Virus genome (UHGV): UHGV-0135335
Length of the DNA: 24,559 nucleotides
Origin: a virus
Strand: one strand, 5' to 3'
Part shown: positions 1 through 24,559 of the stretch, in pieces
Layout: the number at the start of each line of letters is the position of its first letter
Numbering within the stretch: position 1 is the first letter of the stretch
Made by a program: the position numbers and the translations under genes
Notes under the pieces: model-generated
What the model was told of the DNA's origin: nothing
The model's database searches: none
The model's input: the letters and a program-made list of their open reading frames with translations, nothing else

Positions 1-137
1 GGGGGAGTAAAATCCCTAAAGCCCCCCGCCATTGAGGACTGCCGCTTCCGGTCGATTTTTACGCGTGGGAAATAAGATCTTTTTTTTGGTGATTCTTAAC
101 GTAACAGAAAACGCAATTGATGCATGGAGGTGCACGG

Positions 138-572
138 ATGGCGACAGGTGTGCGCTCTCCTGGCGGGGGCCGGAAACCGAACAATGCCGGCACGCAAGTC
201 AGTTCCGTAACTCGCGCCGTTTCGCCGCCAGATGAATTGTTGGGGGATATGGCCGTTGATGCCTGGAAACGGACCTGCAAGATCATGATGAATCGTGGCA
301 ACTTCGAAATGGAAGACTGCTATTTGCTCATGGAATATTGCAACACCGTGCAGCTGTTGTACGACGCAAATCAGGAAATCAAAGGCGACGGGATAGGCGA
401 TGAAACTGCTGCCGGCGGCCAGAAGCTGGGCGCCGCGGTGAAAGCGCGCGATAAGTACATTTCGCAGCTCATCAGGCTGAGCGTCGTTCTGAAACTGGAC
501 CCGAACAGCCGAGTAAGAGTTGCTCCGGGGAAAGGTGGAAAAGAAGCGGAAAACGATTTCGACGAATTTTAA
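138..572 (+). CDS. Terminase small subunit (P27-family-like)
   Basis: ATG at 138 preceded by GGAGG (127-131). Sits immediately upstream of the large terminase. Product is small and basic, with sequence character typical of P27-type TerS. The track ORF begins at an upstream TTG (117). Confidence 0.75.
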   Translation: MATGVRSPGGGRKPNNAGTQVSSVTRAVSPPDELLGDMAVDAWKRTCKIMMNRGNFEMEDCYLLMEYCNTVQLLYDANQEIKGDGIGDETAAGGQKLGAAVKARDKYISQLIRLSVVLKLDPNSRVRVAPGKGGKEAENDFDEF

Positions 573-573
573 T

Positions 574-589
574 TGGGACCACGGTCCCA
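574..589. other. Putative SopB-binding centromere-like palindrome, copy 1 (TGGGACCACGGTCCCA)
   Basis: 16-bp inverted repeat read directly from the sequence, lying in the terS/terL junction. It is the reverse complement of copy 2. Confidence 0.7.
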
Positions 590-599
590 TTTTTTATGG

Positions 600-2321
600 A
601 TGAGTTATATGGCCGCATACCCGAACGTCAATCTGGCGAACCAGTATGCGCGTGATGTGCTAAGCGGCAGCATAGTCGCCTGCAAATACATCCGGCTGGC
701 CTGCCAGCGCCATTTTGACGACCTGAAAAAATCACTGGATAAGGATTATCCGTACCGGTTTGACCGGGATTTAGCTGAACGTGCATGTCGATTTGTTCAG
801 CTGCTACCCCACTCCAGTGGGGACCTCAAAGGGCAGAAACTGAAGCTGGAAATGTGGCAAGCCTTCGCTTTCTGTTCAATCTTCGGCTGGGTTACGAAAT
901 CCAACAAAAAACGACGCTTTAAGGAAGCCTACATCCGCGTTGCCCGTAAAAACGGTAAATCGTTTATATCTGCGGGCATTGGTATGTATATGTTCTGCGC
1001 TGATGGCGAAAACAGCGCAGAAGTCTACTGTGGCGCCACGCAGATGAGGCAGGCCAAGAAGGTCTTCACCCCAGCCCAACAAATCGCAAAAATGTTGCCG
1101 GCGTTGCGCCGGCGTTTTGATGTTTCAGTCTGGACGGAAAAGCTGACGCGTCCGGACGGTTCGGTATTTGCACCAGTCGTCGGCGACCCGGGTGATGGTG
1201 ACTCGCCTAGCTGCGCCATTGTTGACGAATACCACGAACACAAGACAGACCGGCTATACCAGGCAATGACGACAGGGATGGGTGCCCGTAGCCAGCCCCT
1301 GGTGCTTATCATTACCACTGCAGGCGTTGACCTCGAATCGCCCTGCTACGACAAGGACAAGGAGGTCAAAGAGGTACTGGACGGCATTACGCCGAACGAG
1401 CGCCTGTTCGGCATGATCTACGAGCTGGATCAGGGGGATGACTGGACCGACCCGGCCCATCTAATTAAGGCAAACCCAAACCTCAACGTGTCTGTGATGT
1501 ACAACGACCTGGTTGAAAAGCTGGAGATCGCCAAAAAAGTTCCCCGCATGACGAACGGGTTTAAGACTAAGCACCTCAACATGTGGGTCTCCGGCGCCAC
1601 GGCGTTCTTCAACATGGAGCAATGGAAAGAGGCTGAGGACAAGACGCTGAAGCTGGCAGACTTTGCTGATGATGATGCCCATCTGGGTCTGGACCTTGCG
1701 AAAAAGCTGGATATGAACGCATGCATCCCGCTGTTTACCCGGGAAATTGAGGGCAAAAAACATTACTACGCCGTCGGCTCTAAATTCTGGGTACCGGAAG
1801 ACACTGTGCACAGTACCGATCCGAAGCATCTGAAAGCTGCAGATCGATACCGGAAATTCGTCAATATGAATGTGCTGGACGCGACGGATGGCGCCGAGGC
1901 CGATTACCGCGAAATTCACGCCAGTATCCTCGATCTCCGGCAGGAAATCAGGATCAAAGAGGCTGATATCGACCCTGCAGGTGCGACGGCGTTACGCCAT
2001 CTGCTGGAAGATGAAGGGGTGGAGTGTGTCGAGATCACCCAGAATTTCCAGAACATGTCCCCTGCGATGAAAGAGCTTGAGGCGGCGCTCGCCGGCGGGC
2101 GATTCCATCACGATGGAAACCCGATTTTGACCTGGTGTATCAGCAACGTCCTAGGAATATTTATTCCTGGCAGCGATGACATAGTGCGCCCAGGCAAAGG
2201 CGACAAACAGAGCAAAATCGACGGCGCGACAGCGTTATTCAATGCCCTGACCCGCGCGCTGCAAAATGGCGGCGGTGGCGGCGGGAAATCTATTTACGAT
2301 GAGGAAGATGTCGCATGTTAA
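600..2321 (+). CDS. Terminase large subunit
   Basis: Long ORF of about 574 aa directly after TerS, with an ATPase N-terminal half and an acidic-residue nuclease-like C-terminal half. Start is ambiguous between TTG 573, ATG 600 and ATG 609; ATG 600 is chosen. The 573-599 stretch contains a SopB-type palindrome. Confidence 0.85.
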   Translation: MSYMAAYPNVNLANQYARDVLSGSIVACKYIRLACQRHFDDLKKSLDKDYPYRFDRDLAERACRFVQLLPHSSGDLKGQKLKLEMWQAFAFCSIFGWVTKSNKKRRFKEAYIRVARKNGKSFISAGIGMYMFCADGENSAEVYCGATQMRQAKKVFTPAQQIAKMLPALRRRFDVSVWTEKLTRPDGSVFAPVVGDPGDGDSPSCAIVDEYHEHKTDRLYQAMTTGMGARSQPLVLIITTAGVDLESPCYDKDKEVKEVLDGITPNERLFGMIYELDQGDDWTDPAHLIKANPNLNVSVMYNDLVEKLEIAKKVPRMTNGFKTKHLNMWVSGATAFFNMEQWKEAEDKTLKLADFADDDAHLGLDLAKKLDMNACIPLFTREIEGKKHYYAVGSKFWVPEDTVHSTDPKHLKAADRYRKFVNMNVLDATDGAEADYREIHASILDLRQEIRIKEADIDPAGATALRHLLEDEGVECVEITQNFQNMSPAMKELEAALAGGRFHHDGNPILTWCISNVLGIFIPGSDDIVRPGKGDKQSKIDGATALFNALTRALQNGGGGGGKSIYDEEDVAC

Positions 2322-2497
2322 ATGTGATTGCAGTCTTAGTTTTTCTGGTCGGGCTGGCTGGCGCGGTGATGGTTTCTGCCGGTGCTTGGCTAATTGCCCC
2401 AGCTGCCGGGCTGATCACTGGTGGCGTCCTCTGCATTTTTTGCTCATGCGTTTGGGCTAAATCGCTGGGTAAAGCGGCTGATAAAGGGGGTAACTAA
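2315..2497 (+). CDS. Small hydrophobic protein, likely two transmembrane helices (hypothetical)
   Basis: 60-aa ORF whose ATG overlaps the terL stop (ATGTTAA) and whose stop overlaps the portal ATG (TAATG), suggesting translational coupling. Product is dominated by L/V/A/G hydrophobic stretches. Confidence 0.4.
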   Translation: MLNVIAVLVFLVGLAGAVMVSAGAWLIAPAAGLITGGVLCIFCSCVWAKSLGKAADKGGN

Positions 2498-3759
2498 TGT
2501 TTATCCCCCAATTTTTCCAGGGTGGCCAGAAAGCCGGTACCAACAGCAGCGACTGGACAATCCTCGGCGGTATGAGGGGTGGAAGCAGCTCATCGGGCAT
2601 AATTATCACACCGGAAACGGCCATGGCCATGTCGGCGGTCCGGGCATGTGTGACGCTTCTGGCTGAGTCGGTGGCGCAGCTGCCGTGCGAACTGTATCGC
2701 CGGGATGAAAAAGGCGGGCGTATTCGGGCGACCGATCACCCACTCTATGACCTAATTCACTCCCAGCCCAACAAGAAAGACACCTCCTTTGAATACTACG
2801 AGCAGCAGCAGGGCGCGCTGGGCATTGAAGGTAACTCGTTTGCGCTGATTGAGCGCAACGGGAAAGGTGAGCCGACGGAATTGATTCCAGTGAACCCGAA
2901 AAAGGTCATTGTGATGAAAGGCCCGGACGCGATGCCTTATTACCATCTTCCCGATCTCGGCGAAACATTGCCGATGCGTATGGTGCATCACGTTAAATAT
3001 TTCTCGTTCGACGGTTATGTCGGCACTTCGCCGATTCAGACGAACGCTGATGTACTCGGCCTCGGCCTGGCTGTTGAGCAGCACGCGGCCCAGGTATTTG
3101 CGCGCGGCACGACAATGAGTGGTGTGATTGAACGCCCAGCAGAAGCCACGGCCATTAAGAGCCAGGAGGCGATTGATAAGCTGCTGGCCAAATGGACGGA
3201 TCGTTATTCCGGCGTCCGTAATGCGTTCTCTGTCGCGCTGCTGCAGGAGGGAATGAGCTATAAGCAGCTTTCCCAGGACAACGAGAAAGCGCAGCTGCTG
3301 GAATCGCGTAAATGGTCGGTGAACGAAATCTGCCGGCTGTATAAAGTCCCGCCGCACATGATTCAGCTGCTGGAGCAGTCCACGAACAACAACATCGAGC
3401 ACCAGGGCCTGCAATACGTGATGTACACGCTGCTGGCCTGGCTGAAGCGACATGAAAGCGCCATGATGCGCGATCTGCTGCTGCCCAGCGAACGCCGGGA
3501 TCTGTATATCGAATTCAATGTTTCCTCGCTGCTGCGAGGGGACCAGAAATCGCGCTATGAATCCTACGCGCTGGGGCGCCAGTGGGGCTGGTTATCGGTT
3601 AACGATATCCGTCGAATGGAGAACCTGCCGCCTATTCCTGGTGGTGAAACATATCTGACACCGCTGAATATGGTGGACAGCGCCAAGTTGCCGGCAAATA
3701 TCAATAAAGCCTCACCGCAGCAAATTAGTGAGATTGAAGCCATTCTGGCACGTACCTGA
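2497..3759 (+). CDS. Portal protein (HK97 family)
   Basis: 420-aa ORF after terminase; sequence character and position are typical of HK97-type portals. SD AAGGGGG at 2484-2490. Confidence 0.85.
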   Translation: MFIPQFFQGGQKAGTNSSDWTILGGMRGGSSSSGIIITPETAMAMSAVRACVTLLAESVAQLPCELYRRDEKGGRIRATDHPLYDLIHSQPNKKDTSFEYYEQQQGALGIEGNSFALIERNGKGEPTELIPVNPKKVIVMKGPDAMPYYHLPDLGETLPMRMVHHVKYFSFDGYVGTSPIQTNADVLGLGLAVEQHAAQVFARGTTMSGVIERPAEATAIKSQEAIDKLLAKWTDRYSGVRNAFSVALLQEGMSYKQLSQDNEKAQLLESRKWSVNEICRLYKVPPHMIQLLEQSTNNNIEHQGLQYVMYTLLAWLKRHESAMMRDLLLPSERRDLYIEFNVSSLLRGDQKSRYESYALGRQWGWLSVNDIRRMENLPPIPGGETYLTPLNMVDSAKLPANINKASPQQISEIEAILART

Positions 3760-3762
3760 AAC

Positions 3763-3790
3763 AAGCCCGCAGCCGTGGGCTTTTCTTTTG
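3763..3790 (+). terminator. Weak hairpin plus T-tract between portal and protease (possible attenuator)
   Basis: AAGCCC-gcagccgt-GGGCTT followed by TTTTCTTTT. Short stem, so low confidence. Confidence 0.3.
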
Positions 3791-3799
3791 GTGGAAACC

Positions 3800-4711
3800 A
3801 TGAAATTAAAAATGATTAACCTTCCGCACCTCGCGGATCAGGTCTTCGGTGTTCCGCACTATGCCACGCGCCAGATCATGGACTCGGTGAAAGCTGTCCT
3901 GGTCCCGCGCCTGCAGGGGAACGGTTCTCCGGATTTGTCTATGGCATTCGAATCTGACGACGTTCCGGAGCCAGAGAAAACGCAGGCCGCAGGCGGCGTT
4001 GCAGTGATTCCCGTTCACGGCATCCTGGTGCCGCGGCGCGGCCAGATTACGGCGGCCTGTACCGAACTGGCCAGCTACGAGCGAATCCGCGGCATGATTA
4101 GCGCCGCGCTGAGCGATACAGCCGTCAGTGAAATTGTGCTGGATATCAACTCCGGCGGTGGTGCAGCAGCCGGATGTAAAGAACTGGCCGATTACATCTT
4201 CCAGTCGCGTGAAGTGAAGCCGATCACCGCAATCGTCAATTTCAGCGCGTACTCAGCAGCGTATTTCATCGCGTCGGCATGCAGCAAAGTCATCGTGAGC
4301 CAGACCAGTGGTGTCGGTTCGATTGGCGTCATCATGGAGCACATGGAGGCGTCAAAGTGGGAAGAGAATATCGGCCTGAAGTTTACGACGATTTTCCGCG
4401 GCGATAACAAGAACAATGGCTCGCAACACGAACCGCTGAGCGAGCAGGCCCAGGCGATGTTTCAGGGCATGATCGATGACATGTACGAGAAGTTCACGTC
4501 CTCGGTCGCTGAATATCGTGGGCTGAACCAGCAAGCGGTTATCGATACGCAGGCCGCATTCTATTTCGGTGCTGATGCAGTTGCCGTCGGTCTGGCCGAT
4601 GAAGTTTCCGATCCGCAATCGGCGATCAACGCGATTGCAGCGAAGTACCGAACCCCACAGCAATCAATCCTGTTACGGGCCTCAGTCATGGACATGCAGA
4701 CCCAACTTTAA
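3800..4711 (+). CDS. Head maturation protease / scaffold (S49 / ClpP-like peptidase family)
   Basis: ATG 3800 (MKLKMINL) with GGTGGA upstream. Product contains VIPVHGIL...LDINSGGG...SAYSAAYFIASAC, typical of S49/SppA-type phage prohead proteases. The track ORF extends upstream to 3728, inside the portal gene. Confidence 0.8.
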   Translation: MKLKMINLPHLADQVFGVPHYATRQIMDSVKAVLVPRLQGNGSPDLSMAFESDDVPEPEKTQAAGGVAVIPVHGILVPRRGQITAACTELASYERIRGMISAALSDTAVSEIVLDINSGGGAAAGCKELADYIFQSREVKPITAIVNFSAYSAAYFIASACSKVIVSQTSGVGSIGVIMEHMEASKWEENIGLKFTTIFRGDNKNNGSQHEPLSEQAQAMFQGMIDDMYEKFTSSVAEYRGLNQQAVIDTQAAFYFGADAVAVGLADEVSDPQSAINAIAAKYRTPQQSILLRASVMDMQTQL

Positions 4712-4736
4712 CCCGACGCCTACGCGTCACCCTGAA

Positions 4737-4760
4737 AGCAGCCATATGGCTGCTTTTTTT
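4737..4760 (+). terminator. Rho-independent terminator-like hairpin between protease and capsid genes
   Basis: Perfect palindrome AGCAGCCAT|ATGGCTGCT followed by TTTTTTT. Confidence 0.55.
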
Positions 4761-4783
4761 ATGTCTAAAAAGAGAGAAAAATT

Positions 4784-6073
4784 ATGCCTCAGATTGAAGA
4801 ATTACGTCGTCAGCGCGCGGGTATTAACGATCAGGTTCAGGCTCTGGCTCAGGTTGAACTGGGCGGCGGCGTATTGTCCGCTGAGCAACTGACTCAGTTT
4901 AACAGCCTGCAGCAGCAGTTCACTGATATCACCGCCCAAATCACCCGCCTGGAAGCGGCAGAACGCGCCGCAGCAGCGGTGGCGGTCCCGGTATCCGCAA
5001 CGGGTACTGGCGCGCCGGAGATTCATGTGAAAGCCGAACCGCCGCAGTACAAGGGCGCGAGCATGACCCGCATGGTTATGGCTATTGCTGCCGGTGGTGG
5101 TGATCTGGGCCTGGCGCAGACCTTTGCCGCTAAGGAACTGAACGATAATCAGGTCGCGATGGCGATCAGCACTGCCGCCGGCTCTGGTGGCGCGCTGGTT
5201 CCGACCAATATGCAGAACGAAGTGATCGAGCTGCTGCGCGACCGTACCATCGTTCGTAAATTGGGTGCGCGTTCCGTGCCGCTGCCGAACGGCAACCTTG
5301 CTCTCCCGCGCCTGGCCGGTGGTTCGACTGCCAGCTATGTCGGTGAAGGGAAGGATGTGAAAGCCAGCGGCGCCAGCTTTGATGATGTGAAACTCAGCGC
5401 GAAAACGCTGATCTGTATGGTTCCGCTGTCGAACCAGCTGATCGGTCGTGCCGGGTTCTCTGTCGAGCAGCTGGTGCTGGGCGATATCATCAGCGGTATT
5501 GCTACCCGCGAAGATAAAGCCTTCCTGCGTGATGATGGTACCGCAGACACCCCGAAAGGGATGAAAGCAGTTGCCACAGCTTCAGCGCGCATTAAAGCCT
5601 GGGATAAAGATGCGGATATCACCCTGCAGACCATCGATACCTATCTGGATGGGCTGATTCTGATGACCATGGACGGCAACAGCAACATGCTGCAGTGCGG
5701 CTGGGGTATGTCCAACCGTACCTACATGAAGCTGTTTGGTCTGCGTGATGGTAACGGGAACAAGGTATACCCGGAAATGGCCAGCGGTATGCTGAAAGGC
5801 TATCCGATTGAGCGTACCAGCGCGATCCCGGCTAACCTCGGCACCGGCGGTAACGAGTCCGAGATTTACTTCGCTGACTTCAGCGATGTGCTGATCGGTG
5901 AAGAAGGTGATATGAAGGTCGATTTCTCCCGTGAAGCGACTTACATCGATGCCGACGGCAACACCGTTTCGGCGTTCGCCCGTAACCAGTCCCTGATCCG
6001 CGTTATCGTTGAGCACGATATTGGTTTCCGTCACGTCGAAGGTCTGGCGCTCGGTACCGGCGTTCTCTGGTAA
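4784..6073 (+). CDS. Major capsid protein (HK97 fold) with N-terminal coiled-coil delta domain
   Basis: 429-aa ORF. N-terminal about 100 aa are coiled-coil-like (QIEELRRQRAGINDQVQAL...), followed by a Gly-rich body typical of HK97-family capsid proteins. A strong terminator follows. Confidence 0.9.
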   Translation: MPQIEELRRQRAGINDQVQALAQVELGGGVLSAEQLTQFNSLQQQFTDITAQITRLEAAERAAAAVAVPVSATGTGAPEIHVKAEPPQYKGASMTRMVMAIAAGGGDLGLAQTFAAKELNDNQVAMAISTAAGSGGALVPTNMQNEVIELLRDRTIVRKLGARSVPLPNGNLALPRLAGGSTASYVGEGKDVKASGASFDDVKLSAKTLICMVPLSNQLIGRAGFSVEQLVLGDIISGIATREDKAFLRDDGTADTPKGMKAVATASARIKAWDKDADITLQTIDTYLDGLILMTMDGNSNMLQCGWGMSNRTYMKLFGLRDGNGNKVYPEMASGMLKGYPIERTSAIPANLGTGGNESEIYFADFSDVLIGEEGDMKVDFSREATYIDADGNTVSAFARNQSLIRVIVEHDIGFRHVEGLALGTGVLW

Positions 6074-6087
6074 TCGACCACAGCCAC

Positions 6088-6116
6088 AAAGGCCCGCTTT
6101 GCGGGCCTTTTTTATT
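6088..6116 (+). terminator. Rho-independent terminator after major capsid gene
   Basis: GGCCCGC-ttt-GCGGGCC stem followed by TTTTTTATT. Confidence 0.8.
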
Positions 6117-6137
6117 CACTTTTGCTGGAGATAGACC

Positions 6138-6485
6138 ATGGCTGGAAAATCTAAAAAAGATGCCGGTGCAGACACCACAACTTCCGTTGATGGTGGTGAT
6201 GCGATTATTGATACCGCCAATATTGTCGACGGTGTGATTTCTGCTGATGCGATCACCGGTGATGAAATTGGGACCGTGGTCCCAGCGGTTAAATCCGCGC
6301 CGGAACGTCGCGCTGTTGTGTTCCTGGGGCCATATCATCGCTATTCGCGCGCTGATGTCGCTGCATTCGATGCTGAATACGCTGAAGAGCTGGTTACGCG
6401 CAAAATTGCAGCCTGGCCAGAAGATGCGAAGCGTGCGTTGAATCCTCGTTGGGGAGACGATGACCATGAAACCGACATTGGATGA
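6138..6485 (+). CDS. Hypothetical acidic protein (Asp/Gly/Ala-rich N-terminus)
   Basis: ATG 6138 with GGAG at 6127-6130. 115 aa. Contains palindrome copy 2 within its coding sequence (EIGTVVPAV). Confidence 0.5.
   Translation: MAGKSKKDAGADTTTSVDGGDAIIDTANIVDGVISADAITGDEIGTVVPAVKSAPERRAVVFLGPYHRYSRADVAAFDAEYAEELVTRKIAAWPEDAKRALNPRWGDDDHETDIG
6269..6284. other. Putative SopB-binding centromere-like palindrome, copy 2 (TGGGACCGTGGTCCCA)
   Basis: 16-bp inverted repeat inside the 6138-6485 ORF. Confidence 0.7.
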
Positions 6486-6789
6486 AGTTAAGGTCCAGCT
6501 TCGCCTCGAGCTGGATTTTACCGAGCATGACGATCTGCTGACGCGCCTGATTGGTGCCGCGCGTCGCAGTATCGAGCGCTCGTATTACTGTCGCCTGGCA
6601 GAATCGCAGGATGAACTGGACAAACTTCCGGATGGTCCACCGGCGTACCTGATTGATGACGATATCCAACTGGCCATGCAGATGATGGTCGCCCACTGGT
6701 ATCTCAACCCGACAGGGGCTGGCGAAGGAACGCCGTCAGAACTTGGCGTCTCTTACCTGCTGTTTCCGCTGATGGAGCATACCGTATGA
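6460..6789 (+). CDS. Head-tail connector protein (gp6-like)
   Basis: 109-aa product with LDEVKVQLRLE...DDLLTRLIGAARRSIE, characteristic of gp6-type head-tail connector proteins. Lies after the capsid gene. Confidence 0.75.
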   Translation: MTMKPTLDEVKVQLRLELDFTEHDDLLTRLIGAARRSIERSYYCRLAESQDELDKLPDGPPAYLIDDDIQLAMQMMVAHWYLNPTGAGEGTPSELGVSYLLFPLMEHTV

Positions 6790-7130
6790 GCCAGAAACCA
6801 CTGCAACCCGGAGAGCTGAATTGCCGGTTGTCGTTCAGCTACATCGTTATCGGCGAAGGACCGCTGGGTGAGCCGCTGCCGGCGCAGGAGGTGCAAGCGG
6901 GGAAAGCCTGGGCGAAGAAAGAGCTGATTTCAGGCCGGAAAATCCGGACGCTGGACCAGCAGCAGGTGGTCGAAACCTGTGAATTTACCCTCTATCCGCG
7001 TGAAGTGGATATCGACTGGAAGGTGGCCACAAAGGACCGGGTTTATACCGTTCGCAATGTTGACCGACTTCCGGACCGCATGATCATTACGGGGGAGGCT
7101 GACGGGCGCCATGATCGAGCTGGCAATTAA
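6786..7130 (+). CDS. Head closure / head-tail adaptor protein
   Basis: ATGA overlap with the connector stop. 114 aa with C-terminal DRVYTVRNVD...MIITGEA, typical of head-tail joining (SPP1 gp16-like) proteins. Confidence 0.7.
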   Translation: MSQKPLQPGELNCRLSFSYIVIGEGPLGEPLPAQEVQAGKAWAKKELISGRKIRTLDQQQVVETCEFTLYPREVDIDWKVATKDRVYTVRNVDRLPDRMIITGEADGRHDRAGN

Positions 7131-7491
7131 ACCTGCGCTGGAGCGCATAACGGGCCTGAAAGCGTACCCGCTGCTGCTGCCTGATAGCGTGCAGGAAGGG
7201 GCAACCTTTCAGCGTATTTCCGACCCGCAGGTCGGTGATGGCCTGGTGCGTACCGGGCTAATTGACGTCCGGATGCAGGTCAATCTTTATCTGATTGATG
7301 ATTACACCCGCGCGTTGCAGCTGGATAGAGCATTGTGGGCCGAGTGGAAAACCCTGGTACATGGAGAGCTTGAGGGCCATCCGGTCCAGTACGTCGAGCG
7401 AGGCGGCATCCAGCAGGATAAAGTCACCCTGACCAGTGGCCGCGTGCAGTACCGCCTTGTCCGCGATTTCACTTTTACCGTTCCGGAGTAA
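7111..7491 (+). CDS. Neck / tail-completion protein (hypothetical, gp9-like position)
   Basis: 126-aa ORF in the expected position between head closure and tail terminator genes. Assignment is by synteny only. Confidence 0.5.
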   Translation: MIELAIKPALERITGLKAYPLLLPDSVQEGATFQRISDPQVGDGLVRTGLIDVRMQVNLYLIDDYTRALQLDRALWAEWKTLVHGELEGHPVQYVERGGIQQDKVTLTSGRVQYRLVRDFTFTVPE

Positions 7492-7496
7492 CTCCC

Positions 7497-7907
7497 ATGG
7501 AGATGGAAATCAAATTCCCGACCGGGAAGGATTTCGATCGGATTCTGGAAGATATCGACAAAAAAGTAGGTGTGAAGTTGCTACGTGATGCCGGACGTGA
7601 GGCGATGAAAATCGTTCAGCTGGACATGATTAGCAACGCCGGTTTCGATGAGGAAAGTACCGGGCCGCACATGCGCGATAGCATCAAAATTCGTAGTACC
7701 AACGTAGCAGAAACCTCCCGCTATAACACGATCGTCACGCTTCGTGTCGGTCCCAGCAAAACCCATCACATGAAAGCCCTGGCTCAAGAGTTTGGCACCG
7801 TTAAGCAGGTTGCCAAACCGTTTATTCGCCCGGCGCTGGATTACAACGTTCAGAAAGTCCTGCAGGTGCTGGCAACTGAAATCCGCATCGGGCTGGAAGG
7901 TCAATAA
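7497..7907 (+). CDS. Tail-component protein, HK97 gp10 family
   Basis: 136 aa containing STGPHMRDSIK, resembling the TG-x-L/M-R-x-SI signature of HK97 gp10-like proteins. Sits immediately upstream of the major tail gene. Confidence 0.6.
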   Translation: MEMEIKFPTGKDFDRILEDIDKKVGVKLLRDAGREAMKIVQLDMISNAGFDEESTGPHMRDSIKIRSTNVAETSRYNTIVTLRVGPSKTHHMKALAQEFGTVKQVAKPFIRPALDYNVQKVLQVLATEIRIGLEGQ

Positions 7908-7920
7908 TCGGAGATAAAAA

Positions 7921-8397
7921 ATGGCAGACGATATCAAATCCCCCTCGGAGTATGCATCCCTTCCGGCGGGTACCCGCGTTTATTACGGCGCCGTTGGCGC
8001 TACGATCGCTACCGCAAAACTGTTGCAGTCGGCAACCGCCATCGGGGCCACCGGCAACAAAGGGACGTTTATCGAAGTTACCCGCCTGATCGACACTGAG
8101 CCGAAGTACATGGCTGATATGGGCGAAGGTGAAGACAAAACGCTGGTCTTTATCGATGACCCGGATGATGTTGCACAGCAGGCGCTGCTGGCTTCTGCTG
8201 ACGCGAAAGAAACGGTTGTCTTTTTCATGCAGTTCCCGAACCGTCGCCTGGCAGAGATTCAGCTCGTTCTGGCCGGCTGGAGCATGCAGACCGTCGATTC
8301 ACCGAAAGGAAAGGTGCTACAGCTGGAGGTTTACGGCAAGCAGAACAAACTGAAATGGACGGTGACCCCCGCCGAACCGGACCAGGGCGGCGCGTAA
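7921..8397 (+). CDS. Major tail (tube) protein
   Basis: 158-aa ORF located between the neck proteins and the G/GT chaperone genes. Assignment is by synteny and size. Confidence 0.6.
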   Translation: MADDIKSPSEYASLPAGTRVYYGAVGATIATAKLLQSATAIGATGNKGTFIEVTRLIDTEPKYMADMGEGEDKTLVFIDDPDDVAQQALLASADAKETVVFFMQFPNRRLAEIQLVLAGWSMQTVDSPKGKVLQLEVYGKQNKLKWTVTPAEPDQGGA

Positions 8398-8448
8398 TCC
8401 TTTGGCCATTGCCAGCCACTTCCTTCATTTATCATCAGGATCATCATC

Positions 8449-8793
8449 ATGAACTACAAATCGCTGACCACCCCGCTGAACACCACCACTGAAAAAACGC
8501 TGCTTGGCCAGAAGGTGTTTATCCGCCGCCTGACTAATACCGAGCTGGATAATTACAACGATACGGTTGATGCAGCACGCAAAGAAGGCCAATCGTCGCG
8601 CCAGCTGTCCATTCTGGGTGCCAGTTTGTTCCTGCAGGCGTTGGTTAACGAAGATGGCTCTCGCCCTGGGAAAAAGGACCTTCCGACGGCGGAAGAACTG
8701 CTCGACGCGCATGCTTCAGCTGATTTGCTGCAGGCGATTACCACCGTCCAGCGCTATTCCTATGGCACGCCAGAGGAAGCGGAAAAAAACTAA
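8449..8793 (+). CDS. Tail assembly chaperone (lambda gpG-like)
   Basis: 114-aa acidic product immediately upstream of the tape measure gene. Ends with slippery A AAA AAC followed by TAA. Confidence 0.7.
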   Translation: MNYKSLTTPLNTTTEKTLLGQKVFIRRLTNTELDNYNDTVDAARKEGQSSRQLSILGASLFLQALVNEDGSRPGKKDLPTAEELLDAHASADLLQAITTVQRYSYGTPEEAEKN

Positions 8794-9032
8794 CCACCTC
8801 GCCCCGGCTCAGACTGCTGTTCATGCTGGCAGACCGCTGGGGCGAGCCTGACCCGCGCAAACTTGGTGACCTGCCGGCGCACATTCTCACCTATTGGGAG
8901 GCATATTTTAACCTCCTGAAGACTGAGACCGCCGGCGAGCCACCGCCATCATCACCGCAGCCTGCTGTTGCACCGTCTGAGGGCGCTCAGCAGTTCGCTG
9001 ATTGTCTGAGGATCTTAGGAAATGGCGGCTGA
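8449..9032 (+). CDS. Tail assembly chaperone frameshift product (gpGT-like); -1 slip at A AAA AAC (8784-8790)
   Basis: The -1 frame is open from the slippery heptamer through to 9032 (KKLTTSPRLRLLFMLADRWG...). Its end overlaps the tape-measure start. This is the conserved arrangement in lambda-like tails. Confidence 0.6.
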
Positions 9033-12000
9033 TGTTGCATCGTTGGCCGTTGCGCTTCACCTGAATTCGGCCAGTTTCAAATCGCAGTTTGCTGATGCGA
9101 TGCGGTCGGCTGATAGTGGGGCGCAACAGTTCAACAGAAAGGCGCAGGCGGATGCCAAAAATACCCGCCAGTCATACGAGGGAGTCAGCAAGGGGATCAC
9201 CGGTCTCGATGCTGACTTTAATAAACTTGGCCGCACGGTTGATAAGCGTCTGACCGGGCTTGATGAGATGCGCGGCCTGCTGGCCAGCATCTCTGCCGGT
9301 AGCAACGTTGCCGGCAGTTCGATAGCAAACGCGCTGGTTACGTCGCTCAGCGAAGGTATGAGCACCGCGCTATCAAACAGCGTGAATGGCCTGAAGAACC
9401 AGCGGCAGGCCCAGATTGAGTTCACCGCGGCGCAGGTTGATGCGGCGCGTGGCGTCATTGAGAACGCCAGGAGCCTTCGCGAAGAGGCCATCGCCAAACA
9501 GAATGCTGCAGTGAAGACGATCGAGGCGGCTAAAGCGGACCGCGAGCGCGCGTTCGCGCTCGATGAGTATTACGCCAAGCAGGCCCAGGTGAACAAGCAG
9601 TACGGCATAACCGTTGATTATCAGGAAGAGCACGTTAAAAACTCCCGCGTGATTAACGAAGCGAACCTGGCGGAAGCCAAGGGCAAAAATAGTCTGGCCG
9701 AAGCGACCAAAGCGGTGCTGGCGGCTGATATTGCCGAATCTGACGGTAAGCTGCAGTTGGCCACATCGACCCGAAATCTGGCAGTTGTGAGCCAGGAACT
9801 ATCGCTCGGCCAACGAGCTGCTGCGGCCAGCGCCGGGTTATTGCGTGGCGCACTGGCGATGGTCGGCGGTCCGGTCGGTCTTGCCGTGATGGCGGTTGCC
9901 GGCGCGGGTACCGCGATTTATACCGCGTTCTCGCGCAGCCAGGCGGAGATCGACGGATTCAACAAGGCGCTGCAGAAGTCCGGGCAGCAGTCCGTGATGA
10001 ACGTGATGTACCTGCAGAACCTGGTTTCCCGCCTGGGCGACACCGCCGGTGCGGTTAAGTCGGTCACTGCCGCCGTCGGCGCCGGGTTCGGCGGCGATAT
10101 TCTGGATCAGGTGGCGGGGCTTGGCACCCGTATGGAAGAAATTGGCCAGAGTTCTGATGACCTGGTTACGCTGCTTTCCAGTCTCAGCGGCGACCCGCTG
10201 AATGCGCTGCAAAAGCTGACCGATCAGGGAATTTTGCTGAACAGCAGCATGGTCGATCAGATTGTTACCCTGAGCCGCCAGGGGAAAACGACTGAGGCTA
10301 CCGCGCTGCTGCAGCAGGCGGCCATGGATGACGTTTCCGAAAAGCTCAAAATTCAGGAAAGCCAGGTGGGTGTGCTGGAAGGCGCATGGAAGTCCCTGAA
10401 AGGGTTTGTGGCTGATGCCTTTAAGACCAGGGGCGATGCGCATATGGCTACCGCCCAGGCAATGGCCGCCGGCGCCAATGTCGATCTGACGCCAACCGAA
10501 GACCCCGCCATCAAACAGCGTGAAGAGGCTGAAAAACTCTACCAGCAGCGGAAGAAAGAGCGCGAAGAGCTGACGAAGCGCCTGAAGGATGAAAACACCC
10601 TCTCCGGCCTGATGAAAGCGGGCGTCTCGCGTGAGAAAGAGCGCGCTGATGCCATTGCGCTGGTCAACGCGAACTATACGAAAGGGACGGCTGAGTACAC
10701 GCAGGCGATGGCTGGCGTGAACAAGATGTACTCCGAGCAGAAGAAAGCCCGTGAGAAAGCGTATTCCGATGATACCGCGACACGCCGTCTGCAGGACTTG
10801 CGGCAGGAAGAAGCGGTGCTGCGCACGCAGAACGACCAGACCGAGCAGCTGACGAACAGCGAGCGCAAGCTGCTGCAGTTCAATCAGGAAGTCGCCGATC
10901 TGAAAGAAAAGCGCATCCTGACCGCTGGCCAGCGCAGTCTGCTGGCGCAGGAAACGGAGCTTCGCAACCAGCTGCAGATCAACGCCAGCCTGGACCGCGC
11001 CAACGCGCAGCGGAAAATAGGCCTGCAGATGCAGGAGAAGAACCAGGAACTGTACCGCTCAACAATCCAGTTGCAGCAGGAGTACAGCAACCGTGTAGCG
11101 CAGATGACGATGAGTTCAACCGCGTATGATCAGATGGTTGCCGAACAGCAGATTCGCGAGCGATTTGCAAAACTGAGGGAAGAGCTTGATAAAACCGTAA
11201 GTGATCACGCTTCTGAACAGTATCGCCAGCAAACGGAAGTGTTACGCAGCGAAGAGCAGAAGCAGTTCGATATTGTTTTGAGCGGAGCTAAGCGAAAAAG
11301 AGAAGTGGAAGGATCTTGGCTCGATGGCATGAAGAAAGGGCTTCAGGATTGGCGTGAAGATGCTGAAAACCAGTTTGCTATGACGCGAGATATTGCAGTT
11401 AATGCTATGGACGGCATGAGCAATAGCATCTGGAATTTTGCCTCTAAAGGGAAGGCTGATTTTAAGTCATTTGCGGTTTCAGTCATCAATGATATCGGAC
11501 AGATGATCACCAAAATGCTGGTCATGAATGCGGTTAAATCAGGCGCATCTGCATTTGGCATAAGTAGCATGTTCGGCTGGGCTGATGGTGGTTATACCGG
11601 TGATGGCGGCAAGCATGACGTTGCTGGCGTGGTCCATAAAGGCGAATGGGTTATTCCTCAGAACGTCGTGCAAAAACCCGGCATGCTGAATTTCCTGAAC
11701 CAGCTGACCTATGGCAGCGGCTATGCAGACGGCGGTTTAGTTGGTGGTAGCGTTGCCCGCCCTTCCAGCAATGAAGATGCCGGCAGTGATAATCGAAACA
11801 TCCGCTTTACGGTCAACATCCCGCTGCAGGTGATTAAGCAGAGCGCCGCGGCAAACCAGCAATCAAAAGACCAGGGAAAAACCAGCGATGAGGCTCTTAG
11901 CCTCGAGGCGTTATCCCAGATAAAACAGGTCTGCTACAGCGTGCTTGACCGTGAGTTATCGAATAACGGCATGATCCTGAATGCAATCAAGGGGGCGTGA
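9022..12000 (+). CDS. Tail tape measure protein (lambda gpH-like)
   Basis: 992-aa ORF that is largely Ala/Gln/Glu-rich and coiled-coil-like, with a Gly-rich C-terminal region. Position is after G/GT. Confidence 0.9.
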   Translation: MAADVASLAVALHLNSASFKSQFADAMRSADSGAQQFNRKAQADAKNTRQSYEGVSKGITGLDADFNKLGRTVDKRLTGLDEMRGLLASISAGSNVAGSSIANALVTSLSEGMSTALSNSVNGLKNQRQAQIEFTAAQVDAARGVIENARSLREEAIAKQNAAVKTIEAAKADRERAFALDEYYAKQAQVNKQYGITVDYQEEHVKNSRVINEANLAEAKGKNSLAEATKAVLAADIAESDGKLQLATSTRNLAVVSQELSLGQRAAAASAGLLRGALAMVGGPVGLAVMAVAGAGTAIYTAFSRSQAEIDGFNKALQKSGQQSVMNVMYLQNLVSRLGDTAGAVKSVTAAVGAGFGGDILDQVAGLGTRMEEIGQSSDDLVTLLSSLSGDPLNALQKLTDQGILLNSSMVDQIVTLSRQGKTTEATALLQQAAMDDVSEKLKIQESQVGVLEGAWKSLKGFVADAFKTRGDAHMATAQAMAAGANVDLTPTEDPAIKQREEAEKLYQQRKKEREELTKRLKDENTLSGLMKAGVSREKERADAIALVNANYTKGTAEYTQAMAGVNKMYSEQKKAREKAYSDDTATRRLQDLRQEEAVLRTQNDQTEQLTNSERKLLQFNQEVADLKEKRILTAGQRSLLAQETELRNQLQINASLDRANAQRKIGLQMQEKNQELYRSTIQLQQEYSNRVAQMTMSSTAYDQMVAEQQIRERFAKLREELDKTVSDHASEQYRQQTEVLRSEEQKQFDIVLSGAKRKREVEGSWLDGMKKGLQDWREDAENQFAMTRDIAVNAMDGMSNSIWNFASKGKADFKSFAVSVINDIGQMITKMLVMNAVKSGASAFGISSMFGWADGGYTGDGGKHDVAGVVHKGEWVIPQNVVQKPGMLNFLNQLTYGSGYADGGLVGGSVARPSSNEDAGSDNRNIRFTVNIPLQVIKQSAAANQQSKDQGKTSDEALSLEALSQIKQVCYSVLDRELSNNGMILNAIKGA

Positions 12001-12002
12001 TA

Positions 12003-12350
12003 ATGGCGCTGGAAACATTTAACTGGTCGCCGAGGAATGGTCCTGTCGGGGACATTCAATTTCGTACCCGGTCAGCGCAATATGGCGATGGTTACGAGCA
12101 GGTGACTGGCGACGGCATAAACTCCGAAACACAGTCATGGCCATTGACGTTTGTCGGGCTGAATGAAGATATCAGGCCCATCCTGAAGTTCGTCAGAGAG
12201 CATGGCGAAACGCGCGCGTTTAAGTGGGTAAACCCACTGGGTGAGCTTGGGTTATATCGCGCCACCCAGATCAAACCCACTGTGATGGATTTTGCTCGTA
12301 TGTCGCTATCTGTTACGTTTGTGACGGCATTTCGCGCCGAATCATCATAG
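12003..12350 (+). CDS. Minor tail protein M (lambda gpM-like)
   Basis: ATG 12003 after GGGGG. Product motif YGDGYEQ and overall length match lambda gpM (FGDGYSQ) as recalled. Confidence 0.8.
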   Translation: MALETFNWSPRNGPVGDIQFRTRSAQYGDGYEQVTGDGINSETQSWPLTFVGLNEDIRPILKFVREHGETRAFKWVNPLGELGLYRATQIKPTVMDFARMSLSVTFVTAFRAESS

Positions 12351-12358
12351 AGGGATAT

Positions 12359-12736
12359 ATGAAAGGACTTTTTTCCGCACTTGTTATGTGTGTTGCATTA
12401 ACTGGTTGTGTCCAACCTATGACAAAAGCTGAAGTTGATCGTGCAGTTTATGAACCGTTGCCTGCAGATTACCAAGAGCAAATAAAGTCAACGATTGAGC
12501 TTAGACTGAAAGATCCTGACTCTGCAAAATATCGGTTTTTCGACCCCAAAAAAGGATATACAGAGGGTACACGGCACTTTGGATTTGTAGTTCCCGTAGG
12601 TGTTAATGCAAAAAATAGCTATGGCGGATATACGGGTTATAAATTGTATTATTTCGTTTATTACAACCAATCATTCAAAGATGTCACCGAAGGCGTAGCA
12701 TGGGATGCAGTCAAATGGTCTGATGACGTCAAATAG
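12359..12736 (+). CDS. Lipoprotein moron (hypothetical secreted lipoprotein)
   Basis: SD GAGGG then ATG 12359. Signal peptide with lipobox LTGC (MKGLFSALVMCVALTGC). Visibly AT-richer than flanking tail genes. Followed by its own terminator. Confidence 0.6.
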   Translation: MKGLFSALVMCVALTGCVQPMTKAEVDRAVYEPLPADYQEQIKSTIELRLKDPDSAKYRFFDPKKGYTEGTRHFGFVVPVGVNAKNSYGGYTGYKLYYFVYYNQSFKDVTEGVAWDAVKWSDDVK

Positions 12737-12762
12737 CCTCATCCCCCCACACCCCCACAAAC

Positions 12763-12784
12763 CCCGCTCTGCGGGGTTTTTTGT
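12763..12784 (+). terminator. Rho-independent terminator after lipoprotein moron
   Basis: CCCCGC-tct-GCGGGG stem followed by TTTTTTG. Confidence 0.8.
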
Positions 12785-12786
12785 TA

Positions 12787-12804
12787 TTGGGACCATGGTC
12801 CCAA
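12787..12804. other. Putative SopB-binding centromere-like palindrome, copy 3 (TTGGGACCATGGTCCCAA, perfect 18-bp palindrome)
   Basis: Intergenic, lying between the moron terminator and the gpL Shine-Dalgarno sequence. Confidence 0.7.
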
Positions 12805-12817
12805 TCAGGAGAAACCC

Positions 12818-13567
12818 ATGGGTATCGCAGCTGATGATCAGAAATTAGAACCCGGCAGCAAAATCGAGCTGTACGAGGTGGACGGCACCGCGTTCGGGGC
12901 CGAGGTGCTCTACTTCCACAACCATGCTATCCCGTACACCGCAGAAGAGATCCTCGCCGCCGGCGATGATGCCAGCCTGCTGCCTGGTAAACCTATCTTC
13001 TGGCAGGGCATACGCTACGATGCGTGGCCGTGCCGGATTGAGGACATGGAATCTAATGGCGACGGCTCGCCGGCTACACCGAAATTATCGGTGGCCAACC
13101 TGGACGGCTCGATCTCTTCGCTGTGCGGTATGTTCCAGGACATGAAGCAGGCCAAAGTCACGGTTCACCGTACTTACGCACATTATCTCGATGCGGAGAA
13201 CTTCCCCGACGGTAACCCCAGCGCCGACCCGACCGCTGACAGCGTGGAAGTCTGGTACATCGACAGTAAAGCAGCGGAGAACGACACGACCGTCCAGTTC
13301 AAGCTGGCCTCTCCGGTTGATGTAACCGGGCAGAAGCTACCCGCGCGCCAGATGCTAAGCCGCTGCGCCTGGTGCCTGCAGGGCCAATATCGTGGTCCTG
13401 ACTGCGGCTATACCGGAACGAACTACTTCGACAAATTCGGCAACCGGGTCGACAACCCGGCGCAGGATGAATGCCCCGGTACCGTCGCCGGCTGTAAGCT
13501 GCGCTGGGGCGAAAATTCAGAGCTGCCGTTTGGCGGTTATCCGGCCATTGCGCTGATAAGGATGTGA
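12818..13567 (+). CDS. Minor tail protein L (lambda gpL-like)
   Basis: C-terminal Cys cluster CAWCLQGQYRGPDCGY...CPGTVAGCKLR aligns with the lambda gpL Cys motif (CTWTYRGDECGY...CSKCLSGCKFR) as recalled. Confidence 0.85.
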   Translation: MGIAADDQKLEPGSKIELYEVDGTAFGAEVLYFHNHAIPYTAEEILAAGDDASLLPGKPIFWQGIRYDAWPCRIEDMESNGDGSPATPKLSVANLDGSISSLCGMFQDMKQAKVTVHRTYAHYLDAENFPDGNPSADPTADSVEVWYIDSKAAENDTTVQFKLASPVDVTGQKLPARQMLSRCAWCLQGQYRGPDCGYTGTNYFDKFGNRVDNPAQDECPGTVAGCKLRWGENSELPFGGYPAIALIRM

Positions 13568-14278
13568 ATGATGCTGAGCCAGCGATTGATTACCGCCATC
13601 CAGAAACACGCCGCGGAAGTGTACCCGCAGGAGTGCTGCGGGTTGATTATCCGCGCGACGCGGCAGCGCCGCTATATTCCCTGTGAAAACACCCACGATC
13701 AGCCCGCCGATTGTTTCCGGATCAGTGCTGAAGCCTGGGCGGATGCTGAGGACGCTGGCGAAGTGCTGGCGGTGGTGCATTCACATCCGGATGCAGGTCC
13801 GCATGCGTCTGCAGAAGACCTGAAGCAATGCCATGAAAGCGGCCTGCCGTGGGTCATCATGTCGTGGCCATCCGGAGAGCATACCGTTACCACGCCAGCC
13901 GATACACCGCCGCTGCTGAAGCGTCCTTTTATTCATGGCAGCTGGGACTGCTACGGGCTTATCCGTGACTGGTATAAGCAGGAGCGCGGTATCGATCTGC
14001 CCGACTTTGAGCGGACCGATAACTGGTGGACACGCGGCGAGAATCTCTACGTTCGGCACTATGCCGAGGCGGGGTTTTACTCGCACGCCAGCGAGCTGCA
14101 GCCGGGCGATATCATCCTGATGCAGTACAAGGCCGATGAAATTAACCATGCCGGCATTTACCTGGGGGACGGAAAGATGTTCCACCACATGTATGGCCGG
14201 CTGAGTGAAGTTGTTCCGTACGGCGGCATGTGGCGCGACCGTACGCTGTTAACGCTGAGGTATAGAGATGGGCAGTGA
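13568..14278 (+). CDS. Tail assembly protein K (lambda gpK-like; JAMM/MPN plus NlpC/P60 domains)
   Basis: JAMM motif HSHPDAGPHASAED (HxH-x7-S-xx-D). Downstream Cys (SWDCYG) and His (INHAGIY) are consistent with an NlpC/P60 fold. Confidence 0.85.
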   Translation: MMLSQRLITAIQKHAAEVYPQECCGLIIRATRQRRYIPCENTHDQPADCFRISAEAWADAEDAGEVLAVVHSHPDAGPHASAEDLKQCHESGLPWVIMSWPSGEHTVTTPADTPPLLKRPFIHGSWDCYGLIRDWYKQERGIDLPDFERTDNWWTRGENLYVRHYAEAGFYSHASELQPGDIILMQYKADEINHAGIYLGDGKMFHHMYGRLSEVVPYGGMWRDRTLLTLRYRDGQ

Positions 14279-14879
14279 ATCCCTTAATACCGTTGAGAAA
14301 GTCGTCCTGGTGCGCCTGTACGGCAAGCTGGGAATGTTATTTGGGCGCGAGCACCGGTTGTCCGTCTCATCCGTACGTGAAGCGATACGCGCGCTCTGCA
14401 TCATGATCCCCGGTTTCGAACTTTGGCTGGAAACAAGCCAGGATCGGGGGATCACGTACGCCATCTTTAACGGCGAACGCAATATCCGCGAGCAGGACCT
14501 GCAGCTGGATGGCGTACACGAAGTTATCCGCATTGCGCCGGTGATTATCGGCAGCAAGAAGAGCGGGATGTTCCAGACGGTTTTTGGTGCAGTACTTGTT
14601 GCCGTTGGGTTCGTTCTTAGCTTTACGCCGGCTATCGCCGCCTCGCCGTTTCTCTACAAAATGGGTGCCGCGATGATGCTGGGCGGCATAGCGCAGATGC
14701 TTGTTCCCGCCGGTACGCAGGGGATGACGACAGAAACGAAAGATACCCGCAAAAGCTACTCATTCGGTGCGCCGACGAACCAGGTGGCCGCGGGGAGTGG
14801 TGTTCCGATTCTTTACGGCATCCGTGAAATCGGCGGCGTACTGATTAGCGGCGGCATTTACGCCGAGGACCAGAACTAA
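14268..14879 (+). CDS. Tail assembly protein I (lambda gpI-like)
   Basis: 203-aa ORF overlapping the K stop. Hydrophobic C-terminal half with Gly-rich segments, in the expected K-I-J order. Confidence 0.75.
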   Translation: MGSESLNTVEKVVLVRLYGKLGMLFGREHRLSVSSVREAIRALCIMIPGFELWLETSQDRGITYAIFNGERNIREQDLQLDGVHEVIRIAPVIIGSKKSGMFQTVFGAVLVAVGFVLSFTPAIAASPFLYKMGAAMMLGGIAQMLVPAGTQGMTTETKDTRKSYSFGAPTNQVAAGSGVPILYGIREIGGVLISGGIYAEDQN

Positions 14880-14896
14880 AAGACCTTTATCCAATT

Positions 14897-14921
14897 ATCC
14901 CGCTTCGGCGGGATTTTTTTT
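14897..14921 (+). terminator. Terminator-like hairpin between I and J
   Basis: ATCCCGC-ttcg-GCGGGAT stem followed by TTTTTTTT. Confidence 0.6.
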
Positions 14922-14935
14922 GCCCGGAGTTAGCA

Positions 14936-17900
14936 ATGGAAATTACAGGCGCAAAAGGTGGCGGCGGCAGCGGAAGTAGCGATAAAGGCGAGAACCGCGG
15001 TACCGAGATCGCTTCAGTTGCTTACATGAAGATATTACTGGCGCTGACCGAGGGGGAAGCCGCCGGCGGATTCTCAGGCCAGGATATTTATCTCGATGGT
15101 ACGCCGCTGCTGGATGATTCCGGGAATGCAAACTTCCCAGGCGTTACCTGGGAATGGCGTAGCGGGACTGTCGACCAGCCATATATTTCCGGCTTTCCTG
15201 CTGTAGAAAATGAAGTGGCCGTTTCTACGGAGCTGAAGTACGGGACGCCGTGGGTTAAGTCGATTAACAACACGCAGCTCTCAGCCGTTCGTCTGCGCCT
15301 GAAATTCCCGAATGGCCTGTATGAACTGCGAGACTCAGGTGGGAAGAGTGGTTATACCGTTGAGTTTGCCATTGATATCTCAACTGATGGCAGTTCCTAT
15401 GTCGAATACGGGCGGGATACCGCAAGCGGTATTGCTAATAACGGCTATGAGCGTAGCTATCGAATTGAGCTGCCACCGGCGCAGACTGGCTGGCAAATTC
15501 GCGTAAGACGCCTTACACCAAACGCCAATGATGCCCGGCACGCCGATACATCCCGGATCGAATCGATAACCGATATCGTTGATGCCAAATTGCGGTATCC
15601 CCATACCTCGCTGCTGTTCGTCCAGTTCGATTCTCAGTTGTTCGATGGTCGTACGCCGACAGTAACGATAAAAATGAAGGGGATCATCGTTCGCGTTCCA
15701 TCGAACTATGACCCGATCAACCGGACGTATAGCGGTACGTGGGACGGGACGTTTAAATGGGCATGGACGAACAACCCGGCCTGGATTTTTTACGACATCG
15801 TGACGAATGCCCGGTACGGCCTTGGTCGCCGCATAACGACAAACCTCGTTGATAAATGGACGCTCTACCAGATTGCTCAGTACTGCGATGCGAAGGTTTC
15901 TGACGGCGCAGGAGGCACAGAAGCGCGTCATCTTTGTGACCTGTACATTTCACAGAGAACCGACGCCTGGACGGTCCTGATGGATTTGGCGGCGATTTTC
16001 AGGGGGATGATCAGCTGGTCGAATAATCTGCTTTCGCTTGATGCCGATATGCCGCGCGAGCTGGACCCGGACTTTGTCTTCAACAAGTCCAATATTGTCG
16101 GTTCGTTCAACTTCTCCAGCTCATCCGAGCGTACCAACTATTCTGCGGCGATAGTGACTTACAGCAACCCGAACAACGGCTACAACGATGATCAGGCCAG
16201 CGTTCACGTACCTGAAGTCTCTTCGCGATTTGGTTTCAATACGATGGAAATGACTGCCGTCGGCTGCACGCGCGAGAGTGAGGCGCAGCGCCGCGGGTTG
16301 TGGGGTATCGAGACGAACCGCGATGATAATGCGGTTGAGTTCAAAACAGGCATGGAAGGCCGTATTCCGAGGGTTGGCAAAGTGATCGGCGTGAATAACG
16401 CACCACTGGCCGGACGGGCGAACGGTGGCCGTGTAGCTGCAGCTGCAGGTACAAAAATCACGCTGGACAGAAATACCGTTGCCGTTCCCGGTAATCGCCT
16501 GATCATCAACCTGCCGACGGGAAAGGCCGAAGGACGAACGATTAAGTCAGTATCTGGCCGCGCGGTCACTGTGGAATCTGCATACAGCGTATTACCTAAC
16601 GCTGAGTCGGCGTGGGTAATTGACCAGCAGGATCTGGCCATCCAGTTATTCAGGGTTCGCCGTGTGGCCATCGGGAGTGATGACCTGGTAACAATATCCG
16701 GGTTGCCCTATAACCCGAACAAATTCGCGAAAATTGATGATGGCGCGATTGTCGAAGACCGTCCTGTGACCGTGGTCCCACCTGGTAGCCAGTCTGTACC
16801 AACGAACATTGAAATCACCAGTGAATACCGAATTGTTCAGGGGATAGGTATAAACACCCTGGTCGCGACATGGGACCCGGTGATAAACGCCATCGCCTAC
16901 GAGGTGCAATGGCGCCAGAATAGCGGCGACTGGATTAATGCAGGCAGGACAGGAAATACCCGAATTGAGGTCGACGGTATTTATGCTGGCCGTTATGTCG
17001 TCCGCGTTCGGGCCATCAACGCGATGGATGTTGCCTCGGTATGGGCAGTATCAAAGGAAGTCCAGCTGGATGGAAAAATCGGAAAGCCGCCCGTTCCTGT
17101 CAATTTGAGAACAACCCCGATGCTATGGGGTATTCGTATTGACTGGTCTATTCCCGCAGGAGCTGAGGACTCGCTCTATACGGAGCTGCAGTATGCGCAG
17201 GAACGCGACGGCAATACGGCGCTATTGCTGAGCAATATTCCATATCCGCAGTCCACATATTCACAGATGGGCCTTCGTGCAGGGCAGGAGTTCTGGTATC
17301 GGGCGCGTCTTATCGACAAGATAGGAAACCCATCGGACTGGACTGGATGGGAGCGCGGTATTTCAAACGATAACTCAGGTGATTATCTGGAGGGGATCGG
17401 TGATGGTTTCCTGACCTCAAAAGACGGTGACGCGTTGACGAGTCAGATTGACCAGAATATCGAGGGGATTCTACAAAATGCGCAGGCGAATAATGCCACC
17501 ATCGATCACCAGTGGAAGCAATATGGAGAGGTTCGCGCTGATATCCTGATTGTCAAAACGACAATTGCCGATGTTGATAAAGCGATGGCCGAGCTATCGA
17601 CGACAGTTCAGGCCCAGGTTGATGATATTACGGCCACGCTGGAAGATAAACTGACAGCGGTTGTCGATGCTGATGGCGCCTCAGCAATTCATACGCTGAA
17701 AGTCGGCGTAAGAATTGGCGACCAATATTATGGTGCGGGGATGTCCGTTGCTGTTATTGCGGATGCTGGTCAGCCAGTAATAACCAGAATTGGATTTAAC
17801 GCAAATCAGTTTGTGCTGATGAGTGGTCTGGACGATAAGCAATATTCACCGTTTGCAGTGATTAACGGTCAGGTATTTATCAGTAGCGCATTTATTCAGG

Positions 17901-18148
17901 ATGGCACAATTACCAATGCCAAAATTGGTAATTACATTCGAGGCAATGATTTTGTAAGTGGTGTTAATGGCTGGAATATTCCCAAGGATGGCACCCCTGA
18001 ATTTAATGGTGGCATTTTCCGTGGTGCTCTTTATGCATCATCCGGCGCATTCAGCTTTAACGGTGTGAATAATACTGTTGTGTTGAATGGTAATGGTGTG
18101 ACTGTAAACCTTCCAAACGGTGGCCGGATCGTTCTCGGCACATGGTAA
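14936..18148 (+). CDS. Host specificity protein J (central tail fibre / tip protein)
   Basis: 1070-aa ORF. The N-terminal 350 aa align by eye with lambda gpJ (for example VRVPSNYDP..RTYSGTWDGTFK versus lambda QVPSNYNPQTRQYSGIWDGTFK). The C-terminal region is divergent. Confidence 0.9.
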   Translation: MEITGAKGGGGSGSSDKGENRGTEIASVAYMKILLALTEGEAAGGFSGQDIYLDGTPLLDDSGNANFPGVTWEWRSGTVDQPYISGFPAVENEVAVSTELKYGTPWVKSINNTQLSAVRLRLKFPNGLYELRDSGGKSGYTVEFAIDISTDGSSYVEYGRDTASGIANNGYERSYRIELPPAQTGWQIRVRRLTPNANDARHADTSRIESITDIVDAKLRYPHTSLLFVQFDSQLFDGRTPTVTIKMKGIIVRVPSNYDPINRTYSGTWDGTFKWAWTNNPAWIFYDIVTNARYGLGRRITTNLVDKWTLYQIAQYCDAKVSDGAGGTEARHLCDLYISQRTDAWTVLMDLAAIFRGMISWSNNLLSLDADMPRELDPDFVFNKSNIVGSFNFSSSSERTNYSAAIVTYSNPNNGYNDDQASVHVPEVSSRFGFNTMEMTAVGCTRESEAQRRGLWGIETNRDDNAVEFKTGMEGRIPRVGKVIGVNNAPLAGRANGGRVAAAAGTKITLDRNTVAVPGNRLIINLPTGKAEGRTIKSVSGRAVTVESAYSVLPNAESAWVIDQQDLAIQLFRVRRVAIGSDDLVTISGLPYNPNKFAKIDDGAIVEDRPVTVVPPGSQSVPTNIEITSEYRIVQGIGINTLVATWDPVINAIAYEVQWRQNSGDWINAGRTGNTRIEVDGIYAGRYVVRVRAINAMDVASVWAVSKEVQLDGKIGKPPVPVNLRTTPMLWGIRIDWSIPAGAEDSLYTELQYAQERDGNTALLLSNIPYPQSTYSQMGLRAGQEFWYRARLIDKIGNPSDWTGWERGISNDNSGDYLEGIGDGFLTSKDGDALTSQIDQNIEGILQNAQANNATIDHQWKQYGEVRADILIVKTTIADVDKAMAELSTTVQAQVDDITATLEDKLTAVVDADGASAIHTLKVGVRIGDQYYGAGMSVAVIADAGQPVITRIGFNANQFVLMSGLDDKQYSPFAVINGQVFISSAFIQDGTITNAKIGNYIRGNDFVSGVNGWNIPKDGTPEFNGGIFRGALYASSGAFSFNGVNNTVVLNGNGVTVNLPNGGRIVLGTW
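16765..16780. other. Degenerate SopB-type palindrome (TGTGACCGTGGTCCCA, 15 of 16 match)
   Basis: One mismatch at position 3 relative to copy 2. Lies inside the J coding sequence. Confidence 0.35.
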
Positions 18149-18152
18149 TAAT

Positions 18153-19118
18153 ATGGCGAGTGGATTATTAATTGATTTAAATGATGGACGTCCTATGGCT
18201 ATTACCGCCGGACTCCGCGCCCCTGTATTCAGTACAGGGGTTGCGGGTGGGTATTATGGTGACGGAAACGAGGTTTCGTATATTGATACGCCTGGCTGGA
18301 ATGGAGGCTATGAATCGGTCTATATCCCCGTAGAAACCGTAGCCGCGTATGAAGTCGGAACGGACCTGTATCCCACGGTTGCCTATCTTACCAGCGTGAA
18401 TCAGGAATCAGGCCGCTTGCGTCTGACCTCCGGTTCAACCAGTGGGCGACCGCGCAGGCGAAATCTGTGGGCCGGTCAGGTCTGGTTTATCACGCCAGCC
18501 AGCCAGTCTGGTAACTCCGGGTTACTTATTCAGGATTCCACTGATTTCACCGTTATACCCACCAACGCCAACCTTGGAAGTTGTATATGGTATGGCGACG
18601 TTAATATAAACGGAGCCTGGAATATACCTGTTGATGGAATGGTATTCGCGTCCTGGGATAATCCCAGCGCGGTGTTATCACGGATGGGCAATACAATTTA
18701 TTGCACACTCGACCAGAATATTTATGAAGAAACCAGCGGGAATATTTGGGTACGCATTGCGATATTCGGGAATGCTGCCCCTTATGCCGGAACAGGGCTT
18801 AATTATTTCAACGCCGCAGGGCAATGCACTTTTTCAACTACCCGCAAACCTTTTGTGATTCAGGGCTTTTTCTACCCGTCGACTAACTGGCAGGGAATTG
18901 GCGGCATGGTCCCGCTCGGAACCTGTGGCTGGGCAGTACGGCCTGCCACCAACTCAACCAGCTGGAACATTGTCAGGATGAAAGGACTGATGATGTCAGG
19001 CGGCAACGTAAAGAGCGGTTTTGGCCGTATCGTCAGACGTGTTTCACGTCAGACCTTCGATATTCAGTCAGAGGGCGTATCGGGCGTAAAACTCCCCGTC
19101 ATCCCGAACTTTTATTAA
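18153..19118 (+). CDS. Hypothetical tail protein (Trp/Gly/Cys-containing; possible receptor-binding accessory)
   Basis: ORF between J and the tail fibre. The start is uncertain (GTG 18120 or ATG 18153) and neither has a strong SD. Confidence 0.5.
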   Translation: MASGLLIDLNDGRPMAITAGLRAPVFSTGVAGGYYGDGNEVSYIDTPGWNGGYESVYIPVETVAAYEVGTDLYPTVAYLTSVNQESGRLRLTSGSTSGRPRRRNLWAGQVWFITPASQSGNSGLLIQDSTDFTVIPTNANLGSCIWYGDVNINGAWNIPVDGMVFASWDNPSAVLSRMGNTIYCTLDQNIYEETSGNIWVRIAIFGNAAPYAGTGLNYFNAAGQCTFSTTRKPFVIQGFFYPSTNWQGIGGMVPLGTCGWAVRPATNSTSWNIVRMKGLMMSGGNVKSGFGRIVRRVSRQTFDIQSEGVSGVKLPVIPNFY

Positions 19119-19131
19119 TCAGGAGTAGGCA

Positions 19132-20454
19132 ATGTCTGCTGGAACTATTTCCATTCAAAATAATGCCGCGGCGGTGGCCGGCGATGGAACGGTATTTACC
19201 ACTGAATTATCCGCGGGTGATTTCATCGTTATTACCACAGGCGGGGTGACCTATACGCTGCCGGTGAAATCTATCGAGAGCGATACCGCACTGACTCTTG
19301 CCCAAAACTACAACGGCCCTGTGGTGACTGGCGCCGCATGGACGGCAATGCCGCGTGATACCCTGAACCGCATCAGTGCGCAGACTGCCGCAGATACATC
19401 GTATTTAGTTCGCCAGCGCGTTTTAGAGGTTGATAACTGGTATCAGCTGCTGGAAGTCAACGGCGATGTGACAATCAAAATGGCTGACGGTTCGAGCTAC
19501 ACTGGCCCCTCCTGGCTCAAGCTGATTGATGCCATGAACAACCCGACCTGGGCGCTGGCCAAAAGCAAAAACCTATCCGACCTGGAAGACCGCGATGAGG
19601 CATGGATGAATGTCCGCCCGACAGGCCCGACACCGCTGGCAGCGGCTCCTGTGGGTGAGGGGGACGCGGCGACAAAGGGATATGTTGATAATAAGAAAAT
19701 TGATATTGCGCACGGAGGAACCGGGGCGACGACAGAAGCGGGTGCCAGGGAAGCCTTAAAGCTATCATCAGCGGCAACAACTGAAATAGGGACCAGTGGT
19801 GCAAAACTTCCGCTTCTGAATGCAGCGAATACATGGGGCGCGACTCAAACTATAAAATCGCCAATAGTGGTCGCCGTCGATGGACCCGCCAGCCCGGCAT
19901 CAGGGCAGCTTATTAATAGTCCTGTGTTGAGAATGCGTGTTAACGGACGCGGTGCTAATGGCGATGCCCTTGGTGAAATTGGCGATATATTCATCCAGGA
20001 AAAAGTAGGTACATATGTCGCTTTAACATTTAATGTTAGCGCTTTTTCTGATAATAAATTCTGGAGCATGAATGCCTCAACGGGGGAAACCTTCTCGCCC
20101 CTTGGTGCTCTGGCAGTTCAGGGTTCGGACGTTCGTATCAAATACAATTTCACACCGCCAAAATTAGGGGCGTGGAAACGCGTAGAGGCAATCGGCATCT
20201 GCGAATATATGTATAACGGCAGCGCCATTCCGCAGCGTGGTTTTCTGGCACAACAGATGGGTGAAGTTGATGAGATGTATGTGTTCGAATCATCTGTCTC
20301 TACCGCGAAAGACGCGGACGGTAACGAATTCAACATTCTGAATGTCAATGACCGTGCTGTGATGGCGGATATGATTATCGTCATTCAGGCACTACAGCAG
20401 AAAGTTACGGCCCTGGAAGCACTGGTGGAGAAAATATCTTCAGGTAATAGTTGA
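19132..20454 (+). CDS. Tail fibre protein with C-terminal peptidase S74 intramolecular chaperone domain
   Basis: SD AGGAG then ATG 19132. The C-terminal 110 aa carry the S74 signature GSDVRIKYN ... GFLAQQMGEVDEMYVFES ... IIVIQALQQKVTALEALVEKI. Predicted catalytic Ser codon at 20125-20127. Confidence 0.75.
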   Translation: MSAGTISIQNNAAAVAGDGTVFTTELSAGDFIVITTGGVTYTLPVKSIESDTALTLAQNYNGPVVTGAAWTAMPRDTLNRISAQTAADTSYLVRQRVLEVDNWYQLLEVNGDVTIKMADGSSYTGPSWLKLIDAMNNPTWALAKSKNLSDLEDRDEAWMNVRPTGPTPLAAAPVGEGDAATKGYVDNKKIDIAHGGTGATTEAGAREALKLSSAATTEIGTSGAKLPLLNAANTWGATQTIKSPIVVAVDGPASPASGQLINSPVLRMRVNGRGANGDALGEIGDIFIQEKVGTYVALTFNVSAFSDNKFWSMNASTGETFSPLGALAVQGSDVRIKYNFTPPKLGAWKRVEAIGICEYMYNGSAIPQRGFLAQQMGEVDEMYVFESSVSTAKDADGNEFNILNVNDRAVMADMIIVIQALQQKVTALEALVEKISSGNS

Positions 20455-20484
20455 AAAAAAAACCGCCATGGAAGGCGGTTTTCT
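20454..20484. terminator. Bidirectional rho-independent terminator between convergent tail-fibre and sopB genes
   Basis: A-run, then CCGCC-atggaa-GGCGG stem, then T-run. Confidence 0.8.
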
Positions 20485-20490
20485 ATTAAA

Positions 20491-21672
20491 TCAAAGTATG
20501 TAGCGCTTGTTTATTTCATCGGCAATTTTCTTAATCCGCTCATTTTCAGTAGCTTCATCCTTCAGCACGGTTCTGGCGAACGGGATCAGGGCCAAAATTT
20601 CGTTGGCGGGAATATCGTATTCCAAGCCTGTAGCCGCAGCACGGATGTAGTTGGTCACATCATTAATTTCTAAAAATGCCTCATCCACTGCTTCACCAAC
20701 CGATTTTTGCTGCTCGGCCTGGTGAGCTTCCAGCAGTTCCTCAATCTTCTGTACTAACGCTGGCGGTACGTTGCTCAGTTGGAAGGATACAGAATCCCCC
20801 TTGTACTTCGCTTTTATCCCTTTACCAAACAGGCGTTCACGCATTGCAGGTTTTACTGGTTTTTGCGCCACCTGGTGTAGCTGGTCAAGAATGTCATCGG
20901 TTTCGAGCTGTTCACCAGCACGCTTACGCTTGGCCAGATGCTGAGCAAACGCAAACATCGCCTCTTCATTCTCGGCATAGGCTTTTGCCAGTGCCTCACC
21001 AGCTCGGGCGCTCAGTTCGTTAGGGTTACGGAACAGGCTAATAATTTCGCGTGGTAGCTCTGCCGTCTTCATGCAGCGGACGATAATTTTTCGGGAGATA
21101 TTCTCAGCTTCGGCCAGCTTGCTGACTGTACCGCCGAACTCATTGGCCAGACGGCGAGCATAGCGCTTTCCGCGCTCGTAAGAGCTGGTCTGCCGGTAGT
21201 CGTTCCCGATCTGTGATAGCCAGGCCATTTGTTCGTCGTCCAGCTCGCCGACGAGAACGCGGTATTCAGAGCTGGTGTAAATGGCTGTCTGGCGGCGGCG
21301 GCTACCGTCGGCCACTTCAATAATGCCAGAGATTTTACGGCCAAATGCTGGGTTCTGTTGCCCGGACGCGAGGAATGACGGGATCAGATCATCCAGCGCA
21401 TCTTTTGTCAGCAGTGCCTGGTCTCGTTCATTTCCGCCCCAGACCATGGTCGCCTTTTCCACCATGTTCGCATCGACGGTTTCCAGTTTGAACGACACAT
21501 CCCGCCCACAGACCGGAAGCGTGATATGGTTCCCGGTCATCCCGCGGACGCGTTCACTGAGGTTAGCCACCGCCGGCGCAGCTGGTTTATGCGCGTCATC
21601 ATGGCGTGGGACCGCGGTCACAGTGTCCAGATTGATTTGTGGTGCGTTTTTCATTACTGGTGCGCGTTTCAT
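20491..21672 (-). CDS. sopB: Partition protein SopB (ParB family)
   Basis: From MKRAPV the product aligns closely with F-plasmid SopB as recalled (LPVCGRDV, GNERDQ, DALDDLIPSF, ADGSRRR, YRVLVGELDDEQM, AENISRKII). ATG overlaps the sopA stop (ATGA). About 70 aa longer at the C-terminus than F SopB. Confidence 0.85.
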   Translation of the reverse strand: MKRAPVMKNAPQINLDTVTAVPRHDDAHKPAAPAVANLSERVRGMTGNHITLPVCGRDVSFKLETVDANMVEKATMVWGGNERDQALLTKDALDDLIPSFLASGQQNPAFGRKISGIIEVADGSRRRQTAIYTSSEYRVLVGELDDEQMAWLSQIGNDYRQTSSYERGKRYARRLANEFGGTVSKLAEAENISRKIIVRCMKTAELPREIISLFRNPNELSARAGEALAKAYAENEEAMFAFAQHLAKRKRAGEQLETDDILDQLHQVAQKPVKPAMRERLFGKGIKAKYKGDSVSFQLSNVPPALVQKIEELLEAHQAEQQKSVGEAVDEAFLEINDVTNYIRAAATGLEYDIPANEILALIPFARTVLKDEATENERIKKIADEINKRYIL

Positions 21673-22838
21673 TTGTTGTTCTCCCAGCGAGTAGCAATCA
21701 GGCGATCGTAAATTTCCCGGCAAACCGGCTCCCAGATAGCGACGGCATTGCGCCAGGCGGTAGGCGTGCTACGTTGGTTTGCAGCCTGCTCAAACACGGT
21801 GCGCATGCGTACCTGGCCTTTACCTACTTCGTCTGTTACGCGGACAACTTCCTTCAGCACCATGCCGCCCCAGGCGTTGCGGATCTGCTCATCCATCCAG
21901 GCAGATTGGTTGCCGACGGCTGTGCTGTATTTAGTTACCAGAACGCGGACATCAGGTTCAAAGCCGCCAAGGTCGACGTTGGCCATCAGGTCGCGAAGCA
22001 TCGTGAAGAACTGAAGAGAGGAAACGTAGTCGTACAGTTCAGCTGGTGTAGGCACAACGATCACATCAGCAGCGCATACGACGTTTATTGTGCCTATGCC
22101 GAGGTTTGGGGCGCTATCAATAACAATCAGGTCGTAGCTATCCCAGACAGACTCGATAGCGGCGCGCAGAAGCAGGTGAGATGCCACCGGCAAGCGACCT
22201 TCTTTCTCCAGTACCTCGATCTCTGATTCGATGCGGTGAATGGCCAGACAGGACGGGATGATATCGAGGTTCGGCCAGCAGGTTGGCTTAATCGCGTATT
22301 CAGCGTTATCACGTTCGCCCAGGTAGTACGGCAGCAGCGTATCTTCTGCGTGGATATGCAGATCAGGGACGTAGCCATGGTACAAACTGGCGGTTGCCTG
22401 TGGGTCAGTCGCATCAATCAGCAGAACGCGAAGGCCCTGCAGTGCAGCCCATTGCGCCATATGTACGCTGGTCGACGTTTTGTATGCGCCACCCTTATGC
22501 GCGGCAATAGCCAGTACAACCGGCGATTGGCCTTCAGGTCGAGACGGACGGGTACCAAAGTGATCGCGCATGGAGTTGATTTGCTCGATGGTATAGCCGG
22601 CACGTTGTGGAACGCGACCGCGAGTCACCATATCAGCCGGCGGCAGTCGCCCACCATCTTCTGCATTGCGAATAGATTGCGGTGTAACACCGATCAGCTC
22701 TGCCGCTTCAGTAATGCCCCAGCGGCGAGTGATGGCGCGAGACTCAGGGCTATCATCGCCAAATTGGGCCTGTGCGATAGCCATTGTCATGGCATGGCCA
22801 CGAGAAATCAGTTCATCCAAACGCGATTTTAAATTCAC
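21669..22838 (-). CDS. sopA: Partition ATPase SopA (ParA family, Walker-type)
   Basis: Aligns along its whole length with F SopA as recalled (AAHKGGAYKTSTSVH deviant Walker A, HAEDTLLPYYLGE, VIDSAPNLGIGTINVVCAADV, VFEQA). GTG start at 22838 is preceded by GGAGAG with a 7-nt spacer. The track ORF extends further, to TTG 22913. Confidence 0.85.
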   Translation of the reverse strand: MNLKSRLDELISRGHAMTMAIAQAQFGDDSPESRAITRRWGITEAAELIGVTPQSIRNAEDGGRLPPADMVTRGRVPQRAGYTIEQINSMRDHFGTRPSRPEGQSPVVLAIAAHKGGAYKTSTSVHMAQWAALQGLRVLLIDATDPQATASLYHGYVPDLHIHAEDTLLPYYLGERDNAEYAIKPTCWPNLDIIPSCLAIHRIESEIEVLEKEGRLPVASHLLLRAAIESVWDSYDLIVIDSAPNLGIGTINVVCAADVIVVPTPAELYDYVSSLQFFTMLRDLMANVDLGGFEPDVRVLVTKYSTAVGNQSAWMDEQIRNAWGGMVLKEVVRVTDEVGKGQVRMRTVFEQAANQRSTPTAWRNAVAIWEPVCREIYDRLIATRWENNK

Positions 22839-22856
22839 TTTCGTACTCTCCGGTAA

Positions 22857-22896
22857 CTTTGCGTAAAAACAGTAAAGCACCAAAAAAGACGCAAAG
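22857..22896. promoter_or_regulatory. Putative sopAB promoter/operator: CTTTGCGT ... ACGCAAAG inverted repeat
   Basis: 8-bp perfect inverted repeat with 24-bp spacing, 20-60 bp upstream of the sopA start. The CTTTGC hexamer is recalled as the SopA autoregulatory site in F. Confidence 0.45.
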
Positions 22897-22951
22897 CAAC
22901 ACAATTTATGCAAAATCCCTTAAAAAAAGATTTTCACAATGACAATCACAA

Positions 22952-22990
22952 CCGTACATCATACGGACAAAACATCCGTACAATGTACGG
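22952..22990. promoter_or_regulatory. Paired palindromes CCGTACAtcaTACGG and CCGTACA-A-TGTACGG (putative operator)
   Basis: Two inverted repeats sharing the CCGTACA half-site, 9 bp apart, in the sopA-TA intergenic region. Followed by the direct repeat TTGATTGA (22994-23001 and 23007-23014). Confidence 0.4.
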
Positions 22991-23232
22991 CTTTGATTGA
23001 CAAAAATTGATTGATGTGTGACCATATGAAGGTTGCAACGAGCTTCAAACATGTATTTAGTCAGTAAGCAATCTATTCATTCATTAGTTAAAGTATTGAT
23101 TTATTAAGAAAACAATAGAGGAATATTAAATGATCAGAGGAACAATCAATCGCGGGGCGGGCAGATACCGATGAACAAGATAAGGAGGCAACCCACTTAA
23201 AAACCAATGTTTGATTTTTGGAGATTTTGATT

Positions 23233-23553
23233 ATGAGAAACACCTACGTAAGTGGTGGTTCCGCAAACGTTGCTTTGGCCGGTGCCAAAGACACGCGCGT
23301 CGAGCTGCGAACCAGCGTCGACATAAAAGAGAAGTTACGAGCAGCCGCTTCTCTGGCTGGGGTAGACATGAGTTCGTTTATTTTGATGGCTGCTACACAG
23401 GCGGCACAGCGCGCTATTGATGCAGAACGCATGCGCGTAGTGACCGCAAGCGAGTGGGCACAACTAAATGAAATCCTGAATACCCCTCATCAGCCAGGCG
23501 ATAAGCTGCGAAACCTGATGACGAGGGAACCTAGGTATGAACGAAAGTACTGA
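23233..23553 (+). CDS. Type II antitoxin, DUF1778 / TacA-like (ribbon-helix-helix)
   Basis: 106-aa product with the usual DUF1778 pattern (LR.S...EKL..AA...G...S.FIL.AA). GGAG then ATG 23233. Overlaps the downstream GNAT gene by 17 nt. Confidence 0.7.
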   Translation: MRNTYVSGGSANVALAGAKDTRVELRTSVDIKEKLRAAASLAGVDMSSFILMAATQAAQRAIDAERMRVVTASEWAQLNEILNTPHQPGDKLRNLMTREPRYERKY

Positions 23554-24091
23554 TGTAAAAATGCAGTTGGTGAAGTGCGGCCCAGAAACAGAAATGAAAG
23601 GGGTAAAAGCCTTCGACTGCGGGGATAGTGTAATTAACAAGTTCGTCCCACAGCTAAAGCGGCAGTGTGGTCGTGACAACATCAACGCATTATTACTGCT
23701 TGATGGGGATAAAAACTTAGTAGGTTTTGCCACGGCCACGCTTTATCAGCTGGGGCGGGAGAGCATCCCGGAAGACACTTATCCGTACGCGCTTCCGCCT
23801 GCAATAGCGGTGATGAAAATCCCCATGATTGCCATCGATAAAAAACTACAAAGGCAAGGCTGGGGGCACGATATTTTACGTGCAATTCTTGATTACAGCG
23901 TCGAAAGCGCTGATTTAGTGAGGGGCATCAAAGGGGTTTACCTCGATGCAAAAATAGAGGCTCGATCGTTTTATGAGAGCTTCGAATTTAGGGCTACCAG
24001 CGAAAGTGTTAGCGAGCATGGCACTATCCCAATGCTTATCCCTATGGATATCCTCCGCGAGAGTCAGAAGAGCTGGGAGCAGTCTGCATAA
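23537..24091 (+). CDS. GNAT-family acetyltransferase toxin (TacT/KacT/AtaT-like)
   Basis: 184 aa with an acetyl-CoA-binding-like segment IAIDKKLQRQGWGHDILRAIL. Gene order is antitoxin then overlapping toxin. Confidence 0.7.
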   Translation: MNESTDVKMQLVKCGPETEMKGVKAFDCGDSVINKFVPQLKRQCGRDNINALLLLDGDKNLVGFATATLYQLGRESIPEDTYPYALPPAIAVMKIPMIAIDKKLQRQGWGHDILRAILDYSVESADLVRGIKGVYLDAKIEARSFYESFEFRATSESVSEHGTIPMLIPMDILRESQKSWEQSA

Positions 24092-24121
24092 AAGCGGCTG
24101 ACGCAAAAGCCAGGAATTAAC

Positions 24122-24149
24122 GAAAGAGCCACCTTTGGGTGGCTCTTTC
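24122..24149 (+). terminator. Strong hairpin after toxin gene (terminator-like)
   Basis: GAAAGAGCCACC-tttg-GGTGGCTCTTTC, a 12-bp perfect stem. The T-tract lies partly within the stem. Confidence 0.5.
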
Positions 24150-24261
24150 GGTTCTGGGTAGCCAAATACAACGTACAGCGCGAAGCGCTGTGGAAGCATA
24201 AGATAAATCAAAACAGCACCAAAAGGTGCAATGTTGATATGAGTGGCTAAAAGCGACAATA

Positions 24262-24526
24262 CGTAACATTATGTTTTTAAATAAAAATAATTGAATATCA
24301 CATAAACTTAGTTAAGCGAATTGGCCATCATAACACGCTGATTCAATATCCTCTTTTATTCATTCAATATCGGCTGGAAATACGCCGTCATTAACGTAAC
24401 ATAATACAAATATGAAATAGTGATATTTCAGAATTCAATAACACTTCATATTATTGCATTAAAAAACCCGTCATCTCGCCGCACAACAATCATCGTAACA
24501 AATAATAAATAAATAACATCGTAACA
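24262..24526. repeat. AT-rich non-coding region with CGTAACA x4, CATCGTAACA x2, ATTCAATATC x2 and palindrome TGAAATA-gtga-TATTTCA
   Basis: Direct reading: CGTAACA at 24262, 24395, 24494 and 24520; ATTCAATATC at 24341 and 24363; palindrome at 24413-24430. No ORF of 60 aa or more. Confidence 0.5.
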
Positions 24527-24559
24527 CATTATAAATATCGACACATCATACTAATATCG

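Follow-up and report, generated by a model that had tools for sequence, protein, structure and literature searches.

The window analyzed here, the whole stretch of 24,559 nucleotides, is a complete metagenome contig in which the genes are ordered terS-terL-portal-protease-capsid, followed by tail genes and then sopB-sopA, and its head, tail and sop genes are syntenic with those of N15, phiKO2, and PY54. Nucleotide identity was 74% to phiKO2-like head genes and 71% to PY54 spyAB. The contig ends 1.7 kb beyond sopA; protelomerase and RepA were not found among its 24.5 kb, and the repA/Q/late-promoter/lysis arm lies outside it. We take the element for an uncultured telomere phage-plasmid of enterobacterial type, a relative of PY54, phiKO2, and N15. 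The sopA gene (21669..22838, minus strand) encodes a 389-aa partition ATPase (NCBIfam equivalog NF010259, 754 bits against a cut-off of 725; Pfam matches AAA_31 and CbiA), and its stop overlaps the start of sopB (ATGA overlap). The sopB gene (20491..21672, minus strand) encodes a 393-aa ParB-family centromere-binding protein (PF18090, E 3.5e-27; NCBIfam equivalog NF010252, 449 bits against a cut-off of 274), which aligns to chain 3MKY of the F SopB-DNA crystal structure (E 1e-38) and carries the ParB N-terminal box GSRRR, within an ADGSRRR that is invariant in the SopB alignment. The ORF next to sopB is only 36 nt away.

A search of the window found the palindrome TGGGACC-NN-GGTCCCA exactly at 574-589, 6269-6284, and 12788-12803, with central dinucleotides AC, GT, and AT and spacings of 5695 bp (first to second) and 6519 bp (second to third). 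The expected count in 24.5 kb, from 14 specified bases, is about 1e-4, and none of 100 dinucleotide-preserving shuffles of the window held any match. The initial annotation, which had noticed three exact copies about 6 kb apart, held them to be beyond chance and placed sopAB about 8 kb downstream, was borne out on each of these points, as the sop pair, above both equivalog cut-offs, begins 7.7 kb past the third copy; its coordinates for that copy (12787-12804) describe a real site but span an 18-bp extended palindrome rather than the 16-mer. Allowing up to three mismatches added only two sites, at 16765-16780 and 21607-21622, each with a single mismatch at position 3 of one arm. The flanks of the three exact copies are unrelated to one another beyond 2-3 bases, so there is no larger repeat unit. 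Neither an N15-type (TGCGACC) site nor tandem copies were found in the window; its sites stand singly at distances of 4-6.5 kb, with none after sopB.

All five sites are given without strand. Site 1, TGGGACCACGGTCCCA (574..589), lies in the 36-nt terS-terL intergenic gap (573-608), between the terS stop (570-572) and the terL ATG (609), is directly followed by TTTTTT, and was also flagged as terminator-like in a consensus terminator scan. In 7 of 7 distinct alignable relatives with F-type (GGG) sites every specified base is intact and only the central dinucleotide varies, and in the lineages with GCG-type sites the site has decayed. Site 2, TGGGACCGTGGTCCCA (6269..6284), is inside ORF 6138-6485, which encodes a head-module protein to which PHROGs gives no function; in frame the site encodes I-G-T-V-V-P and falls in the low-complexity, unalignable N-terminal part of the product. 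The in-frame palindrome, read as GTxVP, is the sole conserved island of that region in GGG-type lineages, and in the alignment of ORF 6138-6485 homologues it is absent from the GCG-type ones. Site 3, TGGGACCATGGTCCCA (12788..12803), is located between a terminator and the gpL Shine-Dalgarno, upstream of the gpL ATG at 12818, and its palindrome is perfect over 20 bp (ATTGGGACCATGGTCCCAAT, 12786-12805). Immediately 5' of it and conserved with it is an intrinsic-terminator hairpin, AAACCCCGCTCTGCGGGGTTT plus a T-run (12759..12779, plus strand). [quoted passage not shown] The three contexts are thus as first annotated: the terS/terL junction, the inside of a coding sequence, and the side of the gpL Shine-Dalgarno. 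Aligned GGG-type relatives show no change in the 14 specified bases, site 3 of L033 excepted, while the central pair varies and the flanks have drifted apart. The sites would occupy sequence that is free to change, namely a disordered part of a head protein and, for the other two, gaps between genes.

The two near-copies are weaker candidates. Site 4, TGTGACCGTGGTCCCA (16765..16780), is inside gpJ, has the purine-pyrimidine center GT, and is common only to the closest relative among those compared; site 5, TGGGACCGCGGTCACA (21607..21622), is 65 nt inside the 5' end of sopB, and a one-arm variant at the same offset is present in PY54 and L010 and missing in L006, L007, and L009. Both are position-3 variants in one arm and neither is conserved in most relatives. 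Position 3 is reported to be unimportant for F SopB binding, and natural sopC variants differ there (PMC3177203); sites 4 and 5 are probably weaker extra SopB sites.

Alignment of the 16-mer to F sopC and to the sites of N15, phiKO2, and PY54, as the initial annotation had proposed, showed it to be identical to the F and PY54 sites and one base per arm off those of N15 and phiKO2. TGGGACCACGGTCCCA is the EMSA probe used for the F sopC SopB site (PMC3597684). Site 1 is identical to the consensus repeat of F sopC and site 3 to its A-T variant repeat; mini-F has 8 copies of the site with neighbors 43 bp apart, one of which is TGGGACCATGGTCCCA. The initial annotation had equated the palindrome with the SopB-bound core of F sopC, and copies 1 and 3 indeed match natural mini-F repeats, including both the A-C and A-T central variants. 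The resemblance extends to the proteins, with a SopA equivalog and conserved SopB DNA-contact residues, although window SopB is only ~54% identical to F SopB. The layout differs from that of the window, since sopB in F is directly followed by 12 tandem repeats of 43 bp.

The base-contacting residues of F SopB are S189, R190, K191, I192, R195, and R219 (PMC2910045), and all six are present in the alignment of window SopB, where the helix region reads ENISRKIIVRC...LSARAG against ENISRKIITRC...LSARSG in F. Exchanging the recognition helix of SopB reportedly exchanges its specificity as well (PMC2910045). The helix type (SRK or DRN) tracks the site type (GGG or GCG) across ~20 elements, in which uncultured relatives were included only where the SopB gene and perfect sites occur in the same contig or genome: an SRK helix is paired with GGG sites in F, the window, PY54, L059, and L005/L007 with L014/L019, and a DRN helix with GCG sites in N15, phiKO2, KpLi5, PhiR46_1, and pJBIWA007_2. 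F SopB also requires a purine-pyrimidine central dinucleotide, a measured rule (PMC3177203). The center is purine-pyrimidine in 81 of 84 sites, including all five in the window, these being homologous sites related by descent and not independent events.

The closest relative, contig 3300011784_3, keeps all three exact sites and the gpJ variant, encodes TelN and RepA, and has 9 perfect sites over 38.6 kb, 6 of them in the repA/Q/late-promoter/lysis arm. Extrapolating from it, the half of the window's replicon that is outside the contig probably carries about five or six more sites. In a scan of viral contigs, among the matches listed, N15/PY54-like marker genes were present in 15/15 contigs with at least three sites and in 6/57 contigs with a single site, counts that again include homologs sharing their sites by descent.

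N15 has been described with four dispersed IR sites (PMC7205306; PMC5016525), and these sites, IR1-IR4, are documented SopB targets. Like them and the four "putative plasmid partitioning sites" of phiKO2, the window's sites are single inverted repeats of 7-2-7 geometry situated kilobases apart in a linear phage-plasmid type with sopAB beside tail genes. However, the N15/phiKO2 site, TGCGACCnnGGTCGCA, has C instead of G at position 3 of each arm, a form that does not occur in the window; their SopB helix is DRN rather than SRK; and their sites are all in the repA/Q/late-promoter/lysis arm with none in head or tail genes, whereas those of the window are in the structural arm. Further, F SopB is reported to be non-functional with N15 sites (PMC7205306). 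The initial annotation of an N15-like dispersed centromere therefore stands as to the scattered single sites and syntenic genes and fails as to the type of site, which is that of F and PY54.

PY54 (AJ564013; spyAB) is the true precedent, with 8 perfect F-type 16-bp sites and 3 position-3 variants in both genome arms. Three locations of the window's sites recur in PY54, namely the junction of terS and terL, the ORF that follows the capsid gene, and a point 65 nt into sopB/spyB, and SpyB has the same recognition helix and also the ~60-aa C-terminal extension of window SopB. N15, to which the initial annotation had likened the scattered sites, has none among its head and tail genes, nor has phiKO2, but PY54 and uncultured relatives do, and at the same positions. 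PY54 is only ~61% identical to the window in the amino acids of SopB and ~66-71% identical in nucleotides, and it differs in its tail module and in having no site upstream of gpL. In a limited survey of the PY54 literature, these sites are neither annotated nor treated as centromeres. A remark in Pillet et al. 2011 (PMC3177203) already concerns three bacteriophages with sites of the F SopB consensus "dispersed over the genome", the same phenomenon of F-type consensus sites scattered and not in tandem; that paper neither named nor analyzed the phage sites, and their positions, conservation, helix covariation, and structural-gene location are worked out here. The dispersed-centromere arrangement is thus already known, and the element adds another member.

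Hairpins are the alternative with most in its favor, since palindromes of this kind could act in RNA or DNA within the late operon, as intrinsic terminators, attenuators, or elements for mRNA stability, instead of as protein-binding centromere sites. Sites 1-3 all fold in RNA as 6-8-bp hairpins, the terminator scan picked up site 1 with its TTTTTT tail, one IR site is entered as a putative terminator in the N15 record, and Klebsiella-type relatives keep GGGAC-TTTA-GTCCC plus a T-run at terS/terL with the inner bases needed by SopB lost. A hairpin would permit compensatory changes, yet the specified bases do not change and only the two uncontacted central ones vary; sites 2 and 3 lack a T-run, and a strong, genuine terminator directly precedes site 3. 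Sites 1 and 2 have ordinary fold energies (z-scores -0.8 and -1.4), KpLi5 and phiKO2 have no hairpin at the terS/terL junction, and neither the purine-pyrimidine rule nor the covariation of helix and site is explained at the RNA level. We consider a hairpin role as the full explanation improbable. A second or prior role for the site 1 hairpin is possible, because this site is terminator-like and some GCG-type relatives keep a SopB-incompatible hairpin there.

It is more improbable still that the palindromes are operators of another phage protein (CI/CB repressor, Cro, protelomerase, or terminase) with a coincidental likeness to sopC. Two-fold symmetry over 16 bp is typical of dimeric helix-turn-helix repressors, and site 1 is near cos and terS, but the same 16-mer is the experimentally defined F SopB site and the site type follows the SopB helix type across lineages. 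Moreover, PY54 Cro is reported to bind exclusively to a single OR3 between cI and cro (PMC4488713), and the annotated CB operators and telRL of N15 are located elsewhere. Many unrelated viral contigs have one isolated copy (among the matches listed, 51 of 57 contigs with a single site lack N15/PY54-like markers), which could suggest chance matches or the trace of a small repeat, mobile or related to restriction-modification. This explanation is effectively refuted by the shuffles, the very low expected count, the unrelated flanks of the copies, the conservation of the sites in relatives, and the markers of the multi-copy contigs, all of which, among the matches listed, are phage-plasmid relatives.

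Therefore, we presume, with a probability of about 90%, that the palindromes are sites of the element's own SopB and act as the centromere in a partition system of type Ia (SopABC/ParABS), a reading drawn from sequence comparison. The tandem sopC array of F would here be replaced by single 16-bp sites every 2-6 kb along the replicon. Following F SopB biochemistry, a SopB dimer would use its helix-turn-helix and R219 to read both arms of a site, the bound SopB would nucleate a larger SopB assembly on neighboring DNA, and nucleoid SopA-ATP would position and separate the SopB-loaded copies, so that each daughter cell would inherit the low-copy linear prophage. By analogy only, given that the sites border on terminators and starts, SopB binding may also affect late-gene expression, as was raised in the initial annotation.

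A broader and more doubtful reading, which we offer tentatively, is that the centromere spans the whole linear prophage as a transport adaptation and that the N15/phiKO2 arrangement was derived from it by a switch of SopB specificity. Sites of the PY54-like lineage are roughly 2-6 kb apart and would include the virion-gene arm that is bare in N15 and phiKO2; because ParB is reported to slide only ~2 kb from its site, such a spread may be an adaptation for moving long linear DNA. A switch from SRK to DRN helix and from GGG to GCG sites might then have given rise to the N15/phiKO2 lineage, in which decaying sequences at the terS/terL and gpL junctions would be relics of F-type sites, and might have released it from partition cross-talk with F-family plasmids. 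If this reading is true, the phage of the window should show partition incompatibility with F-like plasmids.

None of these findings overturns current understanding. The palindromes provide a sequence-level marker for the centromere of uncultured telomere phage-plasmids, where such sites are otherwise liable to be annotated as terminators, as happened to one in the N15 record. The family splits into two specificity classes in line with three residues that differ in the recognition helix of SopB, and F-type phage-plasmids and the very common F-family plasmids share a SopB site, by which they may disturb each other's inheritance. The lineage also offers natural variation for the question raised for N15, namely why linear replicons scatter their centromere sites. 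A palindrome of another kind, imperfect and with 28-nt arms (22940..23002, no strand assigned), is located upstream of sopA at a distance of 100-160 nt; it does not belong to the SopB type and, from its position, is a candidate sop operator or promoter element.

The palindrome TGGGACCNNGGTCCCA occurs three times without mismatch in the window, at 574-589 (site 1), 6269-6284 (site 2) and 12788-12803 (site 3), while 100 dinucleotide-preserving shuffles of the window gave 0 matches to the pattern, which bears out the three exact copies claimed in the initial annotation. The interval given there for the third copy, 12787-12804, does hold the palindrome but describes an 18-bp form only; the true perfect palindrome is 20 bp long. 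When up to 3 mismatches were permitted, only two further sites were found in the window, TGTGACCGTGGTCCCA at 16765-16780 (site 4) and TGGGACCGCGGTCACA at 21607-21622 (site 5); both depart from the pattern by one base, in one arm only, at position 3 (the third base of the 7-bp arm, counted from outside). Site 1 falls in the 36 nt that separate the terS stop codon (570-572) from the terL ATG (609), site 2 within the ORF 6138-6485, where it is translated as I-G-T-V-V-P, and site 3 between a terminator hairpin (12759-12779) on one side and the Shine-Dalgarno sequence and start codon of gpL on the other. The terS/terL, coding and gpL Shine-Dalgarno settings previously described for these copies all agree with the sequence. 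The sites sit in freely variable sequence, either at intergenic junctions or in a disordered stretch of coding sequence. The spacing of the five sites was more regular than random (CV 0.18, p about 0.01, post hoc), was borderline in the closest relative, IMG/VR contig 3300011784_3 (CV 0.55, p 0.06), and was not regular in PY54 (CV 0.97), KpLi5 and PhiR46_1. Since the PY54 sites are unevenly spaced, we made nothing of the even spacing in the window, which is unproven and post hoc as a genuine feature.

The window spans a metagenome contig from end to end (ENA ERZ1744281 NODE_343, 24,559 bp, 4.6x coverage). It carries head genes (terS, terL, portal, protease, HK97-type capsid) and tail genes (lambda-like tape measure, M, L, K, I, J, and tail fibres). 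Past these, the minus strand holds sopB (20491-21672, NCBIfam equivalog, 449 bits against a cut-off of 274) and sopA (21669-22838, NCBIfam equivalog, 754 bits against a cut-off of 725), beyond which lies a TacA/GNAT toxin-antitoxin pair. When the entire window was searched by megablast against phage and plasmid collections, nothing exceeded about 75% identity. Nucleotide identity was about 74% even with the nearest sequenced relatives: phiKO2-like Klebsiella/Enterobacter phage-plasmids were nearest in the head genes, and Yersinia phage PY54 was nearest in sopAB. Therefore, from its gene content and nearest relatives, the window is an uncultured member of the N15/phiKO2/PY54 group of telomere phages, with the protelomerase and RepA genes falling beyond the contig ends. 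Scans of species-representative genomes with SopB peptides and with the exact terminator-plus-site-3 module gave no matches, so the host was placed only as Enterobacterales-like.

The proposal that the 16-mer matches the inverted-repeat core of F sopC proved correct: sites 1 and 3 are identical to repeats of the mini-F record, which has 8 copies with neighbours 43 bp apart (7 with central AC and 1 with central AT), and the published EMSA probe for F sopC binding is TGGGACCACGGTCCCA (PMC3597684). On sequence grounds, the palindrome is a predicted SopB site. In the crystal structure of F SopB bound to DNA, base contacts are made by S189, R190, K191, I192, R195 and R219, and the two central bases of the site are left uncontacted (PMC2910045). 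The window SopB aligned to this structure with an E value of 1e-38 and kept all six base-contact residues (ENISRKIIVRC...LSARAG in the window versus ENISRKIITRC...LSARSG in F). Further, the recognition helix and the site type changed together across the family: the helix E-N-I-S-R-K was found with GGG sites (TGGGACC arms) in F, the window and PY54, and E-G-I/V-D-R-N with GCG sites (TGCGACC arms) in N15, phiKO2, KpLi5, PhiR46_1 and pJBIWA007_2, while the SopB proteins of uncultured relatives had an -I-S-R-K- core, with GGG sites wherever sopB and perfect sites shared a contig or genome. Swapping exactly this helix segment between F and N15 SopB reportedly swaps their specificity (PMC2910045). 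Of the computational evidence that the window SopB would read the palindromes, this covariation is the strongest.

Conservation among relatives bears on whether the palindromes act as protein-binding sites or only as hairpins. The site-1 hairpin may have a second or earlier role, for example as a terminator: site 1 with its T-run fits the terminator consensus, and some GCG-type relatives retain a GGGAC-TTTA-GTCCC hairpin at terS/terL that is predicted not to bind SopB, although phiKO2 and KpLi5, which are also GCG relatives, have a terS/terL junction entirely without a hairpin. At site 1, however, the 14 specified bases were kept in all of the 7 distinct aligning GGG-lineage relatives, and hairpin function alone leaves unexplained why these bases are invariant without compensatory change; the central dinucleotide was AC, GT or GC, and such variation fits the prediction of the structure for uncontacted bases. 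Nor does hairpin function alone account for the missing T-runs at sites 2 and 3, for the helix covariation, or for the purine-pyrimidine centre, which was present in 81 of 84 sites across 14 elements, a count that takes in homologous sites and thus not independent events, and in 5/5 sites of the window. The same centre is a rule for F SopB by SPR imaging, where position 3 is unimportant for binding and the commonest spot of natural variation (PMC3177203), a tolerance in line with sites 4 and 5 being functional variants.

At site 3, the upstream terminator and the exact palindrome were present in 7/8 relatives (L033 differs in the last base), and the sequence just downstream diverged. The head protein that contains site 2 has an N-terminal region there that is of low complexity and unalignable across lineages, and the sole conserved island of this region, GTxVP, is the palindrome in frame; this island is missing from GCG-type lineages, so the constraint at site 2 acts on DNA rather than on protein. 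A reading as operators for the Cro or CI repressor was rejected because PY54 Cro binds OR3 exclusively (PMC4488713). As for whether the palindromes are particular to this phage family, we scanned IMG/VR with the exact pattern: among the matches listed, at least 15 contigs had three or more sites, and 15/15 of these carried N15/PY54-like markers (RepA, TelN, SopAB, Q, cI or head module), while 51/57 single-site contigs among the matches listed had no marker and are the expected chance background. None of the tandem sopC-related centromeres recovered by Pillet et al. 2011 was chromosomal (PMC3177203).

The initial annotation had also suggested a scattered centromere like that of N15, and this held for the dispersed single sites on a phage-plasmid but not for the site sequence, which is F-type, or for its location. 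The four IR sites of N15 are TGCGACCnnGGTCGCA (PMC7205306 Table 4); we located them in the N15 genome. In phiKO2, four sites annotated as "putative plasmid partitioning sites" share this sequence, which departs from that of F by one base per arm, at position 3, whereas the window is F-type. F SopB is reported as non-functional with N15 IR sites (PMC7205306). In N15, phiKO2, PhiR46_1 and pJBIWA007_2, all 3-5 sites are in the repA/Q/late-promoter/lysis arm and the head and tail genes have none; KpLi5 has one additional site just past the capsid gene. In contrast, PY54 has 8 perfect GGG-type sites and 3 position-3 variants across both arms, and those at 508 (terS/terL junction), 6566 (ORF after capsid) and 22251 (a variant 65 nt into spyB, the PY54 counterpart of sopB) correspond to window sites 1, 2 and 5. 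The closest reconstructed relative, IMG/VR 3300011784_3 (38.6 kb, fully tiled), has 9 perfect sites and 1 variant: the variant in gpJ (the counterpart of window site 4), one site each upstream of gpL, in the post-capsid ORF and at the terS/terL junction, four from the lysis region to Q, and two in the 5' portion of repA, spaced by 256 bp. From this layout, the unseen half of the window replicon probably carries five or six further sites, which would give a full count of about 9-11, with a similar repA pair spaced by about 256 bp among them.

We therefore regard the centromere of the prophage's own SopABC system as the best-supported reading of the palindromes, by analogy with F. Following F biochemistry, SopB dimers would occupy each site through their helix-turn-helix domains and seed a larger SopB assembly over the surrounding DNA, and SopA would place copies of the element on the nucleoid. 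That bound SopB might also act on late-gene expression, as the initial annotation proposed, is plausible by analogy only, given the terminator, Shine-Dalgarno sequence and start codon that lie next to these sites. F-consensus SopB sites that were dispersed and non-tandem were noted on three bacteriophage genomes, and set aside, by Pillet et al. 2011 (PMC3177203), and dispersed N15 sites have been known since 1999, according to PMC7205306 and PMC5016525; the arrangement is therefore known and the window is a new uncultured member. The additions made here are modest: where sites lie among the structural genes and how far they are conserved, the family-wide covariation of helix and site, and the relic sites. 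Some of these may already be in print.

Decayed GGG palindromes (TGGGGCGATGGTCCCA, TGGGACTTTAGTCCC, TGTGACTGCGGCTAAA) were observed at the terS/terL junction of GCG-reading lineages (L004 at ~15520-15545, L015 at ~3940-3960, L002 at ~500-520, L023 and L028), and L004 has a further one upstream of gpL. The junction palindromes look like relics left after a switch of SopB specificity, which hints that F-type specificity may be ancestral. In N15, the stem-loop at 45560-45584, labelled "putative rho-independent terminator" in GenBank, is the SopB site TGCGACCACGGTCGCA and illustrates how such sites are mis-annotated as terminators. A much denser version of the window's arrangement was seen in IMG/VR 2832090241_1 (47.9 kb), where perfect GGG sites number 15 or more and several form doublets with a spacing of 37-38 bp; its SopB is only 54% identical to that of the window. 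Salmonella-type relatives (L005-L008, L011 and L156, the last at 643 and 10901), with SopB 76-83% identical, have the one-arm variant TGGGACCnnGGTCTCA some 100 nt past the end of sopB, where F carries sopC; the window lacks a site there. L156 (pSe13, CP067338), L006, L010 and IMG/VR 3300012078_4 contain large inverted duplications whose centres lie past sopA or repA; these look like assemblies read through the hairpin telomere and reported as "circular" or double-length.

In the window itself, the sequence at ~50-100 (GGTCGATTTTTACGCGTGGGAAATAAGATCTTTTTTTTGG), within 1-116, shares homology with PY54 and phiKO2 at their cos left ends, which places the contig start about 49 nt ahead of the virion end. 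The interval 100-160 nt upstream of sopA holds an imperfect palindrome at 22940-23002 (28-nt arms, 82% complementary), which bears no relation to the SopB 16-mer and is a candidate operator or promoter element for sop. Past sopA and before the contig end (23218-24091, plus strand), Pfam matched one gene for an antitoxin resembling TacA1 (106-111 aa) and one resembling a GNAT acetyltransferase toxin (184 aa), with no match for the pair in NCBIfam; together they are probably a prophage addiction module. A moron-like ORF with its own strong terminator (12359-12779, 125 aa, phrog_2320, with no assigned function) is inserted between gpM and gpL; pJBIWA007_2 has a hypothetical-protein gene at this place, and site 3 follows immediately after the terminator of this ORF.

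Follow-up and report, generated by a model that had tools for sequence, protein, structure and literature searches.

A probable lipoprotein moron of the ES18 gp20 (PHROG 2320) family between tail genes M and L of an N15-like plasmid-prophage

Morons that encode envelope proteins are a main route by which prophages change the phage sensitivity and the surface properties of their hosts. Under the Juhala/Hendrix definition, as summarised in PMC3594210, a moron is extra DNA that is absent from close relatives, differs in base composition, carries a promoter and a terminator of its own, and is expressed while the prophage is repressed. The archetype is gene 15 of HK97, whose slot is flanked by the genes for the tail chaperone and the tape measure. 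The product of gene 15 is a small YebO-like envelope protein with bacterial homologues outside prophages; it is a proven superinfection-exclusion protein with a single pass through the inner membrane, not a lipoprotein, and both a promoter and lysogenic expression have been demonstrated. Small outer-membrane lipoproteins encoded among tail or receptor-binding genes are represented by Cor (N15 gene 24, phi80 and HK022) and by Llp of T5, which are about 77-78 aa long, inactivate FhuA, and form narrow, receptor-specific families; in N15, the cor gene follows J and is itself followed by a terminator. Another prophage moron, lambda Bor, is an outer-membrane lipoprotein with a role in serum resistance and many bacterial homologues, and its gene adjoins the lysis genes and has its own promoter. 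In a Gram-positive host, Ltp of Streptococcus phage TP-J34, a product of the lysogeny module, is described (PMC3952083) as a surface-anchored lipoprotein that stops the DNA injection mediated by the tape measure. Closest to the present case is gp20 of Salmonella phage ES18, for which the GenBank note reads "possible moron; function unknown".

The locus described here lies in a stretch of 24,559 nucleotides from the virus genome UHGV-0135335 (the window), in which a gene for a 125-residue lipoprotein stands between tail genes M and L. The window protein and ES18 gp20 are members of the same protein family (tblastn E=3e-8), with about 46% identity over about half of the protein. Both are uncharacterised, and both genes reside in a siphovirus tail operon and are followed by a terminator. 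They differ in placement: the ES18 gene lies before the tape-measure gene, after a terminator, and has an upstream spacer of its own, whereas the window gene lies between M and L and abuts M. The window gene can be regarded as an ordinary kind of phage moron, one that encodes an envelope lipoprotein of the ES18 gp20/PHROG 2320 family. The placement between M and L, proposed in a first-pass annotation made from the sequence, was confirmed by Pfam matches on either side (PF05939 and PF05100). The features of the locus are as follows.

12003..12350, plus strand: gpM-like minor tail gene, the left border of the slot (PF05939 Phage_min_tail, E=8.5e-28; phrog_14)
12350..12354, plus strand: Shine-Dalgarno sequence GAGGG of the lipoprotein gene, which overlaps the last base of the M stop codon and lies 4 nt before the ATG
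12359..12736, plus strand: lipoprotein ORF, 125 aa plus stop (PHROG 2320 family; dN/dS 0.08; AlphaFold2 mean pLDDT 88.6)
12359..12409, plus strand: predicted signal peptide with lipobox LTGC (Cys17 codon 12407-12409; Val at +2)
12506..12529, plus strand: conserved motif 1, LKDPDSAK, aa 50-57 (alignment of 41 sequences)
12605..12637, plus strand: conserved motif 2, NAKNSYGGYTG, aa 83-93 (modelled as a loop that connects two beta strands)
12737..12758, plus strand: C-rich, G-free 22-nt spacer, CCTCATCCCCCCACACCCCCAC, between stop codon and terminator
12759..12785, plus strand: rho-independent terminator, AAACCCCGC-TCT-GCGGGGTTT plus a T-run (9-bp stem with 6 G-C pairs, 3-nt loop)
12787..12804, no strand assigned: 18-nt perfect palindrome, TTGGGACCATGGTCCCAA, immediately 5' of gene L, where it marks the right end of the cargo slot
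12818..13567, plus strand: gpL-like minor tail gene, the right border of the slot (PF05100, E=2.3e-76)

By its gene content, the window is one arm of an N15-like plasmid-prophage. The gene order 3' of gpL is K (with JAB and NlpC/P60 domains), I and J. The J fragment in the window, which is C-terminal, is similar to N15 gp21 (68% over most of its length), and the values for J of N15 and HK225 are 68-71%. The last ~40 residues diverge from J of both phages; an inference about the receptor from J was dropped, as this divergence says nothing decisive on the point. There is no cor-like ORF after J in the window. Past the tail-fibre genes, the following genes are found, of which the leftward SopB and SopA genes are placed as in N15.

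20491-21723, minus strand: SopB-HTH/ParB
21669-22913, minus strand: ParA/SopA
23218-23553: TacA-like antitoxin, after SopA
23537-24091: GNAT acetyltransferase toxin, after the TacA-like antitoxin

The 47-kb Enterobacter asburiae plasmid pJBIWA007_2 is syntenic with the window gene for gene, and a lipoprotein 74% identical to that of the window is encoded there between M and L. After the lipoprotein and tail region this plasmid carries ParB, SopA and a protelomerase, the last of these standing after SopA at the place where the window has the TacA-like antitoxin and the GNAT toxin.

The N-terminus of the lipoprotein, MKGLFSALVMCVALTGC (from the translation of 12359..12736), has the make-up of a bacterial signal peptide, with Lys in a short basic n-region, a hydrophobic core, and the lipobox residues L14-T15-G16-C17. 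The pattern [LVI][ASTVI][GAS]C is satisfied by MKGLFSALVMCVA-LTGC, and the lipobox Cys is invariant in 41 of 41 aligned homologues; the lipobox noticed at first pass proved sound. Cleavage by signal peptidase II before Cys17, followed by lipidation, is predicted. In Enterobacterales, Asp at position +2 is the signal for Lol avoidance, and lipoproteins with any other residue there are sorted to the outer membrane. The +2 residue is never Asp among the 41 aligned homologues and is Val in the window protein; a script matched the lipobox in 36 of the 41 (with V, A, L, T, S, N or G at +2), and the remaining five show A or T after the Cys. The +2 residue thus agrees with outer-membrane sorting, and the protein is presumably located there.

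The alignment of 41 sequences also defines the two conserved motifs. In motif 1, L50 and D52 are invariant, while K51, P53, D54 and S55 are conserved in at least 90% of the sequences; in motif 2, the invariant residues are N83, N86, G89, G90, Y91 and G93. The dN/dS value listed above was obtained by comparing the window gene with its Citrobacter copy, and synonymous sites are saturated in comparisons with copies that are still 57-74% identical in protein sequence. Together, these results show that the gene is real and is under strong purifying selection.

The base composition of the lipoprotein gene sets it apart from its surroundings. The ORF has a GC content of 0.399 and a GC3 of 0.310, against 0.52-0.59 and 0.57-0.71, respectively, for the M, L, K, I and tape-measure genes, which bears out the early impression that it is AT-richer than its neighbours; only 1.7% of the 378-nt windows in the whole 24.6 kb are as AT-rich. 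Members of the family were likewise AT-richer than their flanks in 43 of 46 IMG/VR phage loci, with a mean difference of -7.6 points of GC.

Comparison of the junction between M and L in related phages provides a second line of evidence for acquisition. In N15, M and L overlap and there is nothing between them, and in Symbiopectobacterium prophages the two genes abut and the lipoprotein is absent. In an Enterobacter mori prophage (L016) whose L protein is 78% identical to that of the window, the junction is about 100 nt long and contains only a terminator, which is similar to that of the window. The same slot holds the lipoprotein gene in Citrobacter (98% identity), the lipoprotein gene plus about 1.9 kb of further DNA, including a Bro-N-like gene, in Enterobacteriaceae LSJC7, and the lipoprotein gene plus four reverse-strand ORFs in Pectobacterium aroidearum. 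Pectobacterium fontis has a different lipoprotein at this junction, and the fact that this protein (MKKIIPIVFLSFLLTAC..., encoded at 3505-3939 of L018) is unrelated to that of the window argues that the junction repeatedly collects lipoprotein cargo. Based on the varied content among relatives, the stretch from the M stop codon to the palindrome before L can be considered a cargo hot spot. The gene is thus extra DNA that is absent from close relatives (N15, E. mori and Symbiopectobacterium) and that differs in base composition, as expected of a moron. The claim of horizontal acquisition, made at first from the window sequence, is upheld by the foreign composition together with the pattern of presence and absence among closely related tail modules. 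Judging from these comparisons, the gene is very probably acquired accessory lipoprotein cargo, a "moron" in the loose sense of the term.

A minor observation concerns the empty E. mori junction. Here (L016, 3917-3990), an AT-rich segment of 40 nt is found with a terminator, AAACCCCGgattaCGGGGTTTTTT, that has the same stem as the terminator following the lipoprotein gene in the window. This empty junction may be a relic of a deleted cargo gene.

The terminator of the window gene starts 23 nt past the stop codon of the lipoprotein ORF, and gene and terminator have been kept together in the relatives with an occupied M-L slot despite the saturation of synonymous sites. Indeed, a terminator was found 3' of the family gene in 7 of 7 contexts inspected, at a distance of 5-33 nt. 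The first-pass annotation took the strong terminator as a hallmark of a moron. The terminator is certainly present, but at least five other strong intrinsic terminators are found at junctions of the same late operon (574-589, 3763-3782, 4734-4757, 6088-6110 and 14897-14914), where they stand after terS, the portal, protease and capsid genes and gene I, and one is also found at the empty E. mori M-L site. With terminators at so many junctions, that at 12759..12785 is no special hallmark. The N15 late operon is likewise annotated with terminators at many junctions, and the strong terminators in the window imply that its late genes, like those of N15 as annotated, can be transcribed only with antitermination.

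The start of the gene is arranged quite differently from that of a moron with its own promoter. Only 8 nt separate the M stop codon from the lipoprotein ATG, which leaves no room for an intergenic promoter. A consensus scan, of a kind that would not exclude a weak or activator-dependent promoter, found no sigma-70-like promoter scoring at least 9/12 upstream of the lipoprotein gene on the plus strand anywhere in 7087-20000. The best candidates upstream of the gene score 8/12 and lie 11-14 nt before the ATG, a position that would leave no leader. The proposal that the gene is expressed from the prophage is therefore without sequence support in this element, where the scan of the plus strand revealed no promoter belonging to the gene and the Shine-Dalgarno sequence overlaps the M stop codon. 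The simplest reading of the arrangement is that the lipoprotein gene is co-transcribed and translated with the antiterminated late operon, and the abutment of its ribosome-binding site on the M stop codon suggests that the protein is produced at least from the late transcript.

Upstream regions of a different kind are found in other contexts. In ES18, Yersinia, KPP5665-2 and Gilliamella, the family gene has a 60-110-nt spacer upstream with extended -10-like sites (identified as consensus matches), and in this set of contexts it sometimes lies directly 3' of another terminator. On the 3' side, the window spacer at 12737-12758 is rut-like in composition, but short; a similar C-rich tract is also found in the Citrobacter and IMG/VR relatives. 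A non-coding RNA in the region was considered and dropped, as Rfam gave only a sub-threshold chance match.

The family to which the window protein belongs is very large. A database search returned 65 homologues, the best being 98% identical and from Citrobacter freundii, and all of them bear the name "hypothetical protein" or "lipoprotein". Among 1.84 billion representative proteins, a profile search gave 11,357 clusters at E<=1e-3 and 3,340 at E<=1e-10, the clusters being defined at 50% identity. The family is represented on at least 420 IMG/VR contigs and 97 PLSDB plasmids and by more than 11,000 protein clusters. The profile search that had been recommended with the first-pass annotation yielded a single assignment, to phrog_2320 (E=1.6e-29), with both motifs present; the label of this PHROG, "unknown function", is the sole label of a family that lacks a characterised member. 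Neither the window protein nor at least 41 of its homologues matched Pfam, NCBIfam or PADLOC, and for the window protein these searches extended to E<=0.1 for Pfam and to E<=1 for the PADLOC-DB defence models (0 families). Megablast searches with the region as query returned nothing from phages, from plasmids or from E. coli genomes, and searches of the literature for the motifs, PHROG identifier and accessions gave no relevant result. A paper on Tai ("tail assembly inhibition") that mentions ES18, gp20 and morons deals with cytoplasmic proteins of no relation to the family, and the name gp20 there denotes the J protein of HK106/HK544.

Membership in the better-known families was also considered and rejected. 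The window protein has no match to Pfam YebO or to any other family that would place it with HK97 gp15. With Cor and Llp, hhalign aligns only 19-21 residues of the signal peptide, and there is no annotated PHROG match; with Bor, there is no PF06291 match and the hhalign alignment covers the signal peptide only. Ltp belongs to a different fold family and is linked to the window protein by no Pfam match. An Rz1-type o-spanin, a small proline-rich outer-membrane lipoprotein encoded within or beside an i-spanin gene of the lysis cassette, is ruled out by the tail-tip location between M and L, by the 108-aa globular mature domain, and by the lack of a Pfam match.

Structure prediction, also recommended at the outset, was successful in producing a confident model but not in connecting it to a named fold. 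In the AlphaFold2 model, which was built from the alignment, helix 38-47 packs on an antiparallel sheet of 5-6 strands to form a 108-aa globular mature domain, in which two long strands are joined by a loop made up of the glycine-rich motif. Foldseek found no match to this model in the PDB at E<0.1, and a search of BFVD returned unnamed phage proteins only. When the profile was compared to PDB sequences, the only match was to the lipoprotein signal peptide of TrwH (E=0.027). As modelled, the fold carries no functional information at present. Consistent with a location in the periplasm, some family members are tandem proteins or fusions with periplasmic PDZ domains.

The family gene is found at many different positions. 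A homologue lies before the tape-measure gene in ES18 (gp20) and in Klebsiella phage KPP5665-2, between the tape-measure gene and M in Edwardsiella tarda prophages, between K and I in Pseudomonas phage Medea1 and in two IMG/VR contigs (L095 and L101), and between a J-like gene and the tailspike gene in Yersinia aldovae. In Gilliamella, the homologue adjoins the tape-measure gene and is on the strand opposite to the tail genes. Among 46 non-redundant IMG/VR loci, the downstream neighbour is the tape-measure gene in at least 22, gpI in 4, gpL in 3 and a tailspike in 1, while the upstream neighbours include gpT (7 loci), gpK (5), gpM (3) and an accessory gene of antirepressor type (about 7). The family thus has a marked bias towards junctions around the tape-measure and tail-tip genes, and HK97 gene 15 occupies the very slot that the family fills most often in phages, the one between tail chaperone and tape measure. 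The gene is co-oriented with the late operon in most phage loci. Members also occur in a phage early region and beside an integrase gene. Chromosomal members sit among housekeeping genes, and the family gene is the near-sole cargo (one of two or three genes, or of 3-6 annotated genes) of plasmids of 2.4-5.6 kb from E. coli, Klebsiella, Enterobacter, Citrobacter and Aeromonas; these plasmids have no late operon. Seen across these loci, the family gene is a self-sufficient single-gene module that moves among tail-module junctions and beyond.

Two of these settings deserve description. The E. coli plasmid pCD58-3-3 (2389 bp; L120, 118-531) and L121 (206-619) encode 137-aa members with the lipobox LISAC and both motifs, followed by a terminator. 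In contigs L095 (5995-8313) and L101 (5986-8287), the K-I junction is occupied by a four-gene island. Besides the family lipoprotein, it encodes a 270-aa protein resembling colicin M (PF14859) and a further lipoprotein of another kind, and it includes one ORF on the reverse strand. The reverse-strand ORF presumably resembles the colicin M immunity protein Cmi. A role of the family lipoprotein in colicin M immunity was dropped, because what we take to be a separate Cmi-like gene is present in both loci.

The favoured model for the window protein can be described as a series of steps. The protein would be exported by the Sec pathway, cleaved by signal peptidase II before Cys17 and lipidated, as predicted from the lipobox, and Val at +2 suggests that Lol-dependent transfer would then carry it to the inner leaflet of the outer membrane. 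The globular domain of about 100 residues, with one helix on a 5-6-stranded sheet, would face the periplasm and present a conserved surface loop rich in Asp, Asn, Tyr and Gly. Expression would occur at least within the antiterminated late transcript. The most likely role would then be a one-gene, envelope-acting protection of the element and its host. As the leading candidate, the protein would exclude incoming phage in the periplasm, where it could act on penetration by the tail tip or the tape measure or on some conserved part of the envelope. It is less likely to be directed at a strain-specific receptor, and shielding of progeny from adsorption to debris is also possible. Taken as a whole, this explanation (acquired cargo with a protective role in the envelope, phage exclusion being favoured) has a chance of being correct that is not quite even.

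Phage exclusion in particular can be assigned tentatively, as a possible rather than a probable role. It is favoured by the position of family members beside tape-measure and tail-tip genes, by the precedents of HK97 gp15, Cor, Llp and Ltp, and by the fact that this N15-like element lacks cor. Given how extremely the family is conserved and how widely it is spread, the target would more probably be a conserved part of the envelope than any one receptor protein. The lack of any homology to Cor, Llp or Bor beyond the signal peptide counts against exclusion, as do the missing promoter in this element, the negative PADLOC search, and the size of the family with its many chromosomal members; Cor and Llp form narrow families whereas the window family is very large. 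Ltp offers a possible working analogy. The roles named in the first-pass annotation, namely superinfection exclusion, receptor masking and host-fitness modulation, are all hypotheses.

A more general proposal, distinctly unlikely as it stands, is that the LKDPDSAK/NAKNSYGGYTG lipoproteins (PHROG 2320) are a large, so far unrecognised class of entry-exclusion factors, each encoded by one gene and anchored in the outer membrane, that are carried by siphophages of Gram-negative hosts, by phage-plasmids and by small plasmids. Such proteins would interfere, from the periplasm, with a conserved step in the penetration of the tail tip or tape measure; they might bind peptidoglycan, for example, or inhibit a tail-associated hydrolase. 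The existence of such a class would explain the clustering of the gene beside tape-measure and tip genes.

The distribution of the family beyond phages leads to a different explanation. The enormous size of the family (11,357 clusters), its near-invariant LKDPDSAK and NAKNSYGGYTG motifs and its many non-phage chromosomal members suggest a housekeeping-type periplasmic activity that need not concern phages. The window protein could accordingly be compared to Bor in its logic: a widespread periplasmic lipoprotein that acts on a conserved component of the envelope, by binding or modification, and serves as a host-fitness or envelope-homeostasis factor, with no phage exclusion, the lysogen gaining, for example, tolerance to stress, serum, bacteriocins or antibiotics. 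The location of chromosomal members among housekeeping genes, the PDZ fusions, and carriage as cargo of tiny plasmids would all be expected. The strong bias of phage copies to tail-tip and tape-measure junctions would not, and the window element has neither a visible promoter for lysogenic expression nor a match to a known virulence or fitness family. This explanation is the main rival of phage exclusion and only somewhat less likely.

A role restricted to the lytic cycle would account well for the way in which the gene is coupled to M, with a start codon 8 nt past the M stop, an overlapping Shine-Dalgarno sequence and no upstream promoter, and also for its co-orientation with the late operon in most phage loci. 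The lipoprotein would then be made with the late genes only and would act during or after lysis, either by inactivating the receptor or the envelope and so sparing progeny from debris, or by modulating the disruption of the envelope. Protection from debris is the second role described for Llp of T5. However, copies in ES18 and Yersinia have 60-110-nt spacers of their own with extended -10-like sites and follow a terminator, which implies that the gene is transcribed independently elsewhere. The Gilliamella copy, moreover, is antisense to the tail genes, and the small plasmids that carry the gene have no late operon. A purely lytic role is improbable.

The gene does lie inside the tail-tip block, co-oriented and tightly coupled to M, but a structural tail protein or tail-assembly factor native to the phage lineage is scarcely credible, since the product bears a signal for export and a lipobox whereas tails are built in the cytoplasm, and since the gene is missing from close relatives whose tail genes otherwise stand in identical order, differs in position and strand among phages, has a foreign composition, and moves among junctions and occurs outside tail modules, on chromosomes and tiny plasmids. 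In keeping with the moron assignment of the first-pass annotation, no homologue looks like a virion component.

The window gene offers a clean and compact example of a family that is both very common and uncharacterised. If a member of the family were found to block phage entry, the short list of Gram-negative exclusion lipoproteins (Cor, Llp) would gain a large new family and thousands of "hypothetical" genes would gain an annotation; otherwise, the window protein would be one more accessory lipoprotein.

The palindrome that marks the right edge of the slot belongs to a repeated sequence, TTGGGACCryGGTCCCA, of which the window contains 3 copies (573-590, 6268-6285 and 12787-12804) where 0 are expected from shuffled sequences. 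In four relatives (L006, L042, L032 and L044), the palindrome stands 5' of L regardless of the cargo upstream, which argues that it is an element of the phage backbone. A site for protein binding and an RNA hairpin are both conceivable. The copy at 573-590 follows the terS stop codon and is accompanied by a T-run, so that it looks like a terminator before TerL, while the copy at 6268-6285 falls inside an ORF of 115 codons (6138-6485). This ORF lies directly 3' of the capsid terminator, has a GC3 of 0.41 that is unusually low for the late operon, and is among the genes called in relatives; a further accessory gene or a decoration gene is a possible identity.

Follow-up and report, generated by a model that had tools for sequence, protein, structure and literature searches.

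A one-mismatch SopB box kept in tail tip gene J, probably part of the dispersed centromere of an N15/PY54-like phage-plasmid

SopB of the F plasmid recognizes the centromere sopC, which consists of twelve 43-bp repeats, ten of them SopB-binding, arranged in tandem in non-coding DNA immediately downstream of sopB. Each site is built on a 16-bp palindrome with two 7-bp arms around a central dinucleotide. For binding, F SopB requires arm positions 2, 4, 5, 6 and 7 and a purine-pyrimidine central dinucleotide, and it depends least on positions 1 and 3 (Pillet et al. 2011, PMC3177203). A change at position 3 in one arm causes a minor loss of binding, the same change in both arms costs ~7-fold in KD, and optimal binding needs all 16 bp (PMC3177203). 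Natural sopC arrays show the same tolerance, with position 3 accounting for 8 of 20 arm variants, and the same authors remarked on F-consensus sites dispersed over three phage genomes (PMC3177203).

Linear phage-plasmids arrange such sites differently. N15 (IR1-IR4) and phiKO2 (four annotated 'putative plasmid partitioning sites') carry single 16-bp palindromic SopB boxes scattered over the element, far from sopAB and with no tandem array. One N15 box lies inside repA and has one mismatch in the GenBank record; one of the annotated phiKO2 sites likewise falls inside the replicase gene (repA). Both phages use the box TGCGACC..GGTCGCA, with C at position 3, together with a SopB recognition helix reading DRN, and all four boxes sit on the replication/regulation arm. 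Yersinia phage PY54 has 11 boxes of the F-consensus type, including two with a G-to-T variant at position 3, TGTGACCACGGTCCCA at 30984 inside repA and TGGGACCGTGGTCACA at 41121. Among the papers searched, none deals with the function of the PY54 boxes.

Here we describe a box of the F type inside the tail tip gene of UHGV virus genome UHGV-0135335, analysed over a stretch of 24,559 nucleotides that we call the window. The window comprises the virion-gene (late-gene) arm of a lambda-like siphovirus together with a partition operon. Pfam assigned terL, gene L, J, a DUF6453 protein and a fibre protein, and the portal, capsid and tape-measure genes were assigned through homologous annotated records. 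On the minus strand, sopB (20491-21672) encodes a ParB-type centromere-binding protein of 393 amino acids, the presumed binder of the boxes (Pfam SoPB_HTH), with 56% identity to N15 SopB. Its closest named homologue is PY54 SpyB, also 393 amino acids long and 61% identical. Also on the minus strand, sopA (21669-22913, a maximal open reading frame, with translation probably starting some tens of codons inside it) encodes a ParA-type partition ATPase (Pfam AAA_31, CbiA and ParA) with 69-89% identity to sopA of related loci. We found no protelomerase open reading frame within the window, which ends ~1.6 kb past sopA. When J and the entire window were compared by megablast with the phage, plasmid and E. 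coli collections, no close relative emerged, the best matches being Klebsiella phiKO2-like head genes at ~74% identity. We take the window to be the late-gene arm of an N15/PY54-like linear phage-plasmid.

Searching the whole window for TGGGACCNNGGTCCCA with up to two mismatches gave five sites against 0.05 expected from dinucleotide shuffles, and the core GNGACC-RY-GGTCNC likewise occurs at exactly five sites. Three boxes are perfect. The first (TGGGACCACGGTCCCA, 574-589) covers the junction of the terS stop and the terL start, is followed by T6 and scored as terminator-like. The second (TGGGACCGTGGTCCCA, 6269-6284) lies inside the open reading frame 6138-6485, read as I-G-T-V-V-P, and the third (TGGGACCATGGTCCCA, 12788-12803) occupies an intergenic stretch, closely preceded by a terminator-like hairpin and closely followed by gene L. 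The other two boxes, at 16765 in J and at 21607, are imperfect and carry the same G-to-T change at arm position 3, in one arm each and in opposite arms. The box at 21607-21622 (TGGGACCGCGGTCACA, one mismatch) is inside sopB codons 17-22, read as T-V-T-A-V-P on the minus strand. A further near-match at 21440 (CAGACCATGGTCGC) was dropped as a box because its mismatch falls at the essential position 2.

This layout shares features with each of the described systems. As in N15 and phiKO2, the boxes are single, scattered and without a tandem array, but the window boxes are F-type (TGGGACC..GGTCCCA, with a recognition helix reading SRK) and at least five stand on the virion-gene arm, one of them in J. 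The 16-bp consensus, the purine-pyrimidine rule and the tolerance at positions 1 and 3 are those of F (PMC3177203), as are the SopB base-contact residues, whereas the window boxes are single and kilobases apart, with three of the five embedded in open reading frames. PY54 is alike in that its boxes are of the same type, occupy the terS/terL junction and spyB codons 17-22 as in the window, and include the same position-3 variant.

The box in J, TGTGACCGTGGTCCCA, lies at 16765-16780 on the plus strand. Its host gene (14936-18148, plus strand) encodes a tail tip, or central fibre, protein of 1070 amino acids with 54% identity to N15 gp21 and three Pfam domains, FNIII-A_GpJ, Phage-tail_3 and Phage_Tail_Tip (PF24801, PF13550 and PF09327). 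Written as TGTGACC-GT-GGTCCCA, the box differs from the F-type consensus TGGGACC-RY-GGTCCCA only at arm position 3, where the left arm has T for G, and its centre is purine-pyrimidine. A first-pass annotation of this DNA had called it a SopB-type site within J, at the peptide PVTVVPPG, matching the second box at 15 of 16 positions. Comparison with 6269-6284 and the reading frame of 14936-18148 bear this out, and the functional core GNGACC-RY-GGTCNC is matched without a mismatch. That annotation had listed it as a fourth, degenerate site; the box inside sopB is a second with a single mismatch.

The box spans J codons 610-615, CCT GTG ACC GTG GTC CCA (P-V-T-V-V-P), so that its positions 1, 4, 7, 10, 13 and 16 are codon third positions, and all six fit the SopB consensus. 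The central GT opens a valine codon, and the mismatched T, at position 3, sits in the middle of another valine codon, where G would give glycine. Because the surrounding motif RP[VI][ST]V[VI]PP is strongly conserved, kept with isolated substitutions only in all ~80 J homologues examined, the J protein cannot easily yield at this valine. We therefore read the mismatch as forced by the conserved valine codon, that is, by the J coding sequence, as the first-pass annotation had supposed in proposing that J constrains the site.

The same motif raises the question of whether the box is a by-product of the J peptide and local codon usage, with no function at the DNA level. RP[VI][ST]V[VI]PP is already box-like at codon positions 1 and 2 and needs only six wobble bases and one serine-to-threonine change to complete the site. 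However, given the peptide and the codon usage of the window, the six codons have a probability of 2.4e-4 per lineage, and three of them (CCT, CCA and GTC) are non-preferred. Across all open reading frames, synonymous-codon shuffles left on average 0.07 intragenic boxes of no more than one mismatch against the 3 observed, a number reached in 0 of 300 shuffles, and among the J homologues compared the site occurs only in loci with other F-type boxes. These tests indicate that the J box is not a chance product, and we regard a by-product origin as very improbable.

To follow the site in relatives, J homologues were gathered from IMG/VR by protein similarity, and contigs encoding E-D-R-P-V-T-V-V-P-P were gathered from viral and metagenome collections with a fully degenerate DNA pattern, and wobble bases play no part in either selection. 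The identical 16-mer was present at the homologous J codons in three more lineages (L007, L027 and L118/L136), and no further lineage came from searching the metagenomes with the peptide-based pattern. A 56-nt query around the site matched no J gene in the plasmid collection and gave only unrelated short matches in the phage collection. The J proteins of the four site-bearing lineages are 71-76% identical, and pairwise identity at fourfold-degenerate sites is 0.33-0.44, near saturation. In a neighbour-joining tree the four form separate deep branches rather than a clade of near-identical sequences.

Against this background of synonymous divergence, all six wobble bases of the box are kept in 4 of 4 lineages. 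Four-way identity at fourfold-degenerate sites is 22/171 (0.129), which corresponds to ~4.5e-6 for six of six, a statistic that comes from four lineages only, with a star-like phylogeny and approximate independence. The longest four-way identical run in the 2.46-kb J alignment is the 20 nt at the site, with a runner-up of 11 nt, and the arginine codon directly 5' of the site differs in all four lineages (CGT, CGC, CGG and AGA). The DNA sequence of the J site is thus selectively maintained in four lineages, all of which have sop genes, other F-type boxes or both.

Other relatives lack the site, and they bear on whether the copy in the window is a relic, a once better or accidental box now unused and drifting. 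Three related lineages with F-type boxes (L002, L022 and L023) are without the J site and have Ser-Ile in place of Thr-Val; the site is therefore dispensable, and their lack of it, like the one mismatch to consensus, speaks for a relic. In a further lineage (L025, with many near-identical copies), the resident box is of the N15 type, TGCGACC..GGTCGCA, and the J peptide PVTVVP is kept. There the left arm of the J site, CCTGTGACC, survives, while the right arm reads GTT GTT CCC and has lost its wobble bases, which looks like the decay expected once a site no longer fits its resident SopB. Wobble decay is therefore seen in the one lineage where selection should have lapsed, while the 16-mer is identical in four lineages whose synonymous divergence is near saturation, and its mismatch is at a position where change is tolerated and where half of natural boxes vary. 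A relic is accordingly improbable in our judgement, if somewhat less so than a by-product of the peptide. The first-pass suggestion that the copy may be decayed does not hold, given the identical 16-mer in three other sop-bearing lineages. The perfect palindrome that it had suggested looking for in relatives was found in none of them: each has either the same 15/16 site (L007, L027 and L118/L136) or no site.

Could SopB recognize a site with this mismatch? The core GNGACC-RY-GGTCNC matches 16766-16779 with 0 mismatches, both arms fit G.GACC at positions 2 and 4-7, and the central G-T satisfies the purine-pyrimidine rule; the full 16/16 consensus is missed only by the T for G at position 3 of the left arm. 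On the protein side, the SopB of the window keeps the equivalents of the F SopB base-contact residues R190, K191 and R195 (ISRKIIVRC) and R219 (ELSARAG), so that a cognate SopB with matching recognition residues is encoded on the same replicon as the J box. Because F SopB needs all 16 bp for optimal binding, the J site is probably somewhat weaker than its perfect neighbours, and is predicted by analogy to be still specific. The first-pass annotation had likewise suggested a weaker copy, which probably stands, but only mildly, since a one-arm change at position 3 costs F SopB little (PMC3177203).

We then surveyed all boxes carrying no more than one arm mismatch, 42 in number, from the window, PY54 and 12 loci of F-type phage-plasmids. 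Half of the boxes (21 of 42) were perfect. Of the 21 single mismatches, position 3 held 17 and position 1 the other 4, leaving none for positions 2 and 4-7; 41 of the 42 boxes had a purine-pyrimidine centre. Because mismatches concentrate at position 3, one-arm position-3 variants appear from this census to belong to the normal repertoire of F-type phage-plasmid boxes and give no sign of decay.

The J site also keeps company with other boxes and with sop genes. Each site-bearing lineage has more F-type boxes in its locus, and sopBA is present wherever that locus reaches far enough (L027 and L136), the locus of L007 stopping short of the sopB region. Several positions are shared with the window. 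A box just upstream of gene L is found in L002, L007, L022, L023, L027 and L136. At the place of the second window box (6269), a box is kept in L007, L023, L027 and PY54 amid otherwise hypervariable protein sequence, and L025 has its N15-type box there. The box inside sopB has equally placed counterparts (+50 nt relative to the ATG) in PY54 spyB and in the sopB of L087, and the terS/terL junction box recurs in PY54 (position 508). In one more locus (L086), two position-3 variant boxes lie inside a giant J gene. PY54 lacks a lambda-J-type tail tip gene bearing the motif and therefore has no J site.

A scan of genome contigs with SopB gave no matches, and the same scan with J gave 25 chromosomal prophages, whose J loci (0.5 Mb), used as negative controls, held 0 boxes of the relaxed pattern TGNGACCNNGGTCNCA. 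In 57 loci (0.97 Mb), the same pattern found boxes in six, all from three already-known sop phage-plasmid lineages, and none in the other 51. A more distant relative, the Enterobacter plasmid pJBIWA007_2, shares the gene order and the J family of the window, carries a protelomerase and N15-type boxes, and has no J site and no boxes on its virion arm. The J site is likewise absent from N15 and phiKO2, and all three elements have the TGCGACC box type on the other arm instead.

This distribution also bears on whether something other than SopB, for instance an mRNA structure, a different DNA-binding protein or a recombination site, might account for the conservation of the stretch. As an inverted repeat, the site could in principle form a hairpin. 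RNA folding around it was no better than in shuffled sequence (z = 0.10), and on this ground we rejected the RNA-structure explanation. Moreover, the stretch that is conserved falls on the SopB box, fits the functional core of that box without deviation and is confined to elements with the same box elsewhere. We consider any such SopB-unrelated cause highly unlikely.

A role that does involve SopB deserves more weight. SopB bound at the J site might act mainly as a regulator, its binding or spreading over the tail genes modulating late-operon transcription, through silencing in the plasmid prophage or through help to late expression in lytic growth, as is reported for N15 IR2/IR3. Late structural genes contain or flank four of the five boxes, the first box is terminator-like and the third adjoins a strong terminator-like hairpin. 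There is also a precedent, in that the N15 Sop system reportedly facilitates late gene expression. That effect, however, concerns sites adjoining Q and the late promoter, not sites within tail genes. No promoter-like or terminator-like element occurs within 350 bp of the J site, and we rejected a promoter or terminator explanation of the site for this reason. A mainly regulatory role is thus a minority possibility, rather unlikely but to be taken more seriously than a relic, and it does not exclude a part in partition.

Our preferred reading is that the SopB encoded by this element binds and loads at the 16-mer in J, which belongs to a set of at least five dispersed boxes that together act as the centromere of an N15/PY54-type linear phage-plasmid. 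We hold this to be probable, with real room for doubt. Boxes at 574, 6269, 12788, 16765 and 21607 occur together with sopBA and lambda-like virion genes, as a dispersed centromere of this kind predicts. We infer by analogy with F and N15 that SopB binds the J site and that the site contributes to partition. By that analogy, a SopB dimer would read arm positions 2 and 4-7 and the purine-pyrimidine centre through its recognition helix (R-K-...-R) and a downstream arginine. Once bound, the dimer would nucleate a larger SopB assembly on the flanking DNA, and SopA would position this complex, ensuring that the plasmid prophage passes to both daughter cells. The box itself would be encoded in J through six synonymous third positions and the use of threonine over the commoner serine. 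Its sole unmatched base, at position 3 in the valine codon, is among those SopB is expected to care least about, and weaker but specific binding would follow. With three perfect boxes on the same arm, the individual contribution of the J site may be small.

A broader and more speculative extension, to which we give little credence at present, is that PY54-like phage-plasmids tile their transcriptionally silent virion-gene arm, at intervals of 4-6.5 kb, with sites for SopB loading. SopB would then coat or condense this arm from end to end, and partition would be tied to late-gene silencing or timing. Where intergenic space is wanting, boxes would be placed in open reading frames in one preferred frame (xxT-GGG-ACC-NNG-GTC-CCA). 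If the arm is indeed tiled in this way, the J site fills what would without it be a gap of 8.8 kb.

Linear phage-plasmids are already known to carry dispersed SopB boxes, some intragenic and some with one mismatch, and the box in J, maintained across four lineages, adds a new instance of this familiar kind. The J box offers a clean natural case in which a putative protein-binding site and a conserved protein motif share the same 16 bases: the site would yield at a position that SopB tolerates, and the gene at its wobble bases and at one serine-to-threonine change. For the centromere annotation of the increasingly common 'telomere phages' of Enterobacterales, single-mismatch boxes at arm positions 1 and 3 are worth counting, as half of the natural boxes surveyed here are of this sort.

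Box 2 (6269-6284), one of the perfect F-type SopB sites, lies within an ORF at 6138-6485 that encodes a small head-module protein whose N-terminal region is hypervariable and of low complexity. Within this variable stretch, the box corresponds to a conserved G-T-x-V-P island, and a box occupies the same place in related loci L007 (1200), L023 (1308), L027 (1312), L025 (1362) and phage PY54 (L090, 6566). The L025 lineage has an N15-type box at this place, and its peptide changes to A-T-V-V-A. Here the DNA site leads and the protein sequence follows, not the reverse.

All intragenic boxes share one reading frame, xxT-GGG/GTG-ACC-NNG-GTC-CCA/ACA, both in the window (6269, 16765 in the tail tip gene J and 21607 in sopB) and in related locus L086 (7034 and 10490). 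The two L086 boxes are position-3 variants within a repeated segment, D-G-T-A-V-T, of a phiKO2-like J gene of 3279 aa; L086 thus shows a second, independent way to place SopB boxes within a J gene.

We compared the SopB recognition helix of the window (gene at 20491-21672) with those of N15 (L001), L089, PY54 and related loci. All elements with TGGGACC boxes carry SRK (or ERK) in this helix; N15 and phiKO2 SopB carry DRN, and boxes there read TGCGACC. This pairing fits the idea that the residue equivalent to K191, a base-contact residue of F SopB, determines which base is preferred at box position 3. In the N15 GenBank record, the box inside repA (L001 33480-33495) reads AGCGACCACGGTCGCA; the IR1 oligonucleotide in Table 4 of PMC7205306 reads TGCGACCACGGTCGCA, with the same flanks as this box.

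Along the window, the boxes at 574, 6269, 12788, 16765 and 21607 are separated by gaps of 5.7, 6.5, 4.0 and 4.8 kb, more even than is usual for random placement (P ~0.005 for a smallest gap of at least 4.0 kb, a rough hand estimate assuming uniform random placement). PY54 boxes show no comparable regular spacing. At the terS/terL junction, where PY54 likewise has a box, box 1 together with a T6 tail (574-595) scores as a terminator-like hairpin; upstream of gene L, a strong terminator-like hairpin (12759-12779) is directly followed by box 3, which extends to 12803. The window begins with GGGGGAGTAAAATCCC (1-20) and finishes in an AT-rich stretch (24500-24559) ending ...ACATCATACTAATATCG, and no ORF runs off it at either end; it may represent a whole arm, from cohesive end to telomere or contig end.

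The fifth box, TGGGACCGCGGTCACA (21607-21622), covers minus-strand codons 17-22 of sopB, within a 5' portion of the gene that is poorly conserved. Further inside sopB, the near-match CAGACCATGGTCGC (21440-21453) is probably not a binding site because it is mismatched at arm position 2, which is essential. The fifth box lies +50 nt from the ATG, an offset identical in PY54 spyB (L090 22251) and L087 sopB (10051), and in each of the three boxes one arm carries T or C at position 3, never G. The sopB-internal box may serve as an autoregulatory or loading site in the operon.

What the first reader, a model, noticed from the sequence alone, without database searches (positions are those of the whole stretch)
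18153..19118. Unassigned 320-aa protein between J and the tail fibre, with a weak start context
No family is recognised. Both candidate starts lack a good SD and the ORF overlaps the end of J, suggesting translational coupling or reinitiation. The product is Trp/Gly-rich with several Cys. Its position suggests a host-range accessory or fibre-assembly function.
Basis: inference. Interest (0 to 1): 0.4.

Follow-up and report, generated by a model that had tools for sequence, protein, structure and literature searches.

The report
LptD-type receptor-binding protein after J
The "unassigned" gene after the tail-tip gene J belongs to a known family of phage receptor-binding proteins, one member of which has been solved bound to the bacterial LPS-export channel LptDE, so it is an ordinary but correctly placed host-range gene.

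Summary
The ORF is real: ATG 18153 to stop 19118, 321 aa. It is under strong purifying selection. The protein matches Pfam DUF6453 (E 2.7e-76) and phrog_1265. It aligns end to end (35% identity, E 1.9e-41) with PDB 9RPT chain C. That chain is the receptor-binding protein (RBP) of coliphage Oekolampad, solved bound to the outer-membrane LPS translocon LptDE. An AlphaFold model finds only that structure (Foldseek E 3.7e-16, TM 0.88).

The gene sits at the known RBP locus directly downstream of gpJ. The last ~42 residues of J carry the motif seen in the two J proteins of LptD-type phages compared (Oekolampad, EC3a), but not in the J of FhuA-type T1. The last 40 codons of J, the RBP and the side fibre recur at 96% DNA identity behind an unrelated J. 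They therefore behave as a mobile host-range cassette.

The real start is ATG 18153, 4 nt after J's stop, so it does not overlap J. Its Shine-Dalgarno is weak. A tight stop-start junction is conserved in all relatives, which is consistent with translational coupling.

LptD binding in this host (probably Kluyvera) is inferred, not shown. No Rtp45-like exclusion lipoprotein is present in the window. Verdict: a new member of a known kind, of low interest.

The parts
18153..19118 (+). Gene for the 321-aa receptor-binding protein (DUF6453, LptD-type RBP family). The start is ATG 18153.
   Evidence: Pfam PF20051 E 2.7e-76. phrog_1265 E 3.9e-78. PDB 9RPT_C E 1.9e-41, aligned 1-321 to 1-321. 35% identity to the Oekolampad RBP and 38% to the EC3a RBP, both full length. 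AF2 model pLDDT 81, pTM 0.84. Foldseek finds only 9rpt_C, E 3.7e-16, TM 0.88. dN/dS is 0.04-0.07, and there are 0 nonsynonymous against 34 synonymous differences versus L002.
18149..18152 (+). 4-nt junction (TAAT) between J's stop codon and the RBP start. It holds a second in-frame TAA. No usable SD lies upstream.
   Evidence: Sequence. Junctions of 1-4 nt in L002-L006, and overlapping or 2-nt junctions behind the exclusion-lipoprotein gene in Oekolampad and EC3a. SD duplex energy -2.9 kcal/mol.
18023..18148 (+). 3' end of J, encoding the last ~42 residues (RGALYASSGAFSFNGVNNTVVLNGNGVTVNLPNGGRIVLGTW). This is the inferred docking tail for the RBP.
   Evidence: The motif is shared with J of Oekolampad and EC3a (LptD-type) and diverges in T1 J (FhuA-type). 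The stretch is identical in L002 J, whose remainder is at most 37% identical. The DNA identity block with L002/L003 starts at 18029.
14936..18148 (+). J-like central tail fibre / tip attachment protein, 1070 aa.
   Evidence: Pfam FNIII-A_GpJ, Phage-tail_3 and Phage_Tail_Tip. phrog_31 central tail fiber J.
19132..20454 (+). Lateral tail fibre of 440 aa with a C-terminal S74 intramolecular chaperone domain. It is part of the same exchanged cassette.
   Evidence: phrog_1980 tail fibre E 5e-70. Peptidase_S74 at 22.1 bits against a cut-off of 22. 96% DNA identity to L002 up to 20433.

Best explanation
The ORF encodes the phage's dedicated terminal receptor-binding protein (RBP).

Expression. It is transcribed with J and the side fibre in the late operon. 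It is translated from ATG 18153, probably at a low level by ribosomes that have just terminated on J. This would fit the small amount of RBP needed relative to J.

Assembly. The conserved 'base' of the protein comprises the N-terminal ~25 residues plus segments ~113-142 and ~206-234. This base docks non-covalently onto the C-terminal ~40-residue tail of the J trimer at the tail tip.

Receptor binding. The variable loops at the opposite end of its two beta-sandwiches insert into an outer-membrane protein of the host. By homology, that protein is the LptD barrel of the LPS translocon LptDE. This binding would give irreversible adsorption and trigger DNA ejection. The 440-aa lateral fibre encoded downstream would make the first, reversible contact with surface glycans.

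Shown here: family membership, fold, locus position, the matching J tail, cassette transfer and purifying selection.

Inferred: docking to J, LptD as the receptor in this host (probably Kluyvera), translational coupling, and stoichiometry.
For: Family, fold and locus:
- Pfam DUF6453 at 257 bits.
- Full-length alignment to 9RPT chain C, E 1.9e-41, with 35% identity. That chain is the Oekolampad RBP solved on open LptDE (PMC12685063).
- Foldseek finds 9rpt_C as the only significant PDB hit, E 3.7e-16, TM 0.88.
- Four unrelated RBP families at the locus downstream of gpJ track FhuA, BtuB, LptD and YncD, each defined by >30% identity and >99% coverage (bioRxiv 10.64898/2026.04.02.716166; PMC8594841). 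This protein meets that criterion against two members.
- The LptD-type RBPs named in the papers read are only 33-39% identical to one another. Oekolampad (structure and resistance mutants), AugustePiccard (resistance mutants) and OzMSK (LptD mutant strains) have experimental support for LptD use. For Rtp it is inferred from 96% identity to the AugustePiccard RBP.

Docking to J:
- The J C-terminal motif matches the two LptD-type J tails compared (Oekolampad, EC3a) and not T1.
- The J tail, RBP and fibre are 96% identical in DNA behind an unrelated 903-aa J.
- 25 of 34 invariant columns fall in residues 1-25, 113-142 and 206-234. These are the three tail-proximal segments unresolved in the cryo-EM map (methods passage).

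Expression and selection:
- dN/dS is 0.04-0.07.
- The tight stop-start junction is conserved and the SD is weak.
- There is no promoter or terminator between J, the RBP and the fibre.
Against: - No binding or infection data exist for this protein or its host.
- The receptor-contacting loops are the least conserved part of the family (PMC13035648). Receptor identity therefore cannot be read from sequence with certainty.
- The cognate Rtp45-type exclusion lipoprotein, which flanks the RBP gene in the two lytic phages examined (Oekolampad, EC3a), is absent from the window and from L002-L006.
- Gene orientation differs from those two lytic phages. Here the gene is co-directional with J; there it is convergent with J.
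- Closest phage relatives are only 35-39% identical.
- The J-tail comparison uses two LptD-type phages and one FhuA-type phage only.
- Translational coupling is inferred from geometry only.
Confidence: 0.75

Rival explanations
1. It has the same fold and the same role as a tip RBP docked on J. However, its diverged tip loops recognise an outer-membrane receptor other than LptD in its own host.
For: The loop regions are poorly conserved: mean majority fraction 0.43-0.56 outside the base segments. Identity to verified LptD binders is only 35-38%. No Rtp45-like LptD-directed exclusion lipoprotein is present. The host is probably Kluyvera rather than E. coli.
Against: LptD-type members as divergent from one another as this protein is from them (33-39%) are reported or predicted to use LptD. 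The other receptor classes at this locus use unrelated protein families. T1 ST31/ST32 show no similarity to this ORF.
Confidence: 0.17
2. It is a membrane protein or moron, as the PHROG and GenBank labels say, acting in the lysogen rather than in the virion.
For: phrog_1265 is labelled 'membrane protein' under the moron category. Many GenBank records copy that label.
Against: There is no hydrophobic segment: the maximum Kyte-Doolittle 19-residue mean is 0.98. The predicted fold is all-beta and soluble. The recombinant homologue is a soluble protein that binds the extracellular face of LptDE. The gene lies inside the late tail operon with no promoter of its own.
Confidence: 0.03
3. It is a tail-fibre assembly chaperone or accessory for the downstream 440-aa fibre.
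For: The gene lies immediately upstream of the fibre gene and travels with it in the cassette.
Against: The fibre has its own S74 intramolecular chaperone domain. In Oekolampad and EC3a the homologue is not adjacent to, or co-oriented with, the fibre gene. Chaperones usually lie downstream of their fibre. The solved homologue is a receptor binder.
Confidence: 0.03

Closest known systems
RBP of Escherichia phage Oekolampad (Bas18; bas18_0025; PDB 9RPT/9RPW/9RQI chain C)
   Same: Both are 321 aa and align end to end at 35% identity. The predicted fold is the same (TM 0.88). The N-terminal motif M-x-x-G-[IL]-L-I-D-x-N-D-G-R-P is conserved. Each sits at the locus next to gpJ, and the J C-terminal tail motif is the same.
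   Different: In Oekolampad the gene is convergent with J and is preceded by the exclusion lipoprotein gene bas18_0026. Here it is co-directional with J, 4 nt after J's stop, and no such lipoprotein is present. Oekolampad is a virulent Dhillonvirus. This element looks like a temperate plasmid prophage.
Rtp44-type RBP of Drexlerviridae (Rtp, AugustePiccard; here compared through EC3a gp47)
   Same: 38% identity over the full length. Both are DUF6453 and lie at the gpJ-adjacent locus.
   Different: In EC3a the RBP is paired with an Rtp45-like lipoprotein gene that overlaps the RBP start. That gene is absent here.
FhuA-type RBP locus of T1 and N15 (T1 ST32/ST31, noted as similar to N15 gp22/gp23, plus cor)
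   Same: It occupies the same genomic position, directly downstream of a lambda-like J in the late operon. N15 and phiKO2 share the SopA/SopB partition context seen in this window.
   Different: The proteins are unrelated, with no significant BLAST similarity. The J tail differs, and T1 and N15 carry the Cor exclusion protein.
T5 pb5 on the pb3/pb4 tip, with the Llp exclusion lipoprotein
   Same: The logic is the same: a separate monomeric RBP is attached non-covalently to the central fibre tip. Its tail-proximal part is disordered when bound to the receptor (PMC12685063).
   Different: The fold and sequence are unrelated, and the receptor is FhuA.

Membership tests
Pfam PF20051 (DUF6453) / phrog_1265 | The profile HMM score is above the curated gathering threshold over the full length. 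| tested here: met
   257.1 bits against a cut-off of 25, covering residues 4-295 of 321. phrog_1265 E 3.9e-78 over residues 1-321.
LptD-targeting RBPs of small siphophages | [quoted passage not shown] This is the operational definition in bioRxiv 10.64898/2026.04.02.716166. | tested here: met
   35% identity over 1-321 to the Oekolampad RBP. 38% identity over 1-321 to the EC3a RBP.
LptD-targeting RBPs of small siphophages | A double beta-sandwich fold that superposes on the solved RBP (9RPT chain C). | tested here: met
   AF2 model pLDDT 81, pTM 0.84. Foldseek E 3.7e-16, probability 1.00, TM (target) 0.88. The next hit has E 0.28.
LptD-targeting RBPs of small siphophages | Encoded at the hypervariable locus adjacent to the 3' end of the gpJ homologue. 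| tested here: met
   The ATG is 4 nt after J's stop codon. The position is the same in L002-L006.
LptD-targeting RBPs of small siphophages | A J C-terminal tip of the type that accompanies this RBP class. | tested here: met
   The motif RGxLYAxxGxFxFxG...GxxVxLPxGGRxxxGxW is shared with J of Oekolampad and EC3a and not with T1. Only these three phage J tails were compared.
LptD-targeting RBPs of small siphophages | An adjacent Rtp45/SE-Oeko-type exclusion lipoprotein. This is typical rather than strictly defining. | tested here: not met
   tblastn and an HMM built from the two lipoproteins find nothing in the window or in L002-L006; the best E-value in the window is 0.1 (tblastn) or 0.69 (HMM). 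The only lipobox ORF (12359-12736) is unrelated.
LptD-targeting RBPs of small siphophages | Physical binding to LptDE, or lptD-dependent infection. | not testable with these tools
   This needs purified protein with host LptDE, or resistance mapping. It is inferred only from homology.

The most novel reading that the evidence does not exclude
The last ~40 codons of J, the LptD-type RBP gene and the side-fibre gene form a self-contained, horizontally mobile host-range cassette. It can plug into unrelated siphophage tail tips: it is found at 96% DNA identity behind a lambda-like 1070-aa J and behind a 903-aa J of a different tail module.

Here the cassette sits in a temperate plasmid prophage of the N15/phiKO2 type that lacks the known LptD-directed exclusion lipoprotein. 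Lysogens would then either have no receptor-level exclusion or use an undescribed factor.

If so, the ~40-residue J tail would be the minimal adaptor needed to retarget a siphophage to the essential protein LptD.
Probability: 0.3. Interest if true: 0.45.

Novelty: new member of a known kind. Interest (0 to 1): 0.2.

Why it matters
This assignment corrects a blank annotation. The gene is the likely primary host-range determinant of this prophage, and it probably targets the essential LPS translocon LptD.

The natural recombinant described here puts a breakpoint about 40 codons before the end of J. That gives a concrete guess at the minimal J-RBP adaptor, which could help in engineering receptor specificity. 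It also agrees with a recent statistical hint that the GpJ C-tip goes with the RBP type.

Beyond that, the gene is an ordinary member of a family whose structure and receptor were published in 2025.

Tried and rejected
- Megablast of the ORF region against phages found nothing. The whole window gives only ~74% matches in head and tape-measure genes to Klebsiella and Enterobacter phiKO2-like plasmid prophages. Nucleotide-level relatives in annotated collections were therefore of no help.
- NCBIfam has no model for the protein.
- I searched for an Rtp45/SE-Oeko-type exclusion lipoprotein by tblastn, by a two-sequence HMM and by a lipobox regex. None was found.
- The one lipobox ORF (12359-12736) was considered as a possible alternative exclusion factor. 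It is absent from the other loci that carry the RBP and has no annotated relatives, so no link could be made.
- The Citrobacter phage HCF1 hit to RBP residues 1-34 was examined as a possible shared N-terminal adaptor on another RBP type. It is only a short remnant in an unverified assembly, so I dropped it.
- I searched for inverted repeats that might explain the inverted fibre fragment in L003. There are none at the junctions.
- I looked for a telRL-like palindrome at the window's 3' end. Nothing convincing turned up.
- The J-tail tblastn was blunted by the low-complexity filter and gives only qualitative support.
- The GTG 18120 start and the 'membrane protein' label were both rejected.

Full report
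**1. The observation**

The window carries a lambda-like morphogenetic operon. It runs from terminase, portal, protease and capsid genes through the tape measure, M, L, K and I to a 1070-aa J at 14936-18148. The flagged ORF follows J. A 440-aa tail fibre follows at 19132-20454, and convergent ParB/ParA (SopB/SopA-type) genes come next.

The ORF from ATG 18153 to the stop at 19118 is 321 aa, not 320.

The SD is weak. Duplex energy with the anti-SD is -2.9 kcal/mol for ATG 18153 and +0.7 for the in-frame GTG at 18120. The other ATG-started head and tail genes scored give -4 to -12.

The overlap with J exists only for the GTG start. With the ATG there is a 4-nt gap, TAAT, which contains a second in-frame stop for J.

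**2. The family is recognised**

- Pfam gives PF20051 (DUF6453) at E 2.7e-76, 257 bits against a cut-off of 25.
- PHROGs gives phrog_1265 at E 3.9e-78 over the whole length.
- A search of PDB sequences gives a single hit, 9RPT/9RPW/9RQI chain C, E 1.9e-41, aligned 1-321 to 1-321.

[quoted passage not shown] The deposited chain is 327 aa because of a C-terminal His6 tag. The native protein, bas18_0025, is 321 aa like this one.

Direct BLASTP gives 35% identity to the Oekolampad RBP and 38% to the homologue in the Braunvirinae phage EC3a. Both alignments are end to end.

An AlphaFold2 model built from 20 homologues has mean pLDDT 81 and pTM 0.84 and is all-beta. Foldseek against the PDB returns 9rpt_C as the only significant match (E 3.7e-16, probability 1.00, target-normalised TM 0.88). 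The next hit has E 0.28.

tblastn finds the family in 436 phage records, mostly Drexlerviridae, Dhillonvirus and Klebsiella weberviruses. None is above 39% identity.

**3. What the family does, according to the literature**

Maffei et al. (PMC8594841) showed that small siphoviruses carry allelic 'bona fide RBP loci' next to the gpJ homologue. These alleles match the terminal receptor, LptD among them. They also showed that lptD mutations confer resistance.

A 2026 preprint (10.64898/2026.04.02.716166) reports four unrelated protein families at this locus. [quoted passage not shown] It adds that the C-terminal tip of GpJ is itself a specificity-associated feature, possibly for structural compatibility with the RBP.

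Black et al. (PMC13035648) note that the invariant residues of LptD-type RBPs map to the base, which holds the N-terminus, rather than to the receptor-binding loops.

The LptD-type RBPs discussed in these papers are only 33-39% identical to one another. This ORF is as close to them as they are to each other.

**4. Evidence from this window and its relatives**

*(a) The start codon.* Of the 19 homologues aligned, 18 begin at the Met equivalent to 18153, with M-x-x-G-L-L-I-D-L-N-D-G. P0002 is the exception. It carries a 12-residue upstream extension that looks like a mis-called start. Oekolampad and EC3a begin at the same Met, although the gene upstream of theirs is a lipoprotein gene rather than J. 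The recombinant Oekolampad protein starting at that Met binds LptDE. ATG 18153 is therefore the start.

*(b) The junction.* In every locus examined the ATG lies 1-4 nt from, or overlaps, the stop of the upstream gene. No promoter-like or terminator-like site separates J, this ORF and the fibre. Termination-reinitiation coupling is a reasonable but untested inference.

*(c) Selection.* Against the copy in L002 there are 34 synonymous and 0 nonsynonymous differences. Against two Kluyvera copies (93% and 90% amino-acid identity) dN/dS is 0.044 and 0.071.

*(d) Conservation pattern.* 25 of 34 invariant alignment columns lie in residues 1-25, 113-142 and 206-234, with mean majority fractions of 0.72-0.83 there against 0.43-0.56 elsewhere. 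These are the three segments that were unresolved in the cryo-EM map and had to be modelled. [quoted passage not shown] My model is also least confident at 119-133. I read these segments as the surface that docks on J and the variable remainder as the receptor-binding end.

*(e) The J tail.* The last ~42 residues of J are RGALYASSGAFSFNGVNNTVVLNGNGVTVNLPNGGRIVLGTW. They align with the J tails of Oekolampad and EC3a. The FhuA-type phage T1 diverges over the same stretch. This comparison covers only those three phage J proteins.

*(f) Cassette transfer.* The identical 321-aa protein occurs on three other contigs.
- L004 is the same element as the window (99.9% identity over 14019-24559).
- L002 and L003 have a different tail-tip module, with a 903/904-aa J preceded by a DUF6950 protein.
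- That J is only 37% identical to the window's J over the C-terminal half and barely alignable before it.
- Even so, the DNA is 96% identical from window 18029 (40 codons before J's stop) through the RBP gene to 20433 near the end of the fibre gene.

The J tail, the RBP and the side fibre have therefore moved together between unrelated tails. This is what is expected if the J tail is the RBP's adaptor.

**5. Context and host**

The partition genes and the ~74% nucleotide matches to Klebsiella and Enterobacter phiKO2-like plasmid prophages suggest an N15/phiKO2-type plasmid prophage. No protelomerase lies in the window, so this stays an inference.

The closest genomic copies of the RBP are in Kluyvera, which is the likely host genus.

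At the same position, T1 has the unrelated proteins ST32 and ST31 plus Cor. The T1 annotation describes them as similar to N15 gp22 and gp23. phiKO2 instead has a giant J and no separate RBP. The window thus carries the LptD-type allele of a known polymorphic locus.

**6. What does not fit the lytic-phage pattern**

In Oekolampad and EC3a the RBP gene is convergent with J. It is preceded by a small exclusion lipoprotein gene of the Rtp45 / SE-Oeko type. Here the gene is co-directional with J. No homologue of that lipoprotein is found in the window or in L002-L006.

The only lipobox ORF in the window is 12359-12736. It has low GC and sits between M and L. It is unrelated and does not co-occur with the RBP. 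The exclusion gene may lie in the unseen half of the prophage, may be absent, or may be of a new type.

**7. Rivals**

- A different receptor with the same architecture cannot be excluded, because the loops are variable. I give it about 0.17.
- The 'membrane protein' label is not supported. There is no hydrophobic segment (maximum KD19 0.98), and the homologue is soluble.
- A fibre-chaperone role is unlikely. The fibre has its own S74 chaperone domain, and gene order in the lytic relatives does not couple the two genes.

**8. Verdict**

It is a new, fairly divergent member of the DUF6453 / LptD-type RBP family. It lies at the expected locus in what appears to be a temperate plasmid prophage.

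The mechanistic assignment as a tip RBP docked on J is well supported. LptD as the receptor is a homology-based inference. The cassette breakpoint 40 codons before the end of J is a useful small addition. Interest is low.

Noticed in passing
window 12359-12736 (+): A 125-aa lipoprotein gene (MKGLFSALVMCVALTGC..., lipobox LTGC) is inserted between tail genes M and L. Its GC is 0.40 against 0.53 for the window. It matches phrog_2320 (unknown function) and no Pfam family, so it looks like a moron. It is absent from the other RBP-carrying loci.
   Followed up: partly
window 23218-23553 and 23537-24091 (+): An overlapping gene pair lies beyond the start of parA, on the opposite strand. It encodes a TacA-like antitoxin (Pfam TacA1, E 2.4e-17) and a GNAT acetyltransferase (TacT-like toxin). 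It is probably a plasmid-prophage addiction module.
   Followed up: partly
window 14897-14914 (+): A strong terminator-like hairpin (ATCCCGCTTCGGCGGGAT followed by T7) lies between tail gene I and J, inside the late operon. T1 has an annotated terminator at the equivalent place.
   Followed up: no
L003 1491-2528 (-) versus window 19395-20433: In contig L003 the 3' two-thirds of the side-fibre gene lies inverted about 4 kb upstream of the tail-tip genes, and only the 5' 121 codons follow the RBP. No inverted repeats flank the junctions. This is either a 5.4-kb inversion or a misassembly.
   Followed up: partly
window 22940-23002: A 28-nt imperfect inverted repeat (82% complementary, 7-nt spacer) lies just upstream of the parA start. 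It may be a partition operator or promoter site.
   Followed up: no
L002 7285-9996 and L003 4020-6734: A 903/904-aa J-like protein belongs to a different tail module, preceded by a DUF6950 protein. It ends in exactly the same 40 residues as the window's lambda-like J. This shows recombination inside the 3' end of J.
   Followed up: yes
L008 (Citrobacter phage HCF1) 3001-3102: Only the first 34 codons of a DUF6453-type RBP remain (82% identity to Oekolampad), next to an enlarged J gene. This may be a decayed RBP locus in an unverified assembly.
   Followed up: partly

Follow-up and report, generated by a model that had tools for sequence, protein, structure and literature searches.

Intramolecular chaperones of the Peptidase_S74 family (Pfam PF13884), also known as C-terminal intramolecular chaperone domains, CIMCDs or ICA domains, have been characterised on phage fibres and spikes since 2007-2010 and are by now textbook knowledge. 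Elsewhere the cargo of these chaperones includes a eukaryotic membrane-bound transcription factor (MyRF), a sialidase tailspike (endoNF) and the GA-1 neck appendage (gp12). Lateral fibres of the T5 family, represented by T5 pb1 (PDB 4UW8) and DT57C LtfA (8HQZ chain d), are proteins of 1076-1396 aa, and their attachment takes place via LtfC/collar proteins.

A layout with an S74 fibre is already represented in N15, the type phage of the group to which the present element is assigned, and likewise a linear plasmid-prophage of the same class. N15 gp25 ('probable tail fiber component', NP_046920.1) occupies the slot between the J-type tip protein and sopBA, ends in a clear Peptidase_S74 domain (Pfam E 1.5e-11) and has no tfa gene downstream; in the literature, no paper on this S74 domain was found. 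PY54, the closest relative of the element by its partition protein, has the same gene order of J, DUF6453 and fibre, followed by a convergent parB. Its fibre gene, however, codes for a phage_tail_N (lambda Stf-like) N-terminus and is succeeded by a separate Caudo_TAP assembly gene (gene 25 and gene 27, an Stf-type fibre plus Tfa), and PY54 represents the intermolecular as opposed to the intramolecular chaperone solution in the same slot.

The locus described here lies in a window of 24,559 bp, which is a whole metagenomic contig (ENA ERZ1744281 NODE_343) with lambda-like head and tail genes, and its features are collected in Table 1. The encoded fibre (440 aa, against 470 aa for N15 gp25) shares a homologous anchor with gp25, residues 1-132 of which are 51% identical to the fibre N-terminus (E 4e-41), whereas the middle and distal parts of the two proteins are unrelated and their chaperone domains show only 25% identity over 72 aa. 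In N15 the space between J and fibre is filled by cor and further small genes, whereas the window has a DUF6453 gene there. The lateral fibres of T5 and DT57C are 2.5-3 times longer than the fibre. Orthology with the PY54 fibre was rejected, as the two show no similarity, and so was a fibre of the lambda Stf/Tfa type, with neither a PF08400 match nor a downstream Caudo_TAP gene.

Table 1. Features at and around the fibre gene (positions are those of the 24,559-bp window).
Feature	Position	Strand	Basis
Lambda J-type central tail fibre / tip attachment protein	14936..18148	+	Pfam FNIII-A_GpJ 1.2e-42, Phage_Tail_Tip 1.1e-40
DUF6453 protein, directly upstream of fibre	18120..19118 (gene-caller start 18195)	+	Pfam DUF6453 3e-76
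Shine-Dalgarno AGGAG, 6 nt before fibre ATG	19121..19125	+	read from sequence
Side (lateral) tail fibre gene, 440 aa + stop	19132..20454	+	ORF, PHROG 1980, tblastn
Conserved N-terminal tail-attachment (anchor) module, residues 1-140	19132..19551	+	homologue identity, secondary-structure prediction
Shaft and hypervariable distal tip, residues 141-331, probable receptor-binding region, C-terminal end of mature fibre	19552..20124	+	
Predicted scissile bond Gly331/Ser332 (Ser332 codon 20125-20127)	20122..20127	+	alignment to homologues
Peptidase_S74 intramolecular chaperone domain, residues 332-440, predicted released fragment	20125..20451	+	
Lys337 codon, predicted general base of Ser-Lys dyad	20140..20142	+	alignment A1, known dyads
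C-terminal amphipathic helix 407-438, predicted trimeric coiled-coil core of chaperone	20350..20445	+	structure prediction, heptads
Hairpin between A-run and T-run, probable bidirectional intrinsic terminator	20459..20482	.	folding
sopB/sopA plasmid partition genes, convergent with fibre	20491..22913	-	NCBIfam ParB equivalog 6.9e-135, SopA equivalog 1.2e-226

The C-terminal domain and its predicted cleavage

Peptidase_S74 matches residues 332-380 of the full-length fibre with 22.1 bits (E 1.9e-4), only 0.1 bit above the Pfam gathering cut-off of 22.0 bits, and the C-terminal domain alone with 24.6 bits. The S74 domain is absent from the precomputed Pfam annotation of the closest homologues (P0001-P0006). 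A search of the PDB with the single fibre sequence returned a weak C-terminal alignment only (domain i-Evalue 29), so that a family profile was needed. The profile was derived from an alignment of the C-terminal regions of the query and 15 diverse homologues (16 sequences, referred to as A1), each of which matched Peptidase_S74 individually (best E 8e-12). Searched against PDB sequences, it detected residues 948-1071 of LtfA, the lateral (L-shaped) tail fibre of DT57C (8hqz_d, E 3.7e-21), a phage tail fibre (8jov_1, E 2.2e-11) and the human MyRF ICA domain (7dc3, E 4.1e-11). Weaker matches were to the GA-1 neck-appendage chaperone in its released form (3gud_A, E 0.06) and to the tip of the S16 long tail fibre (6f45, E 0.094).

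For the fold search a domain-only model was used instead of the full-length AlphaFold monomer, and the S74 fold, consisting of an alpha/beta body, a beta-hairpin 'tentacle' and a long C-terminal helix, was recovered in the predicted domain. Sequence identity to the MyRF ICA domain (PDB 7DC3), the endoNF CIMCD (PDB 3GW6) and the GA-1 gp12 CIMCD (PDB 3GUD) is only 10-19%. The domain takes up the extreme C-terminus of the fibre (332-440 of 440 aa). Considering sequence, dyad and fold together, it is almost certainly a genuine S74/IMC domain. The initial annotation had read the ORF as a tail fibre with a C-terminal S74 domain of about 110 aa, a reading borne out, with 109 residues found, by the profile searches, the dyad alignment, the predicted fold and the genomic context; the Peptidase_S74 profile search that it had proposed was positive, narrowly for the full-length protein and throughout for the 16 C-terminal sequences.

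The motif GSDVRIK corresponds to fibre residues 331-337, with Ser332 as candidate nucleophile and Lys337 as its partner at Ser+5 spacing. Within A1, Lys337 is invariant, Asp333 nearly invariant, and Ser332 is present in 15 of the 16 sequences, the remaining one having Cys. Ser332 falls opposite the first residue of 3gud_A ('SDERHK') and opposite the Ser of DT57C LtfA, the motif of which reads SGIEYK as against SDVRIK in the fibre; Lys337 aligns with K592 of MyRF in the A1 profile alignment, and an S-D-x-R-x-K motif is common to the fibre (SDVRIK), MyRF (SDLRAK) and GA-1 (SDERHK). Dyads described earlier, with the Lys likewise at Ser+5, are S911/K916 in endoNF and S587/K592 in MyRF, where cleavage is abolished by S587A and by K592A (PMC8326128), and S1264/K1269 in T5 pb1, where S1264A blocks processing and the Ser departs with the chaperone (PMC4690869).

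Since the cleaved GA-1 fragment 3gud_A starts opposite Ser332, the cut in the fibre is predicted between Gly331 and Ser332. A cut N-terminal to Ser332 would yield a mature fibre of 331 aa (34.4 kDa) and a released fragment of 109 aa (12.05 kDa). The catalytic Ser in GSDVRIK at about residue 332, as originally proposed, is in agreement with the Ser332 and Lys337 spacing and with the alignment to solved homologues, and the proposed mature length of about 331 aa coincides with the boundary predicted from 3gud_A. By analogy with the characterised members, the domain is very probably catalytically active and released.

An alternative is that the S74-like domain is never cleaved and remains on the fibre for good, serving as a cap or trimerisation knob at the C-terminus, in which case the virion fibre would comprise the full 440 aa. 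Besides the borderline Pfam score, the point in its favour is a missing arginine. In phage S74 members an upstream Arg is supplied by the neighbouring chain and acts as folding sensor and as oxyanion hole. This Arg, 14 residues before the Ser, is R897 in endoNF and R1250 in T5 pb1 (PMC4690869); no counterpart was found in the fibre, where Gly318 stands at -14 and Glu319 at -13, and neither Arg nor Lys occurs at positions -22 to -1 before Ser332. Some fibre homologues do have an Arg at -13. However, MyRF cleaves without stalk contacts (PMC8326128), and the missing upstream Arg therefore does not bar membership of the S74 family, for which this residue, not needed by MyRF, is not strictly defining. 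The strong conservation of the dyad beside a rapidly diverging tip also argues against a non-cleaving domain, and we regard a permanently attached cap as unlikely and a self-cleaving chaperone as the preferred reading.

Given the missing Arg sensor and the closest resemblance to MyRF, we tentatively raise the possibility, though a somewhat doubtful one, that this sub-family of fibre chaperones works in the MyRF way, with trimerisation of its own coiled coil alone licensing cleavage and with Ser and Cys interchangeable as nucleophile. Cys is seen in the nucleophile position in three homologues (P0009, P0013 and P0014), which are Kluyvera-type fibres with GCDVRIK, and also in N15 gp25, where Cys353 (NCDITLK) of the pair Cys353/Lys358 stands in place of the Ser332 of the fibre (L005:7569-7976, gp25 residues 335-470). 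The sequences suggest that these homologues and N15 gp25 carry a Cys-Lys variant of the self-cleaving chaperone; a search of the literature found nothing on the processing of these Cys-bearing proteins.

The fibre gene and its neighbourhood

The ORF listing and its translation confirm a real gene that starts with ATG and codes for 440 aa. A profile search matched PHROG 1980 ('tail fiber protein') to residues 1-435 (E 5e-70), and in a tblastn search against phage genomes 384 phage records were matched, mostly annotated as tail fibre among the matches listed. Minus-strand ORFs within the gene (74-105 aa) are without support. Megablast detected no near-identical DNA, either for the fibre gene among phages or for positions 14000-24559 among plasmids; with no close sequenced DNA relative, homology of the fibre is established at the protein level, and the protein itself was found only in metagenome assemblies.

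The convergent fibre and sopB genes are separated by a gap of 36 nt, in which a strong hairpin lies. The hairpin (MFE -13.6 kcal/mol, z -4.3) is folded equally well by none of 200 shuffled sequences, and is probably a bidirectional intrinsic terminator. It has a 9-bp stem with a GC-rich core of CCGCC / GGCGG; A9 stands before it and TTTTCTATT after it. It was found by direct folding and was not reported downstream of the fibre gene by a consensus terminator scan; Rfam gave no RNA family across the whole window. No ORF, and hence no tfa gene, lies between the fibre stop (20454) and sopB (20491), which is what an intramolecular chaperone predicts.

The order of J, DUF6453 and fibre genes recurs in PY54 and in the contig that carries homologue P0002. 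This fixed position between J and the fibre suggests that the DUF6453 protein is not a moron but serves the tail tip or the attachment of the fibre. The DUF6453 protein also matches PHROG 1265 ('membrane protein'), and in tblastn it matches 436 phage records, of which 418 cover 80% or more of the protein, with the best matches in Klebsiella siphophages.

The position of the fibre ORF itself, at the edge of the structural module and beside partition genes, where N15 has the accessory cor and umuD-like genes, would be compatible with a non-virion moron or a plasmid-borne surface protein built of borrowed fibre-like modules. We consider this very unlikely: the gene shares its strand with the tail genes, is separated by only 13 nt from the ORF before it and is equipped with an RBS, the terminator comes after rather than before it, and its N-terminal module is common to N15, Dhillonvirus and many prophage fibres at the same post-J position. 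A chance resemblance of a C-terminal coiled-coil region to S74, with no chaperone or protease domain at all, could appeal to the single-sequence E-value at the gathering threshold and to NCBIfam, which holds no family matching the fibre, but is the least credible of the alternatives, being effectively refuted by the PDB matches of the A1 profile, the S74 scan of all 16 sequences and the fold search. A virion fibre with a true S74 domain is the reading retained below.

SopA of the element is 82.5% identical to PY54 SpyA and 68% identical to N15 gp28, and these identities place the element among the linear plasmid-prophages of the N15/PY54/phiKO2 class. The window is equivalent to the left arm of such an N15/PY54-type element, from the terminase genes to past the sop genes, with the protelomerase and the telomere site falling beyond the contig end; the head genes show about 74% DNA identity to Klebsiella phiKO2-like phages. 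Many N-terminal fibre modules 75-93% identical to that of the fibre occur in Kluyvera genomes, which points to Kluyvera or a close enterobacterial relative as the probable host.

Further observations concern other parts of the window. Near sopAB, at 23218-24091 (+), a gene for a TacA1-like antitoxin (111 aa, Pfam 2.4e-17) overlaps one for a GNAT acetyltransferase (184 aa, Acetyltransf_10 1e-08); judged by these matches, the pair looks like a TacA/TacT-type toxin-antitoxin and may plausibly serve as a maintenance module of the plasmid-prophage. An ORF of 125 aa at 12359-12736 (+), without a Pfam match, lies between the Phage_min_tail (gpM-like) and Phage_tail_L genes, and the related contig carrying P0002 has no ORF at this place. 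At 8449-8851 (+), just ahead of the tape-measure gene, lie a tail assembly chaperone gene (Phage_TAC_14 4.3e-18) and, downstream and overlapping with it in another frame, an ORF that has no Pfam match (8567-8851). Such an overlap just before the tape-measure gene is the usual site of a G/GT-type programmed -1 frameshift.

Anchor, shaft and tip

A region-by-region identity table of 38 fibre homologues, together with structure prediction, gives an outline of the modules of the fibre. Prophage fibres of the Kluyvera type keep 72-97% identity over residues 1-140 even where their distal parts are unrelated, residues 1-187 resemble the N-termini of Dhillonvirus fibres in tblastn, and the module is predicted to consist of a beta domain (1-60) and, after it, a long helix (75-108). 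From these comparisons residues 1-140 are assigned as a tail-attachment module distinct from the receptor binder. By contrast, identity falls to 6-40% over residues 191-331 in homologues that keep both flanks, while residues 332-406 retain 50-73% in fibres with diverged tips. The hypervariable stretch just before the cleavage site is, by its pattern of variation, likely to be the receptor-binding part. The initial annotation had spoken of an N-terminal receptor-binding part, which holds only if it is taken to mean everything before the cut, since residues 1-140 form the conserved anchor and the likely binder is the stretch 191-331. It had also described this part as rich in Gly and Ala; there is indeed an enrichment, but a modest one, with 23.6% Gly+Ala in the mature part as compared with 19.1% in other structural proteins and a peak of 29.5% in residues 141-235.

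Between anchor and chaperone, the fibre resembles proteins of several phage groups. Residues 120-189 match DT57C LtfA 507-578 (E 2e-11), and in tblastn residues ~142-190 resemble T5-like lateral fibres and residues 236-438 the distal ends of T7-like podophage fibres (~40% identity). In the fibres of T7-like and T5-like phages, residues 236-331 and the chaperone domain occur as a pair, and a Tequintavirus ORF annotated as 'chaperone of endosialidase' shows 55.6% identity (E 1e-44) to residues 287-435. Shaft and tip are of low confidence in the full-length AlphaFold monomer (pLDDT 30-50).

Helix 407-438 is predicted at a pLDDT of ~90 in the monomer, and its heptad a/d positions are 89% hydrophobic, compared with 56% overall, in keeping with a coiled coil. 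In MyRF, trimerisation is driven by the corresponding helix (PMC8326128). By analogy we infer trimerisation of the fibre, with which the heptads are consistent.

At the other end of the protein, a match (E 3e-5) was obtained between residues 1-72 (19132-19347) and the N-terminus of a PDB chain of 199 aa, 'Distal tail protein gp20' (23gd_B), and approximately the first 70 residues also match PHROG 9922 ('minor tail protein'). These ~70 residues appear to make up a small adaptor domain common to fibres and non-fibre proteins. Paralogy of the same ~70 residues with the phage's own gpI-like protein was considered and rejected, as no similarity was found.

Proposed maturation of the fibre and its significance

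Taken together, we hold with considerable confidence that the gene codes for a three-module side tail fibre of an N15/PY54-type element, composed of an anchor, a variable shaft and tip, and a self-cleaving S74 chaperone, for which we infer trimerisation, cleavage, unmasking and receptor binding. In the proposed mechanism, the anchor (residues 1-140) would fix the fibre to the tail tip. Three nascent chains would be brought into register by the coiled coil of the chaperone (helix 407-438), by analogy with endoNF, T5 pb1, GA-1 gp12 and MyRF, and the chaperone body, together with the beta-hairpin 384-405, would act as a template on which the intertwined, putatively triple-beta-helical distal fibre folds. 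After correct folding of the trimer, Ser332, activated by Lys337, would attack the Gly331-Ser332 peptide bond, and the departure of the trimeric chaperone (12.05 kDa) would leave a kinetically stable mature trimer of the 331-aa (34.4-kDa) chain. Release of the chaperone may also unmask the distal receptor-binding end; for T5, competition for the receptor was reported for the processed form only (PMC4690869).

The conceptual addition is small, as S74 fibre chaperones have long been known and N15 gp25 has the same layout; of mild interest are two points, namely that the upstream Arg is missing, in the manner of MyRF, and that relatives, N15 gp25 among them, have Cys where the nucleophile would be. 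The predicted boundary is nevertheless of use for annotation and engineering, with the mature receptor-binding protein ending at Gly331 and residues 332-440 being needed for folding in any expression construct, although they would later be lost. An intramolecular chaperone would also explain the lack of a tail-fibre-assembly gene after the fibre in this element, when its relative PY54 has one. If the MyRF-like mode is true, residues 332-440 would constitute a substrate-independent, portable 'trimerise, then leave' cassette, which would agree with the way it has been joined by recombination to tips that are unrelated, in sipho-, T5-like and T7-like phages.

Follow-up and report, generated by a model that had tools for sequence, protein, structure and literature searches.

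A Probable F-Type SopA Operator in the Inverted Repeat Upstream of sopA in an N15/PY54-Like Linear Phage-Plasmid

The Partition Operon and Its Surroundings

The DNA analysed here (the window) is the whole 24,559-nt stretch of the virus genome UHGV-0135335. Judged by its genes, it makes up the left arm of a linear phage-plasmid ("telomere phage") that is N15/PY54-like and whose protelomerase gene and tel site would lie outside the window. The plus strand carries the genes for the large terminase (TerL), the tape-measure protein, and a gpJ-like tip protein, and these precede sopBA on the minus strand; this position of sopBA after the tail genes matches the order in PY54 and in N15, a telomere phage of the same element family. 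The partition genes and the centromere-type sites are the following:

20491-21672, minus strand: sopB (ParB, 393 aa), Pfam SoPB_HTH
21669-22838, minus strand: sopA (type Ia ParA, 389 aa, GTG start), 70% identical to F SopA over 386 aa, Pfam AAA_31/CbiA
574-589, no strand assigned: sopC-type centromere palindrome TGGGACCACGGTCCCA, the first of five dispersed copies, a presumed SopB loading site
6269-6284, 12788-12803, 16765-16780, and 21607-21622: the other four sopC-type palindromes

The sopB ATG overlaps the sopA stop codon (ATGA), and the 393-aa SopB product is also called in contigs that encode the same SopA. The SopA of the window is 72% identical to N15 gp28, 84% to PY54 SpyA, and 93% to its counterpart in pAR-0403, which represents linear Salmonella plasmids of ~49 kb. 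Over the first 106 aa, identity is 63% with F and 62% with N15, and the helix-turn-helix (HTH) and wing segments ITRRW, GV..Q.IR..E, RGRV, and GYTI are invariant in F, N15, PY54, pAR-0403, and the window, which fits an unchanged DNA specificity of SopA. The exact 389-aa protein is encoded by 19 public contigs from metagenomes or read archives; in two of these contigs, each ~49 kb long, sopA lies ~2 kb from an end.

Neither the plasmid and phage collections nor the complete E. coli genomes contained DNA nearly identical to the sop region, and the intergenic region, searched in distant mode against plasmids, likewise had no match; the relatives discussed below were found through the SopA protein and not through DNA. 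Upstream regions of sopA were pooled from F (NC_002483.1), N15, PY54, pAR-0403, 46 IMG/VR loci, and four of five genome loci, the fifth (L056) being left out because it gave only a distant ParA match. The pool contained 44 distinct sequences from phages, plasmids, and genomes.

The five 16-bp palindromes TGGGACCNNGGTCCCA (three perfect, two with one mismatch) compare with 0.05 matches expected in the window when up to one mismatch is allowed. The copy at 21607-21622 falls inside the 5' end of sopB, and the one at 574-589 is identical to the core of F sopC. Dispersed in the window, as opposed to the tandem sopC array of F, these palindromes are probably centromere (SopB) sites of the N15 style. 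The whole F/N15-type partition apparatus thus appears to be present, including the SopB loading sites, which in F strengthen repression.

Divergently from sopA, the plus strand encodes a TacA-like antitoxin (DUF1778, RHH; 23218/23233-23553) and a GNAT acetyltransferase toxin (23537-24091). In relatives the same slot is occupied by icd (PY54, pAR-0403) or by a RES-domain gene (L097 and L098), so that it holds variable cargo beside the partition operon. The DNA that separates the sop promoter from the divergent TacA/TacT pair includes a 28-nt imperfect inverted repeat (22940-23002) with the 15-bp palindromes CCGTACATCATACGG (22952-22966) and CCGTACAATGTACGG (22976-22990), adjoined by a conserved TTGACA (22997-23002, plus strand). 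The GTACGG motifs of these palindromes are kept in the diverged, TacAT-carrying locus L099 and are missing in L097 and L098, which lack TacAT; the palindromes are more likely an operator or promoter of the TacAT side than a part of sop control. A role of the 22952-22990 palindromes as sop control, centromere, or telomere sites was considered and rejected, as they occur once in the window and accompany TacAT, not sopA. A 15-mer scan of viral contigs for them returned scattered, unrelated matches. In the long tacA leader, positions 23117-23175 (plus strand) carry the direct repeat AGAGGAATATTAAAT / AGAGGAACAATCAAT, 19 nt apart, and a 14-codon open reading frame (ATG 23131 to TGA 23175) that follows the first AGAGGA, upstream of tacA. 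Just past the GNAT toxin gene, a perfect palindrome with a 13-bp stem (CGAAAGAGCCACC-TTTG-GGTGGCTCTTTCG, 24121-24150) probably serves as a bidirectional intrinsic terminator.

The Inverted Repeat and the Predicted sopA Promoter

Since sopA is on the minus strand, its upstream side is that of the higher coordinates. Read on the plus strand, the left arm of the repeat, CTTTGCGT, lies at 22857-22864 and the right arm, ACGCAAAG, at 22889-22896. The earlier note on this DNA had described a perfect 8-bp inverted pair located 20-60 bp upstream of the sopA GTG. Reading of the sequence and the repeat finder (pair I5) agree on the pair, with arms of 8 nt, 100% complementarity, and a gap of 24 nt, and its computed position is 19-58 nt upstream of the GTG (22838-22836, minus strand).

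Taken simply as an 8-bp inverted repeat, the pair stands out only a little: the window has ~0.28 perfect repeats of this length, with gaps of up to 40 nt, per 160 nt, and shuffling the 160-nt upstream region yields one in about 5% of cases. The significance of the repeat therefore comes from its specific motif, spacing, position, and conservation, not from palindromy. The pattern CTTTGCGT-N10-40-ACGCAAAG has a single occurrence in the window, and 100 dinucleotide shuffles yielded none. Seen as hexamers on the sopA sense strand, the repeat is CTTTGC-N28-GCAAAG with zero mismatches, the single occurrence of this arrangement in the 24.5-kb window even when one mismatch is allowed. CTTTGC itself is not enriched in the window (9 copies, 17 expected), and the two operator copies are the sole exact ones within ~6 kb. 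The half-sites are 28 bp apart and 34 bp from centre to centre, which puts them roughly on one helix face; such a pair of spaced hexamers describes the functional unit better than the 8-bp arms do.

The sense strand of the region reads gggaTTTTGCataaattgtgTTGCTTTGCgtcttttttggtgcTTTACTgtttttacGCAAAGttaccGGAGAGtacgaaaGTG, and its elements are listed below, with the hexamers numbered as in F:

22910-22915, minus strand: equivalent of hexamer #2, TTTTGC, in direct orientation 13 bp upstream of #3, an interval that matches F
22894-22899, minus strand: predicted -35 box TTGCTT, inferred by alignment, overlapping hexamer #3
22891-22896, minus strand: hexamer #3, CTTTGC (sense), the promoter-distal half-site, aligned with F hexamer #3
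22871-22876, minus strand: predicted -10 box TTTACT, 17 bp past the -35 box and inside the 28-bp spacer
22857-22862, minus strand: hexamer #4, GCAAAG (sense), the promoter-proximal half-site 28 bp past #3, aligned with F ACGCAAAG
22846-22851, minus strand: Shine-Dalgarno sequence GGAGAG, 7 nt before the GTG

The right arm (22889-22896) is thus hexamer #3 plus GT, and the left arm (22857-22864) is hexamer #4 plus AC. The block GTTGCTTTGC, which holds the -35 box and #3, is common to the window, F, N15, and PY54, and the published -35 box of F has this same position (PMC8465637). The -10 box TTTACT is invariant in all nine members of the PY54-like clade and in the contigs with the same SopA; the consensus promoter scanner made no call at this box because its position 2 is not A. 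Transcription is predicted to start at ~22864 (22863-22865), which would place the proximal half-site #4 at about +1. The TTTGC core of hexamer #2 is present in five of the nine clade members compared (the window, PY54 or L002, L008, L009, and L053). The F motifs #1 and #2' are absent from the window, their positions reading AAAATC and TGGTGC/GGTGCT, respectively. The predicted promoter and the operator together span 22857-22915.

The Start Codon of sopA

The long open reading frame of sopA opens at TTG 22913, 25 codons upstream of GTG 22838. In each of the other 43 distinct sequences the codon homologous to the GTG is ATG, and the N-termini are conserved (MNLK.RLDELI or close to it). In most of these 43 relatives an in-frame stop codon lies 6-51 nt upstream of the start, so that the 25-codon extension is not conserved. 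The TTG itself is part of hexamer #2, ahead of the -35 box, and only 2 nt separate it from an AGGGA. The earlier note had argued from the motif that the shorter start is the right one; the homologous ATG codons, the upstream stops, the Shine-Dalgarno sequence, and the 389-aa calls lead independently to the same choice, and GTG 22838 is supported as the start of sopA in place of TTG 22913.

The GTG is common to all contigs that encode the identical protein. In pAR-0403 (L001), the RefSeq start of sopA at 2011 lies 48 nt downstream of the conserved ATG (1963) and is probably mis-called.

Likeness to the F sopAB Promoter

In the same strand sense, the F promoter region reads gaCTTTGCgattttgttgTTGCTTTGCagtaaattgcaagaTTTAATaaaaaaacGCAAAGcaatgattaaAGGAtgttcagaATG. 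The two regions align without gaps, as GTTGCTTTGC-N14-TTTACT-N6-ACGCAAAG in the window and GTTGCTTTGC-N14-TTTAAT-N6-ACGCAAAG in F. The hexamer pair CTTTGC/GCAAAG and the 28-bp spacer of IR3-4 of the F promoter (PsopAB or PparABF) are identical in the window, as are the -35 box TTGCTT overlapping the distal hexamer and the 17-bp distance to the -10 box, and in both a direct upstream hexamer, in the window with one mismatch, stands at the 13-bp interval. The differences lie in the -10 box (TTTACT in the window, TTTAAT in F), in the GTG start of the window, in how far #4 is from the start codon (18 nt versus 22 nt in F), and in the arms, which are perfect over 8 bp in the window and over 6 in F. 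The window also has three hexamers (#2 being TTTTGC, with no #1 and no #2'), whereas F has four plus #2'.

The F operator is well described. It consists of direct CTTTGC hexamers #1-#3 at 13-bp intervals and an inverted #4 28 bp downstream (PMC8465637), and #3 and #4 form the perfect inverted repeat IR3-4, which is the primary binding site of the ParA/SopA dimer (Boudsocq et al. 2021, PMC8465637). In EMSA there was no shift without #4, and mutation of either motif abolished binding, while IR3-4 was enough to nucleate three dimers (PMC8465637). The SopA footprint of ~85 bp covers the -35 and -10 boxes, and SopB raises the affinity of SopA and has itself no specific affinity for the promoter (PMC8465637); the original DNase I footprints are cited in the same work, as are Mori et al. 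1989 and Komai et al. 2011 for the operator with IR3-4. The earlier note had named CTTTGC hexamers as the elements that SopA binds in the sopAB promoter of F, and this is correct (PMC8465637).

The repeat of the window is the positional homologue of F IR3-4. An alternative numbering, with TTTTGC as #1, CTTTGC as #2, CTTTAC as #3, and GCAAAG as #2', would make the repeat the weaker IR2-2'. It was rejected because the gap-free alignment with F registers GTTGCTTTGC (-35 and #3), the -10 box, and ACGCAAAG (#4). In that numbering #4 would be CGAAAG, which overlaps the GTG and which the relatives do not conserve.

Comparison with Other sop and par Promoters

The sop promoters of N15, phiKO2, and pLVPK have the same hexamer and 28-bp spacing as the window (Boudsocq et al. 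2021, Fig. 5C). These N15-type promoters keep #1, #2, #3, and #2' (GTAAAG) and have a degenerate #4 (ACAAAG or ATAAAG); in the window, by contrast, the #3/#4 pair is perfect, and #1 and #2' are missing. Their -10 box is TATGAT, and #4 is 27-29 nt from the ATG.

The closest relatives are the promoters of PY54 spyAB and of sopA on the Salmonella linear plasmid pAR-0403. They have the reduced layout GTTGCTTTGCGT-N10-xxTTTACT-N6-ACGCAAA and, like the window, a short distance to the start codon (15-18 nt). This layout, which has a single inverted repeat and one further half-site where F and N15 have more motifs, is common to PY54 and to the Salmonella, Serratia, and Yersinia plasmids of the same clade. 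In most PY54-type relatives #4 is GCAAAA (GCAAAC or GCAAAT in some), which leaves the repeat imperfect at its outermost base; only L008 among them keeps GCAAAG, and its #3 is CTTTAC. The repeat is thus perfect in the element of the window and its same-SopA variants and imperfect in the other clade members compared. Further differences of the PY54-type relatives are their starts, which are all ATG, and the DNA upstream of #2, which is unrelated, with icd in place of TacAT. No published study of the PY54-type operator came to light; the reduced layout is not among the 16 promoters treated in PMC8465637, where PY54 appears in neither the text nor the supplement.

The parA operators of P1 and P7 follow the same logic, with inverted hexamers 26-29 bp apart that overlap the promoter, a ParA dimer that binds through its N-terminal winged HTH, and ParB as enhancer. 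Their hexamers (TTATGC in P1, ACGTGC in P7) and the placement of these relative to the -35 and -10 boxes differ from the window, and their ParA proteins are much more distant. The window operator is, as these comparisons support, an F-type SopA operator, hence of a kind already understood, in a new N15/PY54-like phage-plasmid.

Conservation in Relatives and Other Explanations of the Repeat

When the 44 distinct upstream regions were anchored on their best CTTTGC/GCAAAG pair, the spacer was 28 bp in 43 of them and 29 bp in the remaining one. The -35 box was nearly always TTGCTT. Within the PY54-like clade (nine distinct sequences), the majority base had a mean frequency of 0.96 over the 21 positions of -35/#3, -10, and #4, against 0.77 in the intervening spacers, 0.83 in hexamer #2, and 0.53 upstream of #2. 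The contigs with identical SopA differ at just four promoter positions, all in the spacer. Across 18 distinct versions of the site, positions T2-T4 and C6 of the hexamer are invariant. The pooled consensus is (C/T)TTTGC(G)T, with T at position 8 in 76 of the 92 distinct sites; the 8-bp arms of the window match this extended consensus, to which the T-richness of the flanks could also contribute.

Two loci with identical SopA and an unrelated upstream module, L097 and L098, resume homology with the window exactly at TTTTGC of hexamer #2. The mosaic joint (22915-22920 in the window, ~2120-2214 in L097/L098) has the same position throughout, homology with every relative stopping directly upstream of #2. 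This break suggests that sopAB is exchanged as a single piece together with its promoter-operator cassette, which runs from #2 up to the start codon.

Conservation among the relatives partly reflects shared ancestry and promoter function and not repressor binding, and hexamer #3 and the -35 box cannot be separated by sequence alone. The repeat might then amount to a promoter core (-35, -10, and initiation region) with a fortuitous palindrome, to which nothing binds as such: hexamer #3 overlaps the -35 box, the -10 box lies between the arms, and at 0.28 per 160 nt generic repeats of this size are not rare. Against this, hexamer #4 lies downstream of the -10 box, where a sigma-70 promoter needs no specific sequence, and its GCAAA is nonetheless invariant in the clade and keeps its 28-bp distance from #3 in 43 of the 44 promoters. 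The same motif has been footprinted in F, where mutations show that SopA binding requires it, and a third copy stands at the F-like 13-bp interval. We consider it very unlikely that the repeat is promoter sequence and nothing else.

An RNA hairpin (attenuator, terminator, or processing site) would have to act in transcripts from an upstream promoter. N15 is reported to have a second, distal sop promoter (Dorokhov et al. 2003), and the operator could stand even if sopA had a further transcription start upstream. In principle an 8-bp stem could form, and a weak terminator-like call was obtained on the minus strand at 22892-22877. The sense RNA 22915-22836, however, folds with z = -1.43, equalled or bettered by 21 of 200 shuffles, and its minimum-energy fold does not contain the 8-bp pairing as drawn, in which the loop would measure 24 nt. 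Relatives show uncompensated changes at hexamer position 1 (CTTTGC/GCAAAA, CTTTGC/GCAAAC, TTTTGC/GCAAAT), and the predicted promoter would transcribe the proximal arm only. A functional hairpin is likewise very unlikely.

There is just as slight a chance that another protein (SopB, the divergently encoded TacA antitoxin, or a phage repressor) binds the repeat in place of SopA, since the intergenic region is indeed shared with the TacA/TacT pair and holds other palindromes, but the repeat is unchanged in L097 and L098, which have neither TacAT nor the GTACGG palindromes, so that the motif travels with sopA, it is found in F, N15, and PY54 without TacAT, and SopB lacks specific promoter affinity in F and has a different site, TGGGACC..GGTCCCA, elsewhere in the window.

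Proposed Mode of Repression

The inverted repeat is very probably the core autoregulatory operator of the sopAB (parAB) operon of this N15/PY54-like linear phage-plasmid, SopA binding and repression being inferred from the comparisons above. An autoregulatory operator of sopA had been put forward as a candidate in the earlier note, and the proposal gains support from the homology with F IR3-4, the overlap with the promoter, and the spacing conserved in 43 of 44 upstream regions. As proposed here, a single SopA dimer, apo or ADP-bound, would contact both half-sites, one with each of its two winged-HTH domains. The dimer would then span the -35 box, the -10 box, and the predicted start, and RNA polymerase would be excluded. 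More SopA dimers probably load cooperatively upstream, aided by TTTTGC (22915-22910), and SopB on the dispersed TGGGACC..GGTCCCA sites probably raises the affinity of SopA, as in F.

The three-dimer architecture of F may not apply in full here, because #1 and #2' have no counterpart in the window. IR3-4 of F alone nucleates binding, which makes the #1, #2, and #2' motifs accessory.

It is conceivable, if somewhat doubtful, that the PY54-like clade, including the element of the window, carries a naturally minimal SopA operator, and that the unit recognised is the octamer CTTTGC(G)T and not the hexamer. Such an operator may consist of one inverted repeat and a single upstream half-site, with no #1 or #2' and a leader of ~26 nt. 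The -10 box (xTTTAC) is itself hexamer-like and stands at the 19-bp repeat period. If the idea is true, either fewer than three SopA dimers would load or three would do so through non-specific contacts only, and the clade would offer a natural test of the F model in which IR3-4 nucleates and the rest is cooperative.

Conclusions

The comparisons fix the annotation of the locus, both for the start of sopA and for the extent of promoter and operator, and are useful for annotation, for the building of linear-plasmid vectors, and for studies of ParA autoregulation; the known mechanism is unchanged. The partition operon of this element is almost certainly autoregulated in the manner of F, and the F-type operator layout, described so far for F, pLVPK, N15, and phiKO2, would thereby extend to the PY54-like telomere phages.

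Follow-up and report, generated by a model that had tools for sequence, protein, structure and literature searches.

The palindrome cluster lying between sopA and a toxin-antitoxin gene pair in the viral DNA studied here is very probably the autoregulatory operator of that pair, an operon encoding a ribbon-helix-helix (RHH) antitoxin and a GNAT acetyltransferase toxin. The stretch analyzed (the window) is an entire metagenome contig of 24,559 bp, NODE_343 of ENA ERZ1744281. Comparisons at the level of sequence show that the half-sites of the cluster are identical to those of a crystallized operator, that the antitoxin is homologous to antitoxins of this family, and that the palindrome is inherited together with the cassette. 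The site appears to function like the operators of its family but differs from the KacAT operator in architecture and position, and is best described as a further member rather than a copy.

Two adjacent palindromes upstream of the toxin-antitoxin operon

The sopA start (22838) and the antitoxin ATG (23233) are separated by 394 bp. The original prediction had described two palindromes and a direct repeat in this interval, all of which are present as placed:

22952-22966: imperfect palindrome CCGTACA-tca-TACGG (CCGTACAtcaTACGG / CCGTACATCATACGG), with 2 mismatches to the palindrome consensus; proposed auxiliary operator, O2
22976-22990: perfect 7-1-7 palindrome CCGTACA-A-TGTACGG (CCGTACAaTGTACGG / CCGTACAATGTACGG); proposed primary operator, O1
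22993-23000 and 23007-23014, plus strand: two direct copies of TTGATTGA (repeat family D5)

The O1 palindrome comprises two GTAC-centred subsites, and O1 and O2 are nested in a larger imperfect inverted repeat, whose 28-nt arms (22940-22967 and 22975-23002) show 82% complementarity. Perfect palindromes with 7-nt arms and spacers of 0-4 account for 29 entries in the window, some of them nested, so that a single one is unremarkable; two matches to the palindrome at ≤3 mismatches anywhere in the window also arose in 19 of 100 shuffles. The estimated chance of a second match with ≤2 mismatches within ~100 bp is roughly 3e-4. The significance of the palindromes derives from the adjacency of the two sites and from their recurrence at the same relative place in homologous loci. 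Additional copies of CCGTACA-N-TGTACGG had been proposed as the mark of a functional site, their absence counting against it. No further copy of either palindrome exists elsewhere in the 24.5 kb window, but this is no argument against function, since a self-regulated operon requires just its own operator.

The neighboring genes encode a relative of KacAT and AtaRT

Downstream of the cluster the following features were identified:

23233-23553, plus strand: RHH antitoxin, 106 aa (Pfam TacA1/DUF1778, E = 2e-17), the proposed binder of the palindromes
23537-24091, plus strand: GNAT acetyltransferase toxin, 184 aa (Pfam Acetyltransf_10), a probable co-regulator
24121-24150, plus strand: hairpin after the toxin gene with a 13-bp perfect stem and a 4-nt loop (inverted repeat I1 in the sister contig L045, offset 20353)

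The two genes overlap by 17 nt in the bicistronic arrangement of GNAT/RHH operons. The hairpin lies 30 bp past the toxin stop codon and probably marks where the cassette ends or serves as its terminator; it lacks a clean T-run and was negative in a terminator scan. The antitoxin aligns to AtaR (6AJM_C) and KacA (5ZGN_A), the latter being a distant relative (phmmer E = 6e-7), and the toxin is homologous to the structures of KacT and AtaT.

The operator in the crystal structure of the Klebsiella pneumoniae KacA4KacT2-DNA complex (PDB 5ZGN) reads AAA-TGTACGG-TTATTAA-CCGTACA-TGA (PMC6698736), and its arms, TGTACGG and CCGTACA, are exact 7-mers of the palindrome cluster. Arg8, Asp10 and Arg12 on the beta-ribbon of KacA are reported to read G5, C8 and G10 of TGTACGG, and mutation of Arg8 or Arg12 to abolish DNA binding. 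In the antitoxin described here, Arg22-Val-Glu24-Leu-Arg26 aligns with Arg8-Ile-Asp10-Leu-Arg12 of KacA. Both the half-site and the base-contacting residues of a GNAT/RHH operator system are therefore found in this cassette, with identical 7-mers and a single exchange of Asp10 to Glu. The geometry of the KacAT operator, with inverted arms around an AT-rich 7-bp spacer and a reported position spanning the transcription start site, is not seen in the palindrome.

The palindrome is co-inherited with the cassette

Homologous cassettes for comparison were taken from viral contigs and plasmids. Ten loci share the antitoxin strand R-[VL]-E-[LI]-R and form a clade (the window, L049, L047, L052-L056 and L050/L051). 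All ten carry CCGTACAnTGTACGG with 0-2 mismatches at 215-400 bp upstream of the antitoxin ATG, a match equalled in 0-4 of 2000 shuffles per locus, and an eleventh case, L004, came from an exact-match scan. A toxin-antitoxin operator had originally been discounted here because it would be expected to abut the antitoxin start; the position of the palindrome in these close homologues, together with arms that are the 7-mers bound by KacA, overturns that exclusion. Across the cassettes the central base varies (A, G or T) and the arms are kept, which is the pattern expected of a symmetric protein-binding site. Among the host contexts are IncI plasmids (in the nikB-trbC gap), plasmids of the IncF and IncFII types, one Pantoea plasmid and viral contigs that have no sopA. 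These hosts have nothing else in common with the window; the site thus accompanies the operon across unrelated contexts in every clade locus and in L004. The more distant antitoxins with an R-V-E-L-K strand (L057 and L058) are preceded by GTACGG...CCGTAC with cores 15 bp apart, which is the KacAT arrangement.

The homologous cassettes on enterobacterial plasmids, for example those of Klebsiella oxytoca pKPC-f607 (CP026272), the Escherichia coli IncI plasmid p720632_86 (NZ_CP025846) and Pantoea pROTS050421_B (NZ_CP134730), are annotated only as DUF1778 plus GNAT. In common with the window they have the palindrome, an equally placed TTGAC -35 element, a long leader containing a GGAGG box and an antitoxin of the same clade at 60-73% identity, whereas their host replicons and flanking genes differ from those of the window.

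Alignment of the three closest cassettes (window, L049 and L047) revealed that the left arm of O2 (CCGTACA), both arms of O1 and the TTGACA 6 bp further on are invariant, with the distance between the two CCGTACA copies fixed at 24 bp. The right arm of O2 is specific to the window, and in the more distant cassettes, those of the IncI, IncF and Pantoea plasmids, the main palindrome stands alone and the O2 site is missing. The duplication of TTGATTGA is absent from L049, L047 and L055; these copies are probably incidental rather than a separate binding element.

A scan of viral contigs for exact copies of CCGTACAATGTACGG returned 40 matches, among which only L004 adjoins a homologous toxin-antitoxin pair; the remainder are taken to be chance occurrences. 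The antitoxin query found no matches in a species-genome scan and no relatives above 60% identity in the phage collection, where two short records at 44% were the only hits, and the operator region had no match in complete E. coli genomes. A literature search found no paper on the operator of this antitoxin clade.

Two IMG/VR contigs whose antitoxin is 38% identical (L050, 2245-2345, and L051) carry ~14 tandem copies of the 8-bp CATACGAA directly downstream of the palindrome. In sequence the unit is similar to a degenerate half-site (cf. cATACGG, window positions 22960-22966); the tract may represent a series of weak sites for the antitoxin or be prone to slippage.

The cluster lies at the edge of a cassette inserted beside the sop promoter

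The window begins with terminase genes at its left end, followed by head and tail genes, sopB, sopA, the antitoxin and the toxin, with the partition genes located as follows:

20491-21672, minus strand: sopB
21669-22838, minus strand: sopA

At the DNA level, the 5' end of sopA together with its promoter is matched best by two linear plasmid-prophages, PY54 and vB_YenS-P840; in phiKO2-like Klebsiella phages the match is confined to the sopA 5' end. In PY54, P840 and the phiKO2-like phages a variable gap comes after sopA, and then the telomere site and the protelomerase gene. The sister contig L045 is identical to the window, runs 54 bp further and terminates in AATATACGC-GCGTATATT, a core of the same type as the PY54 telomere palindrome CATACTACGCGCGTAGTATG. 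The gene order, the PY54 and P840 matches and this telomere-type core together identify the window as the cos-to-telomere arm of an N15/PY54-like phage-plasmid.

Homology between the window and the PY54 sop promoter (z = 18) ends, by reading of the sequences, at ~22943, 8 bp before the cluster; to the right of this point, and in the leader, there is no significant similarity to PY54. The palindrome is absent from PY54, P840 and the Salmonella plasmid pSe13, which have homologous sop promoters. That the PY54 homology stops before the cluster indicates that the cluster arrived with the toxin-antitoxin cassette, and the comparative tests assign it to this cassette and not to the sop region or the phage backbone. 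Comparison of the loci shows the putative operator, predicted promoter, leader and both genes to form one mobile cassette, which here occupies the cargo gap that separates the sopAB promoter from the telomere site and is likely to act as a plasmid-addiction module. A homology of the region past the palindrome to the PY54 c4/icd promoter, plausible by eye, was considered and rejected (z = 0.8, not significant).

These results bear on the source of the regulator. The original prediction envisaged a dimeric regulator encoded elsewhere on the element, or control of a divergent promoter; the sites do resemble operators that belong to a promoter control region, but the gene for their regulator most likely lies directly beside them. 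Control of a divergent promoter region by a distant protein of the phage-plasmid, such as a prophage repressor or a product of the right arm, is very unlikely. It would accord with the position of the cluster between two divergent transcription units, with the location of the element's right arm outside the window and with a minus-strand -35-like TTGTCA (22945-22940) that mirrors TTGACA. It would not account for the palindrome accompanying the cassette in IncI, IncF and Pantoea plasmids that have no phage genes, for the homologous sop promoters that lack it, or for the window holding no further copy. With the palindrome in all close homologues and arms of the kind that KacA binds, a regulator encoded elsewhere on the element is unnecessary.

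SopA, SopB and telomere sites lie outside the cluster

The original prediction had held that the palindromes are not explained by the SopA operator, and this is borne out by the location of the SopA hexamers:

22857-22896, minus strand: SopA autoregulatory operator in the sopAB promoter, CTTTGC (22857-22862) and GCAAAG (22891-22896) with GTAAAG between them (inverted repeat I8)

The stretch is homologous to the PY54 spyA promoter with the z of 18 given above. The 28-bp spacing of the CTTTGC/GCAAAG hexamers is that of F ParA and its N15/phiKO2 relatives (PMC8465637). The palindrome cluster contains no such inverted pair of CTTTGC hexamers at 28-bp spacing.

The bound antitoxin-toxin complex might, besides regulating its own operon, modulate the divergent sopAB promoter and so couple partition to addiction, an arrangement that we consider improbable. 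O2 starts only ~55 bp beyond the outermost SopA hexamer (22896 to 22952), and in N15, as reported by Dorokhov and colleagues in 2003, a protein that binds upstream of the main promoter affects sop expression. The juxtaposition nevertheless follows from the insertion of the cassette: the same operator lies beside unrelated genes elsewhere, and its junction with a sop promoter occurs in one lineage only.

Centromere-like boxes are found at other positions in the window. Perfect copies of the F-type SopB box TGGGACCnnGGTCCCA, identical to the core of F sopC, are present at 574-589, 6269-6284 and 12788-12803, and boxes with one mismatch at 16765-16780 and 21607-21622, one of which sits inside the sopA/sopB overlap region; GACCnnGGTC cores number 6 in the window against 0.27 expected. 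N15 has four dispersed centromere boxes with the sequence GTGCGACCnnGGTCGCAC (PMC7205306). The boxes of the element studied here are thus N15-like in their dispersal along the structural-gene arm and F-type in sequence. As a candidate SopB centromere, for which an even-length palindrome of 16-18 bp would be expected, the cluster was rejected because it has no GACC-NN-GGTC core and F-type boxes lie elsewhere.

The telomere likewise lies outside the cluster. Four direct CGTAACA repeats occur at 24262-24526, in the last 300 bp of the window (~2.2 copies expected window-wide), and a fifth copy together with the AATATACGC-GCGTATATT core follows just past the contig end (L045, 4203-4260), where the telomere core TATACGCGCGTATA is located ~45 bp beyond the end of the window. 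Three independent assemblies break within ~55 bp of this same point. The repeats and core fit a hairpin telomere/protelomerase site flanked by binding repeats, as in PY54. A telomere resolution site within the cluster, suggested by its 63-bp composite inverted repeat and the N15-like gene order, was rejected because the TACGCGCGTA-type core lies beyond the window end and the centre of the cluster is not palindromic. The cluster does not match a protelomerase target (telRL of the N15/PY54 type), which would be an even-length palindrome with a TACGCGCGTA core, adjoining the protelomerase gene and flanked by short repeats.

That the cluster is any structural DNA or RNA element, whether a SopB centromere box, part of a protelomerase target, a cruciform or a transcription terminator, is barely credible. 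Both palindromes were flagged as terminator-like hairpins, the telomere is 1.6 kb away and N15-type elements do have dispersed palindromic centromere boxes. Set against this are the TGGGACCnnGGTCCCA boxes and the telomere core at their own positions, an odd-length palindrome whose central base is free and whose stems of 6-7 bp enclose loops of 1-3 nt, features that suit neither a telomere site nor a terminator, and a conservation that tracks the toxin-antitoxin genes rather than sopB or the telomere.

A predicted promoter and a long leader follow the palindrome

Promoters were predicted with a simple position-weight scan of each operator-to-ATG interval. In the window this interval contains the following features:

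22997-23002, plus strand: predicted -35 element TTGACA, 6 bp after O1 and overlapping the first TTGATTGA copy
23020-23025, plus strand: predicted weak -10 element GACCAT, after a 17-nt spacer; predicted start near 23032
23003-23232, plus strand: long AT-rich interval from the -35 element to the antitoxin start; leader predicted from ~23032, ~200 nt
23130-23174, plus strand: short upstream ORF with an AGGA ribosome-binding site and an Arg-rich C-terminus, MIRGTINRGAGRYR
23180-23191, plus strand: Shine-Dalgarno-like box TAAGGAGGCAAC without a start codon

The predicted promoter scores 12.2 in the window, compared with 7.9 for the next best site; a stricter consensus scan does not list a promoter with the GACCAT -10 element. 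The TTGATTGA copies fall in its -35 element and spacer. In all seven loci of the window's subgroup a TTGAC(A/T/C) -35 element begins 14-15 bp past the palindrome centre and is part of the top sigma-70 site, which places the palindrome upstream of the -35 element, at ~-42 to -56 relative to the predicted start and not across the start site. In the second subgroup (L056 and L050) a strong TTGACx-17-TAxxxT promoter lies upstream, with extra GTACGG half-sites upstream of its -35 element, and the palindrome is at the predicted start site; L004, read by eye, has the same layout. Another promoter candidate in the window, TTCACA-18-CATCAT (22933-22962), was rejected, as it is not conserved in the relatives.

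A near-perfect Shine-Dalgarno box, TAAGGAGG(T/C)AAC, is found in the leader ~50 nt upstream of the antitoxin ATG and just past the end of the short ORF, with no start codon 4-12 nt downstream of it. The short ORF and GGAGG box are also present in L049, L047, L052-L056 and L050. The leader sequence is mostly unalignable between cassettes, and the operator-to-ATG length (215-400 bp) and the GGAGG box are kept. Rfam gave no hits in the whole window, and consensus folding of the 3' leader gave no conserved pairs.

Proposed mode of regulation

From these comparisons we infer binding, its stoichiometry, the position of the promoter and transcription start, and the sign of regulation. Antitoxin dimers, probably within the toxin-antitoxin complex, would dock at GTAC-centred subsites by placing their N-terminal beta-ribbon in the major groove. 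The perfect palindrome (22976-22990) has two such subsites and the imperfect one (22952-22966) has one or two that are weaker. On the assumption that the contacts of KacA with G5-G10 define the footprint, the centres of two dimers would be separated by ~9 bp and lie in adjacent major grooves; a dimer spacing of this size is known for other RHH repressors. The predicted promoter just past the perfect palindrome would direct transcription from ~23032, giving a leader of ~200 nt. Occupancy of the operator would then make transcription of the operon depend on the toxin:antitoxin ratio, as in KacAT and AtaRT. By analogy with these systems, the complex is expected to repress the promoter, and an excess of toxin to lift the repression.

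The position of the operator at ~-42 to -56 fits occlusion of the -35/UP region and fits activation equally well. We regard repression as much the likelier sign, and consider it unlikely that the same antitoxin-toxin complex binds here and instead activates the promoter by recruiting RNA polymerase from ~-49. The constant placing of the palindrome centre, ~14 bp before the start of the -35 element in 7/7 loci of the subgroup, would suit an activator, as would the combination of consensus -35 elements with weak -10 hexamers (GACCAT, GAAACT and AAAACT). In addition, the TacAT complex of a K. pneumoniae plasmid is reported to enhance its own promoter via one operator (bioRxiv 10.64898/2026.09.23.753711); that operator, GT..AGCATTTGCT..AC, is however unrelated in sequence. 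The GTAC-type relatives that have been studied, KacAT and AtaRT, are repressors with conditional cooperativity, and in the sister subgroup the palindrome occupies the predicted start site, a repressive position.

On the reading that we prefer, repression by the neighboring complex, the principle of autoregulation is textbook and the main value of the result lies in correct annotation. There is a small chance that the cassette offers more: that the complex activates the promoter, or represses it with a DNA-binding geometry on everted half-sites that is new, and that the leader, 200-400 nt long in this clade, adds a second, translational layer of control of a kind not described for GNAT/RHH modules.

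Comparison with known systems

The 394-bp gap can be read as the junction of a conserved sopAB promoter and an inserted toxin-antitoxin cassette with its own operator and promoter. The distance of the proposed operator from the antitoxin gene (~250 bp) is unusually large for such addiction modules. Toxin-antitoxin operators can therefore sit hundreds of bp from the antitoxin start, and distance alone is no ground for excluding one.

With the linear phage-plasmids of the N15/PY54 type, the element studied here shares dispersed SopB boxes, a SopA-regulated sop promoter and a telomere core of the TACGCGCGTA type flanked by short repeats. The sopA-to-telomere gap was compared between the window (22839-24559), PY54 (L001, 4140-5260) and P840 (L002, 4138-5030). 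PY54 carries a c4/icd-type immunity module in this gap, P840 other short unknown ORFs and the window the toxin-antitoxin cassette, and this difference in cargo from one relative to the next suggests that the gap adjoining the telomere is a cargo hot spot in N15/PY54-like phage-plasmids. In Salmonella pSe13 the gap between the sop promoter and telomere holds a c4/icd-type module, as in PY54.

With kacAT of K. pneumoniae and ataRT of E. coli O157:H7 the cassette shares the type of gene pair, the overlap of the genes, 7-bp arms, an Arg-x-Asp/Glu-x-Arg strand and an operator in the operon's own promoter region. Here the arms are everted around a 1-bp spacer, which sets the GTAC cores 7 bp apart, whereas the KacAT operator has inverted arms, a 7-bp spacer and a distance of 15 bp between cores; the W-shaped hexamer geometry of KacAT thus cannot simply be transferred. 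Further differences from kacAT are the second, weaker site 24 bp upstream of O1 and the location of the proposed operator upstream of the predicted -35 element, ~250 bp before the antitoxin ATG and followed by a long leader, in contrast to an operator across the start site. The antitoxin, at 106 aa, is 18 residues longer than KacA (88 aa). Its N-terminal extension (MRNT...GGS) is an unlikely cause of the 7-1-7 geometry, as a Pantoea homologue without the extension keeps the palindrome. One half-site in two arrangements, 7-1-7 everted and 7-7-7 inverted, in related antitoxins provides a compact test case for how RHH/toxin complexes adapt the geometry of their DNA binding.

Other RHH repressors (omega of pSM19035, MetJ, Arc and CopG) bind heptad or 8-bp arrays as adjacent dimers, with subsites 7-9 bp apart from centre to centre. 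These proteins and the sequences that they recognize are unrelated to the cassette described here, and they have no toxin partner; their subsite spacing nevertheless makes the 7-1-7 arrangement physically plausible for this fold.

Follow-up and report, generated by a model that had tools for sequence, protein, structure and literature searches.

The overlapping gene pair beside sopA

The window analyzed here (the whole 24,559-nt stretch of the virus genome UHGV-0135335) carries lambda-like tail genes together with a sopBA partition operon, and two overlapping genes with the appearance of a toxin-antitoxin (TA) module lie next to this operon. The features of the region are as follows.

20491-21672, minus strand: sopB (Pfam SoPB_HTH), partition operon
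21669-22838, minus strand: sopA (Pfam CbiA/AAA_31), partition operon, divergent from the TA module
22952..22990, no strand assigned: putative operator, with a perfect palindrome CCGTACAATGTACGG at 22976-22990 and an imperfect copy CCGTACATCATACGG at 22952-22966
22997..23025, plus strand: putative TA promoter, with -35 TTGACA (22997-23002), a spacer of 17 nt whose last bases are TGT (extended -10), and GACCAT (23020-23025) as a weak -10
23130..23174, plus strand: leader mini-ORF 1, 14 codons (MIRGTINRGAGRYR, then stop), with its own AGAGG Shine-Dalgarno
23171..23200, plus strand: leader mini-ORF 2, 9 codons (MNKIRRQPT, then stop), its ATG overlapping the stop of mini-ORF 1 (ATGA)
23233-23553, plus strand: antitoxin gene, DUF1778/TacA1, ATG at 23233, stop at 23553, 106 aa
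23537-24091, plus strand: toxin gene, GNAT acetyltransferase, ATG at 23537, stop at 24091, 184 aa
24121..24150, plus strand: terminator-like hairpin (inverted repeat I3), with a 13-bp perfect stem and a 4-nt loop, followed by CGGTTCT
24175-24191: second hairpin, 3' of the terminator-like hairpin
24262..24559, plus strand: telomere-proximal region, AT-rich, with four CGTAACA repeats (enriched)

The antitoxin gene comes first and the toxin gene second on the same strand, with an overlap of 17 nt, and an independent gene caller run on the source contig returned the identical two genes. The antitoxin gene is preceded by the Shine-Dalgarno sequence GGAG (23220-23223), and that of the toxin, GAGGGAA, lies within the antitoxin gene. 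In five loci the first 20 residues of the antitoxin and the overlap of 17 nt are conserved, as is the Shine-Dalgarno, and the 107-aa antitoxins of loci L021 and L024 have the same N-terminus as the window antitoxin. Since the N-terminus and the overlap are conserved across loci, the chosen start codons are supported. On the minus strand, three ORFs that overlap the pair (23244-23432, 23464-23739 and 23915-24259) were skipped by the gene caller and are without support.

When compared with a Kluyvera relative, the dN/dS values were 0.11 for the antitoxin and 0.10 for the toxin, and both genes are under purifying selection. Synonymous divergence was 0.30 in the antitoxin versus 1.21 in the toxin, and this inequality suggests recombination within the module.

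Family and closest relatives of the two proteins

A first reading made from the sequence only had proposed a DUF1778-antitoxin/GNAT-toxin pair with the architecture of TacAT, KacAT and AtaRT, and this is borne out by Pfam, by sequence matches in the PDB and by fold. The antitoxin matched Pfam TacA1/DUF1778 (PF08681; E=2e-17; score 63.3 bits, cut-off 21; profile positions 1-78 of 80), and over residues 17-97 it matched the structures of AtaR (6ajm_C, E=2.6e-9) and KacA (5zgn_A, E=6e-7); its layout is a ribbon-helix-helix N-terminal part followed by a C-terminal toxin-binding part. The toxin matched Pfam Acetyltransf_10 (GNAT; E=1e-8; score 35.6 bits, cut-off 23.6), and its best sequence match in the PDB was ItaT (7byy, E=6e-17), followed by KacT, AtaT and TacT. 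A Foldseek search with the AF2 model of the toxin (pLDDT 81.5) also ranked 7byy first (TM 0.82, E=5e-14); the 34 chains after it were all tRNA-acetylating TA toxins, ranks 1-38 held GNAT TA toxins only, and non-toxin GNATs appeared from rank 39, at E>1e-6. In NCBIfam, neither protein has a specific model. By sequence and fold together, ItaT (7BYY) is thus the closest solved relative, and AtaT, KacT, TacT and GmvT come next.

Megablast of 22900-24559 against phage and plasmid collections gave no match; relatives in these collections were found at the protein level only, none above 62.5% identity. A locus search with the toxin alignment (viral and genome contigs) and with P0002 (viral contigs) produced pattern matches and 0 confirmed relatives. 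The genomic context of relatives described below was taken from the contigs encoding homologues.

The family likeness to TacAT, KacAT and AtaRT therefore stands, but these systems are not the closest characterized relatives, which belong to clade B of the GNAT toxins: TacT_Sce by identity and ItaT by sequence and fold. The window toxin is 61% identical to TacT_Sce (P0018) over 177 aa without gaps, which is why we place it in clade B. The P0018 gene matches both published TacT_Sce cloning primers exactly and is located on a Salmonella Cerro conjugative plasmid. The clade B toxins ItaT, TacT_Sce and SonT are reported to acetylate mainly Ile/Leu- and Val-tRNA, and acetylation of aminoacyl-tRNA by TacT_Sce has been demonstrated in vivo (PMC9177977).

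The functional residues of ItaT, V36, I37, F40, M102, G113/G115 and Y150 (PMC7367177), align with V32, I33, F36, M97, G108/G110 and Y146 of the window toxin; V36, I37, F40, M102, G115 and Y150 are all identical in it, so that the four hydrophobic residues of the aminoacyl pocket (V32, I33, F36 and M97) are the same in both proteins. The acetyl-CoA motif (Q/RxxGxG/A type) reads Q105-R-Q-G108-W-G110 and aligns with Q110..G113..G115 of ItaT, and Tyr146 (ItaT Y150) is the predicted catalytic general acid. M97, G110 and Y146 are invariant across 22 homologues. Pocket positions 32 (V/M/T) and 33 (I/L/M) vary conservatively among close homologues, which makes the substrate prediction soft.

The known system most similar to the window module is TacAT_Sce from a Salmonella enterica serovar Cerro plasmid (Bikmetov et al. 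2022, PMC9177977). Its antitoxin has 107 aa and the same conserved N-terminus, the gene overlap is likewise 17 nt, and the pair is preceded by the CCGTACAATGTACGG palindrome, a mini-ORF ending in GRYR and GGAGG. However, TacAT_Sce lies between relaxase and Dot/Trb genes of an IncI-type conjugative plasmid, whereas the window module lies on a linear phage-plasmid, and its pocket residue 33 is Leu instead of Ile. In ItaRT of E. coli HS (7BYY; PMC6125619, PMC7367177), the antitoxin is similar in size (44% identity over 81 aa) and ATACGG-N7-CCGTAT palindromes surround the TTGACA promoter, but toxin identity is only 30% and the operon is chromosomal, next to cyoE, with a short leader (~75 nt) that has neither mini-ORFs nor a GGAGG element. 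In AtaRT, KacAT, TacAT1-3 and AtaRT2, which make up clades A and D, the operon is built in the same way, with a DUF1778 ribbon-helix-helix antitoxin, a dimeric GNAT toxin and the catalytic Tyr, yet their toxins are only 15-24% identical to that of the window in structural alignments, and clades A and D prefer Gly-tRNA or have a broad preference (PMC9177977). Goh et al. found K. pneumoniae clades 1-4 to be <23.5% identical to ItaT, which makes them separate subfamilies.

The GNAT superfamily is vast, the Pfam domains of the toxin are generic ones only (Acetyltransf_10/7/1), and public annotations go no further than "GNAT family N-acetyltransferase". The GNAT protein could on these grounds be an ordinary metabolic or antibiotic-modifying acetyltransferase, with the DUF1778 protein as a mere transcriptional regulator and no TA pair at all. 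We consider this highly improbable: the nearest solved proteins by sequence and by fold are exclusively TA toxins, the closest characterized relative acetylates aminoacyl-tRNA in vivo, the DUF1778 pairing and the 17-nt overlap are conserved, and GNATs associated with DUF1778 are reported to form a single "true TA clade" (PMC9177977). The pair is a real and ordinary TA pair, a typical member that leaves the current view of the family unchanged.

Putative flanking control DNA and the replicon carrying the pair

A palindrome scan of the window allowing up to 3 mismatches found only the two sites of the putative operator, each on both strands (4 matches versus 0.48 expected). The palindrome or its CCGTAC/GTACGG half-sites also occur upstream of the homologous TA pair in seven loci on unrelated replicons (L005, L016, L011, L019, L021, L023 and L024), where these sites adjoin a -35-like box or, in L023, lie at most about 35 nt from it. 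In 5/7 of these loci the palindrome is followed directly on its 3' side by TTGACA, and L011 and L024 have TTGACT; the combination of palindrome and -35 box recurs on phage-plasmids, IncI and IncF plasmids and colicin plasmids. In most related loci a TGn can be made out by eye ahead of a hexamer resembling a -10 box. The TA promoter at 22997..23025 is one that we infer, since a generic promoter scan did not call it; transcription is predicted to begin near 23030. The antitoxin, or its complex with the toxin, presumably binds at the palindromes. A role of the CCGTAC palindromes as sop centromere or operator was dropped, for they accompany the TA pair on plasmids without adjacent sopAB; the sop regulatory region, at 22839-22920, carries CTTTGC/GCAAAG motifs.

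Between the putative promoter and the antitoxin gene lies a leader of roughly 200 nt with two mini-ORFs. A mini-ORF of 14-38 codons is found at the equivalent place in 8/8 loci examined; its body is poorly conserved, and its end reads G(R/N)(Y/L)R near a (C/A)GATG motif in 7/8 loci, with L023 ending in RRYS without the motif. Mini-ORF 2 contains a GGAGG (23184-23188) without a start codon 5-10 nt downstream. This GGAGG is invariant, 41-60 nt before the antitoxin ATG in 8/8 loci, and stands in differing reading frames; therefore it is the nucleotide motif that is conserved and not a peptide. No structured RNA was found in the leader: its fold z is +0.8, not unusually structured, and a comparison with Rfam gave no credible match. 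The leader features persist in modules whose toxins are as little as 41% identical, across four replicon types, and are absent from the chromosomal itaRT. The proposed control leader may be described as a 5' UTR of 200-400 nt with two ATGA-coupled mini-ORFs and the start-less, invariant GGAGG. The standard type II TA model does not explain a long leader with mini-ORFs.

Downstream of the toxin gene, the fold of 24092-24200 has a z of -4.9; both hairpins are kept in a Citrobacter relative and the first one also in Kluyvera. Termination efficiency is uncertain because the T-run after the hairpin is weak. On unrelated plasmids, too, the pair is accompanied by the palindrome with TTGACA, the leader with two mini-ORFs and the terminator hairpin. 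The putative functional unit thus appears to exceed the gene pair, extending from the operator/promoter at ~22950-23025 through the terminator at 24121-24150. This delimits the whole mobile cassette of operator, promoter, leader, two genes and terminator, which can be cloned as one unit.

The replicon around this cassette resembles N15. The order sopB-sopA is that of N15 genes 27 and 28, and in close relatives of the window the sequence runs on to genes for a protelomerase (TelK/TelN) and a RepA-like primase, with TelK ~0.7 kb downstream. Two relative contigs (L006 and L010) are palindromic read-throughs of the hairpin telomere, centered on the resolution site. Another contig, L003, which encodes an identical TA module, runs 54 nt past the window end into ...ATTATTAAATATACGC/GCGTATATT, and the core at its palindrome center is the same as in N15 telRL. 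The center of this telomere-resolution palindrome is located 45 nt past the window end and 513 nt past the toxin stop. Taking the window end itself (…TAATATCG) as the apex of a hairpin telomere was wrong, as L003 continues beyond it to this center. By these comparisons, the window represents the left arm of a telomere phage of the N15 type, a linear plasmid prophage.

The TA module sits between sopA and the telomere-resolution site and is transcribed towards the left telomere, ~0.5 kb off. The adjacency to sopAB and the plasmid-prophage setting suggested by the sequence-only reading were both confirmed: sopA and sopB lie immediately upstream in divergent orientation, and the relatives carry TelK/TelN, the RepA-like primase and the hairpin read-throughs. 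The sopBA genes, together with TelK, the RepA-like primase and the telomere contigs of the relatives, place the module on a low-copy extrachromosomal replicon. Citrobacter and Kluyvera relatives have the same module at the same position, which gives three diverged phage-plasmid lineages including the window, and one Kluyvera relative has an additional RES-domain gene at this locus. The sopA-telRL spacer of N15 and that of Klebsiella phage KpLi5 hold no gene.

Proposed mechanism and role

Given the family assignment, the conserved gene layout and the setting described above, the locus is very probably an intact type II DUF1778/GNAT TA operon of clade B (ItaRT/TacAT_Sce-like) and forms part of the accessory cargo of a linear plasmid prophage resembling N15. 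By homology, the toxin would be a dimer of the GNAT type; drawing on acetyl-CoA and with Tyr146 acting as the general acid, it would acetylate the α-amino group of charged elongator tRNAs, most likely Ile-tRNA and then Val- and Met/Leu-tRNA. Acetylated aminoacyl-tRNAs would be unusable in elongation, so that translation would stop. The C-terminal part of the 106-aa antitoxin is expected by homology to block the toxin, and the complex of both proteins would use the ribbon-helix-helix part to bind the CCGTAC/GTACGG palindromes by the -35 box and so repress the operon; for ItaRT, repression of the complex's own promoter is reported (PMC6125619). Toxicity, neutralization and tRNA acetylation are thus predicted for the window pair from its homologues, of which TacT_Sce (61% identical) and ItaT have been studied by experiment (PMC9177977, PMC6125619, PMC7367177).

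As for what the module does for its carrier, addiction or post-segregational growth arrest that backs up the SopAB partition of a low-copy linear prophage seems somewhat the likelier role, and it is a reasonable one to propose given the precedents of GmvAT on pINV and of a tad-ata-like module in N15. The latter, a type II TA system, was reportedly shown by Dziewit et al. in 2007 (J Bacteriol 189:1983) to stabilize plasmids; it is also on a linear plasmid prophage, though its toxin is of an unrelated family (HigB/RelE-like) and its position is elsewhere in the genome. GmvAT is itself a DUF1778-GNAT module on a low-copy plasmid, the Shigella pINV, whose vertical transmission it promotes (PMC6519299), and its structures 9ilr and 9ils were recovered by the fold search with the window toxin. 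It differs in belonging to clade D, in being Gly-tRNA-specific, with ~22% identity to the window toxin in the structural alignment, and in residing on an IncF virulence plasmid.

Two other roles were weighed against addiction. The sequence-only reading had also mentioned abortive infection, and the module might be primarily anti-phage (abortive infection or superinfection exclusion), infection depleting the labile antitoxin or blocking its synthesis so that the toxin halts translation before the invader finishes. It is prophage-borne and probably expressed in lysogeny, the telomere-flanking spacers of telomere phages hold cargo that benefits the lysogen, such as the TelA-ImmA bacteriocin cassette (repA-telN, NAR688; PMC12042878), the RES-domain gene of the Kluyvera relative occupies the same locus, and a role as defence effectors is known for other TA toxins that target tRNA. 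However, PADLOC with both proteins at E<=0.1 returned 0 families, a full-text literature search found no report of DUF1778-GNAT pairs in phage defence, and the closest homologues are mostly on conjugative or mobilizable plasmids beside transfer and maintenance genes, the classic setting of an addiction module. The abortive-infection suggestion is thus left without support from defence models or from the literature searched, and we regard an anti-phage function as unlikely.

A slightly better, though still low, chance is given to a selfish hitch-hiker that is hard to lose, or that excludes related elements with a cross-reacting module, and from which the phage-plasmid would gain nothing measurable. 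Many unrelated replicons carry the same cassette complete with operator, promoter and leader, a sign of autonomous mobility; the module is missing from N15 and KpLi5, and the unequal synonymous divergence of the two genes points to recombination inside it. Against this, the module is retained at the same position under purifying selection in the window, Citrobacter and Kluyvera lineages, which is compatible with a benefit without proving it. A selfish element overlaps mechanistically with the addiction model, and the present data fit stabilization, a purely selfish role and defence alike.

Two broader ideas are speculative and, in our estimate, improbable: that clade B modules carry an undescribed translational-control leader and, separately, that telomere-flanking spacers are cargo hotspots for competition or exclusion. 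In the second case, the spacer contents (the TA module here, the RES toxin in the Kluyvera relative) might be cargo for competition and exclusion among phage-plasmids and not for simple stabilization.

For annotation, the gain is that a functional-looking ItaT/TacT_Sce-type module can be listed as lineage-specific cargo of N15-like telomere phages with Citrobacter- and Kluyvera-type hosts. As a candidate that can be tested, it may account for the maintenance of these low-copy linear prophages or for their exclusion of competitors, and the small clade B of GNAT toxins, with its non-glycine specificity, gains a member.

A TacAT-type gene pair and the clade of its toxin

The sequence-only reading placed an overlapping DUF1778 antitoxin and GNAT toxin pair of the TacAT/KacAT/AtaRT type at 23233-24091, and both ORFs lie as it placed them:

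23233-23553, + strand: antitoxin, 106 aa (ATG 23233 to TGA 23553)
23537-24091, + strand: toxin, 184 aa (ATG 23537 to TAA 24091)

The two ORFs share 17 nt. The whole window is the source contig ENA ERZ1744281 NODE_343, on which the gene caller found the same two genes. Profile search bore out both family assignments: in Pfam the antitoxin matched TacA1/DUF1778 (E=2e-17, 63.3 bits against a cut-off of 21, profile positions 1-78 of 80) and the toxin matched the GNAT family Acetyltransf_10 (E=1e-8), with weaker matches to Acetyltransf_7 and _1. No specific NCBIfam model was found for either protein.

When the toxin was compared with all PDB sequences, the top match was 7byy (E=6e-17), the ItaT of E. 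coli HS, followed by KacT, AtaT, TacT3 and TacT2; the antitoxin matched AtaR (E=2.6e-9) and KacA over residues 17-97. An AlphaFold2 model of the toxin was built with 22 homologues (pLDDT 81.5, pTM 0.77), and Foldseek again ranked ItaT first (TM 0.82). Chains 1-38 were DUF1778-associated tRNA-acetylating toxins throughout (ItaT, AtaT, KacT, TacT1-3, AtaT2 and GmvT), ordinary GNATs entering only after them, which agrees with the proposed TA type. Toxin and antitoxin are 30% and 44% identical to wild-type ItaT and ItaR, respectively, whose sequences were taken from OR845150.1. That record (L022, "Escherichia phage EC22.5-2", UNVERIFIED_ORG) is E. coli chromosomal cyoE and itaRT DNA, and its phage label is wrong.

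For ItaT, the residues with a reported function are V36, I37, F40 and M102 in the pocket, G115 as acetyl-CoA glycine and Y150 as general acid (PMC7367177). All six are identical in the window toxin (V32, I33, F36, M97, G110 and Y146), with M97, G110 and Y146 unchanged in all 22 homologues and an acetyl-CoA motif reading Q105-R-Q-G108-W-G110. A homologue from Salmonella Cerro (P0018), carried on an IncI-like conjugative plasmid, is 61% identical to the window toxin over 177 residues without gaps, and both ends of its gene exactly match the TacT_Sce cloning primers (Bikmetov et al. 2022 supplement, PMC9177977). In that study clade B comprises ItaT, TacT_Sce and SonT, which acetylate mainly Ile/Leu- and Val-tRNA, and clades C and D are Gly-specific (PMC9177977). 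By similarity, the window toxin is a member of clade B, since it resembles TacT_Sce, which PMC9177977 places there with ItaT. Our best guess for its substrate preference is Ile > Val/Met, a prediction by inference because pocket positions 32 and 33 differ among the homologues. The family, mechanism and clade are already known, together with a tested homologue at 61% identity; what is new is this TA member and its place in a telomere-phage lineage that neither the phage nor the plasmid reference collection contains.

Judged from sequence, the antitoxin and toxin are working genes and not remnants. Their dN/dS values against the Kluyvera relative are 0.11 and 0.10, respectively. Copies on phage-plasmids and on conjugative plasmids alike keep the ATG...TGA overlap, the Shine-Dalgarno sequences and the N-terminus of the antitoxin (MRNTxVSGGSA...). 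Between the window and the Kluyvera locus L016 (4071-4929 there), 6 of the 106 antitoxin residues differ and toxin identity is 77%, with dS of 0.30 and 1.21, respectively. The antitoxin is usually not the better-conserved partner of a TA pair, and the pattern here is the reverse; this contrast between lineages hints that recombination has had a breakpoint within the module.

Putative operator, leader and terminator

Upstream DNA was compared in eight loci: three phage-plasmid lineages, two IncI-type plasmids, one colicin plasmid, an IncFIA Klebsiella plasmid and an IncF Enterobacter copy with a 41%-identical toxin. Conservation went beyond the two genes, with the palindrome and -35 box, leader, mini-ORFs and GGAGG all recurring. 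The features of the window are:

22952-22966: imperfect CCGTAC/GTACGG palindrome, recurring upstream of related TA pairs
22976-22990: perfect CCGTAC/GTACGG palindrome, likewise recurring
22997-23002: -35 box TTGACA, 3' of the palindromes, with a TGn-type extended -10
23130-23174: mini-ORF 1 with its own Shine-Dalgarno (14-38 codons across the eight loci)
23171-23200: mini-ORF 2, ATGA-coupled to mini-ORF 1 in the seven closer loci
23184-23188: invariant GGAGG not followed by a start codon, 41-60 nt ahead of the antitoxin ATG
24121-24150: hairpin 1, 13-bp perfect stem, kept in Citrobacter and Kluyvera relatives
24175-24191: hairpin 2, kept in the Citrobacter relative

The palindrome gives four matches in the window (two sites, both strands) against 0.48 expected by chance, and the -35 box reads TTGACT in both IncI copies. 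In E. coli, ATACGG-N7-CCGTAT palindromes surround the TTGACA of itaRT, whose promoter is repressed by the ItaRT complex and not by ItaR alone (PMC6125619). Given this likeness, and the recurrence of palindromes and -35 box with TA loci, we read the palindromes as the putative operator of the module. Assignment of the palindromes to the sop system was rejected, since they recur with TA loci and the sop regulatory region lies separately at 22839-22920, upstream of sopA. That region contains CTTTGC (22857-22862), GCAAAG (22891-22896) and a GCAAAGCAACA block common to the window and N15; these resemble F-type SopA operator boxes. Together, the CCGTAC palindromes also form a larger imperfect palindrome (22940-23002; 28-nt arms, 82% complementary). 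The left arm of this larger palindrome supplies a -35-like hexamer, TTGTCA, that points towards sopA, and the promoters of sop and TA may therefore stand back to back.

The leader (23030-23232) measures some 200 nt in the window, and at other loci it reaches roughly 370 nt. Its mini-ORF and GGAGG arrangement was found in all eight loci, on four replicon types and at toxin identities down to 41%, and mini-ORF 1 ends G(R/N)(Y/L)R in seven of the eight. Chromosomal itaRT, in contrast, has a short leader without this arrangement. The leader showed no unusual fold stability (z=+0.8) and an Rfam search of it matched no family; this conserved leader merits a small follow-up. The downstream hairpins form a much more stable fold than shuffled sequence does (z=-4.9) and are likely a terminator, though the T-run is weak.

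A cargo site beside the telomere

The proposed position beside sopAB on a plasmid prophage was upheld. The window encodes terminase, portal, capsid and a lambda-like tail, and these genes are ~74% identical in nucleotides to those of Klebsiella N15/phiKO2-like phage-plasmids; then, on the minus strand and adjacent to the module, come sopB and sopA. Contigs with an 86%-identical (Citrobacter) or 77%-identical (Kluyvera) toxin keep the same order: tail fibre, sopB, sopA, divergent TacA-GNAT pair, gap, TelK/TelN protelomerase and RepA-like primase. The gap before the protelomerase is ~0.7 kb, or ~2.4 kb in the Kluyvera relative owing to extra genes.

Two Citrobacter contigs, L006 and L010, form perfect palindromes centred ~510 nt past the toxin stop (L006 9000-9140), the signature of assembler read-through of a covalently closed hairpin telomere. 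A sibling contig with an identical TA pair (L003, 4166-4260) extends 54 nt past the window end (24500-24559) into ...ATTATTAAATATACGC/GCGTATATT, and the palindrome core ...ATATACGC/GCGTATAT... is the same as the N15 telRL core; the window therefore ends 45 nt before the telomere-resolution centre, which lies 513 nt past the toxin stop codon. On the telL side, four copies of CGTAACA lie in a 265-bp stretch (24262-24526; nine in the whole window against 2.2 expected). In the Citrobacter relative they are mirrored as TGTTACG on the telR side, as far as the start of telN (L005 9080-9250). Proteins may bind these repeats, which flank the telomere site. An IS605-family OrfB/TnpB (Cas12f-like) gene adjoins telN in phage-plasmid relatives, and an Atlantibacter colicin plasmid has another, a few kb away from its TA pair:

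L005 11426-12607; L016 9512-10693; L019 1-558; L020 1485-2666: OrfB/TnpB genes (telN neighbours and colicin-plasmid copy)

The sopA-telRL spacer of N15 is only 460 bp with no gene, that of the Klebsiella phage KpLi5 holds tiny ORFs only, and the phage collection contains no record encoding a relative above 33% identity. Thus, on comparative grounds, the module is lineage-specific cargo inserted in this spacer; the module has 49.8% GC and the structural genes have 54%. In the Kluyvera relative, a 208-aa ORF and a RES-domain (toxin-like) gene, the latter preceded by a 44-aa ORF, are added after the TA pair and before telRL:

L016 5101-7000; L017 6727-8096: extra cargo genes of the Kluyvera relative

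With these extra genes beside the same TA pair, the spacer behaves, across the genomes compared, as a cargo hotspot that is empty in N15 and KpLi5. In the Klebsiella telomere phage NAR688, repA and the protelomerase gene are separated by a bacteriocin-immunity cassette that is expressed in lysogeny (PMC12042878).

Proposed mechanism and role

In the proposed TA mechanism, the toxin would acetylate charged elongator tRNAs and so halt translation, the C-terminus of the antitoxin would occlude it, and repression of the operon would fall to the RHH part of the toxin-antitoxin complex; taken jointly, we regard this scheme as highly probable. For the role of the module, addiction, or post-segregational arrest as a backup to SopAB, appears the most likely, a preference we hold modestly. 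A selfish hitch-hiker or exclusion role ranks second and seems unlikely. Anti-phage defence, suggested earlier as abortive infection, ranks third and is more doubtful still, as a PADLOC search of both proteins gave no match and a literature search found no case for the DUF1778-GNAT family. The addiction role has precedents: N15 reportedly has a stabilising TA, which would be the second of them. The first is GmvAT on pINV (PMC6519299).

What the first reader, a model, noticed from the sequence alone, without database searches (positions are those of the whole stretch)
24240..24559. AT-rich repeat field at the window end, a candidate telomere-resolution flank (tos) or replication/regulatory region
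Four CGTAACA repeats (two as CATCGTAACA 26 bp apart), two ATTCAATATC repeats and a TGAAATA/TATTTCA palindrome lie in 320 bp with no ORF. In N15-type elements the telomere resolution site and telN lie just beyond sopA, and the site is flanked by repeats bound by the telomere resolvase. This region is in the right place to be that flank, with the central palindrome and telN expected just outside the window. Iterons of an origin are an alternative.
Basis: inference. Interest (0 to 1): 0.6.

Follow-up and report, generated by a model that had tools for sequence, protein, structure and literature searches.

The report
Telomere-site flank of a linear phage-plasmid

Summary
The window is a whole metagenome contig (ENA ERZ1744281 NODE_343) carrying the cos-to-tel left arm of an N15/PY54-like telomere phage: terminase, tail genes, sopB/sopA, then a TacA/TacT toxin-antitoxin cargo. 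Two other assemblies of the same element (100% and 99.9% identical) run 37 and 54 nt further. They show that the window stops inside a fifth ATCGTAACA repeat. A palindrome centre with the N15-type core (AATATACGC|GCGTATATT) lies 45 nt beyond the last base. Seven co-oriented CGWMACA boxes occupy the 365 bp up to that centre (0.25 expected; 0 of 5000 local shuffles). The innermost box lies 24 nt from the centre, where N15's L3 box and the equivalent box of nine relatives lie (24-25 nt). Further copies at 47, 85 and 111 nt match positions in relatives whose flanks otherwise do not align. On the telN side of relatives the repeats are mirrored, and the last copy abuts the telN ribosome-binding site. 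The repeats therefore correspond to the degenerate L3/R3 copies (L1, L2) of N15 tos, most likely accessory protelomerase-binding sites. The ATTCAATATC repeats and the TGAAATA palindrome are real but not conserved. The origin-iteron and centromere readings are not supported. This element's own telN was not recovered.

The parts
24262..24268 (+). CGTAACA box, outermost copy, 343 nt from the palindrome centre
24395..24401 (+). CGTAACA box, 210 nt from the centre (L001 has a copy at 213)
24494..24500 (+). (CAT)CGTAACA box, 111 nt from the centre (L002 has a copy at 112, L020 at 109)
24520..24526 (+). (CAT)CGTAACA box, 85 nt from the centre (L002 has a copy at 86; L011, L012 and L020 at 84)
24539..24545 (+). 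CGACACA box. It has the same sequence as the core-adjacent L3-like box and lies 66 nt from the centre.
   Evidence: (family D1)
24558..24559 (+). First two bases (CG) of a fifth CGTAACA box cut by the contig end, 47 nt from the centre. It is completed in L024 and L025. A copy lies at 47-49 nt in all seven left arms examined. Beyond the window lie the L3-like box CGACACA (virtual 24581-24587) and the palindrome centre (virtual 24604/24605).
24341..24371 (+). Two exact ATTCAATATC repeats, 21 bp apart. They are real but not conserved in relatives. Role unknown; possibly an element-specific site or spacer.
24413..24430 (.). TGAAATA-N4-TATTTCA inverted repeat. It is real but not conserved in relatives.
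   Evidence: (I5)
24121..24150 (.). Perfect 13-bp stem and 4-nt loop hairpin after tacT. It is terminator-like and marks the end of the cargo module and the start of the telomere flank.
   Evidence: I1
23233..24091 (+). TacA antitoxin (23233-23553) and TacT-like GNAT toxin (23537-24091). This is cargo inserted between sopA and the telomere flank.
20491..22838 (-). sopB (20491-21672) and sopA (21669-22838) partition genes. This is the landmark next to the tel site in N15-type phages.

Best explanation
Window 24240-24559 is the sopA-side (telL) arm of the telomere resolution region, the equivalent of N15 tos, of an N15/PY54-like temperate phage whose prophage is a linear plasmid with hairpin ends. 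The palindromic target of the protelomerase (telRL) has its centre 45 nt beyond the last base of the contig.

The arm carries seven co-oriented boxes, CG(T/A)(A/C)ACA. The innermost (CGACACA, 24 nt from the centre) corresponds to N15's L3 box inside the minimal site. The other six are degenerate copies of it, like N15's L1 and L2.

Proposed mechanism:
1. A protelomerase dimer binds the core plus the L3/R3 boxes. It cuts 6 bp apart around the centre and reseals each strand onto its complement, giving the telL and telR hairpins. This step follows established knowledge of TelN and TelK.
2. The extra boxes recruit or retain further protelomerase molecules on the roughly 110-350 bp next to the hairpin. 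The proximal boxes are about two helical turns apart. This would aid resolution in vivo and/or cap the end against host nucleases such as SbcCD. This step is inferred.
3. On the other arm of relatives, the mirrored boxes reach the telN ribosome-binding site, so they may also feed back on telN expression. This step is inferred and lies outside the window.
For: - **Source:** the window is a whole contig, so its end is an assembly end.
- **Extension:** L025 and L024 continue the sequence as ...TAATATCG|TAACAATAAATGCAATTATAACGACACACATTATTAAATATACGC^GCGTATATT. They are 100% and 99.9% identical to the window over 4.2 and 10.5 kb.
- **Core:** TATACGCGCGTATA equals the centre of the annotated N15 inverted repeat, cut at 24802/3. 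It also equals the cores of L001, L002, L011, L012 and L020.
- **Protelomerase next door:** relatives with an unresolved junction have a protelomerase with TelK_N, muzzle, catalytic and stirrup domains right after the palindrome.
- **Hairpin evidence:** relatives L003, L004, L021 and L031 are snap-back assemblies through the same site, with arms of 313 to 2760 nt or inverted telN copies. L011, L012, L013 and L020 stop 37-75 nt past the centre.
- **Enrichment and orientation:** 7 forward and 0 reverse copies against 0.25 expected, with 0 of 5000 shuffles reaching 7.
- **Box position:** the core-adjacent box lies 24-25 nt from the centre in all ten elements, including N15 L3.
- **Copy positions:** copies recur at 47-49, 84-86 and 109-112 nt across elements, although blastn finds no flank similarity.
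- **Motif-free check:** CGTAAC/GTAACA is the top repeated 6-mer of the mirrored arms in most relatives.
- **Literature:** in N15 the natural TelN target is about 310 bp against 56 bp for telRL. Degenerate copies of L3/R3 (L1, L2, R1, R2) lie in the flanks. Multi-TelN binding is proposed but unproven, and TelN protects hairpins from Mre11-Rad50/SbcCD (PMC12624138).
Against: - Only 9 nt beyond the centre are seen for this element, so the full extent of its palindrome and its right arm are unknown.
- Its own telN gene was not found. Exact-core scans of the JGI metagenome and IMG/VR collections found nothing.
- No read data were available, so hairpin ends are not shown for this element.
- Protein binding to the outer boxes is not demonstrated in any member. 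In N15 the C-terminal domain proposed to bind them is dispensable for end protection (PMC12624138).
- For the PY54 relative P840, a flanking inverted repeat was dispensable for processing in vivo (PMC10612081).
- My self versus non-self test of whether an element's repeats resemble its own box was inconclusive. Most elements share CGTAAC-type repeats whatever their exact box.
- The two outermost copies (210 and 343 nt) are weakly positioned and could be chance survivors.
Confidence: 0.85

Rival explanations
1. The repeats are iterons of a plasmid replication origin, bound by an initiator protein.
For: Short direct repeats lie in one orientation in AT-rich, ORF-free DNA, with proximal spacings of 19-26 bp.
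Against: - No replication gene is adjacent. The neighbours are sopA and TacAT.
- In relatives the large Toprim RepA-like gene lies on the other arm, beyond telN.
- In N15, replication starts inside repA (PMC2847241).
- The boxes keep fixed distances to the palindrome centre and are mirrored on the telN arm. This ties them to the tel site and not to an origin.
- Only 7-9 nt are conserved per unit, shorter than typical iterons (about 17-22 bp, from general knowledge).
Confidence: 0.04
2. The repeats are partition (centromere or operator) sites bound by SopB or SopA.
For: - The region lies on the promoter side of sopA.
- In compact relatives the whole sopA-to-telomere interval is only about 400 bp, and GGTAACA-type boxes also occur close to the sopA promoter.
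Against: - In this element a 1.1-kb TacAT module and a hairpin separate the boxes from the sop promoter.
- The sop promoter region has its own palindromes, CCGTACA-N-TGTACGG, at 22952-22990.
- The boxes are asymmetric and co-oriented. ParB-HTH centromere sites are usually inverted repeats (general knowledge).
- They also occur mirrored upstream of telN, on the arm without sop genes.
- An N15 centromere site is reported within repA (PMC2847241).
Confidence: 0.05
3. Only the innermost one or two boxes matter. The rest of 24240-24520, including ATTCAATATC and the TGAAATA palindrome, is non-functional AT-rich spacer or a remnant of cargo insertion.
For: - In N15, the 56-bp telRL suffices for efficient recombination (PMC12624138).
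- The ATTCAATATC and TGAAATA features are not conserved.
- The interval between sopA and the telomere is a variable cargo site: TacAT here, an IS605-type TnpB gene in L001, Bro-N and other genes in L004, and nothing in L010-L016.
- Promoter-like sites are at or below the chance level, and no Rfam family matches.
Against: - Seven co-oriented copies against 0.25 expected.
- Copies at 47-49, 84-86 and 109-112 nt are positionally conserved in elements whose flanks otherwise do not align.
Confidence: 0.2

Closest known systems
tos / telRL region of Escherichia phage N15 (telO core, L3/R3 boxes, degenerate L1, L2, R1, R2 copies; TelN)
   Same: - The position is between sopA and telN.
- The central sequence TATACGCGCGTATA is identical.
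- A box lies 24-25 nt from the centre.
- Further degenerate copies of that box lie in the flank, and the natural target is several hundred bp long (PMC12624138).
   Different: - The box sequence differs: CGACACA/CGTAACA here against CAGCACA/CGGAACA in N15.
- There are more copies on the left arm: 7 over 345 bp, against the L3 box plus at least two degenerate copies (L1, L2) described for N15.
- A TacAT module lies between sopA and the flank.
- There is no DNA-level similarity.
- TelN of the closest relative is only about 55% identical to N15 TelN.
telRL region of Yersinia phage PY54 / vB_YenS_P840
   Same: - SopA is 82% identical to the PY54-sized contig L006.
- The gene order is the same, with a palindrome upstream of tel.
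- GTAAC-core repeats (GTAACCC/GGGTTAC) flank the palindrome on both sides, in mirrored orientation.
- The left cos end aligns with window 50-87.
   Different: - The PY54 palindrome sequence differs outside the CGCGCG centre (CAGCATACTACGC|...).
- PY54 carries icd, not TacAT, in the interval.
- The literature describes a flanking 15-bp inverted repeat rather than a box array (PMC10612081).
Uncultivated enterobacterial telomere phage-plasmids (IMG/VR L001-L003, L005; Salmonella and Raoultella protelomerase clusters P0001, P0002)
   Same: - These are the closest relatives, with SopA 84-89% identical.
- They have the same ATCGTAACA repeats, the same CGACACA box and the same TATACGC|GCGTATA core.
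   Different: - The sequence between the boxes is not alignable.
- The cargo differs.
- The inner palindrome arm differs: ACATTATTAAATATACGC here against AACATATATAATTATACGC in L001.

Membership tests
N15-type telomere resolution region (tos/telRL) of a linear phage-plasmid | Lies next to the sopBA partition operon in a lambda-like structural arm, on the side facing telN | tested here: met
   TerL, tail genes, SopB_HTH and the ParA-type SopA lie upstream. The order matches N15 and PY54.
N15-type telomere resolution region (tos/telRL) of a linear phage-plasmid | Zero-spacer palindrome with a CGCGCG-centred core (telO-like) | tested here: met
   L025 shows AATATACGC|GCGTATATT 45 nt beyond the window end. 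Only 9 nt of the right half are visible. The left half matches the full palindromes of L011, L012 and L020.
N15-type telomere resolution region (tos/telRL) of a linear phage-plasmid | L3/R3-type box at a fixed distance from the centre, plus degenerate copies in the flank | tested here: met
   The box CGACACA lies 24 nt from the centre, against 24-25 nt in nine relatives and N15. Six further co-oriented copies follow.
N15-type telomere resolution region (tos/telRL) of a linear phage-plasmid | Cognate protelomerase gene (TelN/TelK family) in the same element, beyond the palindrome in the unresolved form | tested here: inconclusive
   It is present in relatives L001, L002 and L006. It was not recovered for this element.
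N15-type telomere resolution region (tos/telRL) of a linear phage-plasmid | Covalently closed hairpin ends produced at the site | not testable with these tools
   No reads were available. The indirect evidence is snap-back or truncated assemblies at the homologous site in relatives. Three independent assemblies of this element stop at -45, -8 and +9 nt from the centre.
N15-type telomere resolution region (tos/telRL) of a linear phage-plasmid | Protelomerase binds the flanking boxes | not testable with these tools
   This is only proposed for N15 (PMC12624138).
Iteron-type plasmid origin | Iterons adjacent to or within the initiator gene, with initiation mapped there | tested here: not met
   There is no rep gene in the window. 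The RepA-like Toprim gene lies on the other arm in relatives. The N15 origin is inside repA (PMC2847241).
SopB/ParB centromere (sopC-like) | Inverted-repeat ParB-HTH binding sites | tested here: not met
   The boxes are asymmetric and all in one orientation. Distinct palindromes occupy the sop promoter region.

The most novel reading that the evidence does not exclude
The conserved array of co-oriented L3-like boxes may be the assembly platform of a multi-protelomerase telomere cap. The boxes lie at 24, 47-49, 84-86 and about 110 nt from the hairpin tip, roughly two helical turns apart, and are mirrored on the telN arm up to the telN ribosome-binding site. The cap would be a higher-order or looped nucleoprotein that hides the hairpin from SbcCD, and it would at the same time autoregulate telN. 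That would give comparative support to the higher-order protection model that the N15 field currently only speculates about.
Probability: 0.3. Interest if true: 0.5.

Novelty: new member of a known kind. Interest (0 to 1): 0.28.

Why it matters
- **Annotation:** this metagenome contig is the left arm of a telomere phage-plasmid, and the physical end of its prophage lies within about 45 nt of the contig end. That is useful for annotating and binning such elements.
- **Assembly signature:** contigs of such elements typically break at, or snap back through, the tel palindrome.
- **Biology:** across relatives whose flanks no longer align, box orientation and distance to the hairpin tip are conserved. 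This is modest comparative support for a function of the tos flanking repeats, whose role in N15 is still unproven.
- **Cargo:** the sopA-to-telomere interval is a cargo insertion site, occupied here by a TacAT toxin-antitoxin pair.

Tried and rejected
- **The window ends at the hairpin tip.** I suspected this from ...CGACACATCATACTAATATCG resembling a half-palindrome (after). L024 and L025 show the centre is 45 nt further on, and that the CGACACA at 24539 is an outer copy. Rejected.
- **DNA similarity searches.** Searches of the end region against annotated phages and plasmids found nothing. blastn of window 22901-24559 against 16 relatives' loci matched only the TacAT region.
- **Source in representative genomes.** It is absent there. 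The relatives found were Serratia, Yersinia, Xenorhabdus, Erwinia and Rouxiella.
- **This element's telN or right arm.** A homologue search with L001 TelN, four contig look-ups and a cluster listing gave only other elements' telR ends. Exact-core scans of JGI metagenomes and IMG/VR found nothing.
- **Self versus non-self box/repeat covariation matrix.** Inconclusive.
- **Conservation of ATTCAATATC and TGAAATA/TATTTCA in relatives.** Not conserved.
- **Promoters, small ORFs and Rfam families in the region.** Nothing above chance.
- **Deneke et al. 2000 (PMC16611).** It could not be read. The N15 tos description is taken from PMC12624138.

Full report
**Observation**

The last 320 bp of the window are AT-rich (GC 0.32-0.34). 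They have no credible ORFs; the only ones are 30-50 aa.

- CGTAACA occurs at 24262, 24395, 24494 and 24520, always on the + strand. The window holds 9 copies, against 2.2 expected from shuffles.
- The last two copies are CATCGTAACA, 26 bp apart.
- ATTCAATATC occurs at 24341 and 24362, with one-mismatch copies at 24290 and 24433.
- The TGAAATA-N4-TATTTCA inverted repeat lies at 24413-24430.

**Context**

Pfam assigns the following:

| Window coordinates | Strand | Assignment |
|---|---|---|
| 573-2321 | + | large terminase |
| 20491-21723 | - | SopB (SoPB_HTH) |
| 21669-22913 | - | ParA-type SopA |
| 23218-23553 | + | TacA antitoxin |
| 23537-24091 | + | GNAT TacT-like toxin |

A perfect 13-bp-stem hairpin follows at 24121-24150. 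This is the left-arm order of N15-type phages. In the annotated N15 record, sopA is followed by the inverted repeat that contains the cut site for prophage formation, and then by the protelomerase gene. PY54 has the same order.

**Source and extension**

An exact-protein look-up with TacT shows that the window is a complete contig, ENA ERZ1744281 NODE_343_length_24559, at about 4.6x coverage. The same element was assembled three more times.

- L025 is identical to the window at 4206 of 4206 overlapping positions, and L024 at 10532 of 10541.
- They run 54 and 37 nt further than the window...ACTAATATCG|TAACAATAAATGCAATTATAACGACACACATTATTAAATATACGC^GCGTATATT.
- The window therefore stops inside a fifth ATCGTAACA copy.
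- A palindrome centre lies 45 nt past base 24559.
- Its core TATACGCGCGTATA is the same as the centre of N15 telRL.

My interim idea that the window ended exactly at the hairpin tip was wrong.

**Relatives**

SopA relatives were found in IMG/VR (L001-L016, 67-89% identical) and in genomes of Serratia, Yersinia, Xenorhabdus, Erwinia and Rouxiella (L017-L022). They fall into three groups at the homologous site.

- **Unresolved junctions.** L001, L002 and the PY54-sized L006 have a palindrome followed by a protelomerase with the TelK_N, muzzle, catalytic and stirrup domains.
- **Contigs that stop just past the centre.** L011, L012, L013 and L020 stop 37-75 nt beyond it.
- **Snap-back assemblies through the site.** L003, L004 and L021 have arms of 485, 2760 and 313 nt. 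L031 has two inverted telN copies.

This is the behaviour expected of hairpin-ended linear replicons. TelN of L001 is about 55% identical to N15 TelN and phiKO2 TelK, and 46% identical to PY54 Tel.

**The repeats**

- **Enrichment and orientation.** Counted to the centre, the arm holds seven copies of CG(T/A)(A/C)ACA, all in one orientation. They lie 343, 210, 111, 85, 66, 47 and 24 nt from the centre. Local dinucleotide-preserving shuffles of the same 365 bp give a mean of 0.25 and a maximum of 3 in 5000 trials. The five proximal copies are 23, 19, 19 and 26 bp apart, about two helical turns.
- **Innermost box.** The innermost copy, CGACACA, starts 24 nt from the centre. The equivalent box starts 24-25 nt from the centre in all nine relatives examined and in N15, where it is CAGCACA within L3.
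- **Conserved positions.** Copies at 47-49 nt occur in all seven left arms. Copies at 84-86 nt occur in five, and at 109-112 nt in three. blastn detects no similarity between these flanks.
- **Motif-free check.** A 6-mer count of the mirrored arms returns CGTAAC/GTAACA as the top repeat here and in L001-L003, L011 and L020. It returns GTAACC in the PY54-like L006, GATACA/CACATA in L004, and GAACA/ACACAA in N15.
- **The telN arm of relatives.** The boxes are mostly mirrored (TGTTACG). One copy directly abuts the telN ribosome-binding site (AAATTGTTACGGAGTGG...ATG) in L001, L002, L030, L031 and L033.
- **Covariation.** A stricter test, whether each element's repeats resemble its own box better than other elements' boxes, was inconclusive. 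CGTAAC-type repeats are shared by most elements.
- **Other features.** The ATTCAATATC repeats and the TGAAATA palindrome are not conserved.

**What is known**

- For N15, the natural TelN target (tos) is about 310 bp, while the 56-bp telRL (telO plus L3/R3) suffices for recombination.
- Binding of several TelN molecules to them, and a higher-order protective structure against Mre11-Rad50/SbcCD, are proposed but unproven. The C-terminal domain suggested to bind the boxes is not essential for protection (PMC12624138).
- For the PY54 relative P840, a flanking inverted repeat was dispensable in vivo (PMC10612081).
- The N15 origin lies within repA, and a centromere site also lies there (PMC2847241).

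**Interpretation**

The region is the telL-side arm of a tos-like telomere resolution region.

- **Shown:** the position, the palindrome just beyond the window, the conserved box geometry, the orientation bias, and protelomerase genes at the homologous junction of relatives.
- **Inferred:** that the boxes bind protelomerase, that they help resolution or cap the hairpin, and that the mirrored boxes regulate telN.
- **Not shown:** this element's own telN, the full palindrome, and hairpin ends in this sample.

Rivals:

- **Origin iterons:** disfavoured. There is no adjacent rep gene, and the geometry is tied to the tel centre and mirrored on the other arm.
- **SopB/SopA sites:** disfavoured. The boxes are asymmetric, they lie behind a cargo module, and the sop promoter has its own palindromes at 22952-22990.
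- **Spacer:** the view that only the inner one or two boxes matter and the rest is spacer remains possible for the distal part.

**Novelty and score**

This is a new, uncultivated member of a known kind of system. Specialists would not be surprised. The positional conservation of the boxes across diverged relatives is a small addition to an open question about tos. Interest is 0.28.

Noticed in passing
window 1-90: Window 50-87 aligns with the first 38 nt of the PY54 virion genome, its left cos end. The cos junction is therefore at about 49/50, and the contig begins 49 nt on the cosR side. The contig spans almost exactly the cos-to-tel left arm. cos was joined in at least some of the sequenced molecules.
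   Followed up: partly
window 23218-24091: A TacA (DUF1778-type antitoxin) / TacT-like GNAT acetyltransferase toxin pair is inserted between sopA and the telomere flank. The same interval holds an IS605-type TnpB gene in L001, Bro-N and other genes in L004 (about 2.7 kb), icd in PY54, and nothing in L010-L016. It is a variable cargo slot next to the telomere.
   Followed up: partly
window 22952-22990: Two palindromes, CCGTACATCATACGG and CCGTACAATGTACGG, lie 24 bp apart (start to start) in the AT-rich sopA promoter region. They are probably the Sop operator or a centromere-like site. No further copies occur in the window.
   Followed up: partly
L001, L002, L030, L031, L033 (telN-side arms): The last mirrored repeat directly abuts the telN Shine-Dalgarno sequence (AAATTGTTACGGAGTGG, then ATG), about 160 nt from the palindrome centre, in five elements. 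This suggests protelomerase autoregulation.
   Followed up: partly
L021/L022 (CP114059.1, Rouxiella badensis pSP2, 116,582 bp): This 'complete plasmid' carries two sopA copies, each next to a telomere-type palindrome, one with 313-nt perfect arms. It looks like a head-to-head dimer artefact, or a replication intermediate, of a linear hairpin plasmid of about 58 kb assembled from long reads.
   Followed up: no
L004 (IMGVR_UViG_3300012078_000122): This relative uses a different flank repeat (CGATACA/TGATACA) and a core-adjacent box AGATACT, while keeping the TATACGC|GCGTATA core. It may be a specificity variant worth pairing with its protelomerase sequence.
   Followed up: no
L020 R arm (Erwinia tasmaniensis contig end): Seventeen nt past the palindrome centre, the contig continues into CTGTCTCTTATACACATCTCCGAGCCCACGAGAC, the Nextera adapter sequence by my recollection. 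This suggests the library fragment ended at or near the physical hairpin end.
   Followed up: no
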